Part shown: one piece after another, positions 1 to 64,000 of the stretch
How the letters are laid out: each line of letters starts with the position of its first letter
Numbering within the stretch: position 1 is the stretch's first letter
Notes under the pieces: model-generated
What the model saw: only the letters and a program-made list of their open reading frames with translations
Databases searched by the model: none
What the model was told of the DNA's origin: nothing
Position numbers and translations under genes: made by a program
Virus record (IMG/VR): IMGVR_UViG_3300028388_004484
Location: 414 to 64,413 of that record
Reading direction: 5' to 3' (one strand)
DNA length: 64,000 nt
From: a virus
Taxonomy: Duplodnaviria > Caudoviricetes

Positions 1-20
1 TTAAAATCATCGGGTACGCC

Positions 21-923
21 ATGTCGATGGGGACGGTCATAGCGATGGCCGGCGACGAAGTGATTATGCCGGAAAACTCGTTCTTCATGATTCATAACCC
101 GTGGACCATTGCGATGGGCGACTACCAGGACCTTGCACAAGAATCCGAATTCCTGGAAGTCCTGGCGAATGAACTCGCTTTAATCTACGCGAACCGGACT
201 GGCCTTTCGCTTGCCCGGATCCGCGAAATGATGGACGCGGAAACGTGGTTGACGGCGCCGGAAGCGCTGGAACTTGGTTTTGTCGACCGCCTTACTTCCG
301 GGGTACGCTTCGAAGCAAGCCTTTCGAAGCGGGAAATGGAAGCCCTTTACAACATTCCCGACACGCTAAAAAACAATGTCGAAATGAGTAAGAAAAAGAA
401 TCTATTAAACGCCTTGACGGAAGCCGTCGAAAACTTCTTCGGATCCGCAAAGGAAGAAACGCCCGCGGAAGCGCATGAAGAAACCGCATCGACCACGACC
501 ACCGAAGAAGATATTCCCGGCGAAGATCCGGAAAATCATGCGGCGGATCCGGCGGAAAATAAAGCGGATGAACCCGCGGAAGCGATAACCGAAGAAACGG
601 AAGAAGTCGAAGCGGAAGAACCGGCCCCGGATCCAGAACTTATTGCGGCCCGCAAAAAAGTTAATAGCCTGGAAATGCGTGTGGCAGAATTGGAAGATTC
701 CATGCTACAGGTCGCCGGCTTTATTGATCGCCTTCCGGAAATGCTGGCGCAGAAAGATAAGTCAGAAGCCCTTGCCGCACGCCTTGTTTCCGTCGAAAAG
801 GCCATTTCTGAAAATTCGAAGGTCAAAGAAGGCCGAAGTAACAGCGTTCCCGGCGAAGCCCTTTCCGAAGCGGAAAAAACTTTCAAAGCAAAAATTAAGC
901 GGCCGCGGATCCCTACGGAATAA
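21..923 (+). CDS. ClpP-like prohead protease with acidic/coiled-coil scaffold C-terminus (5' truncated by the window edge)
   Basis: SMGTVIAMAG, FFMIHNPW and ETWLTAPEALELGFVD are ClpP-family motifs; directly upstream of the capsid gene. Confidence 0.9.
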   Translation: MSMGTVIAMAGDEVIMPENSFFMIHNPWTIAMGDYQDLAQESEFLEVLANELALIYANRTGLSLARIREMMDAETWLTAPEALELGFVDRLTSGVRFEASLSKREMEALYNIPDTLKNNVEMSKKKNLLNALTEAVENFFGSAKEETPAEAHEETASTTTTEEDIPGEDPENHAADPAENKADEPAEAITEETEEVEAEEPAPDPELIAARKKVNSLEMRVAELEDSMLQVAGFIDRLPEMLAQKDKSEALAARLVSVEKAISENSKVKEGRSNSVPGEALSEAEKTFKAKIKRPRIPTE

Positions 924-975
924 CCCCGGTTGCCGACTGGTGAAATAATAATTTTTTTCAAAAAAAAATCTGAAA

Positions 976-2184
976 ATGTTACATCAAATAGTGCCGAACT
1001 ATATTCCGTCGAATAATTCCTTTTTCTTTTCGGCGGATGAACTGAACAGCTTCCAGCGGGCGCAGTACGCAGATACCTTCGGCTTCTGGCAAAACCGCTT
1101 CCGGCTTTACTCCTATATGCAAATGAACAGCTTGCGAAAGTTCGTCGTGCATAGCCCGAAAGGCCATCCCCTTATGTGGCAGCCGTATAAGGCTTGCGCC
1201 GCCGATCCTACCGGGTCGCTGACGATCGGGCAGCGGGAAATTGAACCGACGCCGATCATGATTTTCGAACAGTTTTGCCACGATACGATTATCAATTCCG
1301 CTTTCCAGCACCTTATTCGCTGGGACGCTTCCGGGACCGAAGACATGGACCCCGAAATGATGCAAATTTTCGGGCAATTGGTTGATGAACTTCTTTCGAA
1401 CGCGGCCTACGGATTCCGCCTTGCCCTTACTTCCGGGCAGCTTTACGACGTCGACGCCGTGACGTATTCCGCCGATAACCCGGCGAATATTACGGACCTG
1501 TTTAAGCGCACGCACGGTTCTGTCCGGGGGTGGGTGAAATTGGTAACGGACCTTGCGCAGGCGGAATACCCCCACTTGGATTTAGCCCTAACTAACGACG
1601 GTGATTTTAACGCCCTGGGCGACTTTACCGGCGACATTGTCGACCTGCTGGATGCCCTTAAGTCGAACGCTACGAAGAAATTCCGGACCCTGATAAACCG
1701 CGGCGGCATCGTTCGCGGATCCGGGCAGGTATTCCAGCCGCTGGTAGTCCTTTCGGATTCCTTTTATAACGCCGTAGTCGACTACCACAATGCGCAGGCT
1801 GTTACCCCGGCCACGAATTCGATGCGGATCGTTCAGCGCGAAGAACGGGTGCCCGGAAGCGATACCCCGACGATCGTTTACTACCTTGACAACCGCCTTC
1901 CGATCATTCCCCTTTCTGATATTTCCGGCTTCGACCAGTACCTGGCCGGCGACACGCATTTCGCGGGAATCGTTGCAAGCGGAAACATTCAACTCGGCAC
2001 CAGCTTCACGCAGATTCCGGAAGATATTGAAAACAACGGTATGGGCTTCCTTATCGCCCGGAATAACAACGCGACCGATGCGAACTTCGGGCAGTATGCT
2101 ATTCGAAGCACGGCCCTGGGCGTGTCGGCTATTGCGGATCCGGAATACATGGTTTCAACCGTGAATTATACCGAGCCGGCATAA
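976..2184 (+). CDS. major capsid protein (putative)
   Basis: 402 aa ORF directly after the protease/scaffold, followed by a strong hairpin; call is from synteny. Confidence 0.7.
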   Translation: MLHQIVPNYIPSNNSFFFSADELNSFQRAQYADTFGFWQNRFRLYSYMQMNSLRKFVVHSPKGHPLMWQPYKACAADPTGSLTIGQREIEPTPIMIFEQFCHDTIINSAFQHLIRWDASGTEDMDPEMMQIFGQLVDELLSNAAYGFRLALTSGQLYDVDAVTYSADNPANITDLFKRTHGSVRGWVKLVTDLAQAEYPHLDLALTNDGDFNALGDFTGDIVDLLDALKSNATKKFRTLINRGGIVRGSGQVFQPLVVLSDSFYNAVVDYHNAQAVTPATNSMRIVQREERVPGSDTPTIVYYLDNRLPIIPLSDISGFDQYLAGDTHFAGIVASGNIQLGTSFTQIPEDIENNGMGFLIARNNNATDANFGQYAIRSTALGVSAIADPEYMVSTVNYTEPA

Positions 2185-2224
2185 GGGCGCCACGATAGTA
2201 ATGTCTTGCTTCTTAATATAAATT

Positions 2225-2250
2225 GGTAAGGGCGATAAAACGCCCTTACC
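2225..2250 (+). terminator. hairpin after the capsid gene (terminator or stability stem)
   Basis: GGTAAGGGCG-ATAAAA-CGCCCTTACC, perfect 10 bp stem, weak U tail. Confidence 0.55.
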
Positions 2251-2272
2251 TACCTTCTAAAATCAAAAAGTT

Positions 2273-2839
2273 ATGCCCGATTTTTCTGGTTCTCTTAACG
2301 ACATATCGACGAATACCGTTTGCGCGGATAAGGGCGGTCTTTTAACCGTCTATTGGATCCCCGAAAGCGACATCGACTGGTCGACCGTTACCTGGGATGA
2401 TGCCGGCTACGCGGTTACGGCCTGGGCCATGCTAGCCATGGCGACCTGGAACAAGATCGAATTCGAACGGACCGCCGGCCGGCTGGACGCCCTGTATACG
2501 GAAGAAAACGGATACTACGAAGTATCCCTTCTGAACCTTCTTTTTTCTGGTCACTCCGCTGCCAGGTCTGTGGCGATCGGTCAGGCGATTCCCGTCTGTA
2601 ATATCGTCGCACAGGTATTTGACAACAACGGCAACGCCCGCATTTTAGGCAAGGAATACGATTCCGGCGCGTGGGTTAATCCCCTGAAAAATTGCCGCAT
2701 TACGCGACACCTGGATACGACCGGCGGCTTCGGCGCCGCTGACGATAAGGCCCGGGACGAATTCGACCTTACGGCGCAGCACCTGCTGCCGCTTCCGTAT
2801 TCAACCGTTTCCCTGTCGACTATGGAAACCCTGCTTTAA
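2273..2839 (+). CDS. major tail (tube) protein, putative
   Basis: 188 aa, N-terminal C-x3-GG-hydrophobic motif as in Bacteroidota phage tube proteins; beta-rich. Confidence 0.55.
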   Translation: MPDFSGSLNDISTNTVCADKGGLLTVYWIPESDIDWSTVTWDDAGYAVTAWAMLAMATWNKIEFERTAGRLDALYTEENGYYEVSLLNLLFSGHSAARSVAIGQAIPVCNIVAQVFDNNGNARILGKEYDSGAWVNPLKNCRITRHLDTTGGFGAADDKARDEFDLTAQHLLPLPYSTVSLSTMETLL

Positions 2840-2849
2840 TCTTTAAAGT

Positions 2850-3095
2850 ATGGGTAGAAGAAGAAAAAAGCGATATGAATACCGGCCGACGGCCGAAGCT
2901 GTGGAAACCCCGCGGACAATAGCCTGGAATGGTGTTCATATCGCCATTGGTAAAACGGTAACGATAAAGCGGACGCCGCCGGCCCTTCCGAAGGTGGTCC
3001 GGGAAGCTACGCCGGAAGAATACGAAACCCTTTTTGAAGAAAAGGGGCTGACGAATCTTATCGAAAAAGTTGAAATTTCCGAAGAAGAAGAATAA
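2850..3095 (+). CDS. hypothetical protein
   Basis: ORF abuts the portal start. Confidence 0.6.
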   Translation: MGRRRKKRYEYRPTAEAVETPRTIAWNGVHIAIGKTVTIKRTPPALPKVVREATPEEYETLFEEKGLTNLIEKVEISEEEE

Positions 3096-4412
3096 ATGTT
3101 CACCTTAAAGAATCCTTTGCCGCAAGCGATCCGGGACAATGCGCTTCTGCGAAATTTTTACCGGGAATATAACCTTGTGCCGTATGCCGGTTCTTCAAGT
3201 TATAGCGGCCATTCTTTTTTGCGGATTCTTTGCGACCTTTACGAACTTTCGCCTTCGCACGGAACCTGCATCGAAGATAAGCGATTCTGGGCTTTTGAGG
3301 GCGATCTTTCCGTCGTACCTAAAGGAAGAAGCGGGTTAAAGTCGGAAGATAGCCAGGAAGCACTTCCTGTGGCCGAACAGGAAGCTTTTGTCGATGAATA
3401 CGAAGCGGCCGGGCTTGACTTTTCAAAGCTGGCCGAAATCGTTTCTGTATGTTCTTTGAATGAGCAAAAAACCGGGAACGCCTTCCTTCGCTACCGAGAA
3501 ATTCAAGTCGGAGCGGCCCGGGTTGTCCAGGTCATGCCATTGGATCCGGTCGAAGTCATGTACTTGAATACGGCGCCCGGGGAACCGCGTAGCGTCGTTA
3601 TTAGTAAGGATTTTTTCGCCGGCAAATTTCACAATGAAAGGCCGCCGGAAGTTGTACGGGTTTATCCGGGATTTTCCGAAGGGCAGAACTACCGGGAAAC
3701 GGTTTTCCATTGGAAGAACAAGCGCGACGGATCCGATTGGTATGGGCGCCCTTCTACTTTGCAGACCCTTTACTGGCAGTACGTCGAATGGAAGAAAGCG
3801 GAAACTGAAGGGAAAATATCCGGAACGGAAACGACGGCTAAATATATCTTCGGAGCGATGAAACCGAACCCCCTGGCACAGGCCGTCGACGGCGAAGATC
3901 CTGAACAGGAATTCGCACGCTGGGCCGCGAACCTTCGGAAGATAGTAACGGCGAAAGGGGAAATAGAAGATGTCGAAGGTGTCGGCTTTATCGGATACCC
4001 CTTCGAAGGCCAAGCGCCTACACTTTACAAAATGGACGTTTTCCGAGATTCGAATTACCTGGAAACAACTATAAATTTTGCTTCCGACTATATCTACGCA
4101 TCGCACAGGTGGGGAAAAGCAATAAGCGGATTTAGTCAAGCGGCGGCGAATATCGGCGGCAATGTTTTGATCGACGAATTTTTATTCCGCAACGCAAGCG
4201 CTATTAAGCCCTTGCAAAGGAAATGGTCGAATAGAATGAAGCGGGTTTTTACCCTTATCGCCGATTTTACCGGCGGAAACCGCCTTCGGGATTACGGGAT
4301 AAAATTCGAAGATAAGGTCGAAAATTTAGTCGAAAGCTTAAAAGATGACACTATTAACGAAGAAGGAAGTACAGACTTTATCGAAGATAGGCCAGGACCT
4401 ACCGATCTGTAG
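3096..4412 (+). CDS. portal protein
   Basis: 438 aa; LYELSPSHGTCIEDK and WYGRP motifs as in Bacteroidota phage portals. Confidence 0.75.
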   Translation: MFTLKNPLPQAIRDNALLRNFYREYNLVPYAGSSSYSGHSFLRILCDLYELSPSHGTCIEDKRFWAFEGDLSVVPKGRSGLKSEDSQEALPVAEQEAFVDEYEAAGLDFSKLAEIVSVCSLNEQKTGNAFLRYREIQVGAARVVQVMPLDPVEVMYLNTAPGEPRSVVISKDFFAGKFHNERPPEVVRVYPGFSEGQNYRETVFHWKNKRDGSDWYGRPSTLQTLYWQYVEWKKAETEGKISGTETTAKYIFGAMKPNPLAQAVDGEDPEQEFARWAANLRKIVTAKGEIEDVEGVGFIGYPFEGQAPTLYKMDVFRDSNYLETTINFASDYIYASHRWGKAISGFSQAAANIGGNVLIDEFLFRNASAIKPLQRKWSNRMKRVFTLIADFTGGNRLRDYGIKFEDKVENLVESLKDDTINEEGSTDFIEDRPGPTDL

Positions 4413-4998
4413 CATGGCCGATATTCAACAGGCCGAAATTTCGCAGCGCCGGCAGGTTCTGGGAAAAGACTTTTACGACCTTCTTTTATCTTCGGCCACC
4501 GATTATTCCGGAACGCCGGAATACGAAAAGGGAACGACTTATGTTGACGGCGATGTTGTTTTTTTTGGCGGAACGGTTTATCAGGCAAACAAAACGACGG
4601 CGGCCCTTCCAAGCTATAAAGAGGACTGGTTGCTTGCTCAAAAATTCGCAGATTCCGACCTGGAAAAACTATGGACCACCTTCTTAGGCCGTTACCTTTC
4701 ATTGATAGTGGTTAAAAATTCAATGGCGCCGGCGGCTACGAAGATAAAGTCCGGAAACATCGTCCGGGTCGACGGCGAACAGGTCCGCGGCGCCGACGAA
4801 ACAGAACGGGCGGAACTCGCAACGTGGCTTTCCGCGCAGATTAAAATAACGTTCGATAATATGCACGACTTTATCCTGGAAAATAGGAACGTCGTGGTGT
4901 ACCAACTTTATAAAGGCCTGGAAGGCCTGCAAGATGATGAAATAACGCTAAATAACGACGCTCAAAGGAGCGATAAAGGTAATTATTGGGCGGTATGA
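4345..4998 (+). CDS. head-tail adaptor with inserted CBM5/12-like module
   Basis: IQQAE..R.VLG.DFYD.L adaptor-like segment; insert YEKGTTYVDGDVVFFGGTVYQA...W. Confidence 0.55.
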   Translation: MTLLTKKEVQTLSKIGQDLPICSMADIQQAEISQRRQVLGKDFYDLLLSSATDYSGTPEYEKGTTYVDGDVVFFGGTVYQANKTTAALPSYKEDWLLAQKFADSDLEKLWTTFLGRYLSLIVVKNSMAPAATKIKSGNIVRVDGEQVRGADETERAELATWLSAQIKITFDNMHDFILENRNVVVYQLYKGLEGLQDDEITLNNDAQRSDKGNYWAV

Positions 4999-5285
4999 TC
5001 GAAGCGGAAAAAAGCTTTAAAGCGCGGGTTTTTTCTTCGGTTATTAAGCAGGGCGGCCGGCTGGCGCCTAAAGGTATGGCCGAAGCCCGACTTAAGGAAT
5101 GCGAAAAATGTGAATACGCCGGAAAGGTCCGGCCGCTTCCGAAGTTAGAATTAAGGGGATGCACCCTTTGCGGATGCCCCTTTATTACGAAGCCCTTTAT
5201 GCTTGAATTTTTAGGAAATCCGACGGCTTGCCCGCACCCGGAAGGGAACAAATGGGAAGAAGTCGACACATATTTTTTGGAATAA
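4986..5285 (+). CDS. small Cys-rich (Zn-binding) protein
   Basis: RLKECEKC, CTLCGC and CP..W pattern. Confidence 0.6.
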   Translation: MGGMIEAEKSFKARVFSSVIKQGGRLAPKGMAEARLKECEKCEYAGKVRPLPKLELRGCTLCGCPFITKPFMLEFLGNPTACPHPEGNKWEEVDTYFLE

Positions 5286-5298
5286 AAAATTTTGAACC

Positions 5299-6012
5299 AT
5301 GAGTTTTGATGTGCGTGAATATGGCCGAATTAAGGCGAACCCCGAAGAGCTGGGCAGCTTCGTTTCGGTAGACAAAAAAGAATATTATGGAACGGAACCC
5401 GGTTACGATAGTGTAACGACTTCCGGTTTTTCGGGCGCCGTTTCGAATATTGTTTTCGAAGGGAACACCCTTACCCTGGAAAATCCCATTACGGTAGATT
5501 CCGACGCTGACGCCGTTCTTCTGCAAGCCGAAATCGTTAAGGCCCTGACCACTAACGGAATTGTAGAAGAATTTCAACCCTGGGTAAAGGTCACGAACGC
5601 TTCCGGCGACGACTTTACCGTCGAACATATCGGTGTCGGCACGCTTTCTGCCGTCGGCGGCGAAGCTACGACCCGAAAAACGACCATTATCAATGCGACG
5701 AATTACACCGGATCCTTTGTTGCTACGCTTGGCGTCGTTTCGGTGAACGGCGCGGCCGGCACCGCTCTGGCGAACGACCCATACGCATGGTCAGGGACCC
5801 CGGCGACGGATAACGCGACCGCGGCGCAGTTGGCGACGGATCTTGGCCTGGCCCTTACGGCCCAGGGCTTCGACTACAAGTCGATTGCCGTTTCCGCGAA
5901 CACCACTGACAGCGACTACGATGTTACTGTCTACGGCCGCAAAAGTCAAAAAATCACTATCGGCGGTACGGCCCTTTCCGAAGCTACCGGAAGCGCGCAG
6001 GAATTTGTATAA
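5299..6012 (+). CDS. putative structural protein
   Basis: Ala/Thr/Gly-rich beta-type composition in the structural operon; hairpin downstream. Confidence 0.5.
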   Translation: MSFDVREYGRIKANPEELGSFVSVDKKEYYGTEPGYDSVTTSGFSGAVSNIVFEGNTLTLENPITVDSDADAVLLQAEIVKALTTNGIVEEFQPWVKVTNASGDDFTVEHIGVGTLSAVGGEATTRKTTIINATNYTGSFVATLGVVSVNGAAGTALANDPYAWSGTPATDNATAAQLATDLGLALTAQGFDYKSIAVSANTTDSDYDVTVYGRKSQKITIGGTALSEATGSAQEFV

Positions 6013-6075
6013 CATATTTCGGAAGGTAGAAGCGGCGGCCCTTCCTTCGCTTTTACCTTCCTTAAACTTCCCATT

Positions 6076-6879
6076 ATGAAAAGGAATGCTTTAGTTATTC
6101 CACTTCTATTTCTGTGCTTTATTTCGTTTGGGCAAAATATACCTTCGTGGATGTTTACAAGCGGGATCGAAAGTGATGACCGCTTTCTTCTTTTTACGGA
6201 AGGATGGCGCCGGACGGGGCGGTATATAACGGGGGAAACGCTTTTTAACCTTTTTGACCAAAGATACGATGAAAGGTACAAGCCTTTTGAACCCCCGCAG
6301 CGGCAAACAATTTTCATCCCCGGGGGAAGTAATAGGACTGTAACTAAGGAAGAAATTGGAAGGTATGGGGTGGATATTATCGTCGGATCCGGGGTCACCT
6401 TTCTTACCCTGGAATGCGTGGATAGCACCTACGTAGGCGAAGCCGAAGCGGTAATAAACCTTTACACGAACTCTATATTAACCGGAATTGGAACGGTTAC
6501 GGTTGCGGTTACTGACGGATGTTCAAGCGATCTTGTTATTTACTCCCTTAATGAGATTGCATATAATTCCCCTTATATCACCTTTTTTAACGGCGGCGGC
6601 TCCTCTTCTTATTTGGCCAGCTATAGGTACAACCACAAACAAAGCATTTCCGAAACCTATACCGGGGGAACTACGGACGAAAACGGCGACATGACAAAAG
6701 TTAACCCCTTCGCTGGAACTTCGGCCCGAATTTCCGTCAATGTCTTAGGAACAACCCCCTACCATGCGCAGGTTCATACCTTTGCCGGCGGGAATTATAC
6801 CGTTCGATTTTTCAATATGGACGGGACCCCGGCCGCATCGACACAAATTGATTTCTACGTCATCGCTACATACAACTAA
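6076..6879 (+). CDS. signal-peptide-bearing fibre-like protein 1
   Basis: MKRNALVIPLLFLCFISFG|Q signal; N-terminal domain paralogous to the next gene. Confidence 0.6.
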   Translation: MKRNALVIPLLFLCFISFGQNIPSWMFTSGIESDDRFLLFTEGWRRTGRYITGETLFNLFDQRYDERYKPFEPPQRQTIFIPGGSNRTVTKEEIGRYGVDIIVGSGVTFLTLECVDSTYVGEAEAVINLYTNSILTGIGTVTVAVTDGCSSDLVIYSLNEIAYNSPYITFFNGGGSSSYLASYRYNHKQSISETYTGGTTDENGDMTKVNPFAGTSARISVNVLGTTPYHAQVHTFAGGNYTVRFFNMDGTPAASTQIDFYVIATYN

Positions 6880-8619
6880 ATGACCATGCAAAAGATATTG
6901 TTTTTTTTCTTATTAATCGTCGTAGTTAATTCCGCGGGCGCGCAAAGCCTTCCTGATTGGATGTATACGAAGGATTTTGAAAGTGATGACCGAATTTTGA
7001 TCTTTAAAGACGACTGGAAAAAAAAGGGGCGGTATATGACCGGCGCAGATTTTTTCAATCTGCTTGACGGGAAATATGCGAATGCTGGTAGCGACGACCA
7101 GACCCTTTCTTTGGTTGGCAATACGCTTTCGATTGAAAGCGGAAATTCGGTTGACCTTTCTTCCCTGGCGGCGACAACTTATTGGGACCTTAATACGGAT
7201 ACCCTAACGAATAACACGGGGAACCTTGTTCTTATTCAACCAGAACAGAAATTACATACCAGGGTTGATGCATTATCAGGTGCATTTTCAGAATTGACAA
7301 TGGATACCGTCAATGTTGTTTCACAAGTACAAAGCTCGCTAGGAGATCAAAGTTATCTCAATCTTAGGCGAACAGAAACCTTTGGTTGGGTGACTGCTTC
7401 TGCCTATAAAATTGACCCTTACCAGTACTCTTCCTTTCAAGCAAGGGATGGCTATTTTGACGTTTATGTCGAGGATGATTTCGCTGCCGCACAAATGCGG
7501 ATCAAAACGGCAGATTCCTACATTGACGTTTCAGAATTAGGCATAGGTGATATAAGCCCCGACGCAAAGCTTGACGTAGCCGGAAGCGTTCGAATAGACT
7601 CTTTTCTGGTCAACCCGACCGACGGTTACGGCGCGGTGGGCGAAGTTATTACCAGGACGGCAAACGGCTGGGAATGGTCACCGGTTGCCGGATATTGGGA
7701 CCTAAATACCGATACCCTTACGAATAACGCCGGAGCTACAGTTTACACTACAGCAGGTGATGTTTATACGGAAGCAACCGGGGTGACTGGCGTTTATGTT
7801 TCCTCATTAGAACAGGATAGCATGATAACTACCCTGAAAAATTCCAACGGCCTGGATTATGCACAATTATATCTTAGGCAAACGGCGTCAACTGGAAACG
7901 TACAACTTTCGGTTTATGACGATTCCCCTTATGGCTATTCAGAAATAGATTTAGCCGACAATTATTTCAATGTAGAAATCAATGACGGCGGGGGGGCTTC
8001 TTACTTTAATTTACGAACGACAAACGGCGGTTACATTTCAACGCCTGGAAACTTCGGAATAGGTGATTTTTCCCCTGATGCAAAATTGGACGTACAGGGT
8101 TCTATCCGTTTAGATTCCTTTTTAATTAACCCCACGGACGGATACGGCGCGGTGGGTGAAGTTATTACCAGAACCACCAACGGCTGGGAATGGCAAGCCC
8201 CTGCCTACCATAATAACTACATTGACGCCACACCTTCCACGGTGACGATAACGAATACTACAAATTACTTCACCGTCGGCGGTTTTGCTCAGTTAATTTC
8301 TTCCGGGGCCTTCACCGAAACGGACAGCACAATTACTTACACCGGCGCGGCGACAATTCCGGTTCGAATTGACTGGCACGTCTCATTTTCTGGCGATCCT
8401 TCTGATGAATTGGAAGGTGAGGTTTTTATTAACGATGTTGCGACAGGTATTTCGTGGGATCGCAAGCTAGGGACCGGCGGCGACGTTGGTGCAGCTTCTA
8501 CGGCCGGCATTTTCAGCCTTTCGCAGAATGACGTTATCAAGGTAAAGGTTCAGAACCTGACGGCCGCAAACAACATTTCAGTTACAAAGTCGTCGGTCGT
8601 GGTCGTAGAAATAAAGTAA
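6880..8619 (+). CDS. signal-peptide-bearing fibre-like protein 2 with an internal duplication of about 170 aa
   Basis: MQKILFFFLLIVVVNSAGA|Q; DDQTLSL repeat; two copies of YWDLNTDTLTNN...GIGDxSPDAKLDV...GWEW; jelly-roll-like C-terminus. Confidence 0.65.
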   Translation: MTMQKILFFFLLIVVVNSAGAQSLPDWMYTKDFESDDRILIFKDDWKKKGRYMTGADFFNLLDGKYANAGSDDQTLSLVGNTLSIESGNSVDLSSLAATTYWDLNTDTLTNNTGNLVLIQPEQKLHTRVDALSGAFSELTMDTVNVVSQVQSSLGDQSYLNLRRTETFGWVTASAYKIDPYQYSSFQARDGYFDVYVEDDFAAAQMRIKTADSYIDVSELGIGDISPDAKLDVAGSVRIDSFLVNPTDGYGAVGEVITRTANGWEWSPVAGYWDLNTDTLTNNAGATVYTTAGDVYTEATGVTGVYVSSLEQDSMITTLKNSNGLDYAQLYLRQTASTGNVQLSVYDDSPYGYSEIDLADNYFNVEINDGGGASYFNLRTTNGGYISTPGNFGIGDFSPDAKLDVQGSIRLDSFLINPTDGYGAVGEVITRTTNGWEWQAPAYHNNYIDATPSTVTITNTTNYFTVGGFAQLISSGAFTETDSTITYTGAATIPVRIDWHVSFSGDPSDELEGEVFINDVATGISWDRKLGTGGDVGAASTAGIFSLSQNDVIKVKVQNLTAANNISVTKSSVVVVEIK

Positions 8620-8626
8620 GATACTA

Positions 8627-9844
8627 ATGAGGAATAAGGCGTTTATACTTCTTTTCTTTACCCTATCTATTTTTTCGGCTTGTAGATCACAGTCGGGGTT
8701 AATTGAAGTTGAATGCCTTCGCGGCGTTGAAATAGCGGGCAACTATTGTTACTTCTGCCCGCCGAACGGGTCGACGGTTTTTGACGGATTAAAAATAGAC
8801 TACGGAAACGGTCGCCTTCTTTATATCCGCAAGCCCTATGTGGCCCGTTTCCGGGACGCTGACAGTTTGACGGTTATCACCTTCGACCGCGAACAAAGGG
8901 CTTCGTTCAGGCTATCACAAACGGTCTACCCGACTATGGATACCTTACGTAGCATTATCGAAGCTTGCGCGGCGGATCCGGTAACGCCGGTCGATACGGT
9001 CGACTGCTGTCCGACGGTCGATACATTTATGGTAGTTGACGGGATCCTTTATTTTAGCCTTTCTTCCGAAGATGTCGTTTATTCCGCAAATATTTGCTGC
9101 GACACTGCCGGCGGCGTCGTTTCCGTTTATCGGCAATACTTCGCAGATGTCACCGGGGATACGCTAACGGTATCCGTTCATGGGGATACTTTACCCGGGA
9201 TAAGTCGGCATATCGCCGTATACGTCGAAGGGATCCGGCAGAAGGAAGGGCCGCCGGGGGCGGGGGACTATCAGTATTCGGATTCTACTATCGTTTTTAA
9301 TTATTCGCTTGCCGGCGAAGATGCATGGATATGGTTTATAGACCGCGCCGAAGGGATAACGACCTACCAGGAGTTTTTTACAGACGTTTCGGCCGATACG
9401 GTTTTAATATCGGGATCCTTCCCGGCGGACACGGCGCAAGTTAATGTTTTCGTCGAAGGGATCCGGCAGATACAAGGGGCGCCCGGATCCGGCGACTACC
9501 GGATTAACGGGAACAGGATCGATTTTAATTATACCCTTTCTTCGGAAGATGTCGAAGTATGGTTTATTGACCAAACGGGACCCCTTTCCATTTTTTCAGA
9601 AACTTTCCTTGATGCTACCGGAACAACGGTAACGGTTACGGCGAACGGCGGAACGATTCCGGCCTTAAATCAGGCGACTTTGGTTTTTGTCGAAGGATTA
9701 AACCAGCAGGAAGGAAGCGCCGGAGACTACGAAACATCCGGAAGTAATTTCAATTTCAAATATACGCTTTCTTCGGAAGATGTATCGACGCATTTCCTTA
9801 TCGGCACTACCGATATGGGGGTGCTTGGCCTTTTTCAAAATTAA
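8627..9844 (+). CDS. exported or lipoprotein repeat protein
   Basis: MRNKAFILLFFTLSIFSAC lipobox-like signal; three repeats of V(Y/F)VEG..Q..G...GDY...F.Y.L..ED; Cys pairs. Confidence 0.65.
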   Translation: MRNKAFILLFFTLSIFSACRSQSGLIEVECLRGVEIAGNYCYFCPPNGSTVFDGLKIDYGNGRLLYIRKPYVARFRDADSLTVITFDREQRASFRLSQTVYPTMDTLRSIIEACAADPVTPVDTVDCCPTVDTFMVVDGILYFSLSSEDVVYSANICCDTAGGVVSVYRQYFADVTGDTLTVSVHGDTLPGISRHIAVYVEGIRQKEGPPGAGDYQYSDSTIVFNYSLAGEDAWIWFIDRAEGITTYQEFFTDVSADTVLISGSFPADTAQVNVFVEGIRQIQGAPGSGDYRINGNRIDFNYTLSSEDVEVWFIDQTGPLSIFSETFLDATGTTVTVTANGGTIPALNQATLVFVEGLNQQEGSAGDYETSGSNFNFKYTLSSEDVSTHFLIGTTDMGVLGLFQN

Positions 9845-9850
9845 TAACCC

Positions 9851-12800
9851 ATGGAGCAAAGAAGAAACGATAAAGTAAAGCGGATCCTTTTTTTACTTAT
9901 CATGCTGGAACTTTTCGCGGTCGTTATTTTCGCGCAGGACCCGAGAACGCGACCCCTTCCGAAGCGACTTTCCCCGGCTTCGGCTTCCGGGCAGTTTATT
10001 ATCGCCGATGGTAGCCTGGATGGGCAATGGAATTCGGCCGTTATTTGGGATGGAACTTATCTTCTTCTTAACGGCGATACGGTCGCCGTTCTTCCCCTGG
10101 GCGCTATCGTCGAAATAGACGGCGACACAACAAACGAATTACAAATACTTTCGATTTCCGGGGATACGCTTACAATATCGGACGGGAATTCCGTTATACT
10201 GCCGGCCGGCGGCGGGGGAACCGATGACCAGACGCTTTCTTTGGTTGGAACAGACCTTTCAATCGAAAGCGGGAATACGGTAAGTTTAGCGGCTTTACAG
10301 GACGGAACCGGGACGGATGACCAGACGCTTTCCATTTCAAATGATACTCTGACTATCGAAAGCGGTAATTTTGTCGTTCTTCCGGGCGGCGGGACGGATG
10401 ACCAGACCCTTTCTTTAGTTACGAACACCCTTTCAATCGAAAGCGGAAATTCGGTCGACCTTTCGCCATATTTGGACAACACGGACGCGCAGACGCTTTC
10501 TTTGGGCGGGACGGTCCTTTCTATTACCGGCGGTAATTCCGTCGATCTGGCGCCCTTGCAGGACGGGACAGGAACCGACGATCAGGTTCTGTCGATCTCA
10601 AATGATACCCTTTACATTGAGGACGGGAACAACGTCGTTTTAACGCCCTATTTGGACAATACAGACGCGCAGGCCCTTTCTTTGGTGGGAACGGATCTTT
10701 CTATTACCGGCGGCAATACCGTCGACCTGGTAAGCTTGCAGGACGGATACTTGGGCGCTGATATTGCGGCGAATACGGCGACGTATGACGCAGGCGGAAC
10801 GGCTGATTTCAAAATAATTGATCCTGACAGCATTTACTTTGATATTGATGGCGCTGGTGGTGTTATGGACTATTTTTTAATGAGTGAAAGCGGCCTATAT
10901 TGGGGCGTTGGCAATACAGCTTCTTTCCGTTCTTACTTTTCAGCAAGTTCTACGGGAACGACGGTTTGGACGATTATCGGGTCAGATATGCAGATTAATA
11001 TGCTATCATCCGCAAGCGACTTTTCACTTACCGTGGGTGGGGATATTAACTTTGGGAATTCAAGCACTGACGCCATTAATATATATGGCCGTTATGCCCT
11101 TGCGAACGATTCGCCAAGTATTATTTCTGGGGATACGTCAGTAATGATTTGGCGCGGAACCGGGGCAACTACTATTTCAGAAATGATACTTTTGGATGAC
11201 CTAATATCGAGCGCAGGCACGGACGATCAGGTTCTGTCGATCTCAAATGATACGTTGAGCATTGAAAGCGGAAACTTCGTCGTTCTTCCTTCCGGCGCGG
11301 CCGATAATTGGGGAACGCAGTCCGTTATTTCATCTTCTTGGTTTTCCGGAACCGGCATAGTGGGCGACACCCTTGATTTAGCTCAAAACGGCGCTACTGC
11401 CGGCCAAACGATTAAATGGTTTGATGGCTTCGGATGGCTTCCGGGAATAGATAACAATACGAACCTAACAAACGAACAAGTCCAGGATTATTTCGCCCAG
11501 CTTTTAGTAGGAAATACGGAAACCGGCATTACGGTAACTTATGACGACGCCGGCGACCTTTTGAATTTTGAGGTAACCGGCGGCGGCGCGACCGGCGGCG
11601 GGATCTACGGAGGTGATGGCAATTTAGGGGCGGTTGGCTTCCAGGATTATTTGAGTGTAGGAATTGATTCTTCGCAAGTCCTTAGCTTCGAAATTGACGC
11701 AAGCCCTACCTTTTGGGGCGGTGGGCTAAGGATTTACACCGACTACAATAATGACGATGCGATTTCTACGGCCTTTAAGATCGCCACCCCTTCCGATAGT
11801 CTTTGGTTTGAACACTTCAACCAGGGAACGAAAATGGTTTACCAAACTCCTACTTCGCAGTACACCGATTTTAGTATAGAAGTTAAGCCGTCGACCCTGG
11901 CCGCTTCCGGCGGTCTTGACCTTAACGGCGGTTTAAACGTGGATTCCGTCGGGCTTGTGAATTTTTGGAACAGGACGACGACGCAAAGGGACCTTTTGCC
12001 GGCGTCCATTATCGACGAAGGAGATCTATTTTATAATACCACTTTAAGCGCCTTTCAGTATTGGGACGGTTCAGCTTGGGTAACATTCCCGGGCGGCGGG
12101 ACCGGCGGCATTTATAGCGGGGACGGTTCCTTAATTGAGGTTACCAGTGTAACCGTTCCGGCCAATGATTACCTTGAATTTTTAGTAACCCCGGGTCCTA
12201 CCAATCATGGAAAGGCGATCCATATTGACTTAGGTTCCCAAACTGACGATATGACTTCCATTCCCTTTTCGATAACGTCTAATAGCAATGATTCCCTTTA
12301 TTTTGAATTCAAGGATGTGCAGACGCCGACGATCGCCTACCAAGCCGGCGGCGGCAATGCTTTCGGCCTTGCTATTGACGCCCTGGGCGGTCCTTCTGCC
12401 GTAGCTACCCGGGGCAGCGGCTGGCTTGAATTGAACGGGTCAAGGGTTGACACGCTGGGCCTTTTCAAACCCCTTTCGGCCACGACAGCAACACGCAATA
12501 CATGGGGCGTGTCAAACGTCTGGCAGCCGACTTCTGGGTATATGTTCTATAATACGGACAGTCTAAAATATCAATACTACGACGGTTCTTCATGGCAAAC
12601 CTTCCCCGGATCAGGGGGCGGCACTTCCGGCGTTCAATCCGTTTCGGGTTCTGGCGCTATTTCCGTGGGCGGAACGGCCGCGGATCCGGTCGTATCATGG
12701 AATGCGGGCAATATTGTAATTAACGAGGCAATAGATTTTGACGATTACATTTTATGGTATGGCGCCCTTTCACGCCGGGCGACGGTCGACACCCTTTTAG

Positions 12801-13201
12801 GCTTTGATGTTTTTCAGTTAAACGGGGTTGACCTTGAAGTATCTCAACGCCTTGACGGCGACGCGACTTATTCCCTTAGTCTTATGCCTCTGGGCGTTGT
12901 TCCGCCGGCAAGTGATGTGAGCAACACGACGACTTTTACGGCTACGGCCGGAGAAATAAATTTGGTCGACGTAACAAGCGGCACCGTTTCCGTGACGCCA
13001 CCTGCCGGGCCGGCGGCCGGCGATCGTTTCGCCGTCGTAGATAGCCGGAATAATGCCGGAACAAACAACATCACAGTCAACTTTTCCGGGTCGACGCAAA
13101 AGCTTTGGGGGACCGTTCAAAACTATGTCCTAAGCACAAACGGGGAATACGCCGAATTTGTGTACATGGGCGCGAATACGGGTTGGATCCTTACTAAATA
13201 G
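9851..13201 (+). CDS. large signal-peptide-bearing tail fibre/adhesin-like protein
   Basis: KRILFLLIMLELFAVVIFA|Q; many DDQTLS/DAQTLS repeats; YNTT...FQYWDGSAW fibre motifs; C-terminal segment resembling T4 gp9/gp10-type modules. Confidence 0.7.
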   Translation: MEQRRNDKVKRILFLLIMLELFAVVIFAQDPRTRPLPKRLSPASASGQFIIADGSLDGQWNSAVIWDGTYLLLNGDTVAVLPLGAIVEIDGDTTNELQILSISGDTLTISDGNSVILPAGGGGTDDQTLSLVGTDLSIESGNTVSLAALQDGTGTDDQTLSISNDTLTIESGNFVVLPGGGTDDQTLSLVTNTLSIESGNSVDLSPYLDNTDAQTLSLGGTVLSITGGNSVDLAPLQDGTGTDDQVLSISNDTLYIEDGNNVVLTPYLDNTDAQALSLVGTDLSITGGNTVDLVSLQDGYLGADIAANTATYDAGGTADFKIIDPDSIYFDIDGAGGVMDYFLMSESGLYWGVGNTASFRSYFSASSTGTTVWTIIGSDMQINMLSSASDFSLTVGGDINFGNSSTDAINIYGRYALANDSPSIISGDTSVMIWRGTGATTISEMILLDDLISSAGTDDQVLSISNDTLSIESGNFVVLPSGAADNWGTQSVISSSWFSGTGIVGDTLDLAQNGATAGQTIKWFDGFGWLPGIDNNTNLTNEQVQDYFAQLLVGNTETGITVTYDDAGDLLNFEVTGGGATGGGIYGGDGNLGAVGFQDYLSVGIDSSQVLSFEIDASPTFWGGGLRIYTDYNNDDAISTAFKIATPSDSLWFEHFNQGTKMVYQTPTSQYTDFSIEVKPSTLAASGGLDLNGGLNVDSVGLVNFWNRTTTQRDLLPASIIDEGDLFYNTTLSAFQYWDGSAWVTFPGGGTGGIYSGDGSLIEVTSVTVPANDYLEFLVTPGPTNHGKAIHIDLGSQTDDMTSIPFSITSNSNDSLYFEFKDVQTPTIAYQAGGGNAFGLAIDALGGPSAVATRGSGWLELNGSRVDTLGLFKPLSATTATRNTWGVSNVWQPTSGYMFYNTDSLKYQYYDGSSWQTFPGSGGGTSGVQSVSGSGAISVGGTAADPVVSWNAGNIVINEAIDFDDYILWYGALSRRATVDTLLGFDVFQLNGVDLEVSQRLDGDATYSLSLMPLGVVPPASDVSNTTTFTATAGEINLVDVTSGTVSVTPPAGPAAGDRFAVVDSRNNAGTNNITVNFSGSTQKLWGTVQNYVLSTNGEYAEFVYMGANTGWILTK

Positions 13202-13228
13202 ATTTTTCAAATATTAAATTTTCATACT

Positions 13229-13582
13229 ATGAGTAGTAAAGTAGGAATTGAGCAAACGAAGGAAATGCGGGACTTCCTTATCGACCTTGCGAACCTTTTG
13301 GATAAGGAACTGGCCGACGGTTTCCAATGGCAGCAGGACCTCATTTCGACCGCATCGCTTTGGCGGTCCGGATATGCTGCCTTTGAAGGGGCGAAGGAAA
13401 TTCCCGCCGAATTTCTGGACATGGACGACCAGGAGCGCGCCGAATACATTTCCGGTTTTTCGCGCCTGGACATTCGCGACGATAAGGCTGAACAACTTGC
13501 CGAAGTCATTATGGAAGAATCCGCAAACATCTTCTTTTCGATCAAAAGAGTGGCGGACGCTATAAAGCAGGCAAAAGGATAA
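13229..13582 (+). CDS. hypothetical protein
   Basis: ORF followed by a UUCG hairpin. Confidence 0.6.
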   Translation: MSSKVGIEQTKEMRDFLIDLANLLDKELADGFQWQQDLISTASLWRSGYAAFEGAKEIPAEFLDMDDQERAEYISGFSRLDIRDDKAEQLAEVIMEESANIFFSIKRVADAIKQAKG

Positions 13583-13633
13583 CGGCAGGGCGCTTCGGCG
13601 CCCTTCCTATTTGGCAGCAAAAAGCAAGTTCCC

Positions 13634-14557
13634 ATGAACACCCGAATGACGCTGCCCGGAAGCTTTAAAAAGCACGGAGACTTTTTAAGGACCCTTTCTG
13701 AAAAAGATATTATCCGGATCCGGGAAGCAAAGGAACAAAGGAAAGGGATTTTTCGTCTTTTAATATTTTCAGACGCCCACGGCCTTTTAGTCGACCCAAA
13801 GGCCAGAGATTGTTTATTTGCCGTTATTCAAGAAAACGACTTCGACGAAATTGTCGACAACGGGGATACCCTTGACTTCCCTTATCTTTCCAACCATTCG
13901 AAAAAAATTAACCGGGTAAATGACGAAACGGATTTACTTCGTAATTACGACGAAATAAAGGAAATCGAATTTACCCGGCGGACCTTTTTCGAACCCCTTC
14001 GGGAAATATCATCGGCGAAGATCGTAAAACGGGACGGCAACCACGACGAAAGGATAACAAAGCCGAAGAAGTATTCTAAAGAACAACTGGAAAGGCTAAA
14101 TTCGATTTTCATCGCTTACGATTCTTCGAACTTAGGGCGGATCCTTCGACTTCCCGAATTAGGGGTCGAATACGACCCGGCGCCAATACGCAAATACTTC
14201 GATATGTTTTTTCTTGTTCACGGCCTTTCGGTTTCAAAGTATTCGGCCTATAAGAACCTGGAACAATATCACCGAAGCGGAAGCAGCGGCCATACTCACC
14301 GCCTAAATTCAACTTACGTTGAAAAGTGGGGGAAAACTATGTGCTGGATCGAAAGCGGATGCCTTCGATTAACGGAATCCGTGGAATATTTCCCTACGGC
14401 GGTAGTTGCAAATTGGCAGCAGGGTTTTGTTACGGTAACTTTCGACCTTCGGGAAGATCCGGAAAAGCCTACCTTTTACGCAAAAACGCACCCGATAATT
14501 AACGGAAGCACGGAGTATAATGGGAAGGTTTATTCTTATAGGGACTTCCGGAAATAA
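13634..14557 (+). CDS. calcineurin-like metallophosphoesterase
   Basis: DAH, GDTLD, GNHDE, HG and GHTH motifs. Confidence 0.85.
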   Translation: MNTRMTLPGSFKKHGDFLRTLSEKDIIRIREAKEQRKGIFRLLIFSDAHGLLVDPKARDCLFAVIQENDFDEIVDNGDTLDFPYLSNHSKKINRVNDETDLLRNYDEIKEIEFTRRTFFEPLREISSAKIVKRDGNHDERITKPKKYSKEQLERLNSIFIAYDSSNLGRILRLPELGVEYDPAPIRKYFDMFFLVHGLSVSKYSAYKNLEQYHRSGSSGHTHRLNSTYVEKWGKTMCWIESGCLRLTESVEYFPTAVVANWQQGFVTVTFDLREDPEKPTFYAKTHPIINGSTEYNGKVYSYRDFRK

Positions 14558-14582
14558 AAACGGCCCGGGAATCCCCCGGGCC
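14552..14582 (-). terminator. intrinsic terminator of the repressor transcript
   Basis: GGCCCGGG/CCCGGGCC stem; the A-run at 14552-14560 is the U tail on the minus strand. Confidence 0.75.
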
Positions 14583-14611
14583 ACTAAAAGCAAGTTAAAA
14601 TGAACATTATA
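14552..14611 (-). ncRNA. candidate antisense RNA in the repressor 3' UTR
   Basis: minus strand reads GUUCAUUUUAACUUGCUUUUAG directly before the terminator; complementary to lytic gene leaders. Confidence 0.5.
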
Positions 14612-14947
14612 TTAATGGTCATTTTCTTTTAATTGTTTTTTTAGACGGCGGATTTCTTCCCGAAGTCTTTTATTTTCCGCTTCCGGGTCATTAACATCTT
14701 TTAACAGCATCGGAACGTATGGCGTATCAAAGAATTCCGGATTAATTCCCAGCGCTTCCAACTTCGCTAAACGGGTTCTTATTAACCTGGAAAAGGCTGG
14801 GGCGGTTTCCGTGGCCCATGTGGAAACTCTGCTTTGGGTACGGTCTAAAAATTTTGCTATATCTGCCTGTGTTAACCCTTTTTTGTCTTTAAGGTGCATT
14901 AGGACAAGGTTTAATCGAAAGCCGGCTTCTTTGGTTTGATCTTTCAT
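14612..14947 (-). CDS. XRE-family HTH repressor (CI-like)
   Basis: GLTQADIAKFLDRTQSRVSTW HTH plus C-terminal coiled coil; the only convincing minus-strand gene; divergent from the replication operon. Confidence 0.8.
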   Translation of the reverse strand: MKDQTKEAGFRLNLVLMHLKDKKGLTQADIAKFLDRTQSRVSTWATETAPAFSRLIRTRLAKLEALGINPEFFDTPYVPMLLKDVNDPEAENKRLREEIRRLKKQLKENDH

Positions 14948-14995
14948 AGATTGCTACTTTCTATTCGTTTTATATGGAAACCATTGTAAAATGAG

Positions 14996-15023
14996 TATCT
15001 TTGTGGAATTAATAGCAAAGATA
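14996..15023. promoter_or_regulatory. pair of oppositely oriented Bacteroidota -7 boxes (genetic switch)
   Basis: TATCTTTG at 14996-15003 (+) and CAAAGATA at 15016-15023 (TATCTTTG on minus). Confidence 0.6.
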
Positions 15024-15056
15024 AGTTTTTTATAATAAAACATATAACTTAAGAAG

Positions 15057-15320
15057 ATGAAGCGGATTTATATCCTTTTTTTCGATAGCGGTTTTTCAAT
15101 GCACACCAGTAAGAAAAAAGCCCTTCGGGCCGTCGAAGAACGGCTGGAAAACCCACGGGTAAATGGTTTCAAGTTTAACTACCAGCGTCTTTGCGAAGCC
15201 CTTCCAAAAGCAAATCCCATCGGGAAGGTAACTATTAAAGGCGAAGATGATCGAAGCGCTTCGATCGTAATGGCGCCCTTGAATTACGATGTTTTAGTAA
15301 CTATTCCCGGCGAAGAATAA
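15057..15320 (+). CDS. hypothetical protein (first lytic-side gene)
   Basis: ORF divergent from the repressor. Confidence 0.6.
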   Translation: MKRIYILFFDSGFSMHTSKKKALRAVEERLENPRVNGFKFNYQRLCEALPKANPIGKVTIKGEDDRSASIVMAPLNYDVLVTIPGEE

Positions 15321-15340
15321 CGCATCTAAAAAGATATTAT

Positions 15341-15382
15341 ATCCGATTTATTTGATTTTTCGGATTTTTGGCACTAACTTAG
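15341..15382 (+). promoter_or_regulatory. class B promoter/operator ATCCG-N-TTTATTTGA-N5-CGGAT
   Basis: repeated at 18643, 27187, 30646, 30764 and 34508. Confidence 0.6.
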
Positions 15383-15404
15383 CGGTCCATTAAAAGCAAG
15401 AAAT

Positions 15405-16538
15405 ATGAAATGGACCGCTTCACTGCCGCTCGCGGCGATTTCCGTAAACTTTCCTTCCCTTACCGTAAAGGATGCCGTCGTTCTGGATTGGTTTACTTCA
15501 TTTGTCCATACCGGACGAATGGAATACAAAGATTCCGGCGGCCGTCTTTTTTATTGGGTGTCCTACGAAGAAATCATTACAGAAATTCCGATGCTTCGCT
15601 GGACAACTACGGATCCGGTTTACCGGGCTTTTCGCCGCATGGTTAAGGCCGGAATTTTTGATGCCCATCCGGACAATGCTAAGGAGAACAAAGCCTTTTA
15701 TGCTTTCGGGCCTGGATACGAAAAAATCAGGGCTTTCGATCCTATCGAATTTTTTAACGCTTTCGGCCGGAAAGGGACCCCCGGTCAAAATCAGGAAGAA
15801 CGCGAAGGGACCCCCGGTCAAAATAACGGCCGACCCCCGGTTAAAAAACCGGGTAATAATAATATAAGTAATATTAGTACAAATATAGTCCAAAACGATT
15901 TTGGACATCAATCTTTTGACCTTCCCGGAATCGAAGAAGAAAAAGAAGAAGGCGGCCCGGATCTTTTCGAAGGGGTCGATATATCCTTCGAAAGCTTTTG
16001 GAACGCCTACGGACGAAAGGAATCGAAGAAAAGGGCGAAAAGATCATGGAAGAACCTTCCTAAATATAAAAAAAAGTTGGCGATCGAAAAAGTCGCGCCT
16101 TACGACGAATTCCTTAAAGCGAATCCGTGGCGGGACAAGATGCTTCCTACGACCTGGATTTCCGGGGAACGTTGGAACGATGACTTTTCGACAAAAGCTT
16201 CCGGTTCTATTTCCGTTGAAGATTTAATCGACGTAGAAGCCGATGCGGCCCTTGTAAGGAGCTTTAAGGCCTTCCGGGGTATAGTCGCCGATAAGGCACC
16301 GGAAGTACTTTCCTGCGCCGGGCAATTAACGCTCAGTCAATATATCGAAGTCGCTACCGGTCGCGCCTTCCCGGGATATAAAAAGAAAATGACTACGGCG
16401 GGCTTAAAGTCGAAGATCCTTTCCGCGGTCGAAGCCATGGGAACTATCGACGCATATAAGGTCCGGCGCCCGGACTTTAAGATGATCGACTACCTAAAAG
16501 ACTACATTCTTTTTTCTGGAAAAAAGATTTACAAGTAA
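15405..16538 (+). CDS. replication initiator protein
   Basis: N-terminal wHTH-like region, central iteron-encoded linker, FESFWNAYGRKESKKRA...PTTWISGERWND domain typical of phage initiators. Confidence 0.8.
   Translation: MKWTASLPLAAISVNFPSLTVKDAVVLDWFTSFVHTGRMEYKDSGGRLFYWVSYEEIITEIPMLRWTTTDPVYRAFRRMVKAGIFDAHPDNAKENKAFYAFGPGYEKIRAFDPIEFFNAFGRKGTPGQNQEEREGTPGQNNGRPPVKKPGNNNISNISTNIVQNDFGHQSFDLPGIEEEKEEGGPDLFEGVDISFESFWNAYGRKESKKRAKRSWKNLPKYKKKLAIEKVAPYDEFLKANPWRDKMLPTTWISGERWNDDFSTKASGSISVEDLIDVEADAALVRSFKAFRGIVADKAPEVLSCAGQLTLSQYIEVATGRAFPGYKKKMTTAGLKSKILSAVEAMGTIDAYKVRRPDFKMIDYLKDYILFSGKKIYK
15774..15900 (+). repeat. replication origin: three iterons GACCCCCGGTYAAAA plus AT-rich element
   Basis: iterons at 15774, 15807 and 15832 followed by ATAAGTAATATTAGTACAAATATAG inside the initiator gene (lambda O-like layout). 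Confidence 0.75.
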
Positions 16539-16555
16539 TTCAAAAGCAAGTTGAA

Positions 16556-18634
16556 ATGACAGACTTTAAAAAATTCGCATTACGCTATTTTGATTCCGGC
16601 CACCGGGTTATTCCTATGAAATTTTCCCCTTCGGGTGATAAGGTGCCTATGGCGGCCTGGGGCAAATACCGGGAACGGCAAAGCCGGGAAGATGTCATCC
16701 GCGAATTCTCAAAAAACGGGATCGACGGCATAATGATAATTACCGGGGTTAATGGCCTTGAAGTAATAGACGTAGACCAAAAGTATGCTTTGCATCCGGG
16801 TCTTATGCTTAAGATGTTAGCGCACAATTCCGCTTTCGGTGGGATCGACGTTCAGCGTCTGGTCACGCAGACGACGAAAAACGGCGGATGGCATATTATC
16901 TACCGGACCGCGGCGCCGGGTCCTAATCAGGAACTTGCGCGCCGGCCGGCGACGTATAATGAACTCGCTAAGGAGAACGAAAAAGTTCGCGCCTTTAATG
17001 AAAGACTAAAGGCGGAACAATTTATGGGCAGGCGGACGCAGGAAAGCCTACAAAACGAGTTCAAAAGCCCGGCGGACCTTCCGAAGGTATTAATTGAAAC
17101 TCGCGGCCGTGGTGGATTGCTGGTCGTTCATCCTACACCTGGTTACGAAATAGATTCCGGCGACCTTTGCGATATTCCGAATATCGGCGAAGCGGACCGA
17201 ACCGCGCTTTTCCAGGCGGCCCGTGCCTTAAATCAGCAGGTTTCTAAAAGGGAACTTTCCATAATTGATACGGAAATAAACCGGAACTTCAAGCCGATGC
17301 CGGGTACGGAAGAAGGAACGCCGTGGAACGATTACAACATTAACGGCGATTGGAAGGATCTTTTAGAACGAAACGGATGGACCTTCAACCACAAGCGGAA
17401 GGATTCATCTACCGGCAATGATTATTACTACTTTACGCGACCCGGGAAGAAAACAGGGGTAAGTCTAGGATGGAACGACACCCGGAAGTTTTTTTGGGTG
17501 CATACTTCTTCGACCTTCCTTGAAAAGGACCGCGGGTATACCCTTACGGCGATGCGTGCGGCCCTTGAATTTCACGGCAATTACCGGGAAGCGTGCCGGG
17601 CGCTTAGAAAGGAAGGCTTCGGTAGCGATGACTACGTAAAGGTAACGGCCCAAACGAAAACAGATGTATTAGAATTGGGCCGCTGGCGGATAACGGACCC
17701 CCGGCCGGAAAACGTTTGGTTGTTGAAGATAATGGACCGCGGCGAATGGAAGCCGATAGGCGGCGAAGGGCAAATTATGGTTATCGACGGATACGAAAAG
17801 TCCGGCAAAAGTACTTTCGTCGGCGCCGTTTCCGGTTCTTCTTCAAACCCTGGGAAAGAAGTTTTGGGACTTAAAGCGACGGAAGCAATGCGCGGCCGGG
17901 CTGTTATAGACATAGATACGGAAATGGATGACCCTTCTTACGATTCTTCGCGGCGGATCCGGATGCACACGGCCGGTTTCACTAAGGAGATGCCCGAAAA
18001 TTACTATTCTTACAATCTTAGGGAAATGTTGACCGCGGCGGAACGGTGGGAACGTATTATGCAAATTGTCGAAGCCGTGCCGAACCCCGGCGTTCTTATT
18101 TTAGATGGCGGGATGGACCTTGTAAACAACCAAAACGACTTGGAAGAAAATCAACTTGTTTCGCGGCGGATCATGAAGATAGCTTCTAAATATAAGATGC
18201 TAGTGGTAGTTATTATCCATTTTTCGAAGTCGGGAACCGGCTTCGGCCACCTTGCCGGCTTCCTTAACCGGAAGCTGAATGTTCAGTTTACGATTTCAAA
18301 AGATGACGACAGGGAAGTAATGACGGTAACGAATCCGCGGATACGTGGTCAGCGTTATTTAGAAGCCTTTGATATTAAATGGTGCGACGGAAGGCCGCAG
18401 CGGGTCGATCATTTAATCAAAGAAGAAGAAGATTTTTGGACCGCTTCCGGCGTCGTCGATCCGGATAAGAACGGAAACGGCGCCCAGGAAGCCACACAGG
18501 GCGAATGGAAGCAGTTTTCCGTGGTCCCTTCCCTTCCCATTAACGGGAACGGAAAAGCGCATCACAACGGAAATAGCGTTCAGATTTCCAGGGACCGGGC
18601 GCCCGGATCCGACGAAATGATCGAATTCGATTAA
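16556..18634 (+). CDS. bifunctional primase-polymerase / P-loop helicase
   Basis: VIDVD, TTKNGGWHIIY, IETRGRGG..VVHPT prim-pol motifs; GYEKSGKS Walker A; DIDTEM; LILDG. Confidence 0.85.
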   Translation: MTDFKKFALRYFDSGHRVIPMKFSPSGDKVPMAAWGKYRERQSREDVIREFSKNGIDGIMIITGVNGLEVIDVDQKYALHPGLMLKMLAHNSAFGGIDVQRLVTQTTKNGGWHIIYRTAAPGPNQELARRPATYNELAKENEKVRAFNERLKAEQFMGRRTQESLQNEFKSPADLPKVLIETRGRGGLLVVHPTPGYEIDSGDLCDIPNIGEADRTALFQAARALNQQVSKRELSIIDTEINRNFKPMPGTEEGTPWNDYNINGDWKDLLERNGWTFNHKRKDSSTGNDYYYFTRPGKKTGVSLGWNDTRKFFWVHTSSTFLEKDRGYTLTAMRAALEFHGNYREACRALRKEGFGSDDYVKVTAQTKTDVLELGRWRITDPRPENVWLLKIMDRGEWKPIGGEGQIMVIDGYEKSGKSTFVGAVSGSSSNPGKEVLGLKATEAMRGRAVIDIDTEMDDPSYDSSRRIRMHTAGFTKEMPENYYSYNLREMLTAAERWERIMQIVEAVPNPGVLILDGGMDLVNNQNDLEENQLVSRRIMKIASKYKMLVVVIIHFSKSGTGFGHLAGFLNRKLNVQFTISKDDDREVMTVTNPRIRGQRYLEAFDIKWCDGRPQRVDHLIKEEEDFWTASGVVDPDKNGNGAQEATQGEWKQFSVVPSLPINGNGKAHHNGNSVQISRDRAPGSDEMIEFD

Positions 18635-18706
18635 AATATTTTATCCGCTTTATTTGATAATGCGGATAATATTCTTTATCATTGTGTCACATTAAAACCA
18701 ATAACG

Positions 18707-19120
18707 ATGAGCCTAGTAAACAGCATTAGAATTATCGGTAACCTGGGCAAAGATCCGGAAGTCCGAAACCTTCAAAACGGGGCGAAAGTCGCGAAATTTT
18801 CCGTCGCCACAACGGAACGCTTTACGAACGCGGCCGGCGAAAAGATCACAAACACCGACTGGCATACCGTCGTAGTTTGGCGGAAGCTGGCCGAAATCGC
18901 AGAAGCGCACCTTCGTAAGGGAATGAAAGTCGTAATAGAAGGTAAGATGAATTACCCCACATGGCAAGACAAAGACGGGAACACCCGCTACGGCGCCGAA
19001 ATTGTCGGCGACCGTTTCGAAATTATTAACTGGAACGATGCCGGCGGAAATGCTTCGGCCCCGGATCCGGAGCCGGCGGAAAAGGAAAACGTGGCCGCTG
19101 ACGACGATCTGCCCTTTTAA
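18707..19120 (+). CDS. ssb: single-stranded DNA-binding protein
   Basis: IIGNLGKDPEVR, TDWHTVVVW, C-terminal DDLPF. Confidence 0.95.
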   Translation: MSLVNSIRIIGNLGKDPEVRNLQNGAKVAKFSVATTERFTNAAGEKITNTDWHTVVVWRKLAEIAEAHLRKGMKVVIEGKMNYPTWQDKDGNTRYGAEIVGDRFEIINWNDAGGNASAPDPEPAEKENVAADDDLPF

Positions 19121-19128
19121 AGTAAAGA

Positions 19129-19395
19129 GTGATGCGGTTAATCGATGAAAATACGGCAAATGATCTTTTGGCGAAGGTCGAAAGTATAGAGTGTAAACTG
19201 ACTTTTGTTAAAGAGGGCGGCGCCCTGGAAATTCCAATGACGGAAGAAGAGGCAATAAGGGCTTTTGGGTTTAAAGAAAGGACCTTTAAGCAGTGGCGAA
19301 GGCAGGGCGCCTTCCCTTCTTACAAAATAGGTAAAAGCCACATTTTTGTTTTTGTTTCTGAAATCAATGAATGGATAAGAAGGCACAAAATATAA
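19129..19395 (+). CDS. excisionase-like HTH protein
   Basis: MTEEEA...KERTFKQWRRQGAFPSYKIG..F..SEINEWI. Confidence 0.7.
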   Translation: MMRLIDENTANDLLAKVESIECKLTFVKEGGALEIPMTEEEAIRAFGFKERTFKQWRRQGAFPSYKIGKSHIFVFVSEINEWIRRHKI

Positions 19396-19871
19396 GCTAT
19401 CCGGGGGAAGGGCGAAACCCGAACGGCCCTTCCTTTCCGGAGCGGCTTGAAAAGTCGCATGAAGCCGTTAATGCGACGCTGTTCCTACTTAGCGACCGGG
19501 GACATAGAATTACCCTTCCGCCGACACACCTTCGCCCCAGCCGTTCACAATGGAAGGAATACACGGATAATGGGGACCTTGAAATAAGCTTCCGGATCGA
19601 AGTAAAGCACCGAACGGACCTTTCCTTTTCTTCCGCGGAAACATTTCCGTATGAAACGGTAATTGTCAACGAAGTGCGAAAAGTTGAAAAATATAAGGTG
19701 GCGCCGATATGGTATTTTATCTGGAACTCCGACCTTTCTTTTTATGCCTTTATCGACGCAAAAAAGACGCGCAAGCACTGGACGAAAACGACCCGGTATG
19801 ACCACAAAAGCGAAAAGGAATGCGTATTTTATGAATGTCCCAAAAAATATGTACGGTTTATAAAACGCTAA
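19371..19871 (+). CDS. putative PD-(D/E)XK nuclease
   Basis: D.GDL...IEVK motif. Confidence 0.5.
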   Translation: MDKKAQNISYPGEGRNPNGPSFPERLEKSHEAVNATLFLLSDRGHRITLPPTHLRPSRSQWKEYTDNGDLEISFRIEVKHRTDLSFSSAETFPYETVIVNEVRKVEKYKVAPIWYFIWNSDLSFYAFIDAKKTRKHWTKTTRYDHKSEKECVFYECPKKYVRFIKR

Positions 19872-19926
19872 GAAATCCTGCTGTTTGAATTAAGTTTCTT
19901 AAAGCCCCTGGAAAGCCGTGGGAACC

Positions 19927-20017
19927 GTCGGAAAGGGAAATGGCCCTGGTGGAAGTTTATAAGTCCTGTTGCGATAGCCCCCACCTTCCGCTGCCGGTTC
20001 GAATCCGGCTTCCGTCA
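19927..20017 (+). ncRNA. tRNA-like element with an expanded anticodon loop
   Basis: perfect T-arm GCCGG-TTCGAAT-CCGGC; acceptor GTCGGAA/TTCCGTC (6 of 7); AGGG/CCCT and GGTGG/CCACC stems. Confidence 0.4.
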
Positions 20018-20026
20018 CAAATTAAA

Positions 20027-20290
20027 ATGAAAAATATTAATCAATCAAACCCCAGCGATAACATCAAAGGGGCAAAAATTTTCCGCATGGCTACCTATAA
20101 AATAAAAATGACCCTGCCAACACAGTGGGTTATCACAACAGAAGCTTCATCTGAAGAAGAAGCAATTCAAAAAGCATTGAAAGCGGATCCGCCATCACAA
20201 CTTGCTTATCAAGATGACGATGAATGGCAGCCTGACATCATGGAATGGCCGTTTGTTGCTGGAATGACTATTGATGCATATGAAGATTGA
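20027..20290 (+). CDS. hypothetical protein (start probably 20027 or 20087)
   Basis: ITTEASSEEEAIQKA is a common small phage protein motif. Confidence 0.55.
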   Translation: MKNINQSNPSDNIKGAKIFRMATYKIKMTLPTQWVITTEASSEEEAIQKALKADPPSQLAYQDDDEWQPDIMEWPFVAGMTIDAYED

Positions 20291-20317
20291 TTTAAGCAAT
20301 TTAAAAGAAAAATGATT

Positions 20318-20565
20318 ATGATAACAAAAAAAAAGCAGCAAAATTCTGGGCTGATTATTTTGATGCAGATAAGCAAGAAGGATTGCACTGTCACCACATG
20401 ACAATTGATTGCATGGTGCTTTTTGCACAAGAGCAAGTAAAAAACTGCTCTATACCCGTTGTTGTAGGGCGAAGCGAATTAAAGGCTTTTGCTGAATACC
20501 TTGATGAAATACATGGTGGAGAATTTGCAGTAAATGAAATTGATAACTTTATGAAAAGCCTTTGA
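20318..20565 (+). CDS. hypothetical protein spanning the first cassette junction; frameshifted at an A9 run
   Basis: ATG at 20318 needs a -1 shift at 20326-20334 to join the frame ending ...IPVVVGRSELK...MKSL*. Confidence 0.4.
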
Positions 20566-20629
20566 TTGCCTACAACGGCAAGGCATACCCGCAGGCTGGG
20601 ATTTTAACTTAGATATTTAAAAAGATAGA

Positions 20630-20908
20630 ATGATGCAGCTTAATTTATTCACTGAACTATCCAACGAATCATTAAACCCCAGATTGAGGGTATGTAATGT
20701 TGGCGGTAGTGTTTCTTATCGTCAGCGTTTCGGATTAAATAACCCACCTAAAGGAACAATCCTGAGATTGAAATACATGCCAGGGCTTAAATGGTATCTT
20801 CACTGGGAAGATTGTACCGATGGAGAAGATATAGTTCAAGGGTGGTTCGGCACATCTAAAAAAGCTAAAAACTATGCGCAGGAAAATGGTTGGTTGGTTC
20901 TGTCTTAA
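20630..20908 (+). CDS. hypothetical protein starting inside an attC-like loop and reading into cassette 2
   Basis: the junction GTTGGCGGTAGT encodes VGGS; the stop overlaps the inverse core. Confidence 0.6.
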   Translation: MMQLNLFTELSNESLNPRLRVCNVGGSVSYRQRFGLNNPPKGTILRLKYMPGLKWYLHWEDCTDGEDIVQGWFGTSKKAKNYAQENGWLVLS

Positions 20909-21038
20909 CATTACCGCCAACGGTTTGGCTATGTGCCGTTGTGAGGTACGAGCAATGGACATATAGCCGTTGTTATGTACTGGCACGGTGAATTACTGAT
21001 AAGGTTGATTAAATGAACGAAACTAATAATTTTTAAAA

Positions 21039-21824
21039 ATGAGCGATGGCAAATATGCTTTTGAAAAAAGCAAGATAATACAAGGTGATTGCCTTGAAAA
21101 GATGAAAATGATACCCGATAAAAGTATAGACTTTATTTGTTGTGACCTGCCCTATGGTATGACTGCTCCTAAATGGGATGAAATAATACCTGCTGATAAA
21201 CTTTGGGAACAATATAATAGGATAATATCTGAAAATGGAACGATAGCTTTATTTGCTTCACAGCCTTTTACAACCAAGCTAATAAGTAGTAATGAGAAGG
21301 ATTACAGATATGTATGGTATTGGGTAAAAAACCAAGCGACAAACTTCTTCCACGCTAAACGAATGCCTACGAGGAAAGTTGAGGAAGTTGTAATATTTAA
21401 AAAGGGCAAATACTACCCACAAATAACCGAAGGACACATACCAACAAACAGTGCGAAGGGGTGTAGTAATGGCAAAGCCTATCACGGAACAAACACGAGA
21501 GATTATGAAGGGGGTAAAACTACAAGATACCCAACAAACTTGCTTGAATTTAAGTGTGTAGATAATTACAGTAGAATACACTCCGCACAAAAACCTGTTG
21601 AATTGATTGAGTACCTTGTAAGGACATATACTGATGAGTTTGATTTGGTACTTGATAATACGAGTGGAAGCGGAACACTTGCAGAAGCCTGTATAAATAC
21701 GAACCGAAACTTTATAATTATTGAGAAAAACCCAATTGACTTTGAAAAAGGCAAAGAAAGGGTGGGAAAGATTTTTAAAAATTATGGGCTTGACCTACAA
21801 CCTTTATTAGATGAACGAATGTAG
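21039..21824 (+). CDS. N6-adenine/N4-cytosine DNA methyltransferase (beta class), cassette 3
   Basis: IIQGDCLE, DLPYG, HSAQKPVELIEYL, VLDNTSGSGT. Confidence 0.9.
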   Translation: MSDGKYAFEKSKIIQGDCLEKMKMIPDKSIDFICCDLPYGMTAPKWDEIIPADKLWEQYNRIISENGTIALFASQPFTTKLISSNEKDYRYVWYWVKNQATNFFHAKRMPTRKVEEVVIFKKGKYYPQITEGHIPTNSAKGCSNGKAYHGTNTRDYEGGKTTRYPTNLLEFKCVDNYSRIHSAQKPVELIEYLVRTYTDEFDLVLDNTSGSGTLAEACINTNRNFIIIEKNPIDFEKGKERVGKIFKNYGLDLQPLLDERM

Positions 21825-21907
21825 TGCTTGTACATAACGGCTAAGCGCATATGCCGTGCGTAGCATGGTCATATACGTAGTGTTGGGCGCATTTCAAATA
21901 TTACAAT

Positions 21908-22147
21908 ATGACAACATTCGAAAGACTTGCAAATAAAATAAGACGCGATGTAGGTATAGAAACTTATGACCTAAAACGAACCTATGCAAGATCAGCTAAA
22001 GCATCAGGCGCACCCGTTTGGATTGGGAAAATAAAGGGGTCTAATCTTGAGGTCGTGAGCGGATATACCGCCACCGAGTTACTAAAGTCTCCAAAGCTAA
22101 AAAAGGTTAGCGGGTGGTCTTTCGGTGAAATAGAGATCGAGCCTTAA
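21908..22147 (+). CDS. hypothetical protein, cassette 4
   Basis: single ORF bounded by cassette inverted repeats. Confidence 0.7.
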   Translation: MTTFERLANKIRRDVGIETYDLKRTYARSAKASGAPVWIGKIKGSNLEVVSGYTATELLKSPKLKKVSGWSFGEIEIEP

Positions 22148-22253
22148 TTGCGCCCAACGGTTTGGCTATACGCCTGTACTTGTATGGCGTATAGGTGTTG
22201 TTGTAGGTATGTAAGCCTACGGAATTAAAAACGAAAACTTTAAAATAGATACA

Positions 22254-22439
22254 ATGGACGAATTATTGAAACAACTTGGATTTGAATACATGACTGGGTC
22301 AATTTGGAAGCATGAGAAAATAGGTATTATCTCAATTTCTGAGAATGATAAACCAATTGATTTAGTGCAAAAGATATATGATAGGGGCTATGAAGAGTGT
22401 CAAATAATAATAAGGTCAAGTCTTGGCATTAAAGGTTAG
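22254..22439 (+). CDS. hypothetical protein, cassette 5
   Basis: single ORF bounded by cassette inverted repeats. Confidence 0.7.
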   Translation: MDELLKQLGFEYMTGSIWKHEKIGIISISENDKPIDLVQKIYDRGYEECQIIIRSSLGIKG

Positions 22440-22505
22440 TAGGCTTATTACCTACAACGGTTTGGTTATGCACAGAAATTTTAACGACTTAAAATTCGAA
22501 AAAAA

Positions 22506-22706
22506 ATGGAGAATGTATTTTTTTATGTTTCGTGGGCGATCCTTCCATTAGCCTGGATCATTTTCACCTTGAAGGGTATCCGGACTTACTTCCGGATGAA
22601 CATGAGACCCCTAAATAAGATAATCGGCGCGGTAATTTACATTGCCCTTTTGGTTTCTTTCGCCTTTTTGGGTAACGCTATCTTCGGCGCCCTAAACATA
22701 CTTTGA
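22506..22706 (+). CDS. small two-TM membrane protein
   Basis: two hydrophobic stretches. Confidence 0.6.
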   Translation: MENVFFYVSWAILPLAWIIFTLKGIRTYFRMNMRPLNKIIGAVIYIALLVSFAFLGNAIFGALNIL

Positions 22707-22823
22707 GATTCATCGTAAGTTTGGTTAAGGTCCGGGCCGCCTTCGCGTTTTTTTTTTCACCCGTCAATGGTTTCTAGGTGTTTTTGGGGTAGTTGGCGGC
22801 CCACCTTTTTTAAAAAAAAATCA

Positions 22824-22937
22824 ATGAAGAATTTAAAGAAAGTGCTAGTACTTATCGCCCTTCTAATAGTCGCGTTCCTGGCCGGTGCTGCGATGCTTAG
22901 CGTGTTCCTTGCCGAAGGAATAAGGGACGCTTTTTAA
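22824..22937 (+). CDS. 37 aa single-TM peptide (not in the ORF track)
   Basis: MKNLKKVLVLIALLIVAFLAGAAMLSVFLAEGIRDAF read directly from the sequence; A-rich leader. Confidence 0.5.
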   Translation: MKNLKKVLVLIALLIVAFLAGAAMLSVFLAEGIRDAF

Positions 22938-23094
22938 GGTTTTTTCATATATTTTGCTTTTGGTTTTTTAACGAATGGTAAAGCGCGGCCCGGTTTCCAA
23001 TTTTGCCGGGTCGCTTTCTTATGCGCTTTATCCGTTTTTTCGTATTTTTATAGTGCTTGTTTTGAACCCTTTTTTTTTACTCAAATCTTCAATT

Positions 23095-23421
23095 ATGAAC
23101 TTTTTAGAATTCGCATCCGCCGTGAACGGCGAAGCCCTTTCCGGCGCTGCTATTAACAACTGGCTGCAAATCGAAGTAGACAACTCCGACAAAACAATTC
23201 CGCCGGCGGAACGGCCGCTTAAGTTTGTAAAGGTAGTATTCGGCCTTAATTCGGAAGTCGGCGAAGTACTTACCGACATGACCGCGGCATCTTTCCGGGT
23301 TGAGGACATTAATTTCGAAAGCCGGCAGGTCGACTTCGAACCCATTCAGGCCCCGGTCGTTATCGACCCCGGGACCGGGGGAACGACCGGCACCGGATCT
23401 TCCGCGGGTGAGGGAAACTAA
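23095..23421 (+). CDS. hypothetical protein (start probably 23095)
   Basis: the upstream part of the listed ORF overlaps a terminator-like hairpin. Confidence 0.55.
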   Translation: MNFLEFASAVNGEALSGAAINNWLQIEVDNSDKTIPPAERPLKFVKVVFGLNSEVGEVLTDMTAASFRVEDINFESRQVDFEPIQAPVVIDPGTGGTTGTGSSAGEGN

Positions 23422-23518
23422 TTCCGTCCGACTGGACGTTTCTGCTTAACCTGATAAGCCAGGGGCTTGCGCCTATAAGATAGCCGGCCCGGCCCCTGGC
23501 CCGTTTTAAAAAAATCCC

Positions 23519-23665
23519 ATGAAAGATATACCCACCTGGGCGATGATTGTCCTAGCTTTTCTTTTTTCGGCCTTATCGGCGATTGCCGCCGTTCTTATTT
23601 CCGACTTTAAAAAACTCCTTTCTTATGTCGAAGAATTCTTTACACCTTCCGATAGGGAAGAATAA
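23519..23665 (+). CDS. 48 aa single-TM peptide (not in the ORF track)
   Basis: MKDIPTWAMIVLAFLFSALSAIAAVLISDFKK... read directly. Confidence 0.45.
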   Translation: MKDIPTWAMIVLAFLFSALSAIAAVLISDFKKLLSYVEEFFTPSDREE

Positions 23666-23921
23666 GAAGCGGATCTTTGTAAGCACGGCCCACCTTCGGC
23701 AAAATAGGAAGATGGAAACCCCTTCCCTTCCGCCGATAATCTGCACGACGGAAAGCGGGCGCCATGAAAATGCTTTCGAAATTATCGCCAGGGATTCCGC
23801 CGGGAAGGAAGTTTTCCGGGTCGTGTACCGGCCATTGGATCCGGTAACGACCCATACGGAAGTATGGATCGAAACCACGGTCGACCTGGAACTAAAAAAG
23901 TCTTATCTTTATGACCATTGA
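23625..23921 (+). CDS. hypothetical protein
   Basis: ORF 23583-23921 with likely ATG at 23625. Confidence 0.55.
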   Translation: MSKNSLHLPIGKNKKRIFVSTAHLRQNRKMETPSLPPIICTTESGRHENAFEIIARDSAGKEVFRVVYRPLDPVTTHTEVWIETTVDLELKKSYLYDH

Positions 23922-24129
23922 AATGCTTTATTCGCTACTGTCATCTAAAGGTATGACCGCCGACATAGAAATCCAGCCGTCGAAAGCGCATGAATATATC
24001 CGGGTGTCAATCCGGAAGGACTTCCGCCGTATATCCGTCCGGATAACGGCCGAAGAATTCCGACAGGCGTTCGAAGGGGCGGGTGTTATTCAAAAGAAAA
24101 TCATTGCCGGCATTGCGGCCCTGGAATAG
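23911..24129 (+). CDS. hypothetical protein
   Basis: ORF overlapping the previous stop. Confidence 0.55.
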   Translation: MTIEMLYSLLSSKGMTADIEIQPSKAHEYIRVSIRKDFRRISVRITAEEFRQAFEGAGVIQKKIIAGIAALE

Positions 24130-24145
24130 CCGTGTGCATTTTGTT

Positions 24146-24360
24146 TTCTTACGATTTTCTTACACGCAAAAGTTTAGTTTTTACTAAACTTCTGTCGCTC
24201 AATAATTTTACTTTCCGGTCCTGTAGTTCAAGGGATAGAACGACCTTTACCTTCTTTTGCTTCTTCCTGCCTTTAAAATGCCGTTTTAAATAAGGCCGGA
24301 TCGCTTTTTTGAAGCGGTAGAAAGCAGCAGGGGCTTGTTCGGTTCTTACCTATTTCTTAC
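24146..24360 (+). other. attP: core resembling a tRNA 5' end, flanked by arm-type repeats
   Basis: GGTCCTGTAGTTCAAGGGATAGAACG (24217-24242) looks like a tRNA acceptor plus D arm; TTCTTAC pairs at 24146/24157 and 24343/24354; adjacent to the integrase. Confidence 0.7.
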
Positions 24361-24379
24361 ATTTGAAAAAAAGCAAGAC

Positions 24380-25597
24380 ATGAAAATTAACTTCCGATGG
24401 AACCGGCGGAAGAAAACCGACGGCCGCGGCCGGGCGCCGGTAGAACTCCGAATTTATATTAATGGCCTGGAAAGGTACGTAAATACCGGGATACTTTTAA
24501 AGGCCGGGCAGTGGAACGGGAAAGTGCAGCGGTCGAAAGATCACCCCGAAGCCGCTGCAATAAACCTTCGTTTGTCTGACCTGGAAAATAGGGCCTTCCG
24601 GTTTTATCATTCCCGCCTTTCCGAAGGGCTTCCCCTTTCGGCCGGATCCGTCAAAGATTTTTTAGAAGGGAACATCCAGCGGCCAGAAGAACTTATATCT
24701 TTTATCGAAGATATGATCCGGATGAACCCGAAGGGCCTTTCCGAAGGAACGCTTAAGCAGCGGCGAACGATGGTCGCTTACCTTCGGGACTTCCGGCGCC
24801 AGATCCCTTTTTCGGAAGTCGATGGATATTTTGTTACGGCCTTTGAAGGGTATCTTCGTAAATTTGAAGATAACTACGGGGCAGGCTCGCGAACCCGGGG
24901 CGCAAAAAAACTTTCGGGCAACTACATTTCTTCCCTTCTTTCGATCCTGAAAATTTATACCGGGGAAGCGATGCGGCAAGGCATAATTCGTGCGGATCCC
25001 TTTATCGGAATTAGGATCCAAAAAACTAAAAGCGAACGTACCTACCTGACGATGGAAGAGATTAAAGCCTTTTCCCGGGTAACAATGCCGGGCCGGCGTG
25101 CCCGCTTCGAAGAAAGCATGGATAAATTTTTATTCTGCGCATATACAGGCCTTCGATATTCGGATTTAATTGACCTGAAAGGGAAACATATTAAAACGTC
25201 GATTGGCGGTCTTAGGCTCGTTAAAAAGCCGTTAAAGACAAAACGAGTTGGAACGACGATTAATCTTCCCTTATATTCTCTTTTTTGGGGACGGCCCGAA
25301 GCGATCGTTAAAAAATGGATGGAAGGGAAGCGGCCTAAAGATTCCCTGGCGCCCGGGCTTGACCTTTCAACTTACAATAATCATTTAAATGAGATTGCTC
25401 AAGCTGCCGGGATCCGGAAGCGGGTAACAAGCCATGCGGCCCGGCATACCTTTGCGATGATCCTATTAAACGATTTCCGCTTCCCTGTCGAATACGTCCG
25501 GCGGCTGATGGGGCATTCTGATATTTCGACAACGGAAGTATACGCAAAACTTACCGATCAAAGCTTAGATAGGCTTATCGATTCAGCTTTTGAATAA
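24380..25597 (+). CDS. int: tyrosine integrase (Bacteroidota type, arm-binding N-terminus)
   Basis: GRAPVELRIYING N-terminus; YTGLRYSD, SHAARHTFA, MGHSDISTTEVYA catalytic motifs. Confidence 0.93.
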   Translation: MKINFRWNRRKKTDGRGRAPVELRIYINGLERYVNTGILLKAGQWNGKVQRSKDHPEAAAINLRLSDLENRAFRFYHSRLSEGLPLSAGSVKDFLEGNIQRPEELISFIEDMIRMNPKGLSEGTLKQRRTMVAYLRDFRRQIPFSEVDGYFVTAFEGYLRKFEDNYGAGSRTRGAKKLSGNYISSLLSILKIYTGEAMRQGIIRADPFIGIRIQKTKSERTYLTMEEIKAFSRVTMPGRRARFEESMDKFLFCAYTGLRYSDLIDLKGKHIKTSIGGLRLVKKPLKTKRVGTTINLPLYSLFWGRPEAIVKKWMEGKRPKDSLAPGLDLSTYNNHLNEIAQAAGIRKRVTSHAARHTFAMILLNDFRFPVEYVRRLMGHSDISTTEVYAKLTDQSLDRLIDSAFE

Positions 25598-25682
25598 TCC
25601 GCTTCATTTTTTGAAGCGGATTATTCAACTTTTAGGATTCATTTCGTCTAATATAGTGGATGGAATAAATTGTATCTTTTTT

Positions 25683-25720
25683 GCCCCGGTGGTTTTGCAC
25701 GTCGCCGGGGCTTTTTCTTT
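25683..25720 (+). terminator. intrinsic terminator
   Basis: GCCCCGG/CCGGGGC stem plus T tail. Confidence 0.65.
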
Positions 25721-25805
25721 GCCCTTCCTTACGCTTTTTTTGTTTTGGCGATCTTGGCGTTAATGGCGTGCGCCAAAAAGGCCAAGAACTTTTTTTCATC
25801 TTTTT

Positions 25806-25860
25806 TGTCAAAATATTTAGACAACTGAAAAGAAGGCATTAACTTAGCATCATTGAAAAA
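25806..25860 (+). promoter_or_regulatory. class A early promoter/operator, first of 11 copies
   Basis: palindrome TGTCAAAA-NN-TTTGACA-like plus TAACTTAG -7-like box plus CATCAT. Confidence 0.75.
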
Positions 25861-25877
25861 CAAAAAAGCGACTACGT

Positions 25878-26648
25878 ATGAACCGGATCGAAAAAACAAT
25901 GGGGCGCCTTCGGGCACTCCCCGCTTCCGAAAAAAGGAAGCTTCTTCGCGGCCTTCGGGATTCTTACCTTGAACTTGGCGCCGAAAAAGGCCTTAAGGGT
26001 TTTACCTACGACGGGGAACCGATCGAAGGTTTCCTTCCGCGGCAATATGAGTATATGAAAATTTCGGATGTAACCGGCGCCCGGATCCGGCACTTTCTCT
26101 GTGTCGACGGCCTTACGTTTCATCCGTCGGAGTTGTGGCCGAAGATGTCGAATTCCGAAATAGCTTCCGCGGCCCGGGAAGCCGAAGAACGGGAACGGAA
26201 AGCCGAAGGGTATATTTCAGAATTAAAACGGCGCGGGTGGATCGACGCCGTTCGGGATTGTGTGTATACGGCCCGGGCGCTAGGCTTTGAAATTACACCG
26301 TGGGAATATACCGGCTGGGCAGTCCTTCCGGAATGGCGGTTTATTAACCGGGAAAACGGCGCGAACCGGCTTTTGTCGCAGTACTGCCATGGGATATACC
26401 CGGAAGTTATCCGCTTCGATCATTCCAGGGACTGGCAGATAATTGACCACGCCCCTATTTCCCGCCTTTTCCCCGCCCAGGATCGCTACCTTTATCGCCT
26501 GGAAAATATCAAAACCGGCACCGTTTCTGGTAAAAAAGATTTCTTCCGGCCGGAAGAAGTAAAAGAGTTAAACAAACGAATGGCGGAAATCGAAGCCCCT
26601 TACCGTTATTACCCATATTCGGAATATTCGGAAAAAAATAAAAAATAA
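25878..26648 (+). CDS. hypothetical early protein
   Basis: ORF behind a class A promoter. Confidence 0.65.
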   Translation: MNRIEKTMGRLRALPASEKRKLLRGLRDSYLELGAEKGLKGFTYDGEPIEGFLPRQYEYMKISDVTGARIRHFLCVDGLTFHPSELWPKMSNSEIASAAREAEERERKAEGYISELKRRGWIDAVRDCVYTARALGFEITPWEYTGWAVLPEWRFINRENGANRLLSQYCHGIYPEVIRFDHSRDWQIIDHAPISRLFPAQDRYLYRLENIKTGTVSGKKDFFRPEEVKELNKRMAEIEAPYRYYPYSEYSEKNKK

Positions 26649-26718
26649 ATGTCAAAAAGCTTTGACGGTCCAAGCTAAAGCATTAACTTAGCATCATTGA
26701 AAACAAAAACAAGTTAAA

Positions 26719-26922
26719 ATGAATTACTTTGAAGATCCCTTAAGAATCATTAGAATCAAAATTGGTGAACTTGAAATGGCCCTTCGCTACGAATACGGCT
26801 TCGACCCGGAACCTGTAAAGGAAGAAATCCGGATCCTAAAGGCGGAACTTCGCGAAAAGGAAGCGGCCCTGGAATACGAAGAAGAAATCCGCCGCATGGA
26901 CACGGACTATCCGCTGGACTAA
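26719..26922 (+). CDS. hypothetical early protein
   Basis: class A promoter, leader motif, UUCG terminator. Confidence 0.65.
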   Translation: MNYFEDPLRIIRIKIGELEMALRYEYGFDPEPVKEEIRILKAELREKEAALEYEEEIRRMDTDYPLD

Positions 26923-26983
26923 GGGTTAAATAACGGTTAATATTTGGGGCTTCGGCCCCTTTTTTTTATGCAAAAGCAATGAT

Positions 26984-27172
26984 ATGAACTACGGCGAATG
27001 GCAAATTAAAGTAGATAGCCTTATTTTCAAAAGGCAAAAAAGGCGTCCTGGTGGCTATAAGAAAAGCCGGTGGCGGTCCGGCGGAACCGTCTTTATTTCT
27101 ATGTACAAAGAAGGGTTAAGCCCGGAAAATGCCGCTTTCTTATGGGGATTAAATCACATTAAACGGAAATGA
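26984..27172 (+). CDS. hypothetical protein
   Basis: ORF with AAAAGCAA leader. Confidence 0.5.
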   Translation: MNYGEWQIKVDSLIFKRQKRRPGGYKKSRWRSGGTVFISMYKEGLSPENAAFLWGLNHIKRK

Positions 27173-27231
27173 TGCACGACTTTAATATCCGCTTTATTTG
27201 AAAAGGCGGATATTATTCCTATCTTTGCCCT

Positions 27232-27621
27232 ATGCTTAGGAAAATAAAAAAGTTGGTTGACTGGCGGGCGATTTATCTAGTGTATACGACGGCGAAACGC
27301 GGCCGGGTAAAAATCGGAATTACCGGCTGGCTGTGGCTTCGCTCGGAGCAGATTGACGAAAGTATAAAGGGATCGAAGGAACGGCCGTTTTTCTGGGGCT
27401 ACACTTTGGCATCTGAATTCCTTGAAAAAAAAGTACTTCATTCCCGCTTTCGGAAAAGGCGGAAGCCGTGGAAGGGATCCGGAAGAACCGAATGGTTTGA
27501 TTTAGGGATTTTGGGAACAATAGAAGCCATCTTTTGGATAACCATTTTTAGCTTTTTAAGCTGGGCGATCCTTATTCTTTTTTCCGCCTTCGTTTTTATT
27601 CAATTATTCGAAATATTATAA
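27232..27621 (+). CDS. GIY-YIG/T5orf172-like protein with C-terminal TM helix
   Basis: IYLV...VKIGIT...LEKKVLHSRF...GRTEWF followed by a hydrophobic tail. Confidence 0.7.
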   Translation: MLRKIKKLVDWRAIYLVYTTAKRGRVKIGITGWLWLRSEQIDESIKGSKERPFFWGYTLASEFLEKKVLHSRFRKRRKPWKGSGRTEWFDLGILGTIEAIFWITIFSFLSWAILILFSAFVFIQLFEIL

Positions 27622-27631
27622 AATTAAAATT

Positions 27632-28309
27632 ATGTTCCTGGATAAAGTAAAAGAATTTCACAATGCGTTTGGCCTTCCCGTTAAGGAATCTTTTTTCATC
27701 CCTTACATTGACCGGATCCGACTTCGCCGGAAATTGATACAGGAAGAAGTTAAAGAGTTTAACGAAAAGGGCATAAGCCTGGAAGCCCGGGCGAAGGAAC
27801 TCATGGATATAATCTACGTTCTGGCCGGCGCGGCCCTGGAATTCGGCATCGTCGAACCCTTTAAGGCGGCCGAACGGGTATCCCTTCGGGTATACAATGT
27901 GCATTCGGCCGACTTCGGCCATTCGGCCCATCCGAATGAATTCCAATTTAGGACATTCAACGATCAGTTTTCCTTTTATACCCCGGCCCTGGCATCGGCG
28001 ATGGGTCACGGGAATCAGGAAAGCGCCGTATCATCCATAAACGGACTTCTTTTCGAAGCCGTCGGAATGGCTACGGCCATGAATCTTTTCGGCCTTGAAG
28101 AAAAGTTTTTGGAAGTTCACCGATCGAATATGTCAAAAACGATCAGAAGCTTAAAAGAAGCCGAAGCAGAAGCCGAATACTACACCATCGAAAAAGGCGT
28201 CCCCACGGCGCCGCATAAAGCCCACAATGGATTTTACTTAATCAAAAGGAAGTCCGACGGGAAGGTATTAAAGCCCCGAACTTATTCACCTGCAAAAATA
28301 ACGATATGA
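27632..28309 (+). CDS. MazG-like NTP pyrophosphohydrolase
   Basis: VKEFHNAF, LIQEEVKE, KELMDIIYV, EVHRSNMSK, DGKVLKP. Confidence 0.85.
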   Translation: MFLDKVKEFHNAFGLPVKESFFIPYIDRIRLRRKLIQEEVKEFNEKGISLEARAKELMDIIYVLAGAALEFGIVEPFKAAERVSLRVYNVHSADFGHSAHPNEFQFRTFNDQFSFYTPALASAMGHGNQESAVSSINGLLFEAVGMATAMNLFGLEEKFLEVHRSNMSKTIRSLKEAEAEAEYYTIEKGVPTAPHKAHNGFYLIKRKSDGKVLKPRTYSPAKITI

Positions 28310-28530
28310 GTACTGTCGGCAAGCATTTCAATGAACAGGAAGCCCGGGGATTAATCCGGGCAATTTTCGGATCCTACTTAAGCCGAAACGTTCGAAACCT
28401 TAAGCGGATCCTTTCAAACCTTTTTTTAGAAGAAGAAATCCTTTGGAAGCTTCGGGAAGATGGGTATTTGAAATTTTTAGAATTCGGCCCTTCGGATAAC
28501 GAAAAGCATTTCGAACGCAGAATAAATTAA
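28306..28530 (+). CDS. hypothetical protein
   Basis: ATGA overlap with the previous gene. Confidence 0.5.
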   Translation: MSTVGKHFNEQEARGLIRAIFGSYLSRNVRNLKRILSNLFLEEEILWKLREDGYLKFLEFGPSDNEKHFERRIN

Positions 28531-28536
28531 GAACCA

Positions 28537-29154
28537 ATGAAGATTTTATTTTTTGATACGGAAACGACGGGCGTTCCCGCGAACTACAAGTCGGAACCAA
28601 AGTACTGGCCACGCCTTGTTCAGCTTTCTTTTATCGTCACTGACGAAAATGGGAATCGATTCTTGGAAGCGGACCATATCGTTAAGCCGAAAGGCTTCCA
28701 AATCCCGAAGGACGCAAGCGACATCCACGGCATTTCCCACGAAAAAGCTACGAAAATTGGGCAGCCCCTGGAAGCGGTCCTTCGGTCCTTCGGGCAGCAC
28801 TTTAAAGCCGCCGATCTTATTGTTGCACACAATTACCATTTTGATCGACACATTGTCGACGGCGAATTTTACCGGGTATGGAATAAGTATTTTATGCCGC
28901 TCCGCCCTTCCTTCTGTACCATGAAGGCAACGACGGAATGGATGGCCCTTCCCGGCCGCTACGGTTTTAAATTCCCGAAGTTGACGGAACTTTATTTAAA
29001 GCTTTTTGACCGGGAATTCGATAACCAGCATAATGCCCTTTTTGATACACAGGCAACGGTCGACATCTATTTCGAACTTGTCCGGCGGGAAATTATCCCG
29101 GCGCCGGAAACCTTTCTTTTAGTTGCAAAAAAGCTGGGCGCGACCCAAGAATAA
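28537..29154 (+). CDS. DEDDh 3'-5' exonuclease (DnaQ-like)
   Basis: FFDTETTG, AHNYHFD, HNALFD. Confidence 0.9.
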   Translation: MKILFFDTETTGVPANYKSEPKYWPRLVQLSFIVTDENGNRFLEADHIVKPKGFQIPKDASDIHGISHEKATKIGQPLEAVLRSFGQHFKAADLIVAHNYHFDRHIVDGEFYRVWNKYFMPLRPSFCTMKATTEWMALPGRYGFKFPKLTELYLKLFDREFDNQHNALFDTQATVDIYFELVRREIIPAPETFLLVAKKLGATQE

Positions 29155-29155
29155 T

Positions 29156-29359
29156 ATGGAATACCTTTTAACCGCACTCCTTTTCGCTTTATTTATGACC
29201 TTTATCTTTTCTCCTTTCCTTAGCGGATCCGGAAAGGAAGAAAAAAAATCGAAGTACGCCTTTCGCAGGGATCCTTCTAAACGGTCAACGCGCCGGAAGC
29301 CGAAGCGCCGGATGCACGTTTTCATAAAGGAAGGGAAAAACAACCATAAACCGTTATGA
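29156..29359 (+). CDS. small membrane-anchored basic protein
   Basis: N-terminal TM then K/R-rich tail; overlaps the amidase start. Confidence 0.45.
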   Translation: MEYLLTALLFALFMTFIFSPFLSGSGKEEKKSKYAFRRDPSKRSTRRKPKRRMHVFIKEGKNNHKPL

Positions 29360-29982
29360 TATTTATACTTGACGCCGGCCACGGGGGAATAGATCCTTTC
29401 GGCCGCTATACTACAAAAGGGAAAAGTTTTACACACGCGGAAGGGACCTTCCACCGCGGTAAAACTTTTTACGAAGGCGTTTTTAATCGAAGGCTAACGG
29501 ATATAGTCTTTGATTCCTTGAAAGAATTTAATATACCTGTTGTAAAAGTTTACCATGATTATCTGGATTTAGATCTTTCCTTACGGGTATACCGGGCGAA
29601 CGGCTTTTACAATAAGTTTGGCGATGGCGTTTTAATAAGTAATCATGCAAATGCAAGTCATGCACATACGGCCCGGGGATTTGAAGTTTTTTCAGGTCCT
29701 GGATTCTCGCAATCTGATAAGATAGCGGATGAATACTTCCGCAATGTAAAGGATTTTTTAGGCGATTGCATTCAATACCGGCCGGGCGGATCCACGGCAG
29801 GGAAGGAAGCGAATTTTTTCCTTCTCCGAAACTTTGACGGCCCGGCTATCCTGGCCGAACATCTTTTCTTCGATAACTACGACGATGCCATTCTTTTAAT
29901 GGATCCTATTATTATCGAAAAGTTCGCACAAGCACAGGTACAAACCATTTTAGATATTTATTATGACCGTAGAAGAATTTAG
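29356..29982 (+). CDS. N-acetylmuramoyl-L-alanine amidase (Amidase_3 endolysin)
   Basis: LDAGHGG, YEGVFNR, SNHANA, ILAEHLF. Confidence 0.9.
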   Translation: MIFILDAGHGGIDPFGRYTTKGKSFTHAEGTFHRGKTFYEGVFNRRLTDIVFDSLKEFNIPVVKVYHDYLDLDLSLRVYRANGFYNKFGDGVLISNHANASHAHTARGFEVFSGPGFSQSDKIADEYFRNVKDFLGDCIQYRPGGSTAGKEANFFLLRNFDGPAILAEHLFFDNYDDAILLMDPIIIEKFAQAQVQTILDIYYDRRRI

Positions 29983-30643
29983 AAATTTGCAACGGAAGGC
30001 GGACCCCTTCGCCCCCTTATTTCCTGACCTTTCGGAAACCGCCGGTAAGGTCATTATTGGATTCGACCCCCACGCTTCCACGCCGGGCGTTGCCGCCTAC
30101 GATGCCAGGGAGGGAAAGGTACACGCCTTCGAAACGATAAAAAAGGCGGACATGAAAGAATGGTTAGAAAAGACGTTATCCGTGCCGGGTTTTTACGAAA
30201 GGGCCTTCGCCCGGGTAGAAATGCCGACCCGACAAACGACCTACGGCCACATTCAGCGTATGACGAAAGCCGCCGGCCGGAATCGCTTTTCTTCGAAGTT
30301 CGAAAAGCAAGTGTTTGGGATAATATGGAATTCGTCGAAGGGCGAAACGATCGCCGAAGATTTTATTGAGATCCTAAAGTCTTGCGCGGTCCCTTTCGAA
30401 GTTGTCCGAAGTGACGACCGTATTAATTGCGAAACGCTAAGATACGCTAAGGGGAAAAGCGGTCCGGCCCTTGAAACTTATTTTTCAACTCGCGCGCTGA
30501 AAACCGGCTTCCGGATCTTTCCTTCGAAGATGAAAGCAGAAACGGCCCGTCATTTTTACGGAACCCGGAAGCCTGGAAATAAAGAAAGTCGTGACGCCCT
30601 ACTTTTATCCTTCCCGGAAGTGATTTATAAAAAATTCGGGTAA
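29963..30643 (+). CDS. RuvC-like resolvase/nuclease
   Basis: IIGFDP...GVAAY, VEMP, ESRDALLL. Confidence 0.6.
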   Translation: MTVEEFRNLQRKADPFAPLFPDLSETAGKVIIGFDPHASTPGVAAYDAREGKVHAFETIKKADMKEWLEKTLSVPGFYERAFARVEMPTRQTTYGHIQRMTKAAGRNRFSSKFEKQVFGIIWNSSKGETIAEDFIEILKSCAVPFEVVRSDDRINCETLRYAKGKSGPALETYFSTRALKTGFRIFPSKMKAETARHFYGTRKPGNKESRDALLLSFPEVIYKKFG

Positions 30644-30689
30644 TTATGCGGATTATTTGATATTTCAATTAATAAAACGTACATTTGCC

Positions 30690-30744
30690 ATGTTCCATTT
30701 CACTTGCTTCCCGGGTAGGATTTAATCCTTCCCGGTTTTTTTTT
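30690..30744 (+). ncRNA. candidate stand-alone sRNA of about 55 nt
   Basis: class B promoter (TACATTTG 30680-30687), seed CATTTCACTTGCTT, terminator CCGGG..CCCGG plus T9; no ORF. Confidence 0.5.
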
Positions 30745-30826
30745 GCCCTTCGCATTATTTTATATTCAGTTTATTTGATATTTCGGATTTTTCACTTATC
30801 TTTACGACGAACTTAAAAAATAGGCC

Positions 30827-31027
30827 ATGTCGAAGGAATCCGAAAAAGTACTTGATATAATTTTTTTACACCAGGACTTGTGCGCCGAACTTTCTCCGCC
30901 GGAAGGTCAAGAAAGCTTTACCCGTGCCGAACTGATGGCCTGGAATAGAATAATGATCCGGCTTATGGCCGCTAAAGGATACTTGGATTTTAAAAAAATA
31001 CCGGAAAATTACTTCTTCCCATTCTAA
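30827..31027 (+). CDS. hypothetical protein
   Basis: ORF behind a class B promoter. Confidence 0.55.
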   Translation: MSKESEKVLDIIFLHQDLCAELSPPEGQESFTRAELMAWNRIMIRLMAAKGYLDFKKIPENYFFPF

Positions 31028-31044
31028 AACTAAAAAGCAAGAAA

Positions 31045-31896
31045 ATGCGAACTTCTGAATCTATTAAGAACCTTTCAAAGGCCCTGGTAGCCTTTCATTC
31101 TTCCGTCGGGCCTATACCCCGGACCGCTGTAAATCCTTACCACAATAGCCGATACGCGCCGCTGGGCGTCATCCTGGCCGCCATCCGGGAACCGCTTTCA
31201 AAAAGCGGCCTTTCGGTAACCCAATGGCCGGAAGGCAAGAACGCCCTTACTACTCGCTTGCTGCATGAATCAGGCGAATGGATGGAAGCGACCTACGAAA
31301 TGACGCCGAAAAAACAAGACCCGCAGGGCGAAGGATCCGCCATTACCTATATGCGGCGCTACGCTTTGGGTGGCATCCTTTCGCTTGAAATTGAAGATGA
31401 TGACGACGGCAACACGGCCACCGCCTTAAGTCAAAAAAAACCGGCAGCGCGGGCACGGCAAAACAATGGAAAAACCGGAAATTCCGATAAGTCCAAAAAT
31501 TCCGGTAAGTCGAAAAAGCCGGACCGCTTTACAAAAGTCATGGCGGAACGGAACCGGGAAAAGCTTTCCGCGCAGGTCAAAAAGGATGGCGCCGATAAGG
31601 TCATCGAAGCGATAAAAGAAACGTACCCGAAAGGGATCGAACCGACGGCGGCAGCTTTTATCCGGGCATTAACCGAAATCAAAAAGCCGAAAGAAAATAC
31701 GCCGAAGCGAAAGGGTGCCTTTACGCTTCCTTTGTTACAGGAGAACCGGGAAAGTATTATCAAAATGTTATCTGAAAGTCGCCTGGACGAAGTTCTTCTT
31801 AAGCTTGGTGGCGGTTACGAAGATGGCGTTACCCCGGAAGCTTCCGCGGCCCTTATCGACATTTCTAAAAAGATAGCCGAAAAGGCGAATGCCTAA
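31045..31896 (+). CDS. ERF-family single-strand annealing protein
   Basis: NPYHNSRYAPL, LLHESGEW, DPQGEGSAITYMRRYAL, DDDGN. Confidence 0.9.
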   Translation: MRTSESIKNLSKALVAFHSSVGPIPRTAVNPYHNSRYAPLGVILAAIREPLSKSGLSVTQWPEGKNALTTRLLHESGEWMEATYEMTPKKQDPQGEGSAITYMRRYALGGILSLEIEDDDDGNTATALSQKKPAARARQNNGKTGNSDKSKNSGKSKKPDRFTKVMAERNREKLSAQVKKDGADKVIEAIKETYPKGIEPTAAAFIRALTEIKKPKENTPKRKGAFTLPLLQENRESIIKMLSESRLDEVLLKLGGGYEDGVTPEASAALIDISKKIAEKANA

Positions 31897-32071
31897 AGAT
31901 ATTCTGGTTTCCGCAGGCGGCCCCCTTTCCTTTCCTTCGATAGCCACCGGCCGCCTGCCTTTTTTTTTCTTAAATCAAAAAAGCAAGTTGTTATCTCATG
32001 AAAAAGAAAATTATTTTAAAAAGCGGCCGCAGGATTGTCGAAGATGACTTTCTAGGCTATAAAGAAAAATC

Positions 32072-32254
32072 ATGCATCAATTAAGGGACAAAATCGAAAA
32101 GCGGATTTTAAGAATAATCGAAGCCGAAGGCGAAGCCGATTTTGATGGCAAGGAATTTATTCTTTCGGATTCCTTCGGAGTTATCGCCGACAAAATAACC
32201 CGGGCCATATTCGACGGATCCCTTTTTGAAGAAGATGATAGGTGTGAACCTTGA
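32072..32254 (+). CDS. hypothetical protein (start uncertain)
   Basis: may begin at ATG 31998 if there is a homopolymer indel. Confidence 0.4.
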   Translation: MHQLRDKIEKRILRIIEAEGEADFDGKEFILSDSFGVIADKITRAIFDGSLFEEDDRCEP

Positions 32255-32296
32255 AAATTGACAAAGTGGCCGTCCTGGCCGTATAAACCAAAAGCA

Positions 32297-33202
32297 ATGA
32301 AACTACCATTCAAAAGTATCTCCCCTTCCGTTTTGTGGTTATGGAATAACGACAAAGCCGGCTTCGAAAGCCGGTATTTTCAGAAATCCGAAATGGAAAA
32401 GACGACCACGCCCGTAGGCTATTTTAAGCGCCGGGTAATGGAAGGAATCTATACGGCGATGACCGACGGCGAAATGCCAGAATCCACCGACGTCTTACTT
32501 ATCATTTCCGCAATGGAAGAAGCGTTCGGCATCGGGCAAATTAATGTCCCCTTCGAAGCGGTTATTCGCGACGCCTTCGGGATACGAATTTCGGTCGACA
32601 ACTTTCTTTCAGCGGATCCTTCCGGCACGCCCAGGCTGGAATACTTCGATATGTCGGCGGCCGGGCGGGAACCCCGGTCGGAAACGTCGAAGTGGGGCGC
32701 CCTTACCTACTGGCGGAAGTTTGGGATAGTGCCGAATACGACATTACATCGCTTCCCGACTTCGGTTAATAAATCGGAAGTAAAAATCCAATGGCCGAAG
32801 GCCGAATCCTTTACCCTTACATGGGAACCGGGCGACCTTCGACTTCTTGAAGAAGAAATAATCGATACGACCGAAGATATAAGCCGGCACTACCGGGCCA
32901 GCTTAGGCGAATACGGTCCAACGGGGCCTGTGCTTGACGAATACGAAAAGGCGGACGCCGAATATAAGGCCGCGAAAAAAGCCCGGGAAAACGCAAGGAA
33001 AAGGCTATCAGAGGAAATGGCAGCGCACAACCTGGACCGCTTCCGCGCAAACGAAAGGTTATTCTACTTTACTGAAAGGACGACTTTCGATTTCCCGGAA
33101 TATGTACGGGAAGCAGAAGCCCGCCTTGAAGAACTTAAGCAGAAGGCGATCGACGCCGGCGACGCCGAACCGAAGCGAACCAAGATCTTTTACGCACGCT
33201 AA
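32297..33202 (+). CDS. divergent PD-(D/E)XK exonuclease-like recombination protein
   Basis: ISPS.L..W start and position next to ERF; catalytic motif not clearly intact. Confidence 0.4.
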   Translation: MKLPFKSISPSVLWLWNNDKAGFESRYFQKSEMEKTTTPVGYFKRRVMEGIYTAMTDGEMPESTDVLLIISAMEEAFGIGQINVPFEAVIRDAFGIRISVDNFLSADPSGTPRLEYFDMSAAGREPRSETSKWGALTYWRKFGIVPNTTLHRFPTSVNKSEVKIQWPKAESFTLTWEPGDLRLLEEEIIDTTEDISRHYRASLGEYGPTGPVLDEYEKADAEYKAAKKARENARKRLSEEMAAHNLDRFRANERLFYFTERTTFDFPEYVREAEARLEELKQKAIDAGDAEPKRTKIFYAR

Positions 33203-33207
33203 TTTTG

Positions 33208-33279
33208 GACCCCGTGGGCAAGTGGTCAAGCCGTCGGCCTTTCAAGCCGAAGTCGCCGGTTCGAATCCGGTCGGGGTTA
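33208..33279 (+). tRNA. tRNA-Glu (UUC)
   Basis: acceptor GACCCCG/CGGGGTT, D arm GGC/GCC, anticodon arm TCGGC-CTTTCAA-GCCGA, T arm GCCGG-TTCGAAT-CCGGT; CCA not encoded. Confidence 0.92.
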
Positions 33280-33299
33280 CTAACTAAAAGCAAGGTAAC

Positions 33300-33818
33300 A
33301 TGAGATTACAGGGAACAGACATTTTCAATTTATCTGGAATGGCCATTATTACAGCACGGCAGCCGAAGAAGGGCGCCGCCGCACAGCGGATCCTTTTTCA
33401 AATGGGATACCGTTATTTGACACGGAAGGGCAATTCGGTTAAGGCTTCCGAAGTCGAAGCGATTTCTATTTTAAAAGATCCGAAAAAGGCAATGACCTGG
33501 ACATCTTCGAAACAAATATCCGGGCATTATGCGAACAAAATTCCGGTTGAAGGTCTTGTTTTGATTGGGAAATTATACGAAGCCGCGAAAAGCCCAATCA
33601 TTACAAAAAACCGGGCGCCGCTTTATGACTTTATTCGCGAATATCAGCGCGTTCTTCCTTCGGCAAGGGTTCGGCCATTTTCCAGCGCTTCAGGTAATAG
33701 CATCATGGTTATTGACCTTCCTTCTGTCAAAGGATACGAACCTGTTTTCATTTTGGAAAACGAAGGAATGTGCCGCCGCTTTTCTTCGCACCTTTTAGAA
33801 GAAGCCATCGGATCATGA
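33300..33818 (+). CDS. hypothetical protein
   Basis: ORF with leader motif. Confidence 0.6.
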   Translation: MRLQGTDIFNLSGMAIITARQPKKGAAAQRILFQMGYRYLTRKGNSVKASEVEAISILKDPKKAMTWTSSKQISGHYANKIPVEGLVLIGKLYEAAKSPIITKNRAPLYDFIREYQRVLPSARVRPFSSASGNSIMVIDLPSVKGYEPVFILENEGMCRRFSSHLLEEAIGS

Positions 33819-34273
33819 AGAAAGAAAGCGAAGAATGGAACCGGCTAAATTTAACCGGCCAAGAAATGTACGCCGAAATAAAATCGCATTTAATGACGGT
33901 TGACGACCTGCTTTGTAATCAACCCTCTGCCCGGGACCTGGAAGCTACGGATGAATGGATCCGGGATGTTCATTCGATGGCCGCACGCCATGACCATGTG
34001 GCAGGCTTAGCGAAAAGCTTCGAAGCGATCCTTATCGCCTATACCATCGACAATATGACGGAAGAAGAATACAAGCGGGTAAAAACTTCTTCAACTATCT
34101 TTACGGCCTACGTCGCAGGGAAATGGCCGAAGGCGGCCGCGGTTATCGAAGAAGCGAAGCATAAAGGAAAAACAATTTTGGCCGCAATGGATGACACCCG
34201 ATCTTTGCTTTCTTCTTTCCGTTCTCTTGCTCAAATGGAAGAAAGCAGTAAAATTAATCAAAGAAGAAATTGA
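33815..34273 (+). CDS. hypothetical helical protein
   Basis: ATGA overlap start at 33815. Confidence 0.6.
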   Translation: MKKESEEWNRLNLTGQEMYAEIKSHLMTVDDLLCNQPSARDLEATDEWIRDVHSMAARHDHVAGLAKSFEAILIAYTIDNMTEEEYKRVKTSSTIFTAYVAGKWPKAAAVIEEAKHKGKTILAAMDDTRSLLSSFRSLAQMEESSKINQRRN

Positions 34274-34386
34274 CGTGCTTTTTTTGTAACTTGAAAACCT
34301 GATAAATTATGCCAAATCCCACTACTAACTTTGCAAGTCTTTACAAAAAAATTTTTGACCTAAAATCGAAAACGGAAGAAGAAGAA

Positions 34387-34473
34387 GAACCAGAGCAAAA
34401 TACGGCCGCCGAAGAAGAAAACGAATGAACCAGAGCAAAATACGGCCGCCGAAGAAGAAAACGAATGAACCAG
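34387..34473 (+). repeat. 40 bp perfect tandem duplication
   Basis: GAACCAGAGCAAAATACGGCCGCCGAAGAAGAAAACGAAT twice plus GAACCAG, at the end of a small acidic ORF 34309-34428. Confidence 0.9.
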
Positions 34474-34559
34474 GGCGCCTTCGGGCGCCTTTTTTTGTGC
34501 TTATATTATTCCTTTTATTTGTATTCCCGTATATTTATCCTTTGAATATACTATAAACC

Positions 34560-35249
34560 ATGAACAAGCAAGTTATTACAACGGGCATTATTATTCTTTT
34601 GCTGGGCTTCCTATTTTCTTCTCTTATTGTCATAATCGAAATGAAGGGCCGCATAAGTCGTCTTGAAAACATTCCGGAAGTTATCATTAGGGATACGGTA
34701 TTTTTAAAGGGAAAGCCGGTCCTGGCGGATCCAAAAATAAAGGAAGTCTTAACGGCGATTCATGTTCCGGTAACAGATAAAGCTGCCCTGGACTCAGTCC
34801 GGCTTGAATATGAAAACGCCGTAGACTTTTATCAAAACATCGTCGATCTTTTGGACCGGGAAGTTCGGCATAAAGATTCTATAATTGACAATTATACCCT
34901 TCTACTTTCTTCCCGGGCTTATTACGATAGTTTATCCGCGGAACTTTACAGCTTTCGGTATAACATAGTTACCGGTGGCCCGCTTCACTCCTTTGATTAT
35001 CAGATCGACGTAAAGAAGGTGACGGAAACCGTAGAAAAGAAAGTGCCGGTTAAGGTATTCCCGGAATGGACCTTTTCGCCGGTCCTGGGCCTTACCTTCG
35101 ACGGTTCCCCGCGGGCTTCCTTCGGGGCGATGGTTGGAAAGGATAATTTGAAAGGCGGATTCTTTTACACACCTGCAGCTGGTGGTCGTAGGGATATTTT
35201 AAGCATTTATACCGGGTTCTATATGCCCTTAAATTACAAAATGAAATGA
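34560..35249 (+). CDS. spanin-like lysis protein (putative)
   Basis: N-terminal TM, coiled coil, C-terminal amphipathic beta strands; directly before the holin. Confidence 0.45.
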   Translation: MNKQVITTGIIILLLGFLFSSLIVIIEMKGRISRLENIPEVIIRDTVFLKGKPVLADPKIKEVLTAIHVPVTDKAALDSVRLEYENAVDFYQNIVDLLDREVRHKDSIIDNYTLLLSSRAYYDSLSAELYSFRYNIVTGGPLHSFDYQIDVKKVTETVEKKVPVKVFPEWTFSPVLGLTFDGSPRASFGAMVGKDNLKGGFFYTPAAGGRRDILSIYTGFYMPLNYKMK

Positions 35250-35710
35250 GGGTAAGAGACATAGCCCTTTCGTTTTACCCGGACTTGCTTAAAGGAGTAA
35301 TGGCCGGCTTCGTAAGTTTTGCCGGATCGTGGTTCCTTCCGGTTTCTAAGTTTATAGCCGCTATTACTATTTTGATAATAGCGGACTATATCACCGGAAC
35401 GAAGGCCGCAAAAAAAAAGGGCGAACGAATTTCTTCCCGGGGAATGCGGCGAACCGTAGAAAAGATTTTTTACTACTTCGCCGCTATCATGTTAACACAC
35501 ATGACGCAGCAGATTTTCTTCCCGTGGTTCCCGCTCGTTTATCCGCTCGTTATTTTTATCGCATGGACGGAACTTCGCAGCACGCTTGAAAATATATCAG
35601 AAGTAACGGGAAATAACGTCGCCGCGGTCGTTATTAACCGGATCTTTAAGAAAATACCATGGATTAAAGAACTGGAAACGGAACTGAAGAAGAAAGATGA
35701 AAAAGATTAA
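35246..35710 (+). CDS. phage holin (family 4-like)
   Basis: IIADYITG, ISSRGMRRTVEK, ELRSTLEN; three TM segments. Confidence 0.85.
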   Translation: MRVRDIALSFYPDLLKGVMAGFVSFAGSWFLPVSKFIAAITILIIADYITGTKAAKKKGERISSRGMRRTVEKIFYYFAAIMLTHMTQQIFFPWFPLVYPLVIFIAWTELRSTLENISEVTGNNVAAVVINRIFKKIPWIKELETELKKKDEKD

Positions 35711-36302
35711 ACTAAGCACTCTTAAGCCGAACCCGAATAACCCCCGGGAAATAACTGAAAAGGGCCTTTCCGATCTTCGGAATTCTATTAAGGAATTCGA
35801 AGAAATGATGTTTTTGCGTCCTATTATCGTTGATGAAAATAACATGATCCTGGGCGGGAATATGCGTTACCAGGGCCTTATCCTTTTGGGATATAAGGAA
35901 ATTCCCGCTTCGTGGGTAACACAGGCAAAGGGCCTTACCGAAGAACAAAAGCAGGAATTTATTATCAAAGATAACGTTTCGTATGGCCGTTGGAATTGGG
36001 ATGATATCGCTAATGGATGGGAAACGGCGAAGTTAAAGTCCTGGGGCCTTGAAATTCCCGGCTGGCTGGGCGAATTTCTACCGGACGACGATGACGACGA
36101 CGACGGGGAAAACGCCGGCGACACGGCCCAGGATAAGCCCAAAGGCGTAATGGGCAACGATTTTTCCGCGCTTGAAATTGTTATGAACCACGACAGTAAG
36201 CTTTTTGTCCTGGGGATCCTTAATGAGGTGCGGAAAGAAAAGGACCTGGAAAGCTTGGAAGATGCTTTGGTTTTTATTTTTCGTGAATATCAAAAATCGT
36301 AA
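35697..36302 (+). CDS. ParB/Srx N-terminal domain protein
   Basis: LKPNPNNPR, RPIIVDE, LGGNMR, FIIKDN. Confidence 0.85.
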   Translation: MKKIKLSTLKPNPNNPREITEKGLSDLRNSIKEFEEMMFLRPIIVDENNMILGGNMRYQGLILLGYKEIPASWVTQAKGLTEEQKQEFIIKDNVSYGRWNWDDIANGWETAKLKSWGLEIPGWLGEFLPDDDDDDDGENAGDTAQDKPKGVMGNDFSALEIVMNHDSKLFVLGILNEVRKEKDLESLEDALVFIFREYQKS

Positions 36303-36305
36303 TTT

Positions 36306-37013
36306 ATGAATGTTAAGAAGAAGGCATTAGTTATCGGCGGAACTTCCGGATACGGCGCCGGCATCGCTTCGGTCCTGGAAGCCGCCGGTTATGAAACGAT
36401 GGCCGTCGGAAGAAGTAGCACCCCTTGGGTAGATGTTACCAAACCGAAGGAAATTTCCGGCGTTCTAAAAACAATGAGATCCGTCGACGTGGTCGTTTAT
36501 TCCGCGGGAATTGCGATCGGGAAAGATTTTCTTTCGGATAAGGAACCCTTTTACCTTCAAAAGGTAATGAATGTAAATACAGTCGGCCTTATGTGGGCGC
36601 TTCATTACTCCTTTCCTTATCTTAAAGAAAGCCGCGGGCATTTCTTCCACGTCGGCAGTATCGCCGCTTACTTTACTTACCCCGGCGGCGTGGATTACTG
36701 CGCTTCAAAAGCGGCCAGTAATTCGATAATGAAGGGGATCCGCCGCGAATGGTTGGGAACCGGGATCCGGACGACTTCTTTGGAAGTCGGTTTGGGGAAT
36801 ACGAACTTTCAGGCCCGCCGATACGACGGCAACAAAGAAAAGGCAAAGAAGCATTTCGATGGCGTTCGAATGATCGAACCCGAAGAATTAGGGGAAGTCG
36901 TTCTTTCCGTTATTCGCCTTCCGGAACATTTGAACATGGACGAAATCATTCTTAAGCCGTTGGATCAGGCTTCTCACGGTTTTACGGTTAAAAACATTCA
37001 AAAACAATTTTAA
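36306..37013 (+). CDS. short-chain dehydrogenase/reductase (YdfG-like)
   Basis: GGTSGYG, SAG, GSIAA, YCASK. Confidence 0.88.
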   Translation: MNVKKKALVIGGTSGYGAGIASVLEAAGYETMAVGRSSTPWVDVTKPKEISGVLKTMRSVDVVVYSAGIAIGKDFLSDKEPFYLQKVMNVNTVGLMWALHYSFPYLKESRGHFFHVGSIAAYFTYPGGVDYCASKAASNSIMKGIRREWLGTGIRTTSLEVGLGNTNFQARRYDGNKEKAKKHFDGVRMIEPEELGEVVLSVIRLPEHLNMDEIILKPLDQASHGFTVKNIQKQF

Positions 37014-37015
37014 CT

Positions 37016-37768
37016 ATGCAAGGCTTTAAACTTTTTAACAGCTATTTCGGCCGTCTTATCGACGACGGCGAAGGGACCGTTATTTACGGATTCGAAAACT
37101 TTACGCCGGACCGGCCAACGCCCCGGGAATTTCACGTTCCAAGCGATGGCGGCTGTTGGGGCTACGTTCATTCCGGGTCGATCGAATTAAATCCGGCCGG
37201 TGCAAAATATTCGATTACCGTACCCGAAGGCTTTTGGTTTTCGACGCCCGCCGGCTTTGTTGCGAAGGCAGAAACATGGGCGGGAAATTTCCGGGTGGCC
37301 GTATGGCAGCGGACCGGATATAAAGGGACCCTTTCCATGGGGCAATGGGAACCGGAAGGGCGCCTGAAATATATCGACGGCTGCAAAGATAGTATCCTTT
37401 ACGCTCCGATTAAAAAGGGCGATCCGTGCCTAAATGCGCTCTATATGCCGGAAGGTATAAACCAAACGATGCACACGCACCCTTCCACCCGGTCCGGCTT
37501 TATTATCGTCGGCGGCGCTGTTTGTGAAACGCCGGCCGGGAAAAATGAGATCGAACAACACCACTTGCGCACCGGGCAGATTTTCTATTTGAAAACGGAT
37601 CAGCTTCATAAATTCCGAAGCGACCACGGCCAGGATGTAACCATGAAGCTTATCGCCTATCATCCGGATAGTGACTTCGGGCCGGAGGATGAAAATCACC
37701 CGATGTTAAATAGAACCATCGTCGAAGGGGTATCAGCAAGCTTAATGCCAGAAATCCGAACAAAGTAA
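37016..37768 (+). CDS. cupin-domain protein
   Basis: QTMHTHPS..G.I..G and H.F cupin motifs. Confidence 0.75.
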   Translation: MQGFKLFNSYFGRLIDDGEGTVIYGFENFTPDRPTPREFHVPSDGGCWGYVHSGSIELNPAGAKYSITVPEGFWFSTPAGFVAKAETWAGNFRVAVWQRTGYKGTLSMGQWEPEGRLKYIDGCKDSILYAPIKKGDPCLNALYMPEGINQTMHTHPSTRSGFIIVGGAVCETPAGKNEIEQHHLRTGQIFYLKTDQLHKFRSDHGQDVTMKLIAYHPDSDFGPEDENHPMLNRTIVEGVSASLMPEIRTK

Positions 37769-37819
37769 AAAACGATCGGCCCGGGTCAATTTCGGCCCGG
37801 GCCAAATGAAAGTAAAAGC

Positions 37820-38992
37820 ATGAGGCGAAGAAAAGAAATAGAAAAAAATGTCTTTGAAGCAACAAAGGACCGGATCCGTTACCTTTATTCTCGCTTTGAT
37901 AACGTGGTCGTTTCTTTTTCGGGCGGGAAAGATTCGACGGCCGCGCTGCATATTACCCGGGAAGTGGCGAAGGAGTTGGGCCGCGGCCCGGTTCATGTCG
38001 TTTTCTTTGATGAAGAGGCTATTCACCCGCCGACTATCGAATATGTCGAAAGGGTCCGCAGGGAACCAGACGTAAAACTTGAATGGTATTGCCTGCCCCT
38101 TCAAAAAGTAAACGCCTGTTCTACAAAAAACCCCTATTGGTATCCGTGGAATCCTGAAAAAAAGGACCTATGGGTGCGCCCGCTTCCGGAAGATGTTATT
38201 ACGGATCATCCGCGCTTTAAGAAAGAACTTTCCTTCCAGGAGTTTTCGGAAGTCCTATTTTACGATATTCCGGAAAGCTTTGTTTTTGTTACCGGGGTCC
38301 GGGCGCAGGAATCCTACCGGCGGCAGCAGATCGTTTTAGCTAAAAAGAACGATAATTATATTTCTAGGCTTCGAAAAAATGTCGCACACGCTCACCCGCT
38401 TTACGACTGGAAAAGCGAAGATGTTTGGCGCCTCGTTACCGAAACCGGGATCGACTACAATAAGACCTACGATATTTTAAATAAAACGAAGCTATACAAT
38501 AGTTTGCTTTTCCAGCGTGTCGCGCCGCCTTACGGCCAGGAATCGATTCAGAATCTTTGGTTTTACGCCGAATGCTGGCCGGAAATGTGGCATAAGATGT
38601 TAAACCGCGTCCCCGGGGTAGCGACGGCGTGGAGATACGCGAAAACGGAACTTTATGGCGTCGGGGATTTTACGAAGCCCGAAGAATTGACATGGAAGCA
38701 GTACTTAAATGTTATCGTAAAAAGGTACGGGAATAAGGAACGGAAGATTATTCGGAGAAATATTAATGATATAATAAAGAAGCATTACGATAAAACAGAT
38801 TTAGCGATTCCGGAAGAAAGCAACCATCCGCTTACCGGCGTATGCTGGAAAGACCTTTGCAAAATTGCAACTAGGGGCGATCTAAAAGGCCGGGCCGCGA
38901 ACAACTTTGATCTTAAGGCGATCCGGGTCCGGGAAAAGTTGGGAATTGAATCATACGAAGAAGCGTTGAAAATTTATGGAAAAAAGAAGTAA
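37820..38992 (+). CDS. PAPS-reductase-like PP-loop protein (IbrA/YbdN-like)
   Basis: SFSGGKDS, FFDEEA, GVRAQESYRR, PLYDW...DVW, QRVAPPY. Confidence 0.88.
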   Translation: MRRRKEIEKNVFEATKDRIRYLYSRFDNVVVSFSGGKDSTAALHITREVAKELGRGPVHVVFFDEEAIHPPTIEYVERVRREPDVKLEWYCLPLQKVNACSTKNPYWYPWNPEKKDLWVRPLPEDVITDHPRFKKELSFQEFSEVLFYDIPESFVFVTGVRAQESYRRQQIVLAKKNDNYISRLRKNVAHAHPLYDWKSEDVWRLVTETGIDYNKTYDILNKTKLYNSLLFQRVAPPYGQESIQNLWFYAECWPEMWHKMLNRVPGVATAWRYAKTELYGVGDFTKPEELTWKQYLNVIVKRYGNKERKIIRRNINDIIKKHYDKTDLAIPEESNHPLTGVCWKDLCKIATRGDLKGRAANNFDLKAIRVREKLGIESYEEALKIYGKKK

Positions 38993-39491
38993 AGAAAATC
39001 AGCCGGTTAATAATGTGATCTGGCGGCACCGATCGGAATTAAAGCCAAACGGCTATAACCCTAACGTGGTCGCACCGCCGGAGCTTGAATTACTGAAAAT
39101 TTCGATCCTTGAAGATGGGTGGACTCAGCCGATCGTTATTAACTCTGATAACGAAATCGTAGACGGTTTTCACCGTTGGACTGTGTCCGGCCACCAAGAA
39201 GTTTTCGCCATGACTTCCGGAATGGTCCCTACGGTAACGATTATTCCAAAGGATAACGAAAGCCAGCAGATGGCTACCATACGGCATAACCGCGCCCGGG
39301 GAACGCACGCCGTTTTGAAGATGGCCGATATTGTAGGCGACATGGTCCGGGAAGGAATTTCGGTCGAAGAAATCATGGCCCGGCTAAAAATGGAAGAAGA
39401 AGAAGTTATCCGACTGGCGAATCGAAAAGGGATCCCAGAAAGCGACCTTATCCGGAATTCTGGTTGGTCGAACGCATGGATACCTGAATAA
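38976..39491 (+). CDS. ParB-like protein (IbrB/YbdM-like)
   Basis: NGYNPNVVAPPE, DGWTQPIV, VDGFHR, ATIRHNRARG. Confidence 0.9.
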   Translation: MEKRSKENQPVNNVIWRHRSELKPNGYNPNVVAPPELELLKISILEDGWTQPIVINSDNEIVDGFHRWTVSGHQEVFAMTSGMVPTVTIIPKDNESQQMATIRHNRARGTHAVLKMADIVGDMVREGISVEEIMARLKMEEEEVIRLANRKGIPESDLIRNSGWSNAWIPE

Positions 39492-39502
39492 AAAAATGGA
39501 TT

Positions 39503-40042
39503 ATGAAAAAGGGAACACGATTAACGAAGAAGAAAAAAATAGCAATCGCCGAAGCTATCTGCGCGAAGTATTCGACGGGTAAATATACGCTTCAAAGTTG
39601 CTGTAAATCGGAAGGTTTGGTCGATACTACCTTTTATTCGTGGTCGAAACAGATACCGGAAGTTGGGGCCGCTTTTAAAAAGGCACAGGAAGCCGCCAGG
39701 GCGAACGAATTTGAAGAACTAAGGGAAATATCCAGAACTACCCTAAAGAAGCGCCTACAGGGATACACGGTAACGGAAAAGAAAACTTTGTACGTTCCAA
39801 GCAAGGACGGGGAACCGGAAATCCGAAGCAGCGAAGTAAGAGAAAAGTATATTCCGCCTTCCGATACGGCCCTTATCTTTTTCCTTACGAATAAAGATCC
39901 GGAAAATTTCAAGCATCGCCGTGCGGTCGAAGTATCCGGCGAACTTAGCACCGGTTCGACTGTTGACTTTTCGAAGCTTTCTGATGAACAAGTCAACCAG
40001 CTTTTAGAAATCTTTGAAAGTCAAAACGGCGATAATGAATGA
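39503..40042 (+). CDS. terS: terminase small subunit
   Basis: HTH, PPSDTALIFFLTNKDP motif; precedes TerL. Confidence 0.8.
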   Translation: MKKGTRLTKKKKIAIAEAICAKYSTGKYTLQSCCKSEGLVDTTFYSWSKQIPEVGAAFKKAQEAARANEFEELREISRTTLKKRLQGYTVTEKKTLYVPSKDGEPEIRSSEVREKYIPPSDTALIFFLTNKDPENFKHRRAVEVSGELSTGSTVDFSKLSDEQVNQLLEIFESQNGDNE

Positions 40043-41517
40043 CGGGGGAAAAGGCGATAAGTATGGTTATTGGCGGCGCCGCGGAGGGTTACCGGCGGTC
40101 CTACTATCGTTTTTTTAAAGGCTTTTGGTCGACGGTTTCCGAAGAAAAATTTGTAGAAGGCCCACATATACGGGTTATCTGCGATGAACTGCAAAAGATA
40201 GGCGAAAAGGTAATTAACCGGCAGCCTAAAGATTACGACCTAATAATCAATGTTCCACCGGGTTCTTCGAAGTCGACAATGGCGACGGTTCTTTTCCCGG
40301 TTTGGTTATGGGTAAATGACCCTTCCCTTCGTACAATTTCCGGATCCTTCGACGGCGGCCTTTCAATGTTCCATGCGCAGCTTTCGAAAGACTGCATAGG
40401 AAGCGACTTATTTCAACGCCTTTTTCCAGGCGTCATTGAAATCCGAAAAGACGTAGATGCCAAAAGCTTCTACATGAACACTTCCGGCGGATTCCGGAAA
40501 ACGACTTCGACGGGCGCTAACATCACCGGGCAGCACGCCCATCTTATCATTGTCGACGACCCATTAAACCCGAAAGCCGCAAAATCGGAAAAGATCCTTC
40601 CTTCTGCTTCCGAATGGATCGACAAAACACTGTCGACCCGGAAAATAGATAAAGCGAATACCCCTATTATTTTAATCATGCAGCGCCTGCATGAACTTGA
40701 CCCGGCCGGAAATTGGATTAAGAAGGCCGAAGAAAGCGGAAAGCGGATCCGCCACATTTGCCTTCCGGCAACATCTGATTATCCGGTCCTGCCGGAAGAA
40801 TTAAGCAAAATTTATACCGACGGCTTCCTTGACCCGGTTCGCTTGGGTCCGAAAGTCCTGTCGGAAGCAAAAACCGATTTAGGAAGTAGGGAATATGCCG
40901 GGCAGTACGGGCAACAGCCGGCGGCCCTGGAAGGGAATATTATCCTTCGGGAATGGTTGCCGGTTCTACCCTACCATAAAGCGCCGGCCGGCGCCCGGAA
41001 GGCCCTAAAGGAATTCGTGGCCGATACGGCCTATAAAGAAAAGACCGAAAATGATCCTTCCGGGATCCTTTGCTATTCGGAGTTTAAAGGATACGTTTTC
41101 TTATGGGATTATGTCGAAGTACGGGCTTCCTTCGGGAAGCTTATTAATACGATGACGGCCTTTATCGAAGAACACGGAACGCGCCGCTTCGATGCCGGCC
41201 CTGTAACGTCGCCGGTTTATATCGAACCGAAGGCAAGCGGAACTTCAATCTTTCAGTACCTGCGCGACTATACCGCGCTTAACGTCGCAGAATGGAAGAT
41301 GCCCGAAGGCGACAAAATCGCCCGGGTAAATTCTATATCGCATATCCTGGAAACAAAGCGTGTCGTCCTGGTCGAAGGTCCATGGAACGAATCCTTTATC
41401 GACCAATGCGCCCGCTTTCCGGACGGCGCCCACGACGAATGCGTCGATACCCTGGTCATGGCGACGGTGAACGCGAAGCTACGGCCGCGAACTACCGGAT
41501 ATTCCTATACTAAGTAA
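40039..41517 (+). CDS. terL: terminase large subunit
   Basis: INVPPGSSKS, IIVDDP, IMQRLHELD, QYGQQP, FPDGAHDECVD. Confidence 0.93.
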   Translation: MTGEKAISMVIGGAAEGYRRSYYRFFKGFWSTVSEEKFVEGPHIRVICDELQKIGEKVINRQPKDYDLIINVPPGSSKSTMATVLFPVWLWVNDPSLRTISGSFDGGLSMFHAQLSKDCIGSDLFQRLFPGVIEIRKDVDAKSFYMNTSGGFRKTTSTGANITGQHAHLIIVDDPLNPKAAKSEKILPSASEWIDKTLSTRKIDKANTPIILIMQRLHELDPAGNWIKKAEESGKRIRHICLPATSDYPVLPEELSKIYTDGFLDPVRLGPKVLSEAKTDLGSREYAGQYGQQPAALEGNIILREWLPVLPYHKAPAGARKALKEFVADTAYKEKTENDPSGILCYSEFKGYVFLWDYVEVRASFGKLINTMTAFIEEHGTRRFDAGPVTSPVYIEPKASGTSIFQYLRDYTALNVAEWKMPEGDKIARVNSISHILETKRVVLVEGPWNESFIDQCARFPDGAHDECVDTLVMATVNAKLRPRTTGYSYTK

Positions 41518-41625
41518 AAAAAAGTCAAAATATTTTGAAAATAATGTCAAAAAAAATTGACTATTAGAAAAACAAGCAGTACTTTTGAATCATCGAAAGA
41601 AATTAAAAAAAACAAAAAGCGAGTT

Positions 41626-42054
41626 ATGAAAAATTTCAACGACAAAATCCGGAAGTTCGACGAAACAACCAAAATAGAAATCCGAAAGCTGGAAAACTTC
41701 ATTTACGAAGCGGAACGCGCCGCGAATACGGCTTGTCAAAACTTCGACCACTTTTTCGGTCTTGGGCGCTTCCTTCCCGGCGCGAACCTTAAGGATATGA
41801 AAAAGAAAGCCGCGGCCGAAGCTTACCGTCTTTCCGAAAAGGCAAAATTAGGCTTCGAATTTTTCGAACTCCTAGAAGCGGATAAAGAATTTTTGCGCGC
41901 CGTTATTTTCGAAGCGATTGAAACGATAAATTATCCGCTTATCAAAGAAGCGAAGTCGAAAATTGAAACCTACAAAAAAGAACGGAAGGCGGCCCGGGAA
42001 GAACTTCTTTCTTCGGCGCCCTTAGCCCTTAAGATGGCATACGGACTTATCTAA
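41626..42054 (+). CDS. hypothetical early protein (start probably 41626)
   Basis: class A promoter at 41545, leader AAAAGCGAGTT-ATG. Confidence 0.65.
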   Translation: MKNFNDKIRKFDETTKIEIRKLENFIYEAERAANTACQNFDHFFGLGRFLPGANLKDMKKKAAAEAYRLSEKAKLGFEFFELLEADKEFLRAVIFEAIETINYPLIKEAKSKIETYKKERKAAREELLSSAPLALKMAYGLI

Positions 42055-42083
42055 TTATTATTAATATCTAAAAGCGAGTTAAG

Positions 42084-42395
42084 ATGAAAAAGCAAGTAAT
42101 TAATAAAGCAAATTGGTCGGGCGAATCCGCCGAAATTCAATTTTCAGAACCTACCGTTGAAAACCCCGGCCGACTGGTAATTCCAGACCTTGACCTTGAC
42201 CTTATTCTTAAGGTAGAAAGCCTTTTGGAAAATAACGACTGGATTAAGGCCTACGACGGCGACGAATTAATCGCGCACGCATTCGAAGTCGACCCCGGGG
42301 AATGGATTGCAAGTACTTCTTCCTTAAAAGACTTTCACCGTGTGGGTAAAAACCCCTACGTTGTCATTTCGGAAATCCTTTTCAACATCATCTAA
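42084..42395 (+). CDS. hypothetical early protein
   Basis: leader motif; weakly similar to the next ORF. Confidence 0.65.
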   Translation: MKKQVINKANWSGESAEIQFSEPTVENPGRLVIPDLDLDLILKVESLLENNDWIKAYDGDELIAHAFEVDPGEWIASTSSLKDFHRVGKNPYVVISEILFNII

Positions 42396-42724
42396 TGAGA
42401 ACCGAAAAAATAGAAATCAAAATGGCGCCCGTTGGTTATGTTTCCGTAACTGCCCGCCGGGCGCCCGGAAGCGAAGCCGGGACCCTGGAAATTTCGGGCC
42501 TGGGCAGCTTCGACGTCCGGTATAAGGAATTCTTAACCGGCGCTAAGATAATCGAAGCACATCACCAGGAAACCCAAACCCTTATAGCCGAAGCGTACAA
42601 ATGGACTTTCTTCGCCGAATGGTGCGCTACGGATCCGGAAGCCGATACCGACTTCTGGCACCCTCACCCCTACGGCGCCCTGGCGATAGCGATTGTTCAT
42701 GTTCATATTGGTAAAAATCAATAA
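42395..42724 (+). CDS. hypothetical early protein
   Basis: TAATG coupling. Confidence 0.6.
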   Translation: MRTEKIEIKMAPVGYVSVTARRAPGSEAGTLEISGLGSFDVRYKEFLTGAKIIEAHHQETQTLIAEAYKWTFFAEWCATDPEADTDFWHPHPYGALAIAIVHVHIGKNQ

Positions 42725-42781
42725 TTATGAAAGACAAAAAAATTGGAATCCGTTAATTTTTTCACCAAATAGTAAGTTATT

Positions 42782-43039
42782 ATGAACCGTAAAGAAGTTA
42801 AAGATTTATCCCCAAAAGTCACCCGGTGCATCCGGAAGCGTATCCCTGGGATGTCAGCGGCCCTAACGAATGCCGTGTCGGCGCATAGCCGGGTCCGTGG
42901 CGGTCGGATGCCGGGCCGGTATAAACTACCGGAAGAACTGACAGAACGCCTTAGATCGGCCGGAATCGAAGATCTGTACTTGGAACTTCGGCCGAAGAAA
43001 CCCCGTGGCCTTCTTATCGCCTTCCCTTCCGAAAGGTAG
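42782..43039 (+). CDS. hypothetical basic protein
   Basis: ORF followed by a terminator. Confidence 0.5.
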   Translation: MNRKEVKDLSPKVTRCIRKRIPGMSAALTNAVSAHSRVRGGRMPGRYKLPEELTERLRSAGIEDLYLELRPKKPRGLLIAFPSER

Positions 43040-43187
43040 GACCAAAAGAAAAAGCCTGTCGGATCCTTCCCGGCAGGTTTTTTTTAATCTTTTTGTCAAA
43101 AAGCTTTGACGTATCAAAAAATAGCATTACTTTTGAATCATCGAAGGAAACAAAAAAAATCATTATTAACCTTTAAAGCAAGTTGAA

Positions 43188-43655
43188 ATGAAAGGAGTAA
43201 ACACCGCAGGAACTAAGAAGCTTTACAAACTTTACGCCGCAGCTGTTAAAAACGGTGGTTTCCTGGAAATTGATAATAACGGCCCGGATTCCGGTTTTAT
43301 GCCGGTAACGGTCCGGATCCTTCCGAAGGAAGGCCGGTTTTACCGTTTTTCGGTCGCGCATAATTACGTCCAAAACGGGGACGTAATGAACGACCCCGAA
43401 ATGACTTTCGTTTTTCCCGACTTTACGGAAAAATACGCCGAATCCGAAGATTGGGGATTTGTTTGGATCGGTCCGGCTACCTTCCGCCAGGATAATATGG
43501 GGCTTTACGGATCCTTCCTTTTCTTAGATGAAAAAGGCGAAGGGGTCAAAAGTTATCGGCCCCGTATGTACGAAGATAACCGGGTTTTTGCTGGTCAGTG
43601 GATGTCGAATATCTGGAATCAGCAAAGTTTAAGCCGGGCGAAGAACCGAATTTAA
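43188..43655 (+). CDS. DUF6908/DUF1249-like protein
   Basis: SVAHNYVQNGDVMNDPEMTF motif. Confidence 0.6.
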   Translation: MKGVNTAGTKKLYKLYAAAVKNGGFLEIDNNGPDSGFMPVTVRILPKEGRFYRFSVAHNYVQNGDVMNDPEMTFVFPDFTEKYAESEDWGFVWIGPATFRQDNMGLYGSFLFLDEKGEGVKSYRPRMYEDNRVFAGQWMSNIWNQQSLSRAKNRI

Positions 43656-43904
43656 GCCCGCCGGCCGGATCCGGAAAGGGTGCCTTCGGGCGCCCTTTTT
43701 TTTTCTTCCTTTTCTTCCTTTTGGAAGGAACGGCAGAAACGGCACGAAAAAAAAATACTACATTTGCGAAAAATATTTGTCAAAATATTTGGACAAATAA
43801 AAGGAAAGCACTAATTTAGTATCATCAAAGGAAATAAGGCTACGAAGGTAGCCAGGGGGATTTCTCCCAGCGGCGGCCCGCCGGTCAGGGCAAATTTTCC
43901 GATC

Positions 43905-44201
43905 ATGTCGAATTTCACTTCCGATGGACGCCTAACTTCAGAAGCCGCGCAAAAATTTTCGCGGAAGGTAATCAACGCCACGAAGCCTTTCGTGCGCGAA
44001 AACCCTCGCAGAGTTGTAATAGCTGCCGTGTCGGCCTACATGCAGCAGGAATTTTCGTTCGGTCGTAGCCTTTGCGACGTAATCGCCGTTAAAGCCTACG
44101 AAGAAGCCCTGGCGGAAATCGAAGCCTACGAAGCGGGACAGGCCGTCATCGACGAAGCCCTGGAAGATTCTTTCGAAAACCTTCCGGAAGATGCCTTTTA
44201 G
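43905..44201 (+). CDS. hypothetical early protein
   Basis: class A promoter at 43778; terminator at 44221. Confidence 0.6.
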   Translation: MSNFTSDGRLTSEAAQKFSRKVINATKPFVRENPRRVVIAAVSAYMQQEFSFGRSLCDVIAVKAYEEALAEIEAYEAGQAVIDEALEDSFENLPEDAF

Positions 44202-44245
44202 GCGGATCCGGCTTCGGGAAGGGCGCCTTCGGGCGCTTTTTTTTT

Positions 44246-44311
44246 CCTGTCCTTCCCTGTCCTTCCTTGCGCTTCCCTGCGCTTCCCTGCGCTTCTATGC
44301 GCTTCCTTGCG
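44246..44311 (+). repeat. 10 bp-period tandem repeat (TGCGCTTCCC-like, about 6.5 copies)
   Basis: read directly. Confidence 0.8.
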
Positions 44312-44453
44312 AATTAATGGGATCTAATATCCGCACGAAAAAAATCATTTTTTTGAAAATATTTGTCAAAATATTTGGACAAACAAAAGGAAAGCATTAA
44401 CTTAGTATCATCAAAGAAACAAAAGAGATTTTTTAAACAAAAAGCGAGTTAAG

Positions 44454-44756
44454 ATGAAAATTTCAGCACATTTCCAACAGGTTTACCGGTCCGAAATCGA
44501 AAAGCCAGAATTCGAAAAGGCGGTTTTTTACGCCATGGGTTGGATCGAATCTAAAATGGAAGCCCGCGAATTCCAGGACCATTTTTCAGGCCTTGAAGGA
44601 CCGGCTTATAAAGAAGCGGCGTATACCTTCTTCGCGGAAGGGATCCAAACCCTTACTTCCCTTATTATGGCTATCGAAATGAACTTTCCGCATCAGACGG
44701 AAGCATTCGAAGAAGCGGCCGCCCTGGTCGCTATCGAAACGCTTTTCGGAGTATAA
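44454..44756 (+). CDS. hypothetical early protein
   Basis: promoter-leader-ORF-terminator unit. Confidence 0.65.
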   Translation: MKISAHFQQVYRSEIEKPEFEKAVFYAMGWIESKMEAREFQDHFSGLEGPAYKEAAYTFFAEGIQTLTSLIMAIEMNFPHQTEAFEEAAALVAIETLFGV

Positions 44757-44761
44757 AAAAC

Positions 44762-44787
44762 GGGGCGCCTTCGGGCGCCTTTTTTTT
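44762..44787 (+). terminator. UUCG terminator of a repeated family (also near 34473, 43678, 44221)
   Basis: GGCGCC-TTCG-GGCGCC plus T run. Confidence 0.8.
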
Positions 44788-44895
44788 CGACCTTTTTTAA
44801 AAATAGTTGTCAAAAAATTTGGACAATTAAGAGAAAAGCACTAATTTAGTATCATCAAAGAAACAAAGGATATTTTCAACTAAAAGCGAGTTAAA

Positions 44896-45468
44896 ATGAA
44901 AGTTACAAAGTCAGTCTTATTAAGTCGCAAACAAGTTACCGAAATCCCCGGCCGGCCGGAATTAAAAATCGGCGCTGAATTCATTTCTACGCATAGCGAC
45001 GGGAAAGTTATCCGCGAAAAAGTCTATTCGCTGATTAAGAAGGTTTGGATTGATTCTAACCTTTATTACGATTGGGAAAATACCGAATACATGGTCGTTT
45101 GTGAATCCGCCTGCGTTTACTACCCTTCCGAAATCGAACCCGAAGAAGTTTTCCCCGAACTTAGCATTAGCCCCGGCGAAGTAAAAGCCCTGGGCCGGAT
45201 CCTTTCCGAAGAACTTTTGGAAGTCGACGAATACTTTTCCCGCGAATTATCCCTTGACGGATCCGGGGACTGCTTCGCGGAAGTAGAAGCTGCGCAGGCC
45301 CGGACGGAAGCGAGGGTTATTAAAATCATGCTTGACCGCTTCGGCGTCGCCGGCGAACGGAAAGCCCTTTTCCATACCTTCGGCCTTTACTATGATCTTC
45401 ATTATAGCTTAGGAAAGGTTTCTTATAAGCCCTGGGAAGTAGCTTTTACCTTCCTTTGGGAAGAATAA
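44896..45468 (+). CDS. hypothetical early protein
   Basis: class A promoter at 44808, leader motif. Confidence 0.65.
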   Translation: MKVTKSVLLSRKQVTEIPGRPELKIGAEFISTHSDGKVIREKVYSLIKKVWIDSNLYYDWENTEYMVVCESACVYYPSEIEPEEVFPELSISPGEVKALGRILSEELLEVDEYFSRELSLDGSGDCFAEVEAAQARTEARVIKIMLDRFGVAGERKALFHTFGLYYDLHYSLGKVSYKPWEVAFTFLWEE

Positions 45469-45526
45469 TTTTTCAACCCGGACCCTATAAACGACCTTTA
45501 CTTTTTCACCTTAAAAATTACCTATC

Positions 45527-46000
45527 ATGAAATTTTCGAATATAATTGCCGATAAAAAGGAAGCTTCAATTTTACGGGGCGCCCTTTTGGAAGCCTTCCC
45601 GACAATCAACAATATGACTATAACGCCTGGATCTTTCGGCCGCGTGTTTATCTTCGGCTTTAACGATGCGCAGCGCCTTGCGACTTCGATTCGATCTTTA
45701 GGCCTGGAAGCCGACGTTTCGACCAGGAACGGCGAATTAACCAACGGTATGTACCAGGTATCTTTTGATCTTTTCGTCCCCTGGGCGCGTCGTGACCGCG
45801 CTCTGTTCTATTTTTTGGCTTCCCGCGGTTACTGCATGAACTTGCACGGCGATATTTTAAACCGCGACCGGGAAAAGCTTTTAGACGACTACCGGCGCGG
45901 CCGGACGACGGCGCGGATGATCCGGGAAGCCCTGGCAGAAGCTGACCGCCTGGAACTTGGCGACAAATTTTTTCGGGAATACGTTTTGAAAAATCTTTAG
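45527..46000 (+). CDS. hypothetical protein
   Basis: ORF. Confidence 0.6.
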   Translation: MKFSNIIADKKEASILRGALLEAFPTINNMTITPGSFGRVFIFGFNDAQRLATSIRSLGLEADVSTRNGELTNGMYQVSFDLFVPWARRDRALFYFLASRGYCMNLHGDILNRDREKLLDDYRRGRTTARMIREALAEADRLELGDKFFREYVLKNL

Positions 46001-46041
46001 GTCCGGCGCCGGCGCCGTATCTTTATCAAAATTTACTGACC

Positions 46042-46269
46042 ATGTTTTACTGTCTATATCATGCCGAAGAACTGCCCGAAGAAGGGATCGAACGCGACCG
46101 ATGGATGATAAAGGCCCGGCCACGCGGCCCTTTTGTGAAAAAAGAAAATGCGGAAGATGCCGGGCGGCGGCGGGCGGCGCGGCGCGGTGGTTCATACGTC
46201 GTATATGAATGTTCCGACCTGATAAGAGCCTGGCGCATTGCTAGGAAAAAAATCTATCCTTCTAATTAA
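46042..46269 (+). CDS. hypothetical protein
   Basis: ORF ending at the antisense seed and terminator. Confidence 0.5.
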   Translation: MFYCLYHAEELPEEGIERDRWMIKARPRGPFVKKENAEDAGRRRAARRGGSYVVYECSDLIRAWRIARKKIYPSN

Positions 46270-46280
46270 CTCGCTTTTCG

Positions 46281-46310
46281 GCCCGCATGAAAAATGCGGG
46301 CTTTTTTTTT
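46281..46310 (+). terminator. intrinsic terminator preceded by an antisense leader copy
   Basis: GCCCGCAT/ATGCGGGC plus T9. Confidence 0.8.
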
Positions 46311-46420
46311 GATCTTTCCAAAAAATAACTGTCCAAATATTTTGACAATTAAGGGAAAAGCACTAATTTAGTATCATCAAAGGAACAAAAGAGATTTTAA
46401 AACCTTAAAAGCAAGTTGAG

Positions 46421-46780
46421 ATGATAATTATTTCTCATTCCTTATTCCGAAGCGAAACGGCCGATAATCGGCCTTACGCTACCCTTTCCACTACTGTTAC
46501 CCTTCCGAATAATACCGGATACGAAATTACGGAAACGATTATCGGATCCGGATCCGGATCCCTTCGGGTTCGTTTCCTTCGCGGTGGGCAACTGAATTCC
46601 GCTTCCCGGGCCTACCGGGGTGTAGGTTATATCGGGACCCCTTTTGCTTCCTGGAAAGCGATCCGGGAAAAGTATTCCGGCCTTCGGAAAGGTGGGATCA
46701 TGGAAGAAGTCCGGGAAGCGCACGGCGATCAAAAAAGCCGGATCCTTTCCGAAATCGTCCAGCCGGGACCGTCGAAATAA
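46421..46780 (+). CDS. hypothetical early protein
   Basis: class A promoter at 46330, leader motif. Confidence 0.6.
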   Translation: MIIISHSLFRSETADNRPYATLSTTVTLPNNTGYEITETIIGSGSGSLRVRFLRGGQLNSASRAYRGVGYIGTPFASWKAIREKYSGLRKGGIMEEVREAHGDQKSRILSEIVQPGPSK

Positions 46781-46821
46781 ATTAAAGGGGCTTCGGCCCC
46801 GAACTTTAAAAGCCTGGAATC

Positions 46822-47028
46822 ATGCCTAAAAGAGTTAAGTATCAAAATTTTGAAGTTACCGGGGAAGAACCTTATTACCCCGGGGAATTTTTTTCCGTAG
46901 TTGTTGCTGCCCGTAACGCTGCGCACGCGCGCCGGTATATTCGCTGGTTGCACGACCTGGAAAGAAGCATAAAGCTTTCGGCTGTTCCTACGGATGCCGA
47001 AGCGACCGAAGAAGCAGACAGATTTTAA
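46822..47028 (+). CDS. hypothetical protein
   Basis: ORF. Confidence 0.5.
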   Translation: MPKRVKYQNFEVTGEEPYYPGEFFSVVVAARNAAHARRYIRWLHDLERSIKLSAVPTDAEATEEADRF

Positions 47029-47048
47029 AACCTTAAAAGCGAGTTAAG

Positions 47049-47558
47049 ATGAACAATTATGAAGTAAAAGACGGACTTACCCCGTCGGAACGGTGGTCCT
47101 ATTTAAAGCAGCGTTATCACGCCTTACAGGATGAATATCCAGAATTAGGGGCCTTCCCTATCGAAAAAGGAAAAACGCGGCGGGCCATTGGACAATGTAA
47201 GTTTAAAAGCCGGCATTCCGGCGCTATTTTCATTTCCTGGCCGTTTATCCAGGTTAACGACCTGGAAAAAATGTGGAAAATCATCGCGCATGAAGCTGCG
47301 CACGCCCTGGCGTCAATACATGATAACGCCCGCGACCATGATCGGAAATTCAAGCGATGGGCGCGCCGGCTTAACGCGCCGGAAGGTCACGCGGTGGACT
47401 TCGTTAATGCGCCGGAATTAAAGTACACTGTATCATGCGTCGCCTGCGGATACGAAGTTGGATATTCCCGCAAACCGAAATATGAAATGTCATGTGCGAA
47501 ATGTTCCCCGGGGCGCTTCGACCCTTCAAAAGTCATGAAAATAAAAGTTAATTGGTGA
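47049..47558 (+). CDS. SprT-like zinc metalloprotease
   Basis: RRAIGQC, HEAAH, H.R.F..W, C-terminal CxxC pairs. Confidence 0.85.
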   Translation: MNNYEVKDGLTPSERWSYLKQRYHALQDEYPELGAFPIEKGKTRRAIGQCKFKSRHSGAIFISWPFIQVNDLEKMWKIIAHEAAHALASIHDNARDHDRKFKRWARRLNAPEGHAVDFVNAPELKYTVSCVACGYEVGYSRKPKYEMSCAKCSPGRFDPSKVMKIKVNW

Positions 47559-47752
47559 TGAAAAAAACGAAGAAGAAAAAACTGATTCCCCGGAACATCC
47601 GGAACCGGAACGCGAAGGCGAAACGACGGCTTTTGAAAAATCGCCGGATCCGGGTTTGTGCGAAAACTATTTGTTTATCCTGAAAAATAAAATCATGCTG
47701 GAAAATCCGATGTATTTAGCAGACCTTCCCGAAAGCATCACACGATAAACGT

Positions 47753-47971
47753 CGTTTGCACGGCTTGCAAACGATTCGCAAACGAAGCCCCGGCGGTCAG
47801 TCTTTTCTGACTTCCGGGGCTTTTATTTTTCGGTCGTTTGCGCCCTTCCCCATCGTCGTTTGCGCCAGTTTGCTAAAGGCTTCCGGCCGATCCGGTCGAA
47901 CCGTTTGGACCGTTTGCAAGTCAAACGATTTTGACGCAAACGAAAAAATTCTTACATTGCAAACGTTTGCA
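47753..47971. repeat. GCAAACG heptamer cluster over the promoter region
   Basis: 9 perfect copies in both orientations, including the palindrome TGCAAACGTTTGCA. Confidence 0.85.
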
Positions 47972-48012
47972 CCTTCCGCGGTGCTATTTAAGAAGCAAAA
48001 AAGACGAATAAG

Positions 48013-49806
48013 ATGGCTTTTAACACCGACAATTCAAGGACTTTTGCCCGCTTTTACGGGCGCTACATGAAGCAGTTTGTTTGGGCGAAGCGCGGCGCGC
48101 ACGTCCTGAACTTCCTTTTTTCCCTTCTTTCCGTAAAAACTTTCATGGAAAGCAGCACTATAAGCCACGCTTTTGGGGTATGGCTTTCGGTCGCTTCCCT
48201 ATCTATAGGCGCCTTCGTAGCGATATGGATTGAAAAGTTAATAGATAGTAATGTCAGCATCTGGGAAGTTCAAAAAGTAAAGGGATATTCCGGGGAATAC
48301 TGGTCCAAAATGAAGCGGCCTATTACCGTTTTAGCCCTTTTTGGCCTTTTCTTAAGTCCTGTCCTTTCCTTTATGGGCGCTACCCTATTGGGCGAAAAAA
48401 CGGCGCCTGAATTCGAATATACGGACATCACAGAATTGAAGCGCGAATACGACGGCAAAAAATACCGTGAGCGGCAAACGTTCGGTGCTGACCGGGCGGA
48501 AATAAAGGAAAGGTATAAAGGCCTTGCCGATGCTGAAAAAGGGCGCTACGCGGGCCTTATTTCCGAATGGCGGAATTACCGGAAGAAGTACAATCGGCTA
48601 AAAGACGCCGGTAATGGCTGGGCCCAGGGTTACATTGACAAAGCCGATGCCAGCATTAAGGACCTGGAAAGCGATCTTTCAATCGCATTGGCGGAACTTG
48701 AAAAGCAGAAAGCTTCGGAGTTATCCGGAATTGACAAAAGAGAATCCGAAGCCGTAACGATGATTTCCGCGGAATATCAGCGGGAAAAAGCAAAGATCGA
48801 AGAAGGCGATGAAAGGAATAAGGGCATTACGGAAACGGTAAAAGGCCTATACTTCTACTTCCTGGTATTCCTGGGCCTTGCTTCTTCCGGTTTTTTGTGG
48901 TTTTACTACCATCTTGCGGCCATCTATTTTCATGGCGCCGGGAAGGAACTACCGGAAGAAGAAGCGGACCCGGATCGCACTGTTATTGAGCGCGCTTTTT
49001 CAATCGCCGGAAAAGCTGTAAACGCCCGCGCAAATAGGTTTTTAGATGGTTTGGAAAAGAAAATCGACGCAGAACCCCGGGCTTCTTCGGCTTCGGTTCC
49101 TTCTTCGGGAAGTTATGCCCGGGATCCGGAAGGCGGGTTTTTCTTCCGGGCTAATGCCGTAACAGAAAGCGACCTGCAAACGAGCGCAAACGATCCGGCC
49201 GGGGTTATGCAAACGAGCGCAAACGATCCGGCCGGATCGGTAGAAGCCCCCGCAAACGGACCCACAAACGATTATGCGCAAACGTCGCAAACGCAGGTGG
49301 AAACTGGGATTCACGCTATAAACGAAAACCCGAATGAGAAAGTAAACGAAGAAGCAAGGGCCGCTTTCGAAGCAGCACGGCAGGCGCTGGAAGATGAACG
49401 CAGGAAGATCCGGGAAGAAGCCGAAGCACGGAAGGCGGAAGCCGAAAAAGACCGTTTGCGGGCGGAAGCGAAAAAGGAAAACCCGGCGCCTTCCGGGCCG
49501 GCCGTCGAAGTCATCGACGGAAAGGTTAAGTTCTACCATAAGAACCGGCAAACCGGAAAGTGGGAATGGAAGGACCGCCGTTCGGTAACGGGAAGTAAAA
49601 GCCGGTACGCGCATTCCGTATTAAACATTGAAACCGAACTTAATCACGCCCGGCGCCGCACTTCCGTTTTCCGGGATACAAACAAATGGTCCGATGACGT
49701 CCTGGCCAAACATATCCGAAGCCTGGAAAAAAAGCTTTCCGGTCATACGGAAAATCTTAACTACTGGACACGGGCGCTACAAATGATTGACGAAATGGAA
49801 AAATAA
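48013..49806 (+). CDS. multi-pass membrane protein with coiled coil and basic C-terminal domain
   Basis: three N-terminal hydrophobic segments, long coiled coil, fourth TM, repeat linker, basic tail. Confidence 0.75.
   Translation: MAFNTDNSRTFARFYGRYMKQFVWAKRGAHVLNFLFSLLSVKTFMESSTISHAFGVWLSVASLSIGAFVAIWIEKLIDSNVSIWEVQKVKGYSGEYWSKMKRPITVLALFGLFLSPVLSFMGATLLGEKTAPEFEYTDITELKREYDGKKYRERQTFGADRAEIKERYKGLADAEKGRYAGLISEWRNYRKKYNRLKDAGNGWAQGYIDKADASIKDLESDLSIALAELEKQKASELSGIDKRESEAVTMISAEYQREKAKIEEGDERNKGITETVKGLYFYFLVFLGLASSGFLWFYYHLAAIYFHGAGKELPEEEADPDRTVIERAFSIAGKAVNARANRFLDGLEKKIDAEPRASSASVPSSGSYARDPEGGFFFRANAVTESDLQTSANDPAGVMQTSANDPAGSVEAPANGPTNDYAQTSQTQVETGIHAINENPNEKVNEEARAAFEAARQALEDERRKIREEAEARKAEAEKDRLRAEAKKENPAPSGPAVEVIDGKVKFYHKNRQTGKWEWKDRRSVTGSKSRYAHSVLNIETELNHARRRTSVFRDTNKWSDDVLAKHIRSLEKKLSGHTENLNYWTRALQMIDEMEK
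49176..49293 (+). repeat. intragenic GCAAACG heptamer cluster
   Basis: 7 perfect direct copies plus 1 variant, in two different reading frames. Confidence 0.85.
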
Positions 49807-49959
49807 ATTTTGGGATTGTGATTTGTTTTATGCCTCTGCCTTAAAAGGGCAGGGGCTTTTTTTTTACCTTTTAGTCAGAAATGTTTGACAATTAAATTAA
49901 AAAGCCATACCTTGCCTTCGTTTTAAGTCATAAAATTTTGATAAATTAAAGCCGAACTA

Positions 49960-50217
49960 ATGGAAGCTACATTAATGAAGAAAATGAGTAGGATTAAAAC
50001 GGGGCAAGATGCCTTTCTTTGGCTGAAGGACCGTTACCTAAAAAACCGGGCCTTACTTAATTTAAGCCAGATCGAAATGTTCTGCGGCCTGGGCGCGACT
50101 TCCCTTTTCCGGGCGATCGAAAGGGATCAAACCGATATGCGCGAAAGTGATAAACTTGTGCGGTTTATCGAATTCCTACAGGACGGAATCCTGCCGGCGG
50201 CGGAAAAAGAAGAATAA
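49960..50217 (+). CDS. putative HTH DNA-binding protein
   Basis: LNLSQIEMFCGLGATSLFRAI; class A-like operator upstream. Confidence 0.5.
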   Translation: MEATLMKKMSRIKTGQDAFLWLKDRYLKNRALLNLSQIEMFCGLGATSLFRAIERDQTDMRESDKLVRFIEFLQDGILPAAEKEE

Positions 50218-50340
50218 AACGGACATTTCCCGGGCGGCCTTTTGTCTTTTCGGTAATATTTGCTATATTTGATAAGCAGAATTTTTCAAATTGGTTAGTT
50301 TTCGCAGGGGCTTCGGCCCTTGCTTTTAAAGCAAGTTGAA

Positions 50341-50565
50341 ATGAACAAAAACACACCAACTCCTTACCTTTTATTCCGGGCTAAGGAAATCGCCGAAGCG
50401 CTTCCGGCGCCGGAAGATCCCAAAAAATGCAAAGTTAAGTCTATTCATCCCCGCCTTCCTGGTCAGGTTCTTAAGCACGCTTCTGGCGCCTACGTTATAG
50501 GGTTCGGTGGCGGAATTGACTTAAAAGTTAACGGCCAGGACTTCCAGGCTATAAAAATAAGGTGA
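50341..50565 (+). CDS. hypothetical protein (start probably 50341)
   Basis: leader AAAGCAAGTTGAAATG. Confidence 0.55.
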   Translation: MNKNTPTPYLLFRAKEIAEALPAPEDPKKCKVKSIHPRLPGQVLKHASGAYVIGFGGGIDLKVNGQDFQAIKIR

Positions 50566-50566
50566 A

Positions 50567-51241
50567 ATGATTTACGTAGGAGTAATGCCGACTTCTTCAC
50601 TTCCGTCAGCGTCACGGATTGCGCATATCGAATTTAAGGAAGAAAAGATGACCGCCGGAAAGATGGTGAAGTACTGGTATGTTTGGGTAATAGACCCGGA
50701 TCGCATTCCGCCGGCCTTCCCGGAAGATACCCTTCAAAAGGAGAAGGTACGCAAGCTGGATAAGATATTTAACCGGCTTAAGAACAAATTTTTAACTCTG
50801 GCCGTGGCTCTTGCCGTAACTCTGGCCGCTACGCCTTCCGGGGCGCAAATTATCTTTACGCCCGGGGATCTGCCATGGATCGACGAAAGCGGAATGTACG
50901 TTTATCCAGCCGAAGTGATAAGCGTATACGATGGCGACACTTTTACGGCGAAAGTCGATTTGGGTTTTTCGGTTTCCGTCGTTCATACCTTCCGCCTTGC
51001 GAACGTCGATACCCCGGAAGTGAGGGGTGCGGAACGTCCGGAAGGGGTCCGGGTCCGGGACTATGTCCGGGGCTTAATCGAAGGGAAGGAAGTATTTCTT
51101 ATGACCTACGACGATAGGACCGGGAAGTACGGGCGCTACCTTTCCGACGTTTGGACGCTTATCGAACTTGAAAAATCCGTTTTTTGGATAAACCTTGGCC
51201 CGCACCTTTTGGAAAACGGGATGGCGGACAAATACGAATAA
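50567..51241 (+). CDS. thermonuclease (SNase-like) with internal TM/signal segment
   Basis: VYDGDT, RLANVDTPE, GKYGRYL. Confidence 0.85.
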   Translation: MIYVGVMPTSSLPSASRIAHIEFKEEKMTAGKMVKYWYVWVIDPDRIPPAFPEDTLQKEKVRKLDKIFNRLKNKFLTLAVALAVTLAATPSGAQIIFTPGDLPWIDESGMYVYPAEVISVYDGDTFTAKVDLGFSVSVVHTFRLANVDTPEVRGAERPEGVRVRDYVRGLIEGKEVFLMTYDDRTGKYGRYLSDVWTLIELEKSVFWINLGPHLLENGMADKYE

Positions 51242-51488
51242 GACCTTAACTTAACCGGATCCATGTGCTAATTTTTGCTATTCTTTTACTCTGCGCGGCC
51301 TTTTTCCTTCGGAAGAAATGGAATCCGCCGGCGGACCTGGAAACCGGCTATTTAGGACCATTAGCCGTAGGAAAGGAAGTAAAAAGCCGGATCCGGGAAA
51401 GATCGGAGCAAAAATAAATTGTCAAAAAAGCTTGACTTTTTGAGATGCTTTATTTAGCTTTACATCATCAACTAAATAACGAGTTAAA

Positions 51489-51980
51489 ATGAAGGACTAC
51501 AAAGTATTTATTCCTTTTCCGATTGTTGCGGTATCTTACGGATATTCGGAAAGTCGAATCGAAAGTATAATACCTTCGGGTGTTTACTCCGTAATTGAAG
51601 ATACGGGATCTTATGAAAAAAACCCGTCGCAAGTATTAATACAATTTGCCGGCGCTGAATTTTGGCTTTACCTTTCCAGGCATACGCCGTGGGATCATTT
51701 CCCCGTCGAAGGCGTATTTCCCGTTTATCAGGATTTTGACTTTTCTTTTCTTTATATGGATGTTTCGAATGAAGAAATGACCGAAAATTTACAAGCCTTG
51801 CGGCCGGCTTCCGCTTCCGTCGAAGAATATGTTTTTGGTGACGCCGACATTTGGGAAGAATGGGAAGGCTTCGGATCGATCCGGGCCGCATGGCTTTCCG
51901 CGGTCATGTACGATAGGTCTTATTATTTTGTTACCCGAAAAAGAATGGACCATATTTTTACAATGGCCCTGGGCGATTGA
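51489..51980 (+). CDS. hypothetical early protein
   Basis: class A promoter at 51420. Confidence 0.6.
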   Translation: MKDYKVFIPFPIVAVSYGYSESRIESIIPSGVYSVIEDTGSYEKNPSQVLIQFAGAEFWLYLSRHTPWDHFPVEGVFPVYQDFDFSFLYMDVSNEEMTENLQALRPASASVEEYVFGDADIWEEWEGFGSIRAAWLSAVMYDRSYYFVTRKRMDHIFTMALGD

Positions 51981-52133
51981 AATAATAGAAGAAAAGCGGT
52001 AAATTGCCTACAAGACCCACGGGTTTCATGCCCTGCCCGGTTAACTAGACTTCATGTCTAGGATGAAACCGGCCGGGGCTTTTTTATTTTCTGCTTTATC
52101 CGATTTGCCGTATATTTCGGGAAAATTATTGCC

Positions 52134-52715
52134 ATGAGTAAAATCGCTGAATTAATCAAAATCTTGAAAGAAGATACCTTGCCCAGGAGCGAAAACCGAA
52201 AAATGGGCCTATCTTTTAATAACCTAATATTTTCCCTGGTCGCTATTTACCCGGAAAGCCGGCAGGAACTTTTCGCCGTTTTCAAAAACCGGCTTTCGGT
52301 AAGGAAGAAGGGGGAACCGGCGGTTTCTAAAAAGTCGGAAGCGATCTTTGGAAAATCGGATATGACGCCGTACATCGACCCGGATTGCCCGGGTTGCCCG
52401 CCGAAGGAGACATCCGGCCCGGGCCTTAAGCCGGTAAAGGTCCAAGCGGAAGAAGCGGAAGAAGCCGACTTCGAACTGCCCGGAGAACTTTACGACGATG
52501 ACGACGACGACGTTATTACAGTTCAGGATGTTCGCGACGTATCGACCCGGGAAGAACTGGATACCTTCTTCGGGGTAGGGGATGTTGCCGACGACATAAT
52601 TATCGAAAACGCCCGGGCCTTTATGGGTTCTTTGGGAAAGGAATATAATTCCCGACTGCGAAGCGTGAATGCTGTTTTAAATGAATTCTTCCGAAAGGTA
52701 ATCGAAGAAGCATGA
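52134..52715 (+). CDS. hypothetical acidic protein
   Basis: first ORF of the tail operon. Confidence 0.6.
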   Translation: MSKIAELIKILKEDTLPRSENRKMGLSFNNLIFSLVAIYPESRQELFAVFKNRLSVRKKGEPAVSKKSEAIFGKSDMTPYIDPDCPGCPPKETSGPGLKPVKVQAEEAEEADFELPGELYDDDDDDVITVQDVRDVSTREELDTFFGVGDVADDIIIENARAFMGSLGKEYNSRLRSVNAVLNEFFRKVIEEA

Positions 52716-53557
52716 CAAAAGATGTAAAAGAACTTCCGGCCGGTTACGTCGAACTGAACACGGAAATAGGGGTCTTTAAGATTCCTATTTCTGTGTCAGA
52801 AATTACCTTTTCGGAATTTCTTGACTTCCGGGCCGCGGAAGATAAGTTCTTTGAAGTTGTATCGCCGGAAAGCTACGAAAAAACGCCGCAGGAAGCCGAT
52901 GCGTCGCCGCTGCTTGACGATCTTTCTGGAATAGACGACTACGACCCGAAGAAGGCAGAAGACGCCCTGGCGGCCATTATTTCCGTCTTTGTCCGTGGGC
53001 CGGTCGAAAAGTTGCCCCTAAATTTCCCCGGTGAAGATCCTTCGGAAGCCTTGCGCCGGCCTTTCGCTTTCGACTTCCTTTCGAAATTCAGGCTTTACGG
53101 CCACCTTTTTTCCCTTATTCGTGACAAAATGGAAGAAGTCGAAAAGGAAGGAATCGATCATACCTTTTCCGCGGAATATAAGGGCGAAGCTTTTTTCATT
53201 GAGCCCGACGACGCAAAAAGGGTTTTAATGCTTAAGACTTACGAAGCCGGCGAAGTCGTTACCATTTCACGTAATGACCAACTTCTTACCGAAGCGATTG
53301 AAAAGAACGGGGATCCTTCCCGGGCGATTGAATTCGAACGAGAACTTAGGGCGATGGCCGTTTTGCTTCGAAAGAAAGGTGAACGCCTTCCTTCCAATAT
53401 CCGTGACTTGACGCAATTTATTGACGACCGGGCGCGGCATTTCTCCGCACTTCCGATGGACATCGTTCTTCGCGTCCGTTTTTTTTTGGCCAGTACCTTT
53501 CAAGACTTGAAAAGAATGGCCATTATGCGCTTTTTATACATGGAGCGCCACGGATAA
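52712..53557 (+). CDS. putative tail assembly chaperone
   Basis: EITFSEF.D start and ..RVRFF end with a T9 slippery site; upstream of the tape measure gene. Confidence 0.5.
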   Translation: MTKDVKELPAGYVELNTEIGVFKIPISVSEITFSEFLDFRAAEDKFFEVVSPESYEKTPQEADASPLLDDLSGIDDYDPKKAEDALAAIISVFVRGPVEKLPLNFPGEDPSEALRRPFAFDFLSKFRLYGHLFSLIRDKMEEVEKEGIDHTFSAEYKGEAFFIEPDDAKRVLMLKTYEAGEVVTISRNDQLLTEAIEKNGDPSRAIEFERELRAMAVLLRKKGERLPSNIRDLTQFIDDRARHFSALPMDIVLRVRFFLASTFQDLKRMAIMRFLYMERHG

Positions 53558-53565
53558 ACCTGCCG

Positions 53566-53796
53566 GTGCGGAATACCGAAGAAGCGAAGGCACGAAGCAG
53601 GGCGGAACGGGTAATAAGGGCCGCTTCCGAACAAACGCAAAAACTTATAGGCCTGCAATGGGTCTACGTAGAAGCGATGGAAAACGGGCTTTTCCAGGAC
53701 GGTAAAACGGATCCTTTTGAAGGGGTTTTTCGGGCGGACTTCGAACAGCTAATTTATTTAATCGGCCTTCGGGCCGGAAGAATTAAGGTACAATGA
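53566..53796 (+). CDS. probable -1 frameshift extension of the previous gene
   Basis: frame is open from T9 at 53479 to 53796. Confidence 0.5.
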   Translation: MRNTEEAKARSRAERVIRAASEQTQKLIGLQWVYVEAMENGLFQDGKTDPFEGVFRADFEQLIYLIGLRAGRIKVQ

Positions 53797-54233
53797 TTTT
53801 TCAGATTTTCGACTTTTGGCTTATTTTAGGGATTGCTTCCATTTCTATCGCCGGCGCGGCTAATGCGGTAATGGATACCCTGGTACACCATTACGACCAA
53901 AGTATTTTCCCGAAGATGGGGAAGGCCGTATGGTTCTGGAATCCGAAGGTAAGCTGGCAAAGAAAATGGAAGGACGGGAAGAAGGAAAACGGCGAAGCCT
54001 TCCCGCTTTCTTCGACGGCGCTTGTTTTTCTTACCGATGGATGGCATCTTTTCCAGTTCATACAAAACCGCTTTTATAACATTGCATTTGGCGCCTTTGC
54101 GATTTCCGGCGTTCTTAATCCTTACGAAGGGCCAGTCTGGGTTTTGTTCGTTTTCATCTTTGTTATGGCGGCCGTGGTCCATTCAGTTTCATTTGAAGTT
54201 TTTTACGGGAAAATACTTATTAAAAATGACTGA
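53793..54233 (+). CDS. membrane protein
   Basis: TM helices; VFLTDGWHLF motif. Confidence 0.65.
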   Translation: MIFQIFDFWLILGIASISIAGAANAVMDTLVHHYDQSIFPKMGKAVWFWNPKVSWQRKWKDGKKENGEAFPLSSTALVFLTDGWHLFQFIQNRFYNIAFGAFAISGVLNPYEGPVWVLFVFIFVMAAVVHSVSFEVFYGKILIKND

Positions 54234-54432
54234 AAAAAAATACCTGCTTGTTCAAGTAGGGGACGGCCCGCCGGAAATCGTAGCGGATACGAAATTTAAC
54301 CGGGCCGTGTATGGCGGCATCGTAGCGAAGGCGGCAAACAAGTTTCAAAGAAGTTTTATTGTTTTCGATGGAACGCTTCCGCAATGCCTGGAAGAATTAC
54401 TTGATTACCCCCGGTCAAAAAACCAGGGGTAA
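54226..54432 (+). CDS. hypothetical protein
   Basis: ATG overlapping the previous stop (MTEKKYLL...). Confidence 0.5.
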   Translation: MTEKKYLLVQVGDGPPEIVADTKFNRAVYGGIVAKAANKFQRSFIVFDGTLPQCLEELLDYPRSKNQG

Positions 54433-54530
54433 GGGGGGACCCCCGGTCAAAAAACCAGGGGACCCCCGGTCAAAAAACCGGGGTATACTATAATAAGTAA
54501 TATTAGTATAAATATAGTCCAAAATGAATT
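54407..54530 (+). repeat. second copy of the origin-like element (3 iterons plus AT-rich tract)
   Basis: ACCCCCGGTCAAAAAACC at 54407, 54439 and 54462; 54493-54524 matches 15864-15895 at 31 of 32. Confidence 0.85.
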
Positions 54531-55195
54531 TTGAACTTTTCAAATTAATCCTTCGGCAAATAGTCGTATCATGGCCGTTACAGGATTCCGGCTTTCGGGT
54601 TAATTGTTTTTCCTTCCTTGACGAAAGCGGCGATATAGCGAAGGACGACTTCGGGCGGAATTATGCAGACTACCTTTCCGGCGCCTTTTGGGCCAGGAAT
54701 TGGTTTCTTTCCGGCGCCGAAGAAAATACGATGCGGCGCGAATTCCCGGCGCTTTTGGTTGAATGGAAGCGGACGTTTGCGCACTCTTCTGCTTCTTCAA
54801 TGGTAGCGGAAGTTTATCTTACGATCGTTCAGGATGAAGATTGTCAGGGGCGCGTTTTAGGAATTACCGAAGTCGACATCGAAAATACGACCGCTTTACA
54901 TAACCTTATTCGGGAACTTCGTTCTTTTTCGGAATATGAGATTGCGGACGGATTTGGTGGAACGGTCAGCGCCTGGATGCCGGAAGCCCGGGCGACAATC
55001 GAAGGATACACAGCTAAAACGGGGTACAATCTTTTATCGCACCTTCTTTACCTTCCGGAAAGCTACGACAATTCCTTTTTTGGGGTCGAAGGCTTTCGTT
55101 CTGCGACCTGCTTCCTTCGGGTCGAAATATGCGAAGAAGGAATTTCATTCGACCATGAAACAAAGGAAGTCGAATTAACACCAATTGCACAATGA
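54524..55195 (+). CDS. putative tail terminator/completion protein
   Basis: position; FPALLVE motif. Confidence 0.4.
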   Translation: MNFELFKLILRQIVVSWPLQDSGFRVNCFSFLDESGDIAKDDFGRNYADYLSGAFWARNWFLSGAEENTMRREFPALLVEWKRTFAHSSASSMVAEVYLTIVQDEDCQGRVLGITEVDIENTTALHNLIRELRSFSEYEIADGFGGTVSAWMPEARATIEGYTAKTGYNLLSHLLYLPESYDNSFFGVEGFRSATCFLRVEICEEGISFDHETKEVELTPIAQ

Positions 55196-55683
55196 GCGCG
55201 GAATTAAGGCGGGCGGTCGAAGCTTCCCTTGAAGCGATTATGGCGGCCGCGGCGCAGGAAATAAGAGATCAGGGCCACGTAGCGACAGGGCGGGGAGTAA
55301 AAAGCCTGGAAAAAAGGGTTCGTGAGGCCGGCAGCGTCATTATAGGCGACGTTCTTATCGAATCTTATATGAACTATGTTGATAGCGGAACAAGGCCGCA
55401 CAGGCCGCCATACGGCCCTATAAGGCGGTGGGCGCAAGCGGTTAAGCCGGGCGCAAATTCAAAGGAATTAGATAGCTTCGCTTGGGCCGTCGTTAAAAAG
55501 ATCGAAAAGGAAGGGACGCCAACGGGTGGATCTTTTCGTTTTTCAAATAATGGCCGGCGCAAAAACTGGTCGAAATTCGCTATTTCCGCTTCCGAAAATC
55601 GTTTCGAATCGATTATGGAAGACGAAGGGTGGATCCGGAAAGCTTTAGATAATGTAATTGAGGAAAGCCGGAAAAGAAGGTAA
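55192..55683 (+). CDS. HK97 gp10-like tail completion protein
   Basis: ATGR...S, YMNYVDSGTRPH.PP, AWAVVKKI.KEG. Confidence 0.65.
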   Translation: MSAELRRAVEASLEAIMAAAAQEIRDQGHVATGRGVKSLEKRVREAGSVIIGDVLIESYMNYVDSGTRPHRPPYGPIRRWAQAVKPGANSKELDSFAWAVVKKIEKEGTPTGGSFRFSNNGRRKNWSKFAISASENRFESIMEDEGWIRKALDNVIEESRKRR

Positions 55684-55718
55684 AAGAAGCAAGGCATATC
55701 TTTTAAAAAAAGTATGCC

Positions 55719-58700
55719 ATGAAAGTTATAGCTTATAGAATACGGGTCGACGGCGCGGATATAGTCGTAAAAACGCAACAGGACTTGCGAAAGGCAATCC
55801 GTGACGTAAATAAAGCCCTTGACGATACCGAAATCGGGTCGAAGCGATACCAAAAGTTACAAAAGGAATTAGGCCGGCTAAAGGAAACCCAAAAGCGGGT
55901 TCGGCAGGACACCCGGGATGCCGGCCGCGAATTTATCCGGTCAGCGGACCGCGGTAAGCGTTCTTACCGTTCTTTAAATGCCGAACTTGTAAACCTAAAG
56001 CGGCAGTACAAAGAACTAAGCGAAGCGGACCGGAATTCTAATACCGGCCGCGGCCTTTTAAAGCAGATTCGCGGCCTTTCAAAGGAATTAAAAGGGATTG
56101 ACAAAACGCTGGGGGATAACTTCCGGAATGTGGGAAATTACCAATCAGCTTTAAAAGGGGTATTCGGAAAGCTTGCCCTGGGCGCCGCTGCTTTGGGGAT
56201 CGCTACCGGGATCCGGGAAATAGGAGCGGCGGCAAAGGAAGCCTTCCGAACTTTTGTCGACTTCCGGGATCAAGTTGCGATCCTGGGCGCCGTTTCCGGC
56301 GCGACGGCCGAAGAACTTAAAGTTTTGGAAGAAGAAGCGAAGCGCTTAGGGGAATCAACGCAATTTACAGCATCGCAAGTCGCCGAACTACAAACGAACT
56401 TTGCCCGGGCGGGCTTCGATCCTTCGCAAATTATAGCGGCGACGGAAGCAACCCTGTCTTTGGCGACGGCTACCGGCGAAGATCTGGCACGTTCTTCCGA
56501 AGTTGTAACGACTACGCTTGGCGGCTATCAACTTACGGCGCAGGATACGGAACGGGCCACAAACGCCATGACGGCGGCCTTTAATACTTCCCGTTTGCAG
56601 CTTGAAAGCTTCTTTGAAGCGACAAAAATTGTAGCGCCGAACGCGGCTTCTTTGGGCGTCGAAATTGAACAGGTAAACGCCGTTTTGGGCGCCTTAGCCG
56701 ATGCCGGTATTGATGGAAGTAGTGCGGGGACGGCCCTACGGCGAATCTTCCTTGAAATGTCAAAAGAAAGTAGTAAGCTTTCCGGCGTGCTGGGCGTTAC
56801 CGTAAAAGACGCGGAAAGTTTTAACCTTGCGCTTGAAAGATTAGGGGAAATTGATGTGACCCCCGAATTAGCAGACGAATTAGTCGGCAAGCGGGCCTTA
56901 ACGGCTTTGCAGCTTCTTTCTACGCAGTCGGATAAGATCCGCGGCCTTTCGGCGGCGTATGGGTCCGTAACGGGGGAAATTGATAAGCTAGGCTTAACCA
57001 TTGAAGATATTCCCGAAAAATTCCAGGACCTTGCCAATGCGGCGGAAACGGCCGGTAAAGTTCAGGATTCTTTAGCCGGCGACACGAAAGCCCTGGCATC
57101 GGCCGCCGAAGGTGTGCAAATTTCTTTCGTCGGCGCCTTCGAAGATATTGGGCGAACGATAACGCAATTTATCACTTCGGCCCTTCGAAAAGTATCCGGA
57201 TTTTCCGGCGCCTTCCGAAAGGCATTCGATTTTTTGGTTGATATCTTACGGCCTATCGTCGAAGCCTTCGCAAATTTGGGATCCGCTATTTTTGGCGGAA
57301 CGGAAAAGGTGATAACTTTTGAAGATGTTCTTAGGACCCTTTCATCCGTTCTTACTTTCCTTTCAAATGTTTTGGCGACGGCCGTAAATTGGATGGCCGA
57401 ATTTATCACTGAATTACGGGACGGGATTAATGAGATACCCCTTTTAAAAGGCCTTTTTGACGGGCTTGTTACCGGGGTAAAGGACCTGGTTTCCTTATTC
57501 CTTGACCTTCCGAACATTTTTAACGGCGTTTTAGAATCCGTTAAGGCCTTCCGGGACAATATCAAAAATCTTAATTGGGAAAGAAGCATTAGCGATGCCT
57601 TTGAAAACGGTTACTATTCTGCGCAGCGCCTTGCTTCGGGTATGATGTCCGCGCAGGAAGCGGCCGAAGGTTTGCTAGGAATTGTAAAGGAAGTAAATGA
57701 CCTTCCGATAGGTGTCCGGGCGCCGGGTATACCCGATGCGGCGGCGCCGATAATTACCGATGTTGAACCGGATCCGGAAGGCGATGACACCTTCGACGGA
57801 TTAAAGGAAAGCGCCACCGCGGCGGAAGGTTCTATTAAATTCCTAAAAGATCGGATTTCTTCCCTTAAAAATGAGTTGGAAGATTTAAACGACGATAACA
57901 ACATCGCCGATAAATTAGAAGAAATTATAGACGCAGAAGCGGACCTGGAAAAGGCACAGAAAAGAATAGAATCCATAAAGGAAGATTTGAAATTTGCCGA
58001 CGGGCAAACGATCGACCTTTTAGTCGATGTTATCGACTTTGATTCTTCGGCCGTAGATAGGGAAATTGATCGCATCACCGACGAATCATTTAAGGCGGTC
58101 GAAGAAGCTATCCAACGGGAAGGAATTAAGCGGGTCGAAGCGGCCCGAAAAGCGATCGAATCCGATAAGGAATTTCAGGCGGCGCGGAAGAAGATCGAAG
58201 AAGAAACGCAGCGGGAACTCCTGGAAGCCCGCCTTCGGGCCGCGGAAGAAGGAAGCCTTGCGCAGGCGAAGTTAATACAGGAATTAGCCGACCTGGAAAC
58301 TGATATTAACCGGGAAAAAAACGAGGCGATTTTAAAGCAGGAAGAAGAAGCGGCGACGCAGCGGAAAGCACTTTTGGAAGAAGTTTTAAACGAAAGCTTT
58401 TCGATTATTTCGGATGTTTCGCAGCTTATCTTTTCGATCGACGCCGAACGGATCGAAAACACAAAGAATGCGCAAATAGCGGCTATTAACGAACAGGAAG
58501 AAGCGCGTTTGCAAGAATACGCGAATAATGAAGAAGCACAAAACGAAATCCGGGCCGAAGCGGAAGAAGAACGGCAGAAGATCGAAGCCGAAGCGGCGAA
58601 AAAGCAACAGGCTTTAGCCGTCAAGCAGGCGATTATTAACGCGGCTTTGGCAGTTACCAAAATATTTGCGACGCTTCCGCCACCGGCTAACTTCATCCAG

Positions 58701-59183
58701 GCCGGAATTGTTGCCGTAAAGATGGCCCTGGAAATAGCAAAGATCAAAAATACGACCTTCGCGACTGGCGGCTTTACGGGCTACGGATCCGGGGCGCCCG
58801 ACGAAACCGGGGAACGGCCGGTAGGCATCGTTCACGAAGGGGAATATGTCATACCGAAGCGGGTATTAAGGACCCGGCAGGGAATGGAACTTGCCCGGGC
58901 CGCGGAAATTCTACGGGCGCAAAAACTTGGTTCCCGTTTTCGTCGTTCGATGAAATTTGCCGAAGGCGGTTTTACCACTTCGCCGATACCGGCGACCGCC
59001 GGCGGCGGAATTATTCAGGCGGAAGTAGTTAGCAGAATAAGCGAAGATGATATTCAAGCAATAGCGGATTCAGTCCGGGCCGGTGCGCAGGCCGGAACCC
59101 GGGCCGGAAGCGCGCAGGGCGCAGGGGAATTAGAACGCCGGCGCGTTAGATTAAATAACCTGGAAGAAAAAATTAAAGTCTAA
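55719..59183 (+). CDS. tail tape measure protein (TP901-type core)
   Basis: AKRLGESTQFTASQVAE, LADAGIDGSSAGTALRR; long helical 1154 aa; FATGGFTG. Confidence 0.93.
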   Translation: MKVIAYRIRVDGADIVVKTQQDLRKAIRDVNKALDDTEIGSKRYQKLQKELGRLKETQKRVRQDTRDAGREFIRSADRGKRSYRSLNAELVNLKRQYKELSEADRNSNTGRGLLKQIRGLSKELKGIDKTLGDNFRNVGNYQSALKGVFGKLALGAAALGIATGIREIGAAAKEAFRTFVDFRDQVAILGAVSGATAEELKVLEEEAKRLGESTQFTASQVAELQTNFARAGFDPSQIIAATEATLSLATATGEDLARSSEVVTTTLGGYQLTAQDTERATNAMTAAFNTSRLQLESFFEATKIVAPNAASLGVEIEQVNAVLGALADAGIDGSSAGTALRRIFLEMSKESSKLSGVLGVTVKDAESFNLALERLGEIDVTPELADELVGKRALTALQLLSTQSDKIRGLSAAYGSVTGEIDKLGLTIEDIPEKFQDLANAAETAGKVQDSLAGDTKALASAAEGVQISFVGAFEDIGRTITQFITSALRKVSGFSGAFRKAFDFLVDILRPIVEAFANLGSAIFGGTEKVITFEDVLRTLSSVLTFLSNVLATAVNWMAEFITELRDGINEIPLLKGLFDGLVTGVKDLVSLFLDLPNIFNGVLESVKAFRDNIKNLNWERSISDAFENGYYSAQRLASGMMSAQEAAEGLLGIVKEVNDLPIGVRAPGIPDAAAPIITDVEPDPEGDDTFDGLKESATAAEGSIKFLKDRISSLKNELEDLNDDNNIADKLEEIIDAEADLEKAQKRIESIKEDLKFADGQTIDLLVDVIDFDSSAVDREIDRITDESFKAVEEAIQREGIKRVEAARKAIESDKEFQAARKKIEEETQRELLEARLRAAEEGSLAQAKLIQELADLETDINREKNEAILKQEEEAATQRKALLEEVLNESFSIISDVSQLIFSIDAERIENTKNAQIAAINEQEEARLQEYANNEEAQNEIRAEAEEERQKIEAEAAKKQQALAVKQAIINAALAVTKIFATLPPPANFIQAGIVAVKMALEIAKIKNTTFATGGFTGYGSGAPDETGERPVGIVHEGEYVIPKRVLRTRQGMELARAAEILRAQKLGSRFRRSMKFAEGGFTTSPIPATAGGGIIQAEVVSRISEDDIQAIADSVRAGAQAGTRAGSAQGAGELERRRVRLNNLEEKIKV

Positions 59184-60283
59184 TGGCTATATCTGTAATA
59201 ACATCTCCTAACGATTATGTCGGCTACGACAATTTAATCTGGCGCCTTCTTTTGGATAGTGCCGGGGTAGATCCTATCGTTAAAAGACTGCATTATCAGC
59301 TTTACGACGGCGGCGGAACGGCGATAACAAAAGCTTATGGTGTCGCCTACACTCCGAACGGCGCCTACATTAACTTTGGGGACCTACTTAAAGGCTTCCT
59401 TTCGACGCCATTCCACGACGGTGCGCCTTCAAGTGTCGCTTCGGATTATTCAAAGGAAGTTTATTTGCGATATTGGGAAAGTAGTTACAATAAAGATACC
59501 GGCGACTATACCGAAACCGGGCATACGAATTCGTCGACTGTGACGGTTTTAAATGGCCGTGGACAGTACTTTAATGCGGACCCCTTCGCTAACTATCCGC
59601 TTGTGCCGGTTCTCCTTACACGGCGCCCTTTTAACTTTTCGGCTGCCCGGGATCAAATTGACCATTTATACGTACTGGCGGGGACTACGCCGGTGACGAT
59701 AACGCAAACGGTATATGCTGCTTCCGGGGCGCCGGCATCGGCGGCGCCGAAGGTAATTCCGGCGAACACTGCGCAAGGCGTCAGCCTCATTTCCAAACCA
59801 TGGATAACGCCGGCGATTGACGACTATTATCGTTTGCAGTATTCTATTTCCGCGGGGATCTTTAGCGAAGAAATTAATATCTACGTTAAGGATAGCTGCG
59901 AAGAAGGCCTGGACCTTTATTTTCTGGAAAGCCTTGGCGGGTGGTCATCCTTCCGCTTCAAAAAAGCGCGGCCCGGGGTCCGGCGGAACCTTATCCTTTA
60001 CCGGAATCCGGAAGCTGGCATTTCTTCGACGAAAGCAGACAACTTCGAAACCTTTTCTTTAGAAACGGACCTTCCCATAAGGGATAAAGATTCGCAAAAC
60101 TTTATACGCGAAATGCTTGCCGCGCAGGTACATTACCTGAAAGTCGAAACGTCGAACGGGTCATGGTATCAAAAGTTTATCCTGGATGATAGCGAATTTA
60201 CGCTTTCTTCGGAAACGGGGATGGTTTCAATACGGGTAAAAGGTCGACTTTCTACTAACTACGAAACATTGCCACAAGAATGA
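59183..60283 (+). CDS. tail tip / distal tail protein (putative)
   Basis: after the TMP; FLESLGGWSSFRF motif. Confidence 0.6.
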   Translation: MAISVITSPNDYVGYDNLIWRLLLDSAGVDPIVKRLHYQLYDGGGTAITKAYGVAYTPNGAYINFGDLLKGFLSTPFHDGAPSSVASDYSKEVYLRYWESSYNKDTGDYTETGHTNSSTVTVLNGRGQYFNADPFANYPLVPVLLTRRPFNFSAARDQIDHLYVLAGTTPVTITQTVYAASGAPASAAPKVIPANTAQGVSLISKPWITPAIDDYYRLQYSISAGIFSEEINIYVKDSCEEGLDLYFLESLGGWSSFRFKKARPGVRRNLILYRNPEAGISSTKADNFETFSLETDLPIRDKDSQNFIREMLAAQVHYLKVETSNGSWYQKFILDDSEFTLSSETGMVSIRVKGRLSTNYETLPQE

Positions 60284-62466
60284 ATGACAGGATAGAACTT
60301 GCGGAAAGTACATTCGGCTTCCCGGCGCAGTACCTTGAAGCAGACGGTCGAATTATCTTCGACACCTGGGACGGCTTTACGTTCGAATTAACGGAACGCC
60401 TTTCGGAACTTACCGAAGCGACGCAAATTACCAAAAGCGCGGTCCTGGGCTTCGACCTTCCTTCTACGCCGAAAAATGACTACCTTTTCCGGGCCTTCCG
60501 GACCGCTAATTTGATGTACAACCAATTTTCGGCGTTAAAAGTAACTTGTATAACGGCATCCGGGCGGATCCTACAACAGGATCAAATGTGGTTGTTTTCT
60601 TTTAACGACGCCGAAAAAAGTTACCAGGTCGAAATTTACGACACCGACGACTTTTGGCCGATACAAGCGGAAGAACTAACCTTCGACCAGCTTGACTTAG
60701 GAACCTTTACCGTTTCGGAATTAAACATGATCGACAACTGGCAGACCCCCGAATACGCCGACGGCCAGGATCCTTTTTACTTCGGGCTTGTTCATTACGG
60801 CGGCTTTTGGGGGAATATGAATGAGTTTTTCATGGATGACCTTCGGCCTCTTTTAAGCGTGCCGGCGCTGCTAACTAAAGCTTTTCAAGAAATCGGATGG
60901 ACGTTCGATTCACCGCTCCTTTCTTCGCCGTGGTTTAATCGGCTTTGGGTCTATATCCTTAAGGAAGAATTAAGTTATTCGACCATGGGCGACGGCCTTT
61001 ATAATGCGGAAGCTTCGACGCTTTCTACTTTTACTGTATCAAGAGATACGGGCGTACCAAATGTTGCCCGAAAATACTTCTTATTCGATACCGTAATTAG
61101 CGACCCGGGCGGAAACCTTTTAACGAATACACACGCCACAATCAATGACCATACGGTATACTCCCTTACGGAAGGCGTGCCGGCGGTTATGGGCGTAAGT
61201 ATTGCAGTAACCTTACTCGGTGACGCCCTGGGCGGATCCGCCCGCATAGGCGTGGCCGATGTCGACGACCTGGACAATCCGATCGTTTTAACGTCGCAAA
61301 GCTTTTCCGTCGGGGCAAGTGAAAGTAAGTCGATCGTGTTTGAAGAAGAATTCTATGCGACGACGATTCGAAACATAGCTTTCTTTGTCGAATTCGAAAG
61401 TTCGAACGGGGTCGATCCTACGCCCCTAATTTATGCTATTGCACCGACTATTACCCTTCGCAGCGTTTCCAATAGGGTACACCGCGGCGATACGGTCACT
61501 ATTTCGGAACTCGTTTCTTCGGATTACACGCTTATAGACTTCCTTCGTGGCCTTGCACATTTAGGCAACTTTCGTTTTAACACAGATTGGGGAACCCGGA
61601 CCGTTTCGATGTATCCGGAAATGACCGCCGACGTATACGGCCAGGACGTCGAAGGATTTATTTTCCCTTACGATAGCAATGTCGATGTTTCGGATTCCGT
61701 CATCCCGGAAAGCCTTTTCGCTTCCTTCCCGAAGTCGCGCCCGAATAGATATGTTTCTTTACGGTGGAAGGAATCGAAAGATAGCTTTATTGAGGAATTG
61801 AAGTTACCGGAAGAAGGGCCGCTGCATTCCCGAAAAATCGACCTGGGCGAAGCATTGAAGAAGGAAACGACGATTAATGAAAACCCCTTCTTTGAACCTA
61901 CCGGTAATATTACGATAAACGAGGTTTCCATGCCGGCAATGTGGGATAATACCAATGATGAAATTTCTTATAAAATCGGCCCGCGGATCCTTTACGCCGT
62001 CGGATTTACCCGGCAATATGACCCGGTAACGGGCGACGGCTTCGCCTGGAACTTTGAATTTCAGGTACGGCCGAACCTTCCTTATGTCGCGCAGCTTCCG
62101 GAAGGTTACATCGACACCGGCGCCGGGCCGGAACTGCCCACCGGGAACGTAGTTTTTGGTGATAAAGATCCGGATCTTTTTACAACGTTCTACGCATCGG
62201 CGGTCCTGGACGCCCGTTTTTCTCCTACCTACGAATTTAAGATTAAGGCATCGGATGTTCTTTTCGAATCTTTAGACTTCCGAAGCCGGCTGCATATCGA
62301 ATATGGCCAGGAAACGATTATCGCCCGGCTATTAGAAAAGCGCGAATTCAAAACGGATCTTTCCGAACCCTTTACGATAGTTGTCCGGCCGGAATATCAG
62401 GATGTTGACGTAAAAACCCCATTAGAAGAACTGCCGGCCGCCGGCGAACAGCCTTCGCCCGGATAG
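60280..62466 (+). CDS. baseplate hub / minor tail protein (putative)
   Basis: FDLPSTPKND..F motif; second gene after the TMP. Confidence 0.65.
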   Translation: MNDRIELAESTFGFPAQYLEADGRIIFDTWDGFTFELTERLSELTEATQITKSAVLGFDLPSTPKNDYLFRAFRTANLMYNQFSALKVTCITASGRILQQDQMWLFSFNDAEKSYQVEIYDTDDFWPIQAEELTFDQLDLGTFTVSELNMIDNWQTPEYADGQDPFYFGLVHYGGFWGNMNEFFMDDLRPLLSVPALLTKAFQEIGWTFDSPLLSSPWFNRLWVYILKEELSYSTMGDGLYNAEASTLSTFTVSRDTGVPNVARKYFLFDTVISDPGGNLLTNTHATINDHTVYSLTEGVPAVMGVSIAVTLLGDALGGSARIGVADVDDLDNPIVLTSQSFSVGASESKSIVFEEEFYATTIRNIAFFVEFESSNGVDPTPLIYAIAPTITLRSVSNRVHRGDTVTISELVSSDYTLIDFLRGLAHLGNFRFNTDWGTRTVSMYPEMTADVYGQDVEGFIFPYDSNVDVSDSVIPESLFASFPKSRPNRYVSLRWKESKDSFIEELKLPEEGPLHSRKIDLGEALKKETTINENPFFEPTGNITINEVSMPAMWDNTNDEISYKIGPRILYAVGFTRQYDPVTGDGFAWNFEFQVRPNLPYVAQLPEGYIDTGAGPELPTGNVVFGDKDPDLFTTFYASAVLDARFSPTYEFKIKASDVLFESLDFRSRLHIEYGQETIIARLLEKREFKTDLSEPFTIVVRPEYQDVDVKTPLEELPAAGEQPSPG

Positions 62467-62501
62467 GATAATGTACGCTATTTAAGACAATTCGCTTCAA
62501 T

Positions 62502-62702
62502 ATGTGGAAAATAGAAAACATACCGGAAGAAGTACGGCCGGAAATTCTTAAGTTTTATAAATTATCCGAATTTTCTGATATTGCAGATATTTTTGTGAAG
62601 TATGACGTTATCCCAGGGGGCATGTGCCGTTCGTGCGGTTTCAAGCGAACATTAAAAGCCTGGGTCGAATATGCTATTAATATTTGGGGCCTGGATGGAT
62701 AA
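62502..62702 (+). CDS. hypothetical protein
   Basis: ORF with CxxC. Confidence 0.5.
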   Translation: MWKIENIPEEVRPEILKFYKLSEFSDIADIFVKYDVIPGGMCRSCGFKRTLKAWVEYAINIWGLDG

Positions 62703-62988
62703 AACAGAGTTAAAAGAAAAAAGAAAAGAAGTAGTCCTTAAGCTTTCTAAGCTTTTCGGCCTTGCCGTCGCCACCAAATACGAAGATTTACCAAAAGACG
62801 TAAAAGATTTTTATTCTCATTATAGGTATACCGAATTACTTCGGCCATTAGTTTGCTTCGAATACCGAAAGAAGGAAATAAGCATGGCCGTTTTAGCCCG
62901 AAAGTACAGGATTTCAGAACGGCAAATTAGGTACATGATAAAGATCGGAGATAACATTTTAAACAATAAAAACAAGACAGAAGAATGA
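62695..62988 (+). CDS. HTH protein (Mor-like late activator candidate)
   Basis: SMAVLARKYRISERQIRYMI. Confidence 0.55.
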   Translation: MDKTELKEKRKEVVLKLSKLFGLAVATKYEDLPKDVKDFYSHYRYTELLRPLVCFEYRKKEISMAVLARKYRISERQIRYMIKIGDNILNNKNKTEE

Positions 62989-63455
62989 AGAAGGCTTTTT
63001 ATTTTGTAATCGGCTTAATCGCTATCATTTTTTTTGCGCTTAACTTTTCGGCCTGTGGATCCGAACCGGCGCCGGAAAGCTACGGCCGCGAAATTCCAGT
63101 TTCTGAACGAAGCTTCCCGAAGGCGGAACCGGATAACGCTTCCCTTTCCATTGCTTCGAAGCCCGAAAAGATCCGGAAGGAAGAACGGTTTCAAACACGG
63201 GTCGAAAGCTACATGGCCCTTTTTGCGACCGTTTACAATTCGGCTACGGGCGACTTCCTTACCGTGCGGGGAAAATTTCCCGGCCTGGATGTTCCGGCAG
63301 ATACTACGCTATTAAGTAAAATGCAGGAAGAAGGAATCATCCCGGAAGGGTATAAAGTTACCAGGTTCGAAAAGATGCCCATTTCCTACGTTTATCGTGT
63401 GCCTGTTGAACTGGAAGAAGCGACGCCGGCCGGCGAAGGTCCGGCAAAAGAATAA
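62985..63455 (+). CDS. lipoprotein
   Basis: MKK-hydrophobic-FSAC lipobox. Confidence 0.7.
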   Translation: MKKAFYFVIGLIAIIFFALNFSACGSEPAPESYGREIPVSERSFPKAEPDNASLSIASKPEKIRKEERFQTRVESYMALFATVYNSATGDFLTVRGKFPGLDVPADTTLLSKMQEEGIIPEGYKVTRFEKMPISYVYRVPVELEEATPAGEGPAKE

Positions 63456-63664
63456 CTTGTGTAGGTTTTTCTCATATAGGTTTGACCCCGGGTGTGTGCC
63501 GCCTGGGGTTTTTTTTTGAAAAAAATGTCAAAAAAGCTTGACTAACAAAAGAAGGTTCACTACCTTTACATCGTCTTAAGGAATTAAAAGATTTTCAAAC
63601 TAAAAGCGAGTTAAAGCGGAATAAATTAAATGGGCTTCGGCCCCTAACCTTAAAAAAAAATATT

Positions 63665-63922
63665 ATGAAAATTTCTGAAATGATAGCGAAGTTAATGGAA
63701 GTAAAAGAATTGGCGGGCGATGTCGAAGTAAAGGTTTTTGTCTATGACTATTATACGAAATATCCCCGGGAAGCTACGATATGCGGCGGCCCGAATTCTT
63801 CCCGCAGGTACACTATTAGTTATTCGCCTGGGAGGATTTCATTTCTTAAAGTCGACTTGGATTCCCCGAACGACTTCGGCGAAATTTCGCGTCCCAAAAT
63901 CACTTTCCGTAAAGATTCTTAG
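63665..63922 (+). CDS. hypothetical early protein
   Basis: MKISEMIAKL...GDVEV; class A promoter at 63526. Confidence 0.65.
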   Translation: MKISEMIAKLMEVKELAGDVEVKVFVYDYYTKYPREATICGGPNSSRRYTISYSPGRISFLKVDLDSPNDFGEISRPKITFRKDS

Positions 63923-64000
63923 TCTTAAGAAATTAAAATATTCTTTAAAAACAAGAATAACGATTTTAAGAGCCTGTAAGGCGACTTCTTTAAATGGGCT

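Follow-up and report, generated by a model that had tools for sequence, protein, structure and literature searches.

A candidate integron-type array in a phage genome, with open reading frames that run through the cores of its hairpin sites

The DNA analysed here (the window, 64,000 nt) was taken from a source record of 64,413 bp with direct terminal repeats, and it represents, judging by the record, a complete phage genome of 64.4 kb. The phage is probably temperate and its genes include those for a primase-polymerase, an SSB, an excisionase-like protein, an integrase, an Erf-type annealing protein and an endolysin. The integrase (24335-25597; Arm-DNA-bind_5 and Phage_int_SAM_5) is an ordinary phage-type enzyme, with scores of 43 bits for TIGR02249 (IntI) and 71 bits for NF040815 (XerA/integron integrase), and besides it no XerA/IntI-type recombinase was found in the window. 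GC content is 0.36-0.40 across 20-23 kb vs. 0.43-0.55 in the rest of the window. Megablast of 16500-26700 against phages gave no match, and no relatives of the primase were found among viral contigs.

Five consecutive units occupy 20461-22458, each of the form GTTx...x'AAC. In all five the start is complementary to the unit's own end over 8-10 nt, as in the R'/R'' pairing of circular cassettes, these terminal inverted repeats being private to the unit, and imperfect hairpins lie between the units. When the window was shuffled 200 times (mononucleotide shuffles), a tiled chain of five never arose; the longest chain had four units and was seen once. Within 1.9 kb there are, in tandem, four hairpin sites that are complete and a single half-site. 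The first-pass annotation had described cassettes and a long hairpin, with reading frames through the cassette junctions, and as a whole this observation held: a five-unit chain, hairpins between the units and two GTT-crossing ORFs are present. The parts of the array are as follows (a slash marks a core boundary; R1 is the covariance model described below).

20461-20576, plus strand: unit A, 8-nt repeat (GTTGTAGG...CCTACAAC), a start-less C-module of 34 aa with its stop codon
20577-20698, minus strand: H1, long hairpin site, with ATG 20630 and codons 1-23 of ORF-B in its loop
20699-20921, plus strand: unit B, 10-nt repeat (GTTGGCGGTA...TACCGCCAAC)
20922-20971, minus strand: H2, short hairpin site, AAC/GGTTTGGCTATGTG...ATAGCCGTT/GTT
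20972-21838, plus strand: unit C, 9-nt repeat (GTTATGTAC...GTACATAAC), N6/N4 DNA methyltransferase gene at 21039-21824
21839-21881, minus strand: H3, short hairpin site, weak fold, matched by R1
21882-22158, plus strand: unit D, 10-nt repeat (GTTGGGCGCA...TGCGCCCAAC), ORF 21908-22147 (79 aa, no family)
22159-22199, minus strand: H4, short hairpin site, with a fold and recurrence elsewhere, not matched by R1
22200-22458, plus strand: unit E, 10-nt repeat (GTTGTAGGTA...TACCTACAAC), ORF 22254-22439 (61 aa, no family)
22459-22475, plus strand: H5, 5' half-site only (GGTTTGGTTATGCACAG), where the array ends on the right; ORF 22506-22706 comes next

The arms of H1 were placed at 20584-20604 and 20674-20694 (21 nt, 81% complementary); the long attC-like hairpin proposed earlier was thus recovered, with its arms moved slightly from 20583-20607 and 20672-20695. 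DNA-fold z values were -2.0 for H1, -2.5 for H2 and -2.6 for H4, and -0.2 for H3, which folds no better than shuffles. The short hairpins (41-50 nt) are non-coding, and the loops of the long ones (120-530 nt) carry N-terminal coding parts, one loop holding a whole gene. Bulged bases number one each in the folds of H2 and H3 and zero in H4, and long sites show symmetric 1x1 mismatches. The spacer is asymmetric, one side having about 5-7 nt (GGTTT..) and the opposite side 0-5 nt. No 3' partner of H5 was found within the window (31 loose matches vs. 25 expected). Several other searches were set aside: a degenerate site pattern was uninformative in the window (8 matches vs. 8.0 expected), an ungapped stem finder was unspecific (23 window matches vs. 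7-18 in shuffles), a listing of inverted repeats with one mismatch was too noisy, and the 15-mer CAACGGTTTGGYTAT was not used, its at least 118 single matches in viral contigs being about chance by a rough estimate. A scan of 19700-22800 with Rfam, a collection that lacks the standard attC covariance model, returned nothing; therefore a tRNA-like 3' fragment near 19985-20020, which also had no ARAGORN call, was not confirmed.

Two reading frames run through cores of the array. Neither they nor the genes of units D and E were assigned to a family by PHROGs, Pfam or NCBIfam.

20305-20565, plus strand: ORF-A, 86 open codons, made of the N-part N1, a linker and the 34-aa C-module, crossing the GTT core at 20461
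20312-20334, plus strand: probable true start of ORF-A (ATG 20312 or 20318), in frame -1 with respect to the remainder
20434-20478, plus strand: conserved 45-nt linker, made of a 3' half-site (..CTCTATACCCGTT), the GTT core and GGGCGAAGCGAA, encoding ..QVKNCSIPVVVGRSE
20630-20908, plus strand: ORF-B, 92 aa, starting in the H1 loop, with GTT 20699 as Val24 (..RVCN/VGGS..)

The junctions at 20461 (..CSIPV/VVGRSE..) and 20699 are both crossed with GTT as an in-frame Val codon, and both cassettes are read from starts upstream of their GTT, as first annotated. The first in-frame starts are TTG 20383 and ATG 20398 in ORF-A and the loop codon ATG 20630 in ORF-B. The run of nine A at 20326-20334 is one base short for the MITKK[D/N]AAKFW of the homologues, and the out-of-frame start of ORF-A may reflect a sequencing error, slippage or decay. 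The heptamer GCGAAGC is an unusually stable DNA mini-hairpin, and the first core had been claimed to contain it as a bulge. It is present (20469-20475), but in the fold of 20380-20480 it is unpaired and does not bulge from a stem. As a functional element it is unsupported, since it is not only unpaired but also frequent in the window (18 on the plus strand, 5 on the minus strand) and replaced by GCAAAGC in the copy of unit A on phage contig L166.

In four phage arrays 17 GTT cores were examined, with a crossing defined as an ORF of at least 60 aa. Nine of the cores were crossed, and in eight of the nine crossing ORFs GTT was an in-frame Val codon (P = 0.001 if the cores are independent; by family 5/6, P = 0.018). 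The frame of GTT is thus not random across arrays. The remaining window cores (20972, 21882 and 22200) have no crossing ORF of that length, and the genes behind them start 26-67 nt past GTT. Three of the five window cassettes are self-contained genes, and for two of the five genes the start lies within a site or upstream of one. Crossing ORFs start in a hairpin loop (ORF-B) or in a segment ended by a half-site (ORF-A), not in a preceding complete gene.

The C-terminal half of ORF-A has changed partners repeatedly. Among 18 sequences with the C-module VVG(R/Q)SEQLKAF...KSL (153 pairs), the C-parts were alike in 142 pairs and the N-parts in 19, and 13 of those 19 cover the 12-20-residue linker only. 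At least 10 unrelated N-parts precede the 34-aa C-module of unit A, all joined to it at the same Val, although for most of the chimeric proteins the junction was placed at the protein level only; the linker peptide is common to otherwise unrelated N-parts, and N1 recurs with other C-parts. The independent assortment at Val that the first-pass annotation had put forward as a check was therefore seen for cassette 1. At the DNA level, homology to unit A in three phage contigs (L164, L165 and L166) starts exactly at GTT and stops exactly at AAC, and the L166 copy carries one compensatory change (GTTGTATG/CATACAAC). The unit is conserved as protein from its first codon with no start of its own, its pN/pS is 0.40 and its indels are whole codons (window vs. 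L164). A model of the chimeric protein P0024 was weak (mean pLDDT 59.4) and hints that residues 55-59 at the junction form a linker. Tblastn of P0024 against phage records gave weak unrelated matches only, P0022 had no match in metagenome contigs, and the N1 alignment had none in viral contigs. The ORF-A protein had 0 matches in 401 genomes of the order of the bacterial MAG described below, a search that was run without a positive control and is uninformative.

For cassette 2 the same expectation was largely not borne out, as the N-part is mostly kept. Among 17 homologues of ORF-B the N-parts were alike in 12, related in three and unrelated in two, these last two diverging exactly at Val24. 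Unit B and the same upstream hairpin also occur in a bacterial MAG contig (L122), and in both of two DNA contexts the unit keeps its N-part and hairpin. Exchange at GTT is therefore not free here, probably because the gene needs both halves. Between the window and L122, codons 1-23 have a pN/pS of 0.31 and the body has one of 0.30; the protein is conserved from the first codon of unit B on, a start of its own is absent, and there is no in-frame start from Val24 to codon 47. These constraint data indicate that coding selection spans the core in ORF-B. Residues 1-28 are predicted to be disordered (pLDDT <50), and the predicted fold (mean pLDDT 63.7) had no PDB match (best E 0.27). No relatives of ORF-B were confirmed in metagenome and viral contigs.

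Pieces of the array were also found separately in metagenome contigs, all of them contigs of one study. Unit C, H2, H4 and the 45-nt linker each occur there in foreign flanks: 20970-21839 (unit C with its methylase) recurs at about 92% identity, H2 recurs alone in another context, as does H4 (22156-22204) with one difference, and the linker (20434-20478) recurs with two differences and with differing flanks on both sides. The breakpoints coincide with the AAC and GTT triplets to within 0-2 nt. Because they were found at both cores, a rule by which a hairpin always belongs to the right-hand unit and no ORF crosses a true junction was dropped as the sole rule. Based on these comparisons, exchange has taken place at both cores (AAC/ and /GTT), other phages and metagenome contigs contain units and hairpins apart from one another, and exchange is documented over evolutionary time. 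A regulated, purpose-built device for combinatorial diversification might lie behind it.

A bacterial relative of the array gives the hairpins their family. The hairpin of the MAG contig L122 matches sites on contig G001:C148 of a Thermonemataceae MAG (75% identity, E 2.9e-18), where seven tiled units and an eighth site, an array of eight units or more, follow directly behind a 561-aa recombinase and every ORF is on the recombinase strand. With a long extension at its N-terminus, this recombinase scores above the cut-off of NF040815, the XerA/integron-integrase model (228 bits, cut-off 220), and below that of TIGR02249 (214 bits, cut-off 265), the latter match skipping model positions 180-238. 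The covariance model R1 was built from MAG sites only, a homologue of H1 being among them. It gave 24 matches at E <=0.01 in the MAG, nine of them by construction, and in the window it matched H1 (20568-20707, minus strand, 69.2 bits, E 1.4e-13), H2 (20913-20980, minus strand, 28.9 bits, E 2e-4) and H3 (21830-21890, minus strand, 23.7 bits, E 0.004), with H4 unmatched at an E limit of 1. It also matched five sites in L165 and one each in L164 and L166. The phage hairpins accordingly belong, by model and alignment, to the same family as the MAG sites beside an XerA/IntI-type recombinase. All ten phage matches are opposite in strand to the phage genes. By the polarity of the MAG array, the GTT taken as the junction would be the inverse core and not the canonical crossover point. 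Since the phage genes are antisense to that polarity, each hairpin stands upstream of a gene. The classic cassette order, in which a promoterless top-strand ORF is followed by its own attC, is thus not the one found, and the gene beside the array for an IntI with its additional domain, which defines a complete integron, is absent from the window; at least two tandem attC-type sites of the same polarity, which define a CALIN, are present.

CALINs in phage genomes have been published, including one in a phage of the Bacteroidota host Polaribacter, and inverted GTTRRRY motifs were noted at the borders of such arrays (Qi et al. 2023, PMC9892861). The present locus resembles those described there in its tandem hairpin sites and cassettes, the lack of an integron integrase and an orphan N6_N4 DNA methyltransferase as cargo. 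However, every gene here runs against the polarity that the related bacterial array assigns to the sites, start codons and N-terminal coding sequence lie in the loops of the long sites, and units assort separately from hairpins at both cores; section 3.4 of that paper does not describe these three features. In 'reverse' integrons the integrase gene is co-oriented with the cassettes, for example in Treponema denticola (10.1101/2020.05.09.085589, in the part consulted). The MAG array is similar in that its recombinase is followed by same-strand cassettes, each ending in a site of about 118 nt, but it differs in that the recombinase is 561 aa long with its N-terminal extension and below the IntI cut-off, and in that its sites show symmetric 1x1 mismatches instead of bulged bases.

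Fusion across a recombination site is also on record. In the GCUF1-OXA-28 cassette fusion, as far as the account was consulted, translation begins outside the cassette, crosses the recombination site and gives a fusion protein, much as here (Hocquet et al. 2012, PMC3375312), and about 20% of cassettes lack initiation signals, with ORF-11 of attI1 and fused cassettes among the cases discussed in the sections seen (PMC8876359). The published fusions in those sections are isolated accidents or cases of translational coupling at attI1, whereas the crossings found here are recurrent (9/17 cores) and phase-consistent (8/9), and one C-module has at least 10 partners. Phage CALINs and occasional cassette fusions are therefore not new in themselves. 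In the R64 shufflon (Rci) and the invertible tail-fibre segments of Mu (Gin) and P1 (Cin), pieces of a single locus are inverted by the system's own recombinase acting on double-stranded sites. The outcome is comparable, since in-frame recombination sites join the 5' part of a gene to alternative 3' parts. However, the exchange here is between genomes, at hairpin-type sites, and the combination of an own recombinase with alternative 3' segments that marks a shufflon is absent from the locus, which holds no recombinase gene. In exon shuffling, a constant phase at module borders lets N- and C-modules pair in frame; here, in contrast, DNA would recombine at hairpin cores of phage genomes and there is no splicing.

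With moderate confidence, the region at 20.3-22.5 kb is best explained as an integron-type cassette array without an integron recombinase of its own, lying in a low-GC accessory region of the phage, in which gene halves have been exchanged at the hairpin cores. Units (GTTx...x'AAC) alternate with hairpin sites (AAC/GG(T/C)T.. arm, loop, arm/GTT), and long hairpins have the start codon and N-terminal coding part in the loop, from which translation would cross the 3' arm and then the GTT core (Val) to enter the unit. A host recombinase like that of the MAG could carry out the exchanges in the infected cell, using folded single-stranded DNA from either strand. Owing to the near-constant phase of the cores, such fusions stay in frame. 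Weak strand choice could lead to cutting at either core. Canonical attC sites carry extrahelical bases, and a region of IntI is said to read strand polarity. Weak strand choice would fit both the gap at IntI-model positions 180-238 and the symmetric mismatches in place of extrahelical bases, and perhaps either-core cutting is performed by a cognate XerA-like recombinase without the polarity-reading region.

The proposal that the site supplies the translation start and N-terminus, with cassettes as exchangeable C-terminal modules, needs qualification in this light. Long loops do hold N-terminal parts, although these are not short sites and one loop contains a whole gene. The proposal as a whole is partly supported: cassette 1 is re-paired, but cassette 2 is mostly fixed, three of five cassettes are self-contained and a recombinase of the right kind was not found in the phage. 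A stronger form of the array reading is put forward only tentatively, namely a natural system for shuffling gene parts, whose sites are cut at either core, whose loops and cassettes are both mobile coding modules and whose GTT phase is fixed, so that an integron would work below the level of the gene and phages would diversify small proteins with it. The prevailing view is that integrons move whole genes and that fusions across sites are accidents. If cores do lie in frame within genes and the segments on either side are mobile, the same machinery would recombine protein halves, as exon shuffling does, but in prokaryotes. Accessory regions of phages would then also be connected with integron-like elements of their hosts in Bacteroidota, where such elements have been little described.

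Ordinary phage mosaicism is the rival that survives best, though we consider it rather unlikely. The half-sites and the 45-nt linker would act as homology patches for, e.g., Erf-type recombination, and the phage hairpins would be relics and no substrates of a recombinase. The phage does encode an Erf-like annealing protein (31045-31896), the linker is conserved in foreign contexts with two differences, unrelated N-parts have its peptide in common, and no suitable recombinase was found in any of the four phage records, i.e., the window and three others (G402-G404). On the other hand, the breakpoints lie within 0-2 nt of AAC or GTT and not anywhere in the homology patches, and the sites are homologous to an array adjoining a tyrosine recombinase. 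Moreover, private inverted repeats are kept in each unit, with one compensatory change, which argues for selection on pairing between the two ends of a unit.

It is less probable still that a fragment of a canonical integron was captured and that the core-crossing ORFs are accidents of read-through or gene calling, the chimeras being functionless. The self-contained cassettes (3/5 in the window), the frameshift at the ORF-A start and the predicted disorder of the ORF-B N-terminus could be explained in this way, and accidental fusions across attC are known from the partly consulted reports (PMC3375312, PMC8876359). However, units A and B are conserved as protein from their first codon without a start of their own, with pN/pS of 0.3-0.4 and whole-codon indels, phase 0 is kept in 8/9 crossings, and the C-module is retained in 17 distinct sequences with different partners. 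A shufflon-like switch, in which a recombinase inverts units in place and fuses one N-part in turn to alternative C-segments, is very improbable: inverted repeats do flank every unit and, by eye, unit A seemed open in the same phase on its reverse strand, but no invertase or Rci-type gene was found, the metagenome contigs contained no inversion isomers (the sole joint being a skip inside unit C), and the units after ORF-A and ORF-B hold genes of their own rather than alternative tails.

Five segments (units A to E) tile the window between 20461 and 22458 with hairpin sites between them, and two ORFs cross their junctions, which establishes the cassette array with junction-crossing ORFs described in the first-pass annotation. 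A tiled five-unit chain was obtained in none of 200 window shuffles, the longest shuffled chain being four units, found once. The sequence AAC/GGTTTGG(C/T)TAT (repeat family D1; the slash marks a border) is common to three sites.

Units (each GTTx...x'AAC with private terminal inverted repeats) and hairpin sites
20461-20576: unit A
20584-20604 and 20674-20694: arms of hairpin H1 (122 nt; arms 81% complementary; fold z -2.0)
20699-20921: unit B
between units B and C: hairpin H2 (50 nt; fold z -2.5)
20972-21838: unit C
between units C and D: hairpin H3 (43 nt; fold z -0.2)
21882-22158: unit D
between units D and E: hairpin H4 (41 nt; fold z -2.6)
22200-22458: unit E
22459-22475: H5, a 5' half-site alone, right of unit E

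The 3' partner of H5 was not found anywhere in the window. Right of H5 (22459-22706), the sequence resembles the loop of a long site, with ATTTTAAC.., an A-rich stretch and then ATG; a 66-aa ORF there, hydrophobic by eye, has a start position matching that of the ORF in H1, and no 3' arm follows it.

In units C, D and E, the gene begins 26-67 nt past the unit's GTT. For the first two units, the core GTT is an in-frame Val codon as had been claimed: one ORF (ORF-A) is open from 20305 to 20565 through the GTT at 20461, and another (ORF-B, 20630-20908) begins inside the H1 loop and runs across the GTT at 20699. The motif GCGAAGC, previously taken as a bulged mini-hairpin, lies at 20469-20475 but is unpaired in the fold; it has 23 copies in the window (both strands), is not kept in the L166 copy and was given no weight.

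The frame at the core was not random among 17 GTT cores of four phage arrays, i.e., five in the window and three, five and four in loci of three other phage records (L164, L165 and L166, respectively). Nine were crossed by an upstream-starting ORF of at least 60 aa, the start being usually in a hairpin loop, and eight of these nine read GTT as a codon, with the only exception being L166 6266 (phase 2); a 47-aa ORF at L165 1796 (phase 1) was left out as too short. The phase bias has P = 0.001 if the crossings are independent, and P = 0.018 for five of six families when homologous cases are collapsed. At L165 1270-1797, 12-nt complementary arms (GGTATATGAGCC/GGCTTATATACC), 526 nt apart, enclose a whole 129-aa ORF; with an AAC core right before them and a GTT core right after, the arms form a "hairpin loop" of cassette size. 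The arms GCGGTAT/TACCGC of L165 enclose the upstream coding part (N-part) of a gene continuing into the unit for the C-module, the 34-aa C-terminal part encoded by unit A. L165 1796-1825 is a nearly empty unit (GTTGTAGCA, 11 nt, TGCTACAAC), a perfect small hairpin between two sites.

It had also been proposed that the site provides the start and N-terminus and the cassettes exchangeable C-terminal modules, as a combinatorial way of diversifying proteins. The comparisons support this in part: halves have been recombined at the in-frame Val in cassette 1 (unit A), and rarely in cassette 2 (unit B). ORF-A has six relatives by a word-based search and 28 by an exhaustive phmmer search, most of which match query residues 7-53 only or 45-86 only. 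The C-part, VVG(R/Q)SEQLKAFAEYLDE.HGGEDFAVNEID.FLKSL, starts at the Val encoded by GTT 20461. Among 18 C-module sequences (the window, 14 database proteins and the ORFs of L164, L165 and L166, that of L164 being P0038), the C-parts were alike in 142 of 153 pairs (BLASTP, E up to 0.01) and the N-parts in 19 of 153 at the same threshold, 13 of these over a 12-20-residue linker only (..EQVKNCSIP.). Even under single linkage, at least 10 unrelated N-parts are joined to the C-module, and the window N-part (AAKFWA.YF..HMTIDCMVKFA) also occurs with other C-parts, including cysteine-rich ones (P0019, P0020). Unit A spans 122-125 nt in L164, L165 and L166, from GTT to AAC exactly, with unrelated 45 nt on either side, and its L166 copy carries a compensatory change (GTTGTATG/CATACAAC). 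In these alignments, the parts around unit A assort independently of one another.

Unit A can be translated only as a fusion because it lacks a start codon; comparing its window and L164 copies gives a pN/pS of 0.40 and two indels, both of whole codons. In the window, ORF-A and its likely start (ATG 20312/20318, window 20312-20334) are in different frames. The homologues have MITKK[D/N]AAKFW at their start, which ATG 20318 would give with one more base in the A9 run 20326-20334; the short run may reflect an assembly error at the homopolymer, slippage during transcription or decay of the gene.

Among 17 homologues of ORF-B, one of them in a Thermonemataceae MAG (contig L122), Val24 is invariant and conservation is high from Val24 onward. 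ORF-B lacks an in-frame start codon between Val24 and codon 47, so its translation must begin in the hairpin. The same N-part (MTQLNLF..NPRLRVC) is found in 12 of the 17; in three, the part encoded by the loop is related and the residues encoded by the arm differ; unrelated N-parts, diverging exactly at Val24, occur in two (P0016, P0017). ORF-B mostly keeps its halves together. Comparison of the window with L122 gives a pN/pS of 0.31 in codons 1-23 and 0.30 in the body of ORF-B (one pair, small counts). For ORF-A and ORF-B alike, the core is read through under coding constraint. Residues 1-28 are predicted to be disordered, and no fold match was found for ORF-B. P0016 is recorded on a 23-Mb NCBI contig; this is far above the size of a bacterial replicon, so the record may reflect contamination or transfer into a eukaryote assembly.

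Parts of 20000-22600 also occur in metagenome contigs from four runs; as contigs of a single estuary study, these show presence only. Unit C (20970-21839) has ~92% identity there, with other flanks on both sides, and H2 (20919-20978) and H4 (22156-22204) recur with two differences and one difference, respectively. The 45-nt linker 20434-20478, with two differences, is followed by an in-frame cysteine-rich continuation, and 20424-20464 is joined to another body right after GTTG. Together with the ends of unit A in L164, L165 and L166, these contigs show that the borders AAC/ and /GTT have both been past breakpoints, and units and hairpins behave as separate modules. In a 1587-nt contig (record 11 of run X2), the final 21 nt of unit E and the G next to them (22438-22459, identical) precede unit C by about 434 nt, a part order that differs from the window.

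L122 carries unit B with the same long hairpin upstream as in the window, the two differing left of CAAC/GG and right of CAAC/GGTTT around hairpin and unit. The next hairpin on L122 matches the sites of another contig of the MAG, C148 (75% identity, E 2.9e-18). There, seven tiled GTTx...x'AAC units and an eighth site lie downstream of a 561-aa tyrosine recombinase, on its strand; inter-unit sites are ~118 nt, every ORF is on the recombinase strand, and the products include a PIN protein, a P-type ATPase and a RibD_C/DHFR-like protein.

Features of C148 (locus L161)
3804-5489: recombinase, with an N-terminal extension of ~280 aa
5910-16140: integron-like cassette array, at least 8 cassettes, same strand as the recombinase

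On NCBIfam NF040815, "tyrosine recombinase/integron integrase", the recombinase scores 228 bits, above the cut-off of 220; it is below the IntI model cut-off (214 vs 265 bits), matching model positions 8-179 and 239-315 only. A covariance model built from nine MAG sites, including one H1 homologue, matched H1 at 69.2 bits (E 1.4e-13, with the H1 homologue within the model), H2 at 28.9 bits (E 2e-4) and H3 at 23.7 bits (E 0.004); H4 had no match at E up to 1. It also matched seven sites in the three other phage loci, and 24 in the MAG at E up to 0.01, of which nine are the sites it was built from. All ten phage matches lie antisense to the phage genes, and ORF-B is also antisense to the site polarity in the MAG contig. 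By these matches, the phage sites are of the MAG's integron-like kind, a family link to a recombinase-associated array, with every phage gene antisense to the polarity defined by the bacterial array. No XerA/IntI-type recombinase was found in the three other phage records.

The exchanges would be made by a host recombinase of the MAG's type on folded single strands. Such an enzyme would cut either strand, and hence either core, because its sites are close to symmetric, showing 1x1 mismatches in place of the bulged bases of canonical attC sites, and because the recombinase has no match to IntI model positions 180-238. The canonical rule, i.e., crossover at the AA/C-GG side (window + strand) only, accounts for ORF-B with its hairpin but not for unit A, unit C, H2 or H4. 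The main rival explanation is recombination over short homologies at the conserved half-sites, a process for which the phage encodes an Erf-type protein; the sharp breakpoints and the compensatory change in the L166 copy of unit A make it less likely.

CALINs have been published in phage genomes (Qi et al. 2023, PMC9892861); methyltransferase cassettes are among the cases, as is a phage with a host from the Bacteroidota. Unit C likewise holds a DNA methyltransferase gene. GCUF1-OXA-28 is a known fusion across attC (PMC3375312), and cassettes without their own initiation signals are known (PMC8876359). Sites with N-terminal coding parts in loops, a constant phase at the core and separate assortment of loops and units were not found in the literature searched; similar arrays might be listed in the supplementary tables of Qi et al.

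The virus record (64,413 bp, of which the window is 414-64413) has direct terminal repeats and is rated complete. Almost all long ORFs of the window are on the + strand, and GC is 0.36-0.40 at 20-23 kb vs 0.43-0.55 elsewhere in the window.

Genes assigned by PHROGs
16556-18634: primase-polymerase
18707-19120: SSB
19129-19395: excisionase-like protein
21039-21824: DNA methyltransferase
24335-25597: integrase (domains Arm-DNA-bind_5, Phage_int_SAM_5, Phage_integrase)
31045-31896: Erf-type annealing protein
in the window: endolysin

The integron-integrase model gave only 43 bits for the integrase at 24335-25597. The phage has a tRNA-Glu (TTC) gene at 33208-33280. The stretch 19985-20020 resembles a tRNA gene's 3' end (GGTTCGAATCC T-loop motif), with no call there by ARAGORN or Rfam; a possible role is that of phage attachment core, the integrase being 4.3 kb away.

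Follow-up and report, generated by a model that had tools for sequence, protein, structure and literature searches.

Clustered GCAAACG sites at a membrane protein gene of a temperate Bacteroidota phage as likely docking sites for a DNA-binding protein

Two arrays of the heptamer GCAAACG, one upstream of the gene for the membrane protein P0001 and one within its coding sequence, are a real cis-element of the phage that carries them. We conclude that the arrays are most likely docking sites for some DNA-binding protein, and that this protein is possibly the gene's own product. The original prediction, which saw in the locus a one-gene, membrane-tethered DNA-binding system, is partly supported; the functions that it suggested (genome anchoring, segregation or superinfection exclusion) are conjectural. 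The 64,000-nucleotide stretch of DNA that we analysed, referred to here as the window, represents a complete temperate phage, tailed and with a Bacteroidota host; its large terminase has relatives only at ≤34% identity.

We counted exact copies of GCAAACG and its complement CGTTTGC in the window. We observed 29, as compared to an expected 12.09 ± 3.34 (100 dinucleotide shuffles; maximum 22; 0/100 reached 29). The upstream array has nine exact copies, with starts between 47753 and 47964 (span 47753–47970), and the intragenic array has seven, with starts between 49176 and 49287 (ending at 49293); these numbers and positions exactly reproduce those first read from the sequence. Two more copies lie within the gene (48474 and 49453) and just 11 across the other ~61.7 kb, indicating that the two arrays account for the whole excess. 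The heptamer forms the strongest 7-mer cluster of the entire 64,413-base record, with nine copies in 250 bp as compared to a maximum of 4–5 in 30 Markov-1 shuffles. We found nothing comparable elsewhere in the complete 64.4-kb phage, such that the genome-wide count proposed alongside the original prediction identifies the arrays as the only clusters of this kind. The site is larger than the heptamer itself: a pyrimidine precedes the word in 16/16 copies and an A follows it in 10/16 (Y-GCAAACG-a). Four additional copies within the arrays have a single mismatch (47867, 47902, 47921 and 49264). Sites in the upstream array occur in both orientations, arguing against RNA-strand specificity there. 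A full-text literature search for GCAAACG or CGTTTGC returned mostly primers.

The arrays and the features around them are as follows.

47752–47774, no strand: inverted site pair TCGTTTGCA-5 nt-TGCAAACGA, non-coding, just 5' of the terminator (RNA fold −12.4 kcal/mol, z −2.6)
47778–47784, plus strand: lone GCAAACG site, directly 5' of the terminator hairpin
47784–47823, plus strand: intrinsic terminator of the upstream transcription unit, a hairpin followed by UUUUAUUUUU (−29.3 kcal/mol, z −6.3, 0/200 shuffles as good; inverted repeat I21)
47835–47918, minus strand: upstream array, left arm of an imperfect inverted repeat of ~85 bp, with three exact and two one-mismatch sites, all in minus orientation
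47921–47942, plus strand: two plus-orientation sites, TCAAACG (one mismatch) and GCAAACG, overlapping a −35-like hexamer
47931–47958, plus strand: promoter-like site TTGACG-16 nt-TACATT, sigma-70-like, by consensus match only
47959–47970, no strand: perfect 12-bp palindrome GCAAACGTTTGC, two head-to-head sites forming a putative operator, directly 3' of the promoter-like site
48013–49806, plus strand: gene for the 597-aa membrane protein P0001
48169–48378, plus strand: codes for hydrophobic segments aa 53–71 and 104–122, with a weaker segment (aa 31–48) just upstream; modelled helices aa 6–47, 55–90 and 95–130
48430–48837, plus strand: codes for a predicted antiparallel coiled-coil hairpin, aa 140–275, between the third and last membrane segments (pLDDT 94–98)
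48847–48915, plus strand: codes for the last hydrophobic segment, aa 279–301
49069–49344, plus strand: codes for a predicted disordered linker, aa 353–444 (pLDDT <50 over 353–416 and 418–444)
49175–49235, plus strand: perfect 28-bp tandem duplication, spacing 33 bp (family D2), each copy with two sites 10 bp apart
49176–49293, plus strand: intragenic array in linker-coding DNA, seven exact and one one-mismatch sites, all in plus orientation and spread over two reading frames
49208–49293, plus strand: right arm of the imperfect inverted repeat, by local alignment to the left arm
49501–49800, plus strand: codes for the C-terminal domain, aa 497–596, modelled as three beta strands and a two-helix hairpin (domain model pLDDT 87.9, pTM 0.74)
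49832–49856, plus strand: intrinsic terminator of the membrane protein gene, an 11-bp stem followed by a T run (−19.2 kcal/mol, z −3.6)

The gene is thus a self-contained unit of terminator, promoter, coding sequence and terminator. An Rfam scan of 46500–50500 returned only a chance match to Spot 42 (21.9 bits, as compared to a gathering score of 80). The arrays had been proposed to cover the boxes of the promoter. Partly consistent with this, sites overlap the −35-like hexamer and the palindrome abuts the sigma-70-like site, although the promoter-like sequence is weak evidence when taken alone (one found versus 2.4 expected in shuffles of the region). The −7 box of Bacteroidota has the consensus TAnnTTTG, and AACGTTTG (47962–47969) agrees with it, as judged by eye, at 7/8 positions.

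The two arrays are imperfect inverted repeats of each other. Alignment of the arms gave 64/81 identical positions (79%) and a score of 43, as compared to a mean of 22.7 and a maximum of 39 for heptamer-preserving shuffles (0/500), with the similarity reaching ~85 bp, beyond the heptamers themselves. Between them, the arrays enclose the promoter together with the gene's first two thirds. The intragenic copies fall in two frames, four in frame 2 (encoding QT) and three in frame 0 (encoding AN), as originally described and taken to indicate selection on DNA rather than protein. We resampled codons according to the codon usage of the phage while keeping the protein sequence fixed (n = 20,000). The linker had a mean of 0.54 copies under this synonymous-codon null (maximum 6), and 0/20,000 resamplings reached the seven observed, indicating that the copies were selected or created at the DNA level. 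Note that the single perfect 28-bp duplication supplies four of these seven copies. The intragenic array coincides exactly with the stretch encoding the disordered linker, in which any codon choice is acceptable.

Based on its hydrophobic segments and structural model, P0001 is predicted to be a polytopic inner-membrane protein with four membrane helices; it belongs to an unnamed family. Three of its hydrophobic segments are strong (53–71, 104–122 and 279–301) and one is weaker (31–48). The model has long helices at residues 140–198 and 204–308 (pLDDT ~97), such that the coiled-coil hairpin, ~135 residues in length, would project from the membrane between helices 3 and 4. The tail, made up of the disordered linker, a charged helix and the small C-terminal module, is probably cytoplasmic, and the last 110 residues have a net charge of +7. 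These features agree with the first description of the protein as having about four transmembrane segments, a long coiled coil, and a basic C-terminal domain behind a linker. Structure prediction of the last 110 residues, suggested at the same time, yielded a separate folded domain; by contrast, no family or fold search recognised a DNA-binding fold in it. P0001 had no match in Pfam, PHROGs, NCBIfam or PADLOC, and a fold search with the full-length model returned only ABC-exporter helices at a meaningless TM-score of 0.13. For the C-terminal domain model we found only generic helical hairpins in PDB (Foldseek, VIA) and BFVD, and only sub-bar matches in Atlas. A profile of alignment A2, comprising the full-length homologues and the C-terminal piece, had nothing below E 0.5 among PDB sequences. 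Because none of these searches recognised a DNA-binding fold, we can only infer that the C-terminal domain binds the sites.

The P0001 family is a rare one, found in Bacteroidota phages and integrative elements: among 401 genomes sampled from a single Bacteroidota order, 10 had members, as did several phages of 54–67 kb. Word-index protein searches with P0001 returned the query alone, IMG/VR scans with P0001 and its SprT-like neighbour returned nothing, and GenBank phages had no match in DNA or protein. Scans for P0006/P0018, P0009 and P0033 also returned nothing; P0033 was later found in a metagenome record. Members of the family combine a membrane domain with a coiled-coil hairpin and a disordered linker, and end in a small C-terminal module that is interchangeable, being a beta-meander/helical hairpin in 10 homologues, a four-Cys (Zn) ribbon in nine and an HTH-like end in two, with the HTH-like and Zn-ribbon-like matches all below Pfam cut-offs. 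The exchange of the C-terminal module for HTH-like or Zn-ribbon-like ones fits a nucleic-acid-binding tail. The sequences of alignment A1 were too dissimilar to allow a pattern scan. An integrase adjoins the homologue in 5/13 genomic places (L032–L036, by Pfam), and also at L008 and L007 as judged by eye.

We looked for arrays in the linker-coding DNA of 17 homologue genes. Two distant homologues stand out. L007 has 12 CAACG(C/G) sites in 315 bp, in both orientations and all frames, the only such cluster in its 54-kb phage, and L030 has 10 ACACG sites in 190 bp; in a family-wise synonymous-resampling test, each gave 0/1000 at best k. Linker arrays are therefore robust in 2/17 genes and suggestive in one (L035). 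A robust array is absent from the remaining 14, including three of the four other tested genes with the same C-terminal module as P0001 (L001, L002 and L023). The expectation that promoter and linker of each homologue would carry the same word did not hold: we observed such pairing in 0/17 genes. The words of the P0001 gene, L007, L030 and L035 are alike (A/C-rich, ending in ACG) despite differing C-terminal modules, a pattern less readily explained by module-specific recognition than by an outside binder common to them all, or by effects of codons and composition in T-rich linkers. Two other candidates were rejected: the four copies of GCCCGAC in the linker of L008 did not reach significance in the family-wise test, and a GTCAAC cluster in G001 lies within a 1198-aa ORF as GTT-GAC codons and is unrelated.

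We tentatively propose that the tail of P0001 binds the arrays of its own gene, represses its own promoter, and tethers phage or prophage DNA at the membrane. According to this model, the C-terminal tail would bind Y-GCAAACG-a sites, and P0001, being inserted into the membrane while it is made beside its own gene, would capture the very copy of the DNA from which it is expressed. The promoter of P0001 would be shut by occupancy of the palindrome together with loop formation between the arrays, and the membrane helices would hold that stretch of DNA at the membrane. Self-binding is supported by arrays that are unique in the genome, far beyond chance, and not explained by protein sequence; by a palindrome that abuts a promoter-like site in a gene flanked by strong terminators; and by a family that keeps the membrane part, swaps small basic C-terminal modules, and in L007 and L030 has linker arrays of its own. 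The failure of sequence and fold searches to find a known DNA-binding fold in the C-terminal domain, the resemblance of the words across differing modules, the 14 homologues without a robust linker array, the lack of any same-word promoter array among the 17, and the derivation of four intragenic copies from one recent duplication all argue against it, as does the identity of the palindrome with the core of the PurR operator, to which a LacI-type host repressor could bind. A broader version of the proposal, which we regard as doubtful, is that each protein of the family keeps its DNA target in its own linker-coding DNA, grips the encoding DNA in cis and anchors the element at the membrane, the promoter having also been captured here via an inverted copy of the array. 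Nothing relevant to a membrane-tethered phage protein whose DNA sites lie within its own gene was among the matches listed in a literature search.

Alternatively, the arrays could be operators of a different, trans-acting regulator, either a host LacI/PurR-type repressor acting on the palindrome or a phage regulator. P0001 would then be the product of a "moron"-like accessory membrane gene, for example one for exclusion or defence, and the intragenic array would be an auxiliary looping operator, as are lac O2 and gal OI. We consider this somewhat unlikely; it is nonetheless the main competing explanation, given that the promoter palindrome has the sequence of a LacI/PurR-type operator core. 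Lysogeny-expressed accessory genes often lie beside integrases, consistent with the location of several of the homologues, and the similar words of the four genes, together with the layout of the P0001 gene as a unit with its own promoter between terminators, also favour an outside regulator. LacI/PurR-type operators are 16-bp palindromes with a central CG, and the 12-bp core is identical here: several E. coli PurR boxes (motif ACGNAAACGTTTGCNT), including those of purMN and xanP, have this core (PMC3159470, Table 1). Unlike at PurR operators, just one of ~10 upstream site positions is a palindrome, the others and all intragenic sites being single half-sites, and the host is a Bacteroidota bacterium rather than E. 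coli. To our knowledge, LacI-type dimers are not expected to bind isolated half-sites, which make up 14/16 exact sites. Moreover, Pfam scans of 10 and of 67 phage ORFs revealed no repressor of the LacI family or of another obvious kind, and an outside regulator leaves the recurrence of arrays in linker-coding DNA of this gene family unexplained. A role in defence finds little in PADLOC, where 2/33 homologues (P0015 and P0024) match ZorA profiles at E ≤ 0.001 in the coiled-coil tail only (positions 355–638); P0001 itself has no match to ZorA, the MotA/ExbB-like stator of Zorya.

It is also conceivable, but improbable, that the arrays have no binding function, the intragenic words being a by-product of a fast-evolving, low-complexity linker with duplications and a preferred ACG Thr codon, and the upstream array being an inverted duplicate that landed in the intergenic region. 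The tandem duplication and the ~85-bp homology between the arrays are consistent with such an origin, as are the L030 and L035 linkers, in which T, N, D and H abound and whose words end in ACG, the commonest Thr codon of this phage (0.40). By contrast, the synonymous-codon null falls far short of what is seen, two frames are used by the word within a single 10-bp spacing, and the L007 sites occur in both orientations and all frames. In addition, six exact sites lie outside the 85-bp repeat (47753, 47767, 47778, 47936, 47959 and 47964), including those of the promoter palindrome.

We think it quite improbable that the arrays act in replication (as a second origin), partition or packaging (as a pac site) and are recognised by the initiator, a ParB-like protein or the small terminase. 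Arrays of short words serve such roles at P4 ori/crr, P1 incC/incA and the P1 pac hexamers. Here, there are two short-word arrays ~1.3 kb apart, and Pfam identified a Prim-Pol/AAA protein, a ParB_N-domain protein and an Sf6-like small terminase among the phage ORFs. However, the phage has a likely lambda-type origin elsewhere, inside an initiator gene (15405–16538) that matches phrog_270: three iterons at 15772–15847 are followed by a 40-bp stretch of 85% A+T (15.77–15.89 kb), and two related phages have the same layout. The highest 40-bp A+T fractions beside the GCAAACG arrays are 0.70 and 0.675, as compared to 0.85 at the iterons and a 95th percentile of 0.725 for the window. Furthermore, the terminase genes are 6–8 kb away, and the ParB_N gene adjoins a PAPS-reductase/DUF3440 gene. 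GC skew was uninformative because all genes are on one strand. Separately, GTAAGAAA occurs three times near the integrase start, a weak signal (7 in the window versus 3.5 expected).

Lastly, promoter inversions are common in Bacteroidales, and the inverted arms, with a shared exact 9-bp CCGGATCGG core, flank a promoter-bearing segment as in an inverton, but it is very improbable that they are recombination sites by which 47919–49207, including the promoter together with two thirds of the gene at its 5' end, would switch production of the full-length protein on and off, given that the arms are just 79% identical, that Pfam scans of the phage ORFs found no invertase or other recombinase gene nearby (the sole recombinase being the integrase, 22 kb away), and that the computed flip ends the frame after 413 aa with a new tail of four residues and no alternative C-terminal domain.

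By analogy, the P0001 locus may be a variant on the known theme of sites inside or beside the binder's own gene. This arrangement is already in use in the lineage, since the initiator gene of this phage and of two relatives holds its own iterons mid-gene. In phage lambda, the iterons of ori-lambda lie inside the O gene. As in lambda O and the initiator of this phage, the linker-coding part of the P0001 gene has several copies of one word. Unlike lambda O, P0001 is a polytopic membrane protein unrelated to initiators, its binding of the sites is putative, and the sites are 7–9 bp with irregular spacing, no adjoining AT-rich stretch, and a second array over the promoter. The gene also resembles iteron plasmid replicons such as mini-F repE and P1 repA in that two sets of one repeated site bracket it and an inverted double site on the promoter could autorepress. 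It differs from them in that P0001 has no Rep or winged-helix homology (Pfam, PHROGs, NCBIfam), the downstream set is inside the coding sequence, and the likely origin of the phage is elsewhere. Overall, the locus has the repeated sites of an iteron-initiator system (16 exact) and lacks the AT-rich stretch and Rep/O/DnaD-type homology. P0001 is also unlike ToxR/CadC-type regulators, which have a cytoplasmic OmpR-type winged helix at the N-terminus, one membrane segment and a periplasmic sensor: it has no Trans_reg_C or HTH match (Pfam) and three to four membrane segments.

Other proteins have been proposed to link DNA to the membrane. The p16.7 protein of phage phi29 is small, with a single membrane segment, DNA binding that is not sequence-specific, and a homeodomain-like C-terminal fold. 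P0001 has a membrane anchor and a coiled coil; its C-terminal fold returned only generic helical hairpins (PDB, BFVD), and it has no sequence or fold match to p16.7 (PHROGs, BFVD). As an integral membrane protein, p16.7 has been proposed to recruit phage DNA to the membrane, and it interacts with the terminal protein (PMC4974454); the available part of that source describes no site arrays, unlike at the P0001 locus. RocS of S. pneumoniae and Par of plasmid pSK1 are single-protein DNA-to-membrane tethers that carry a winged HTH at the N-terminus, DUF536, and a MinD-like amphipathic helix at the C-terminus, and pSK1 Par is proposed to recognise particular repeated sequences of its plasmid, according to the discussion in PMC11500499. 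The layout of P0001 may be likened to that of the proteins described there (PMC11500499), each of which joins a DNA-binding end to a membrane-binding end and has a coiled coil, with repeated sites near the gene and a central coiled coil (aa 140–275) as shared features. Unlike RocS and pSK1 Par, P0001 has a predicted N-terminal integral four-helix membrane domain, an unrecognised C-terminal fold, and no DUF536 or HTH (Pfam).

Phage and plasmid maintenance systems of Bacteroidota are poorly known. If P0001 binds its own gene, it would provide mobile DNA in these bacteria with a minimal means of tethering to the membrane, and would cleanly exemplify cis-action imposed by the coupling of translation to membrane insertion. 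This design is directly testable: since the intragenic sites sit in a disordered linker, they can be removed by synonymous recoding that leaves the protein unchanged. Even with another regulator, the locus presents a well-defined operator set (16 sites, one palindrome and a 1.3-kb loop) on an unannotated gene family. Anchoring in cis across the family, if true, would serve replication, inheritance or exclusion.

We counted GCAAACG and its complement CGTTTGC across the window and found 29 copies, against 12.1 ± 3.3 expected, a number reached in none of 100 shuffles. Nine exact copies lie in 47753–47970, over the promoter of the gene for the 597-aa membrane protein P0001, and seven lie in 49176–49293, in its linker-coding DNA, bearing out the counts in the original prediction; two are elsewhere in the gene, and 11 are in the other ~61.7 kb. 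With nine copies in 250 bp, GCAAACG forms the densest 7-mer cluster of the genome (30 Markov shuffles gave at most five), and a scan of all 7-mers found no second one with comparable clustering anywhere in the genome. The extended site is Y-GCAAACG-a, with the pyrimidine present in 16 of 16 array copies and the following A in 10 of 16; four more copies with one mismatch lie inside the arrays.

The P0001 gene is a stand-alone transcription unit with the following features:

47784–47823: upstream terminator hairpin, then a U-run (−29.3 kcal/mol)
47931–47958: sigma-70-like promoter, TTGACG-16-TACATT, by sequence match
47959–47970: perfect palindrome GCAAACGTTTGC, directly 3′ of the −10-like hexamer
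48013–49806, plus strand: P0001 gene
49832–49856: terminator downstream of the ORF (−19.2 kcal/mol)

Inside the palindrome, AACGTTTG agrees at seven of eight positions with the consensus of the Bacteroidota −7 box.

The intragenic copies use two reading frames, reading QT four times and AN three times, as had been noted. When the linker was redrawn synonymously with the protein fixed and phage codon usage, the mean was 0.54 copies and none of 20,000 redraws reached seven, supporting the earlier proposal of selection on DNA rather than protein. When the codon usage of the gene itself was used and every k-mer was counted, none of 1000 redraws matched the observed count at k = 6, and none of 1000 at k = 7. 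Four of the seven copies come from a perfect 28-bp tandem duplication, and the number of independent events is therefore below seven; even a single unit of this duplication, though, has two copies of the word, 10 bp apart and in different frames. The two arrays are akin beyond the heptamer, forming an imperfect ~85-bp inverted repeat whose arms enclose the promoter and the 5′ two thirds of the gene: 49208–49293 and the reverse complement of 47835–47918 are identical at 64 of 81 positions, and their local alignment score of 43 was reached by none of 500 heptamer-keeping shuffles (mean 22.7). Three further sites, two of them an inverted pair, sit between the upstream ORFs and the terminator, outside this repeat. 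We consider it highly probable that the arrays are genuine DNA-level cis-elements.

P0001 has hydrophobic segments at residues 53–71, 104–122 and 279–301 and a weaker one at 31–48. In an AlphaFold model that used 24 homologues (pLDDT 76.7), it has long helices at 6–47, 55–90 and 95–130, a helix at 324–351, and an antiparallel hairpin, 140–198/204–308 (pLDDT about 97), that terminates in the last membrane segment, in agreement with the predicted membrane protein of about four transmembrane segments and a long coiled coil. If four helices cross the membrane and the basic N-terminus is cytoplasmic, the hairpin would lie outside the cytoplasm and the tail inside. Residues 353–444 are unstructured in the model, and the intragenic array maps exactly there; helix 445–487 follows, then the C-terminal domain, made up of three strands and two long helices. 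The basic C-terminal domain of the original prediction stood as a separate unit that modelled well on its own (pLDDT 87.9), but not as a known DNA-binding fold. Searches of Pfam, PHROGs, NCBIfam and PADLOC with P0001 gave no match, and fold searches returned generic helical hairpins only.

An exhaustive HMMER search found 33 homologues (441–645 aa, 20–32% identity), matching mainly residues 1–350. The membrane part and hairpin are present in all of them and the tails vary: ten share the C-terminal module of P0001, nine close with a four-cysteine ribbon that matches NinG, zf-FCS and YacG weakly, below the cut-offs, two close with an HTH that matches many HTH families, again below cut-off, and the remainder have short basic ends of other kinds. 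Many homologues (P0003–P0034, homologue alignment A1) carry in their otherwise variable linkers a short conserved R-x-IGF motif, which could dock a partner; P0001 has GGFFF there. In genome searches centred on relatives of a Saprospiraceae MAG, with two samples of 401 genomes each, the family occurred in one genome of the phylum-wide sample and in ten of the sample from the MAG's order. In the related phages G001 and G002, the homologue gene lies amid SSB, resolvase-like, methylase and annealing-protein genes. In genomes, a tyrosine integrase adjoins the homologue in 5 of 13 places by Pfam (loci L032–L036) and, by eye, in L008, and is 2.7 kb off in L007; the neighbours are Rep_1 and SSB genes in L025 and a VapE-like gene in L027. 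At L008, four TTGCGCTTA repeats in one orientation (3863–3940) separate a host GTPase-like gene from an integrative element's first gene, which by eye encodes an N-terminal Cys ribbon and an excisionase-like HTH and is followed by the family member and integrase; these repeats may be arm-type or att sites.

In a family-wise test of 17 homologue genes, we compared the count of the commonest k-mer within 330 bp with synonymous resampling. In L007, from phage G003, whose product has the C-terminal module of P0001, 12 CAACG(C/G) sites occupy 315 bp of linker-coding DNA in both orientations and all frames (resampling mean 1.8, maximum 8 in 5000); the 54-kb genome has no other such cluster (0.6 sites expected in 330 bp, 12 seen). 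L030 has 10 ACACG sites within 190 bp of linker (0 of 1000 resamples at k = 7, 5 of 1000 at k = 5), and five CACACACG sites in L035 are only suggestive (4 of 1000). The same test gave no robust array in L001, L002, L008 and nine other genes. In L023, AGCAAAG occurs five times around codon 163 of the P0033 gene, in the stretch that encodes the coiled coil (0 of 200 synonymous resamples). Linker arrays recur across the family. The expectation of paired repeats in homologues held for the linker (L007, L030) but not for the promoter, the array word being absent within 400 bp upstream in L007, L030 and L035; the pairing is unique to this phage among genes tested so far. The upstream array looks like a secondary acquisition, since it repeats the linker array in inverted form.

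The virus record, of which the window covers bases 414–64413, is one 64,413-base contig whose first and last 50 bases are each present twice, consistent with a circular assembly, and all sizeable ORFs of the window are on the plus strand. Its gene content is that of a temperate tailed phage: head maturation protease, large terminase and tape-measure protein; replication initiator, Prim-Pol/AAA protein, SSB, Erf and DNA methylase; amidase and holin; and a tyrosine integrase with Arm-DNA-bind_5 and Phage_int_SAM_5 domains. Its host is probably a member of Bacteroidota, judging from the type of integrase and from the genomes that carry the P0001 family (a Bacteroidota MAG and the Saprospiraceae MAG). 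GTAAGAAA occurs three times within 24145–24360, directly before and at the integrase gene start, and these copies may be arm-type sites; seven in the window versus 3.5 expected is weak evidence. The phage also carries a tRNA-Glu (anticodon TTC) gene (33208–33280), an ORF with a GSGSGS stretch (46421–46780; the genome's densest cluster of CCGGATCC words is around 46543) and, by eye, a 40-codon extremely basic ORF (47558–47680) overlapping the stop of a SprT-like gene by one base (ATG in TGATG). GGATCC is evenly distributed over the genome, with 86 copies where base composition predicts 13.8; the count for CGGATCC and its complement is 106.

Inside the initiator gene (15405–16538), three GACCCCCGGTCAAAA iterons (15772–15847) precede 40 bp with 85% A+T, the whole layout (15772–15890) forming a predicted lambda-type origin. 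The initiator genes of G002 and G001 carry mid-gene iterons, four of CTCGGAAAAAAATCCGAG and four of ACTCGGACAGGTATCCGA, the latter with an AT-rich stretch, and the G002 initiator N-terminus is homologous to that of this phage (E 9e-8). These mid-gene iterons show that this lineage already puts the sites of a DNA-binding protein into the stretch of its gene that encodes the linker. No 40-bp window beside the GCAAACG arrays exceeds 70% A+T; this and the iterons in the initiator gene rule out the arrays as the replication origin.

The most economical model, which we favour tentatively, is that the tail of P0001 binds the arrays, with the palindromic double site on the promoter serving autorepression, possibly with looping. 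Tail binding would explain the arrays in the gene's own linker in three distant members, the swapping of small basic end modules and the palindromic double site. Three points count against it: the C-terminal domain has no fold known to bind DNA, the majority of homologues have no arrays, and the words of four members are alike despite different end modules. The original interpretation, a one-gene, membrane-tethered DNA-binding system, is partly supported, its underlying observation being confirmed and extended. The main rival, a separate regulator binding the sites, is possible though rather unlikely: GCAAACGTTTGC agrees in every letter with the core of E. coli PurR boxes listed in Table 1 of PMC3159470, for instance at purMN and xanP, but 14 of the 16 sites are lone half-sites. 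We regard as improbable that the arrays are a by-product of a low-complexity linker, a reading that the synonymous redraws speak against, and as very improbable that they are a second origin, partition or packaging site. That their arms flank an invertible segment is least credible of all, since the computed flip merely truncates the protein at 413 aa.

Lambda O/ori and iteron replicons have a comparable layout of sites and gene, and the P0001 locus resembles them in layout without being a member. RocS and pSK1 Par, as described in PMC11500499, and phi29 p16.7, as described in PMC4974454, combine DNA binding, a coiled coil and membrane attachment as proposed for P0001. The P0001 system belongs to none of these; all testable sequence-defined features are absent. 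Binding sites within the gene of their presumed binder are an already known kind of arrangement; what is new is their pairing with an integral membrane protein, itself the presumed binder, whose family has no name.
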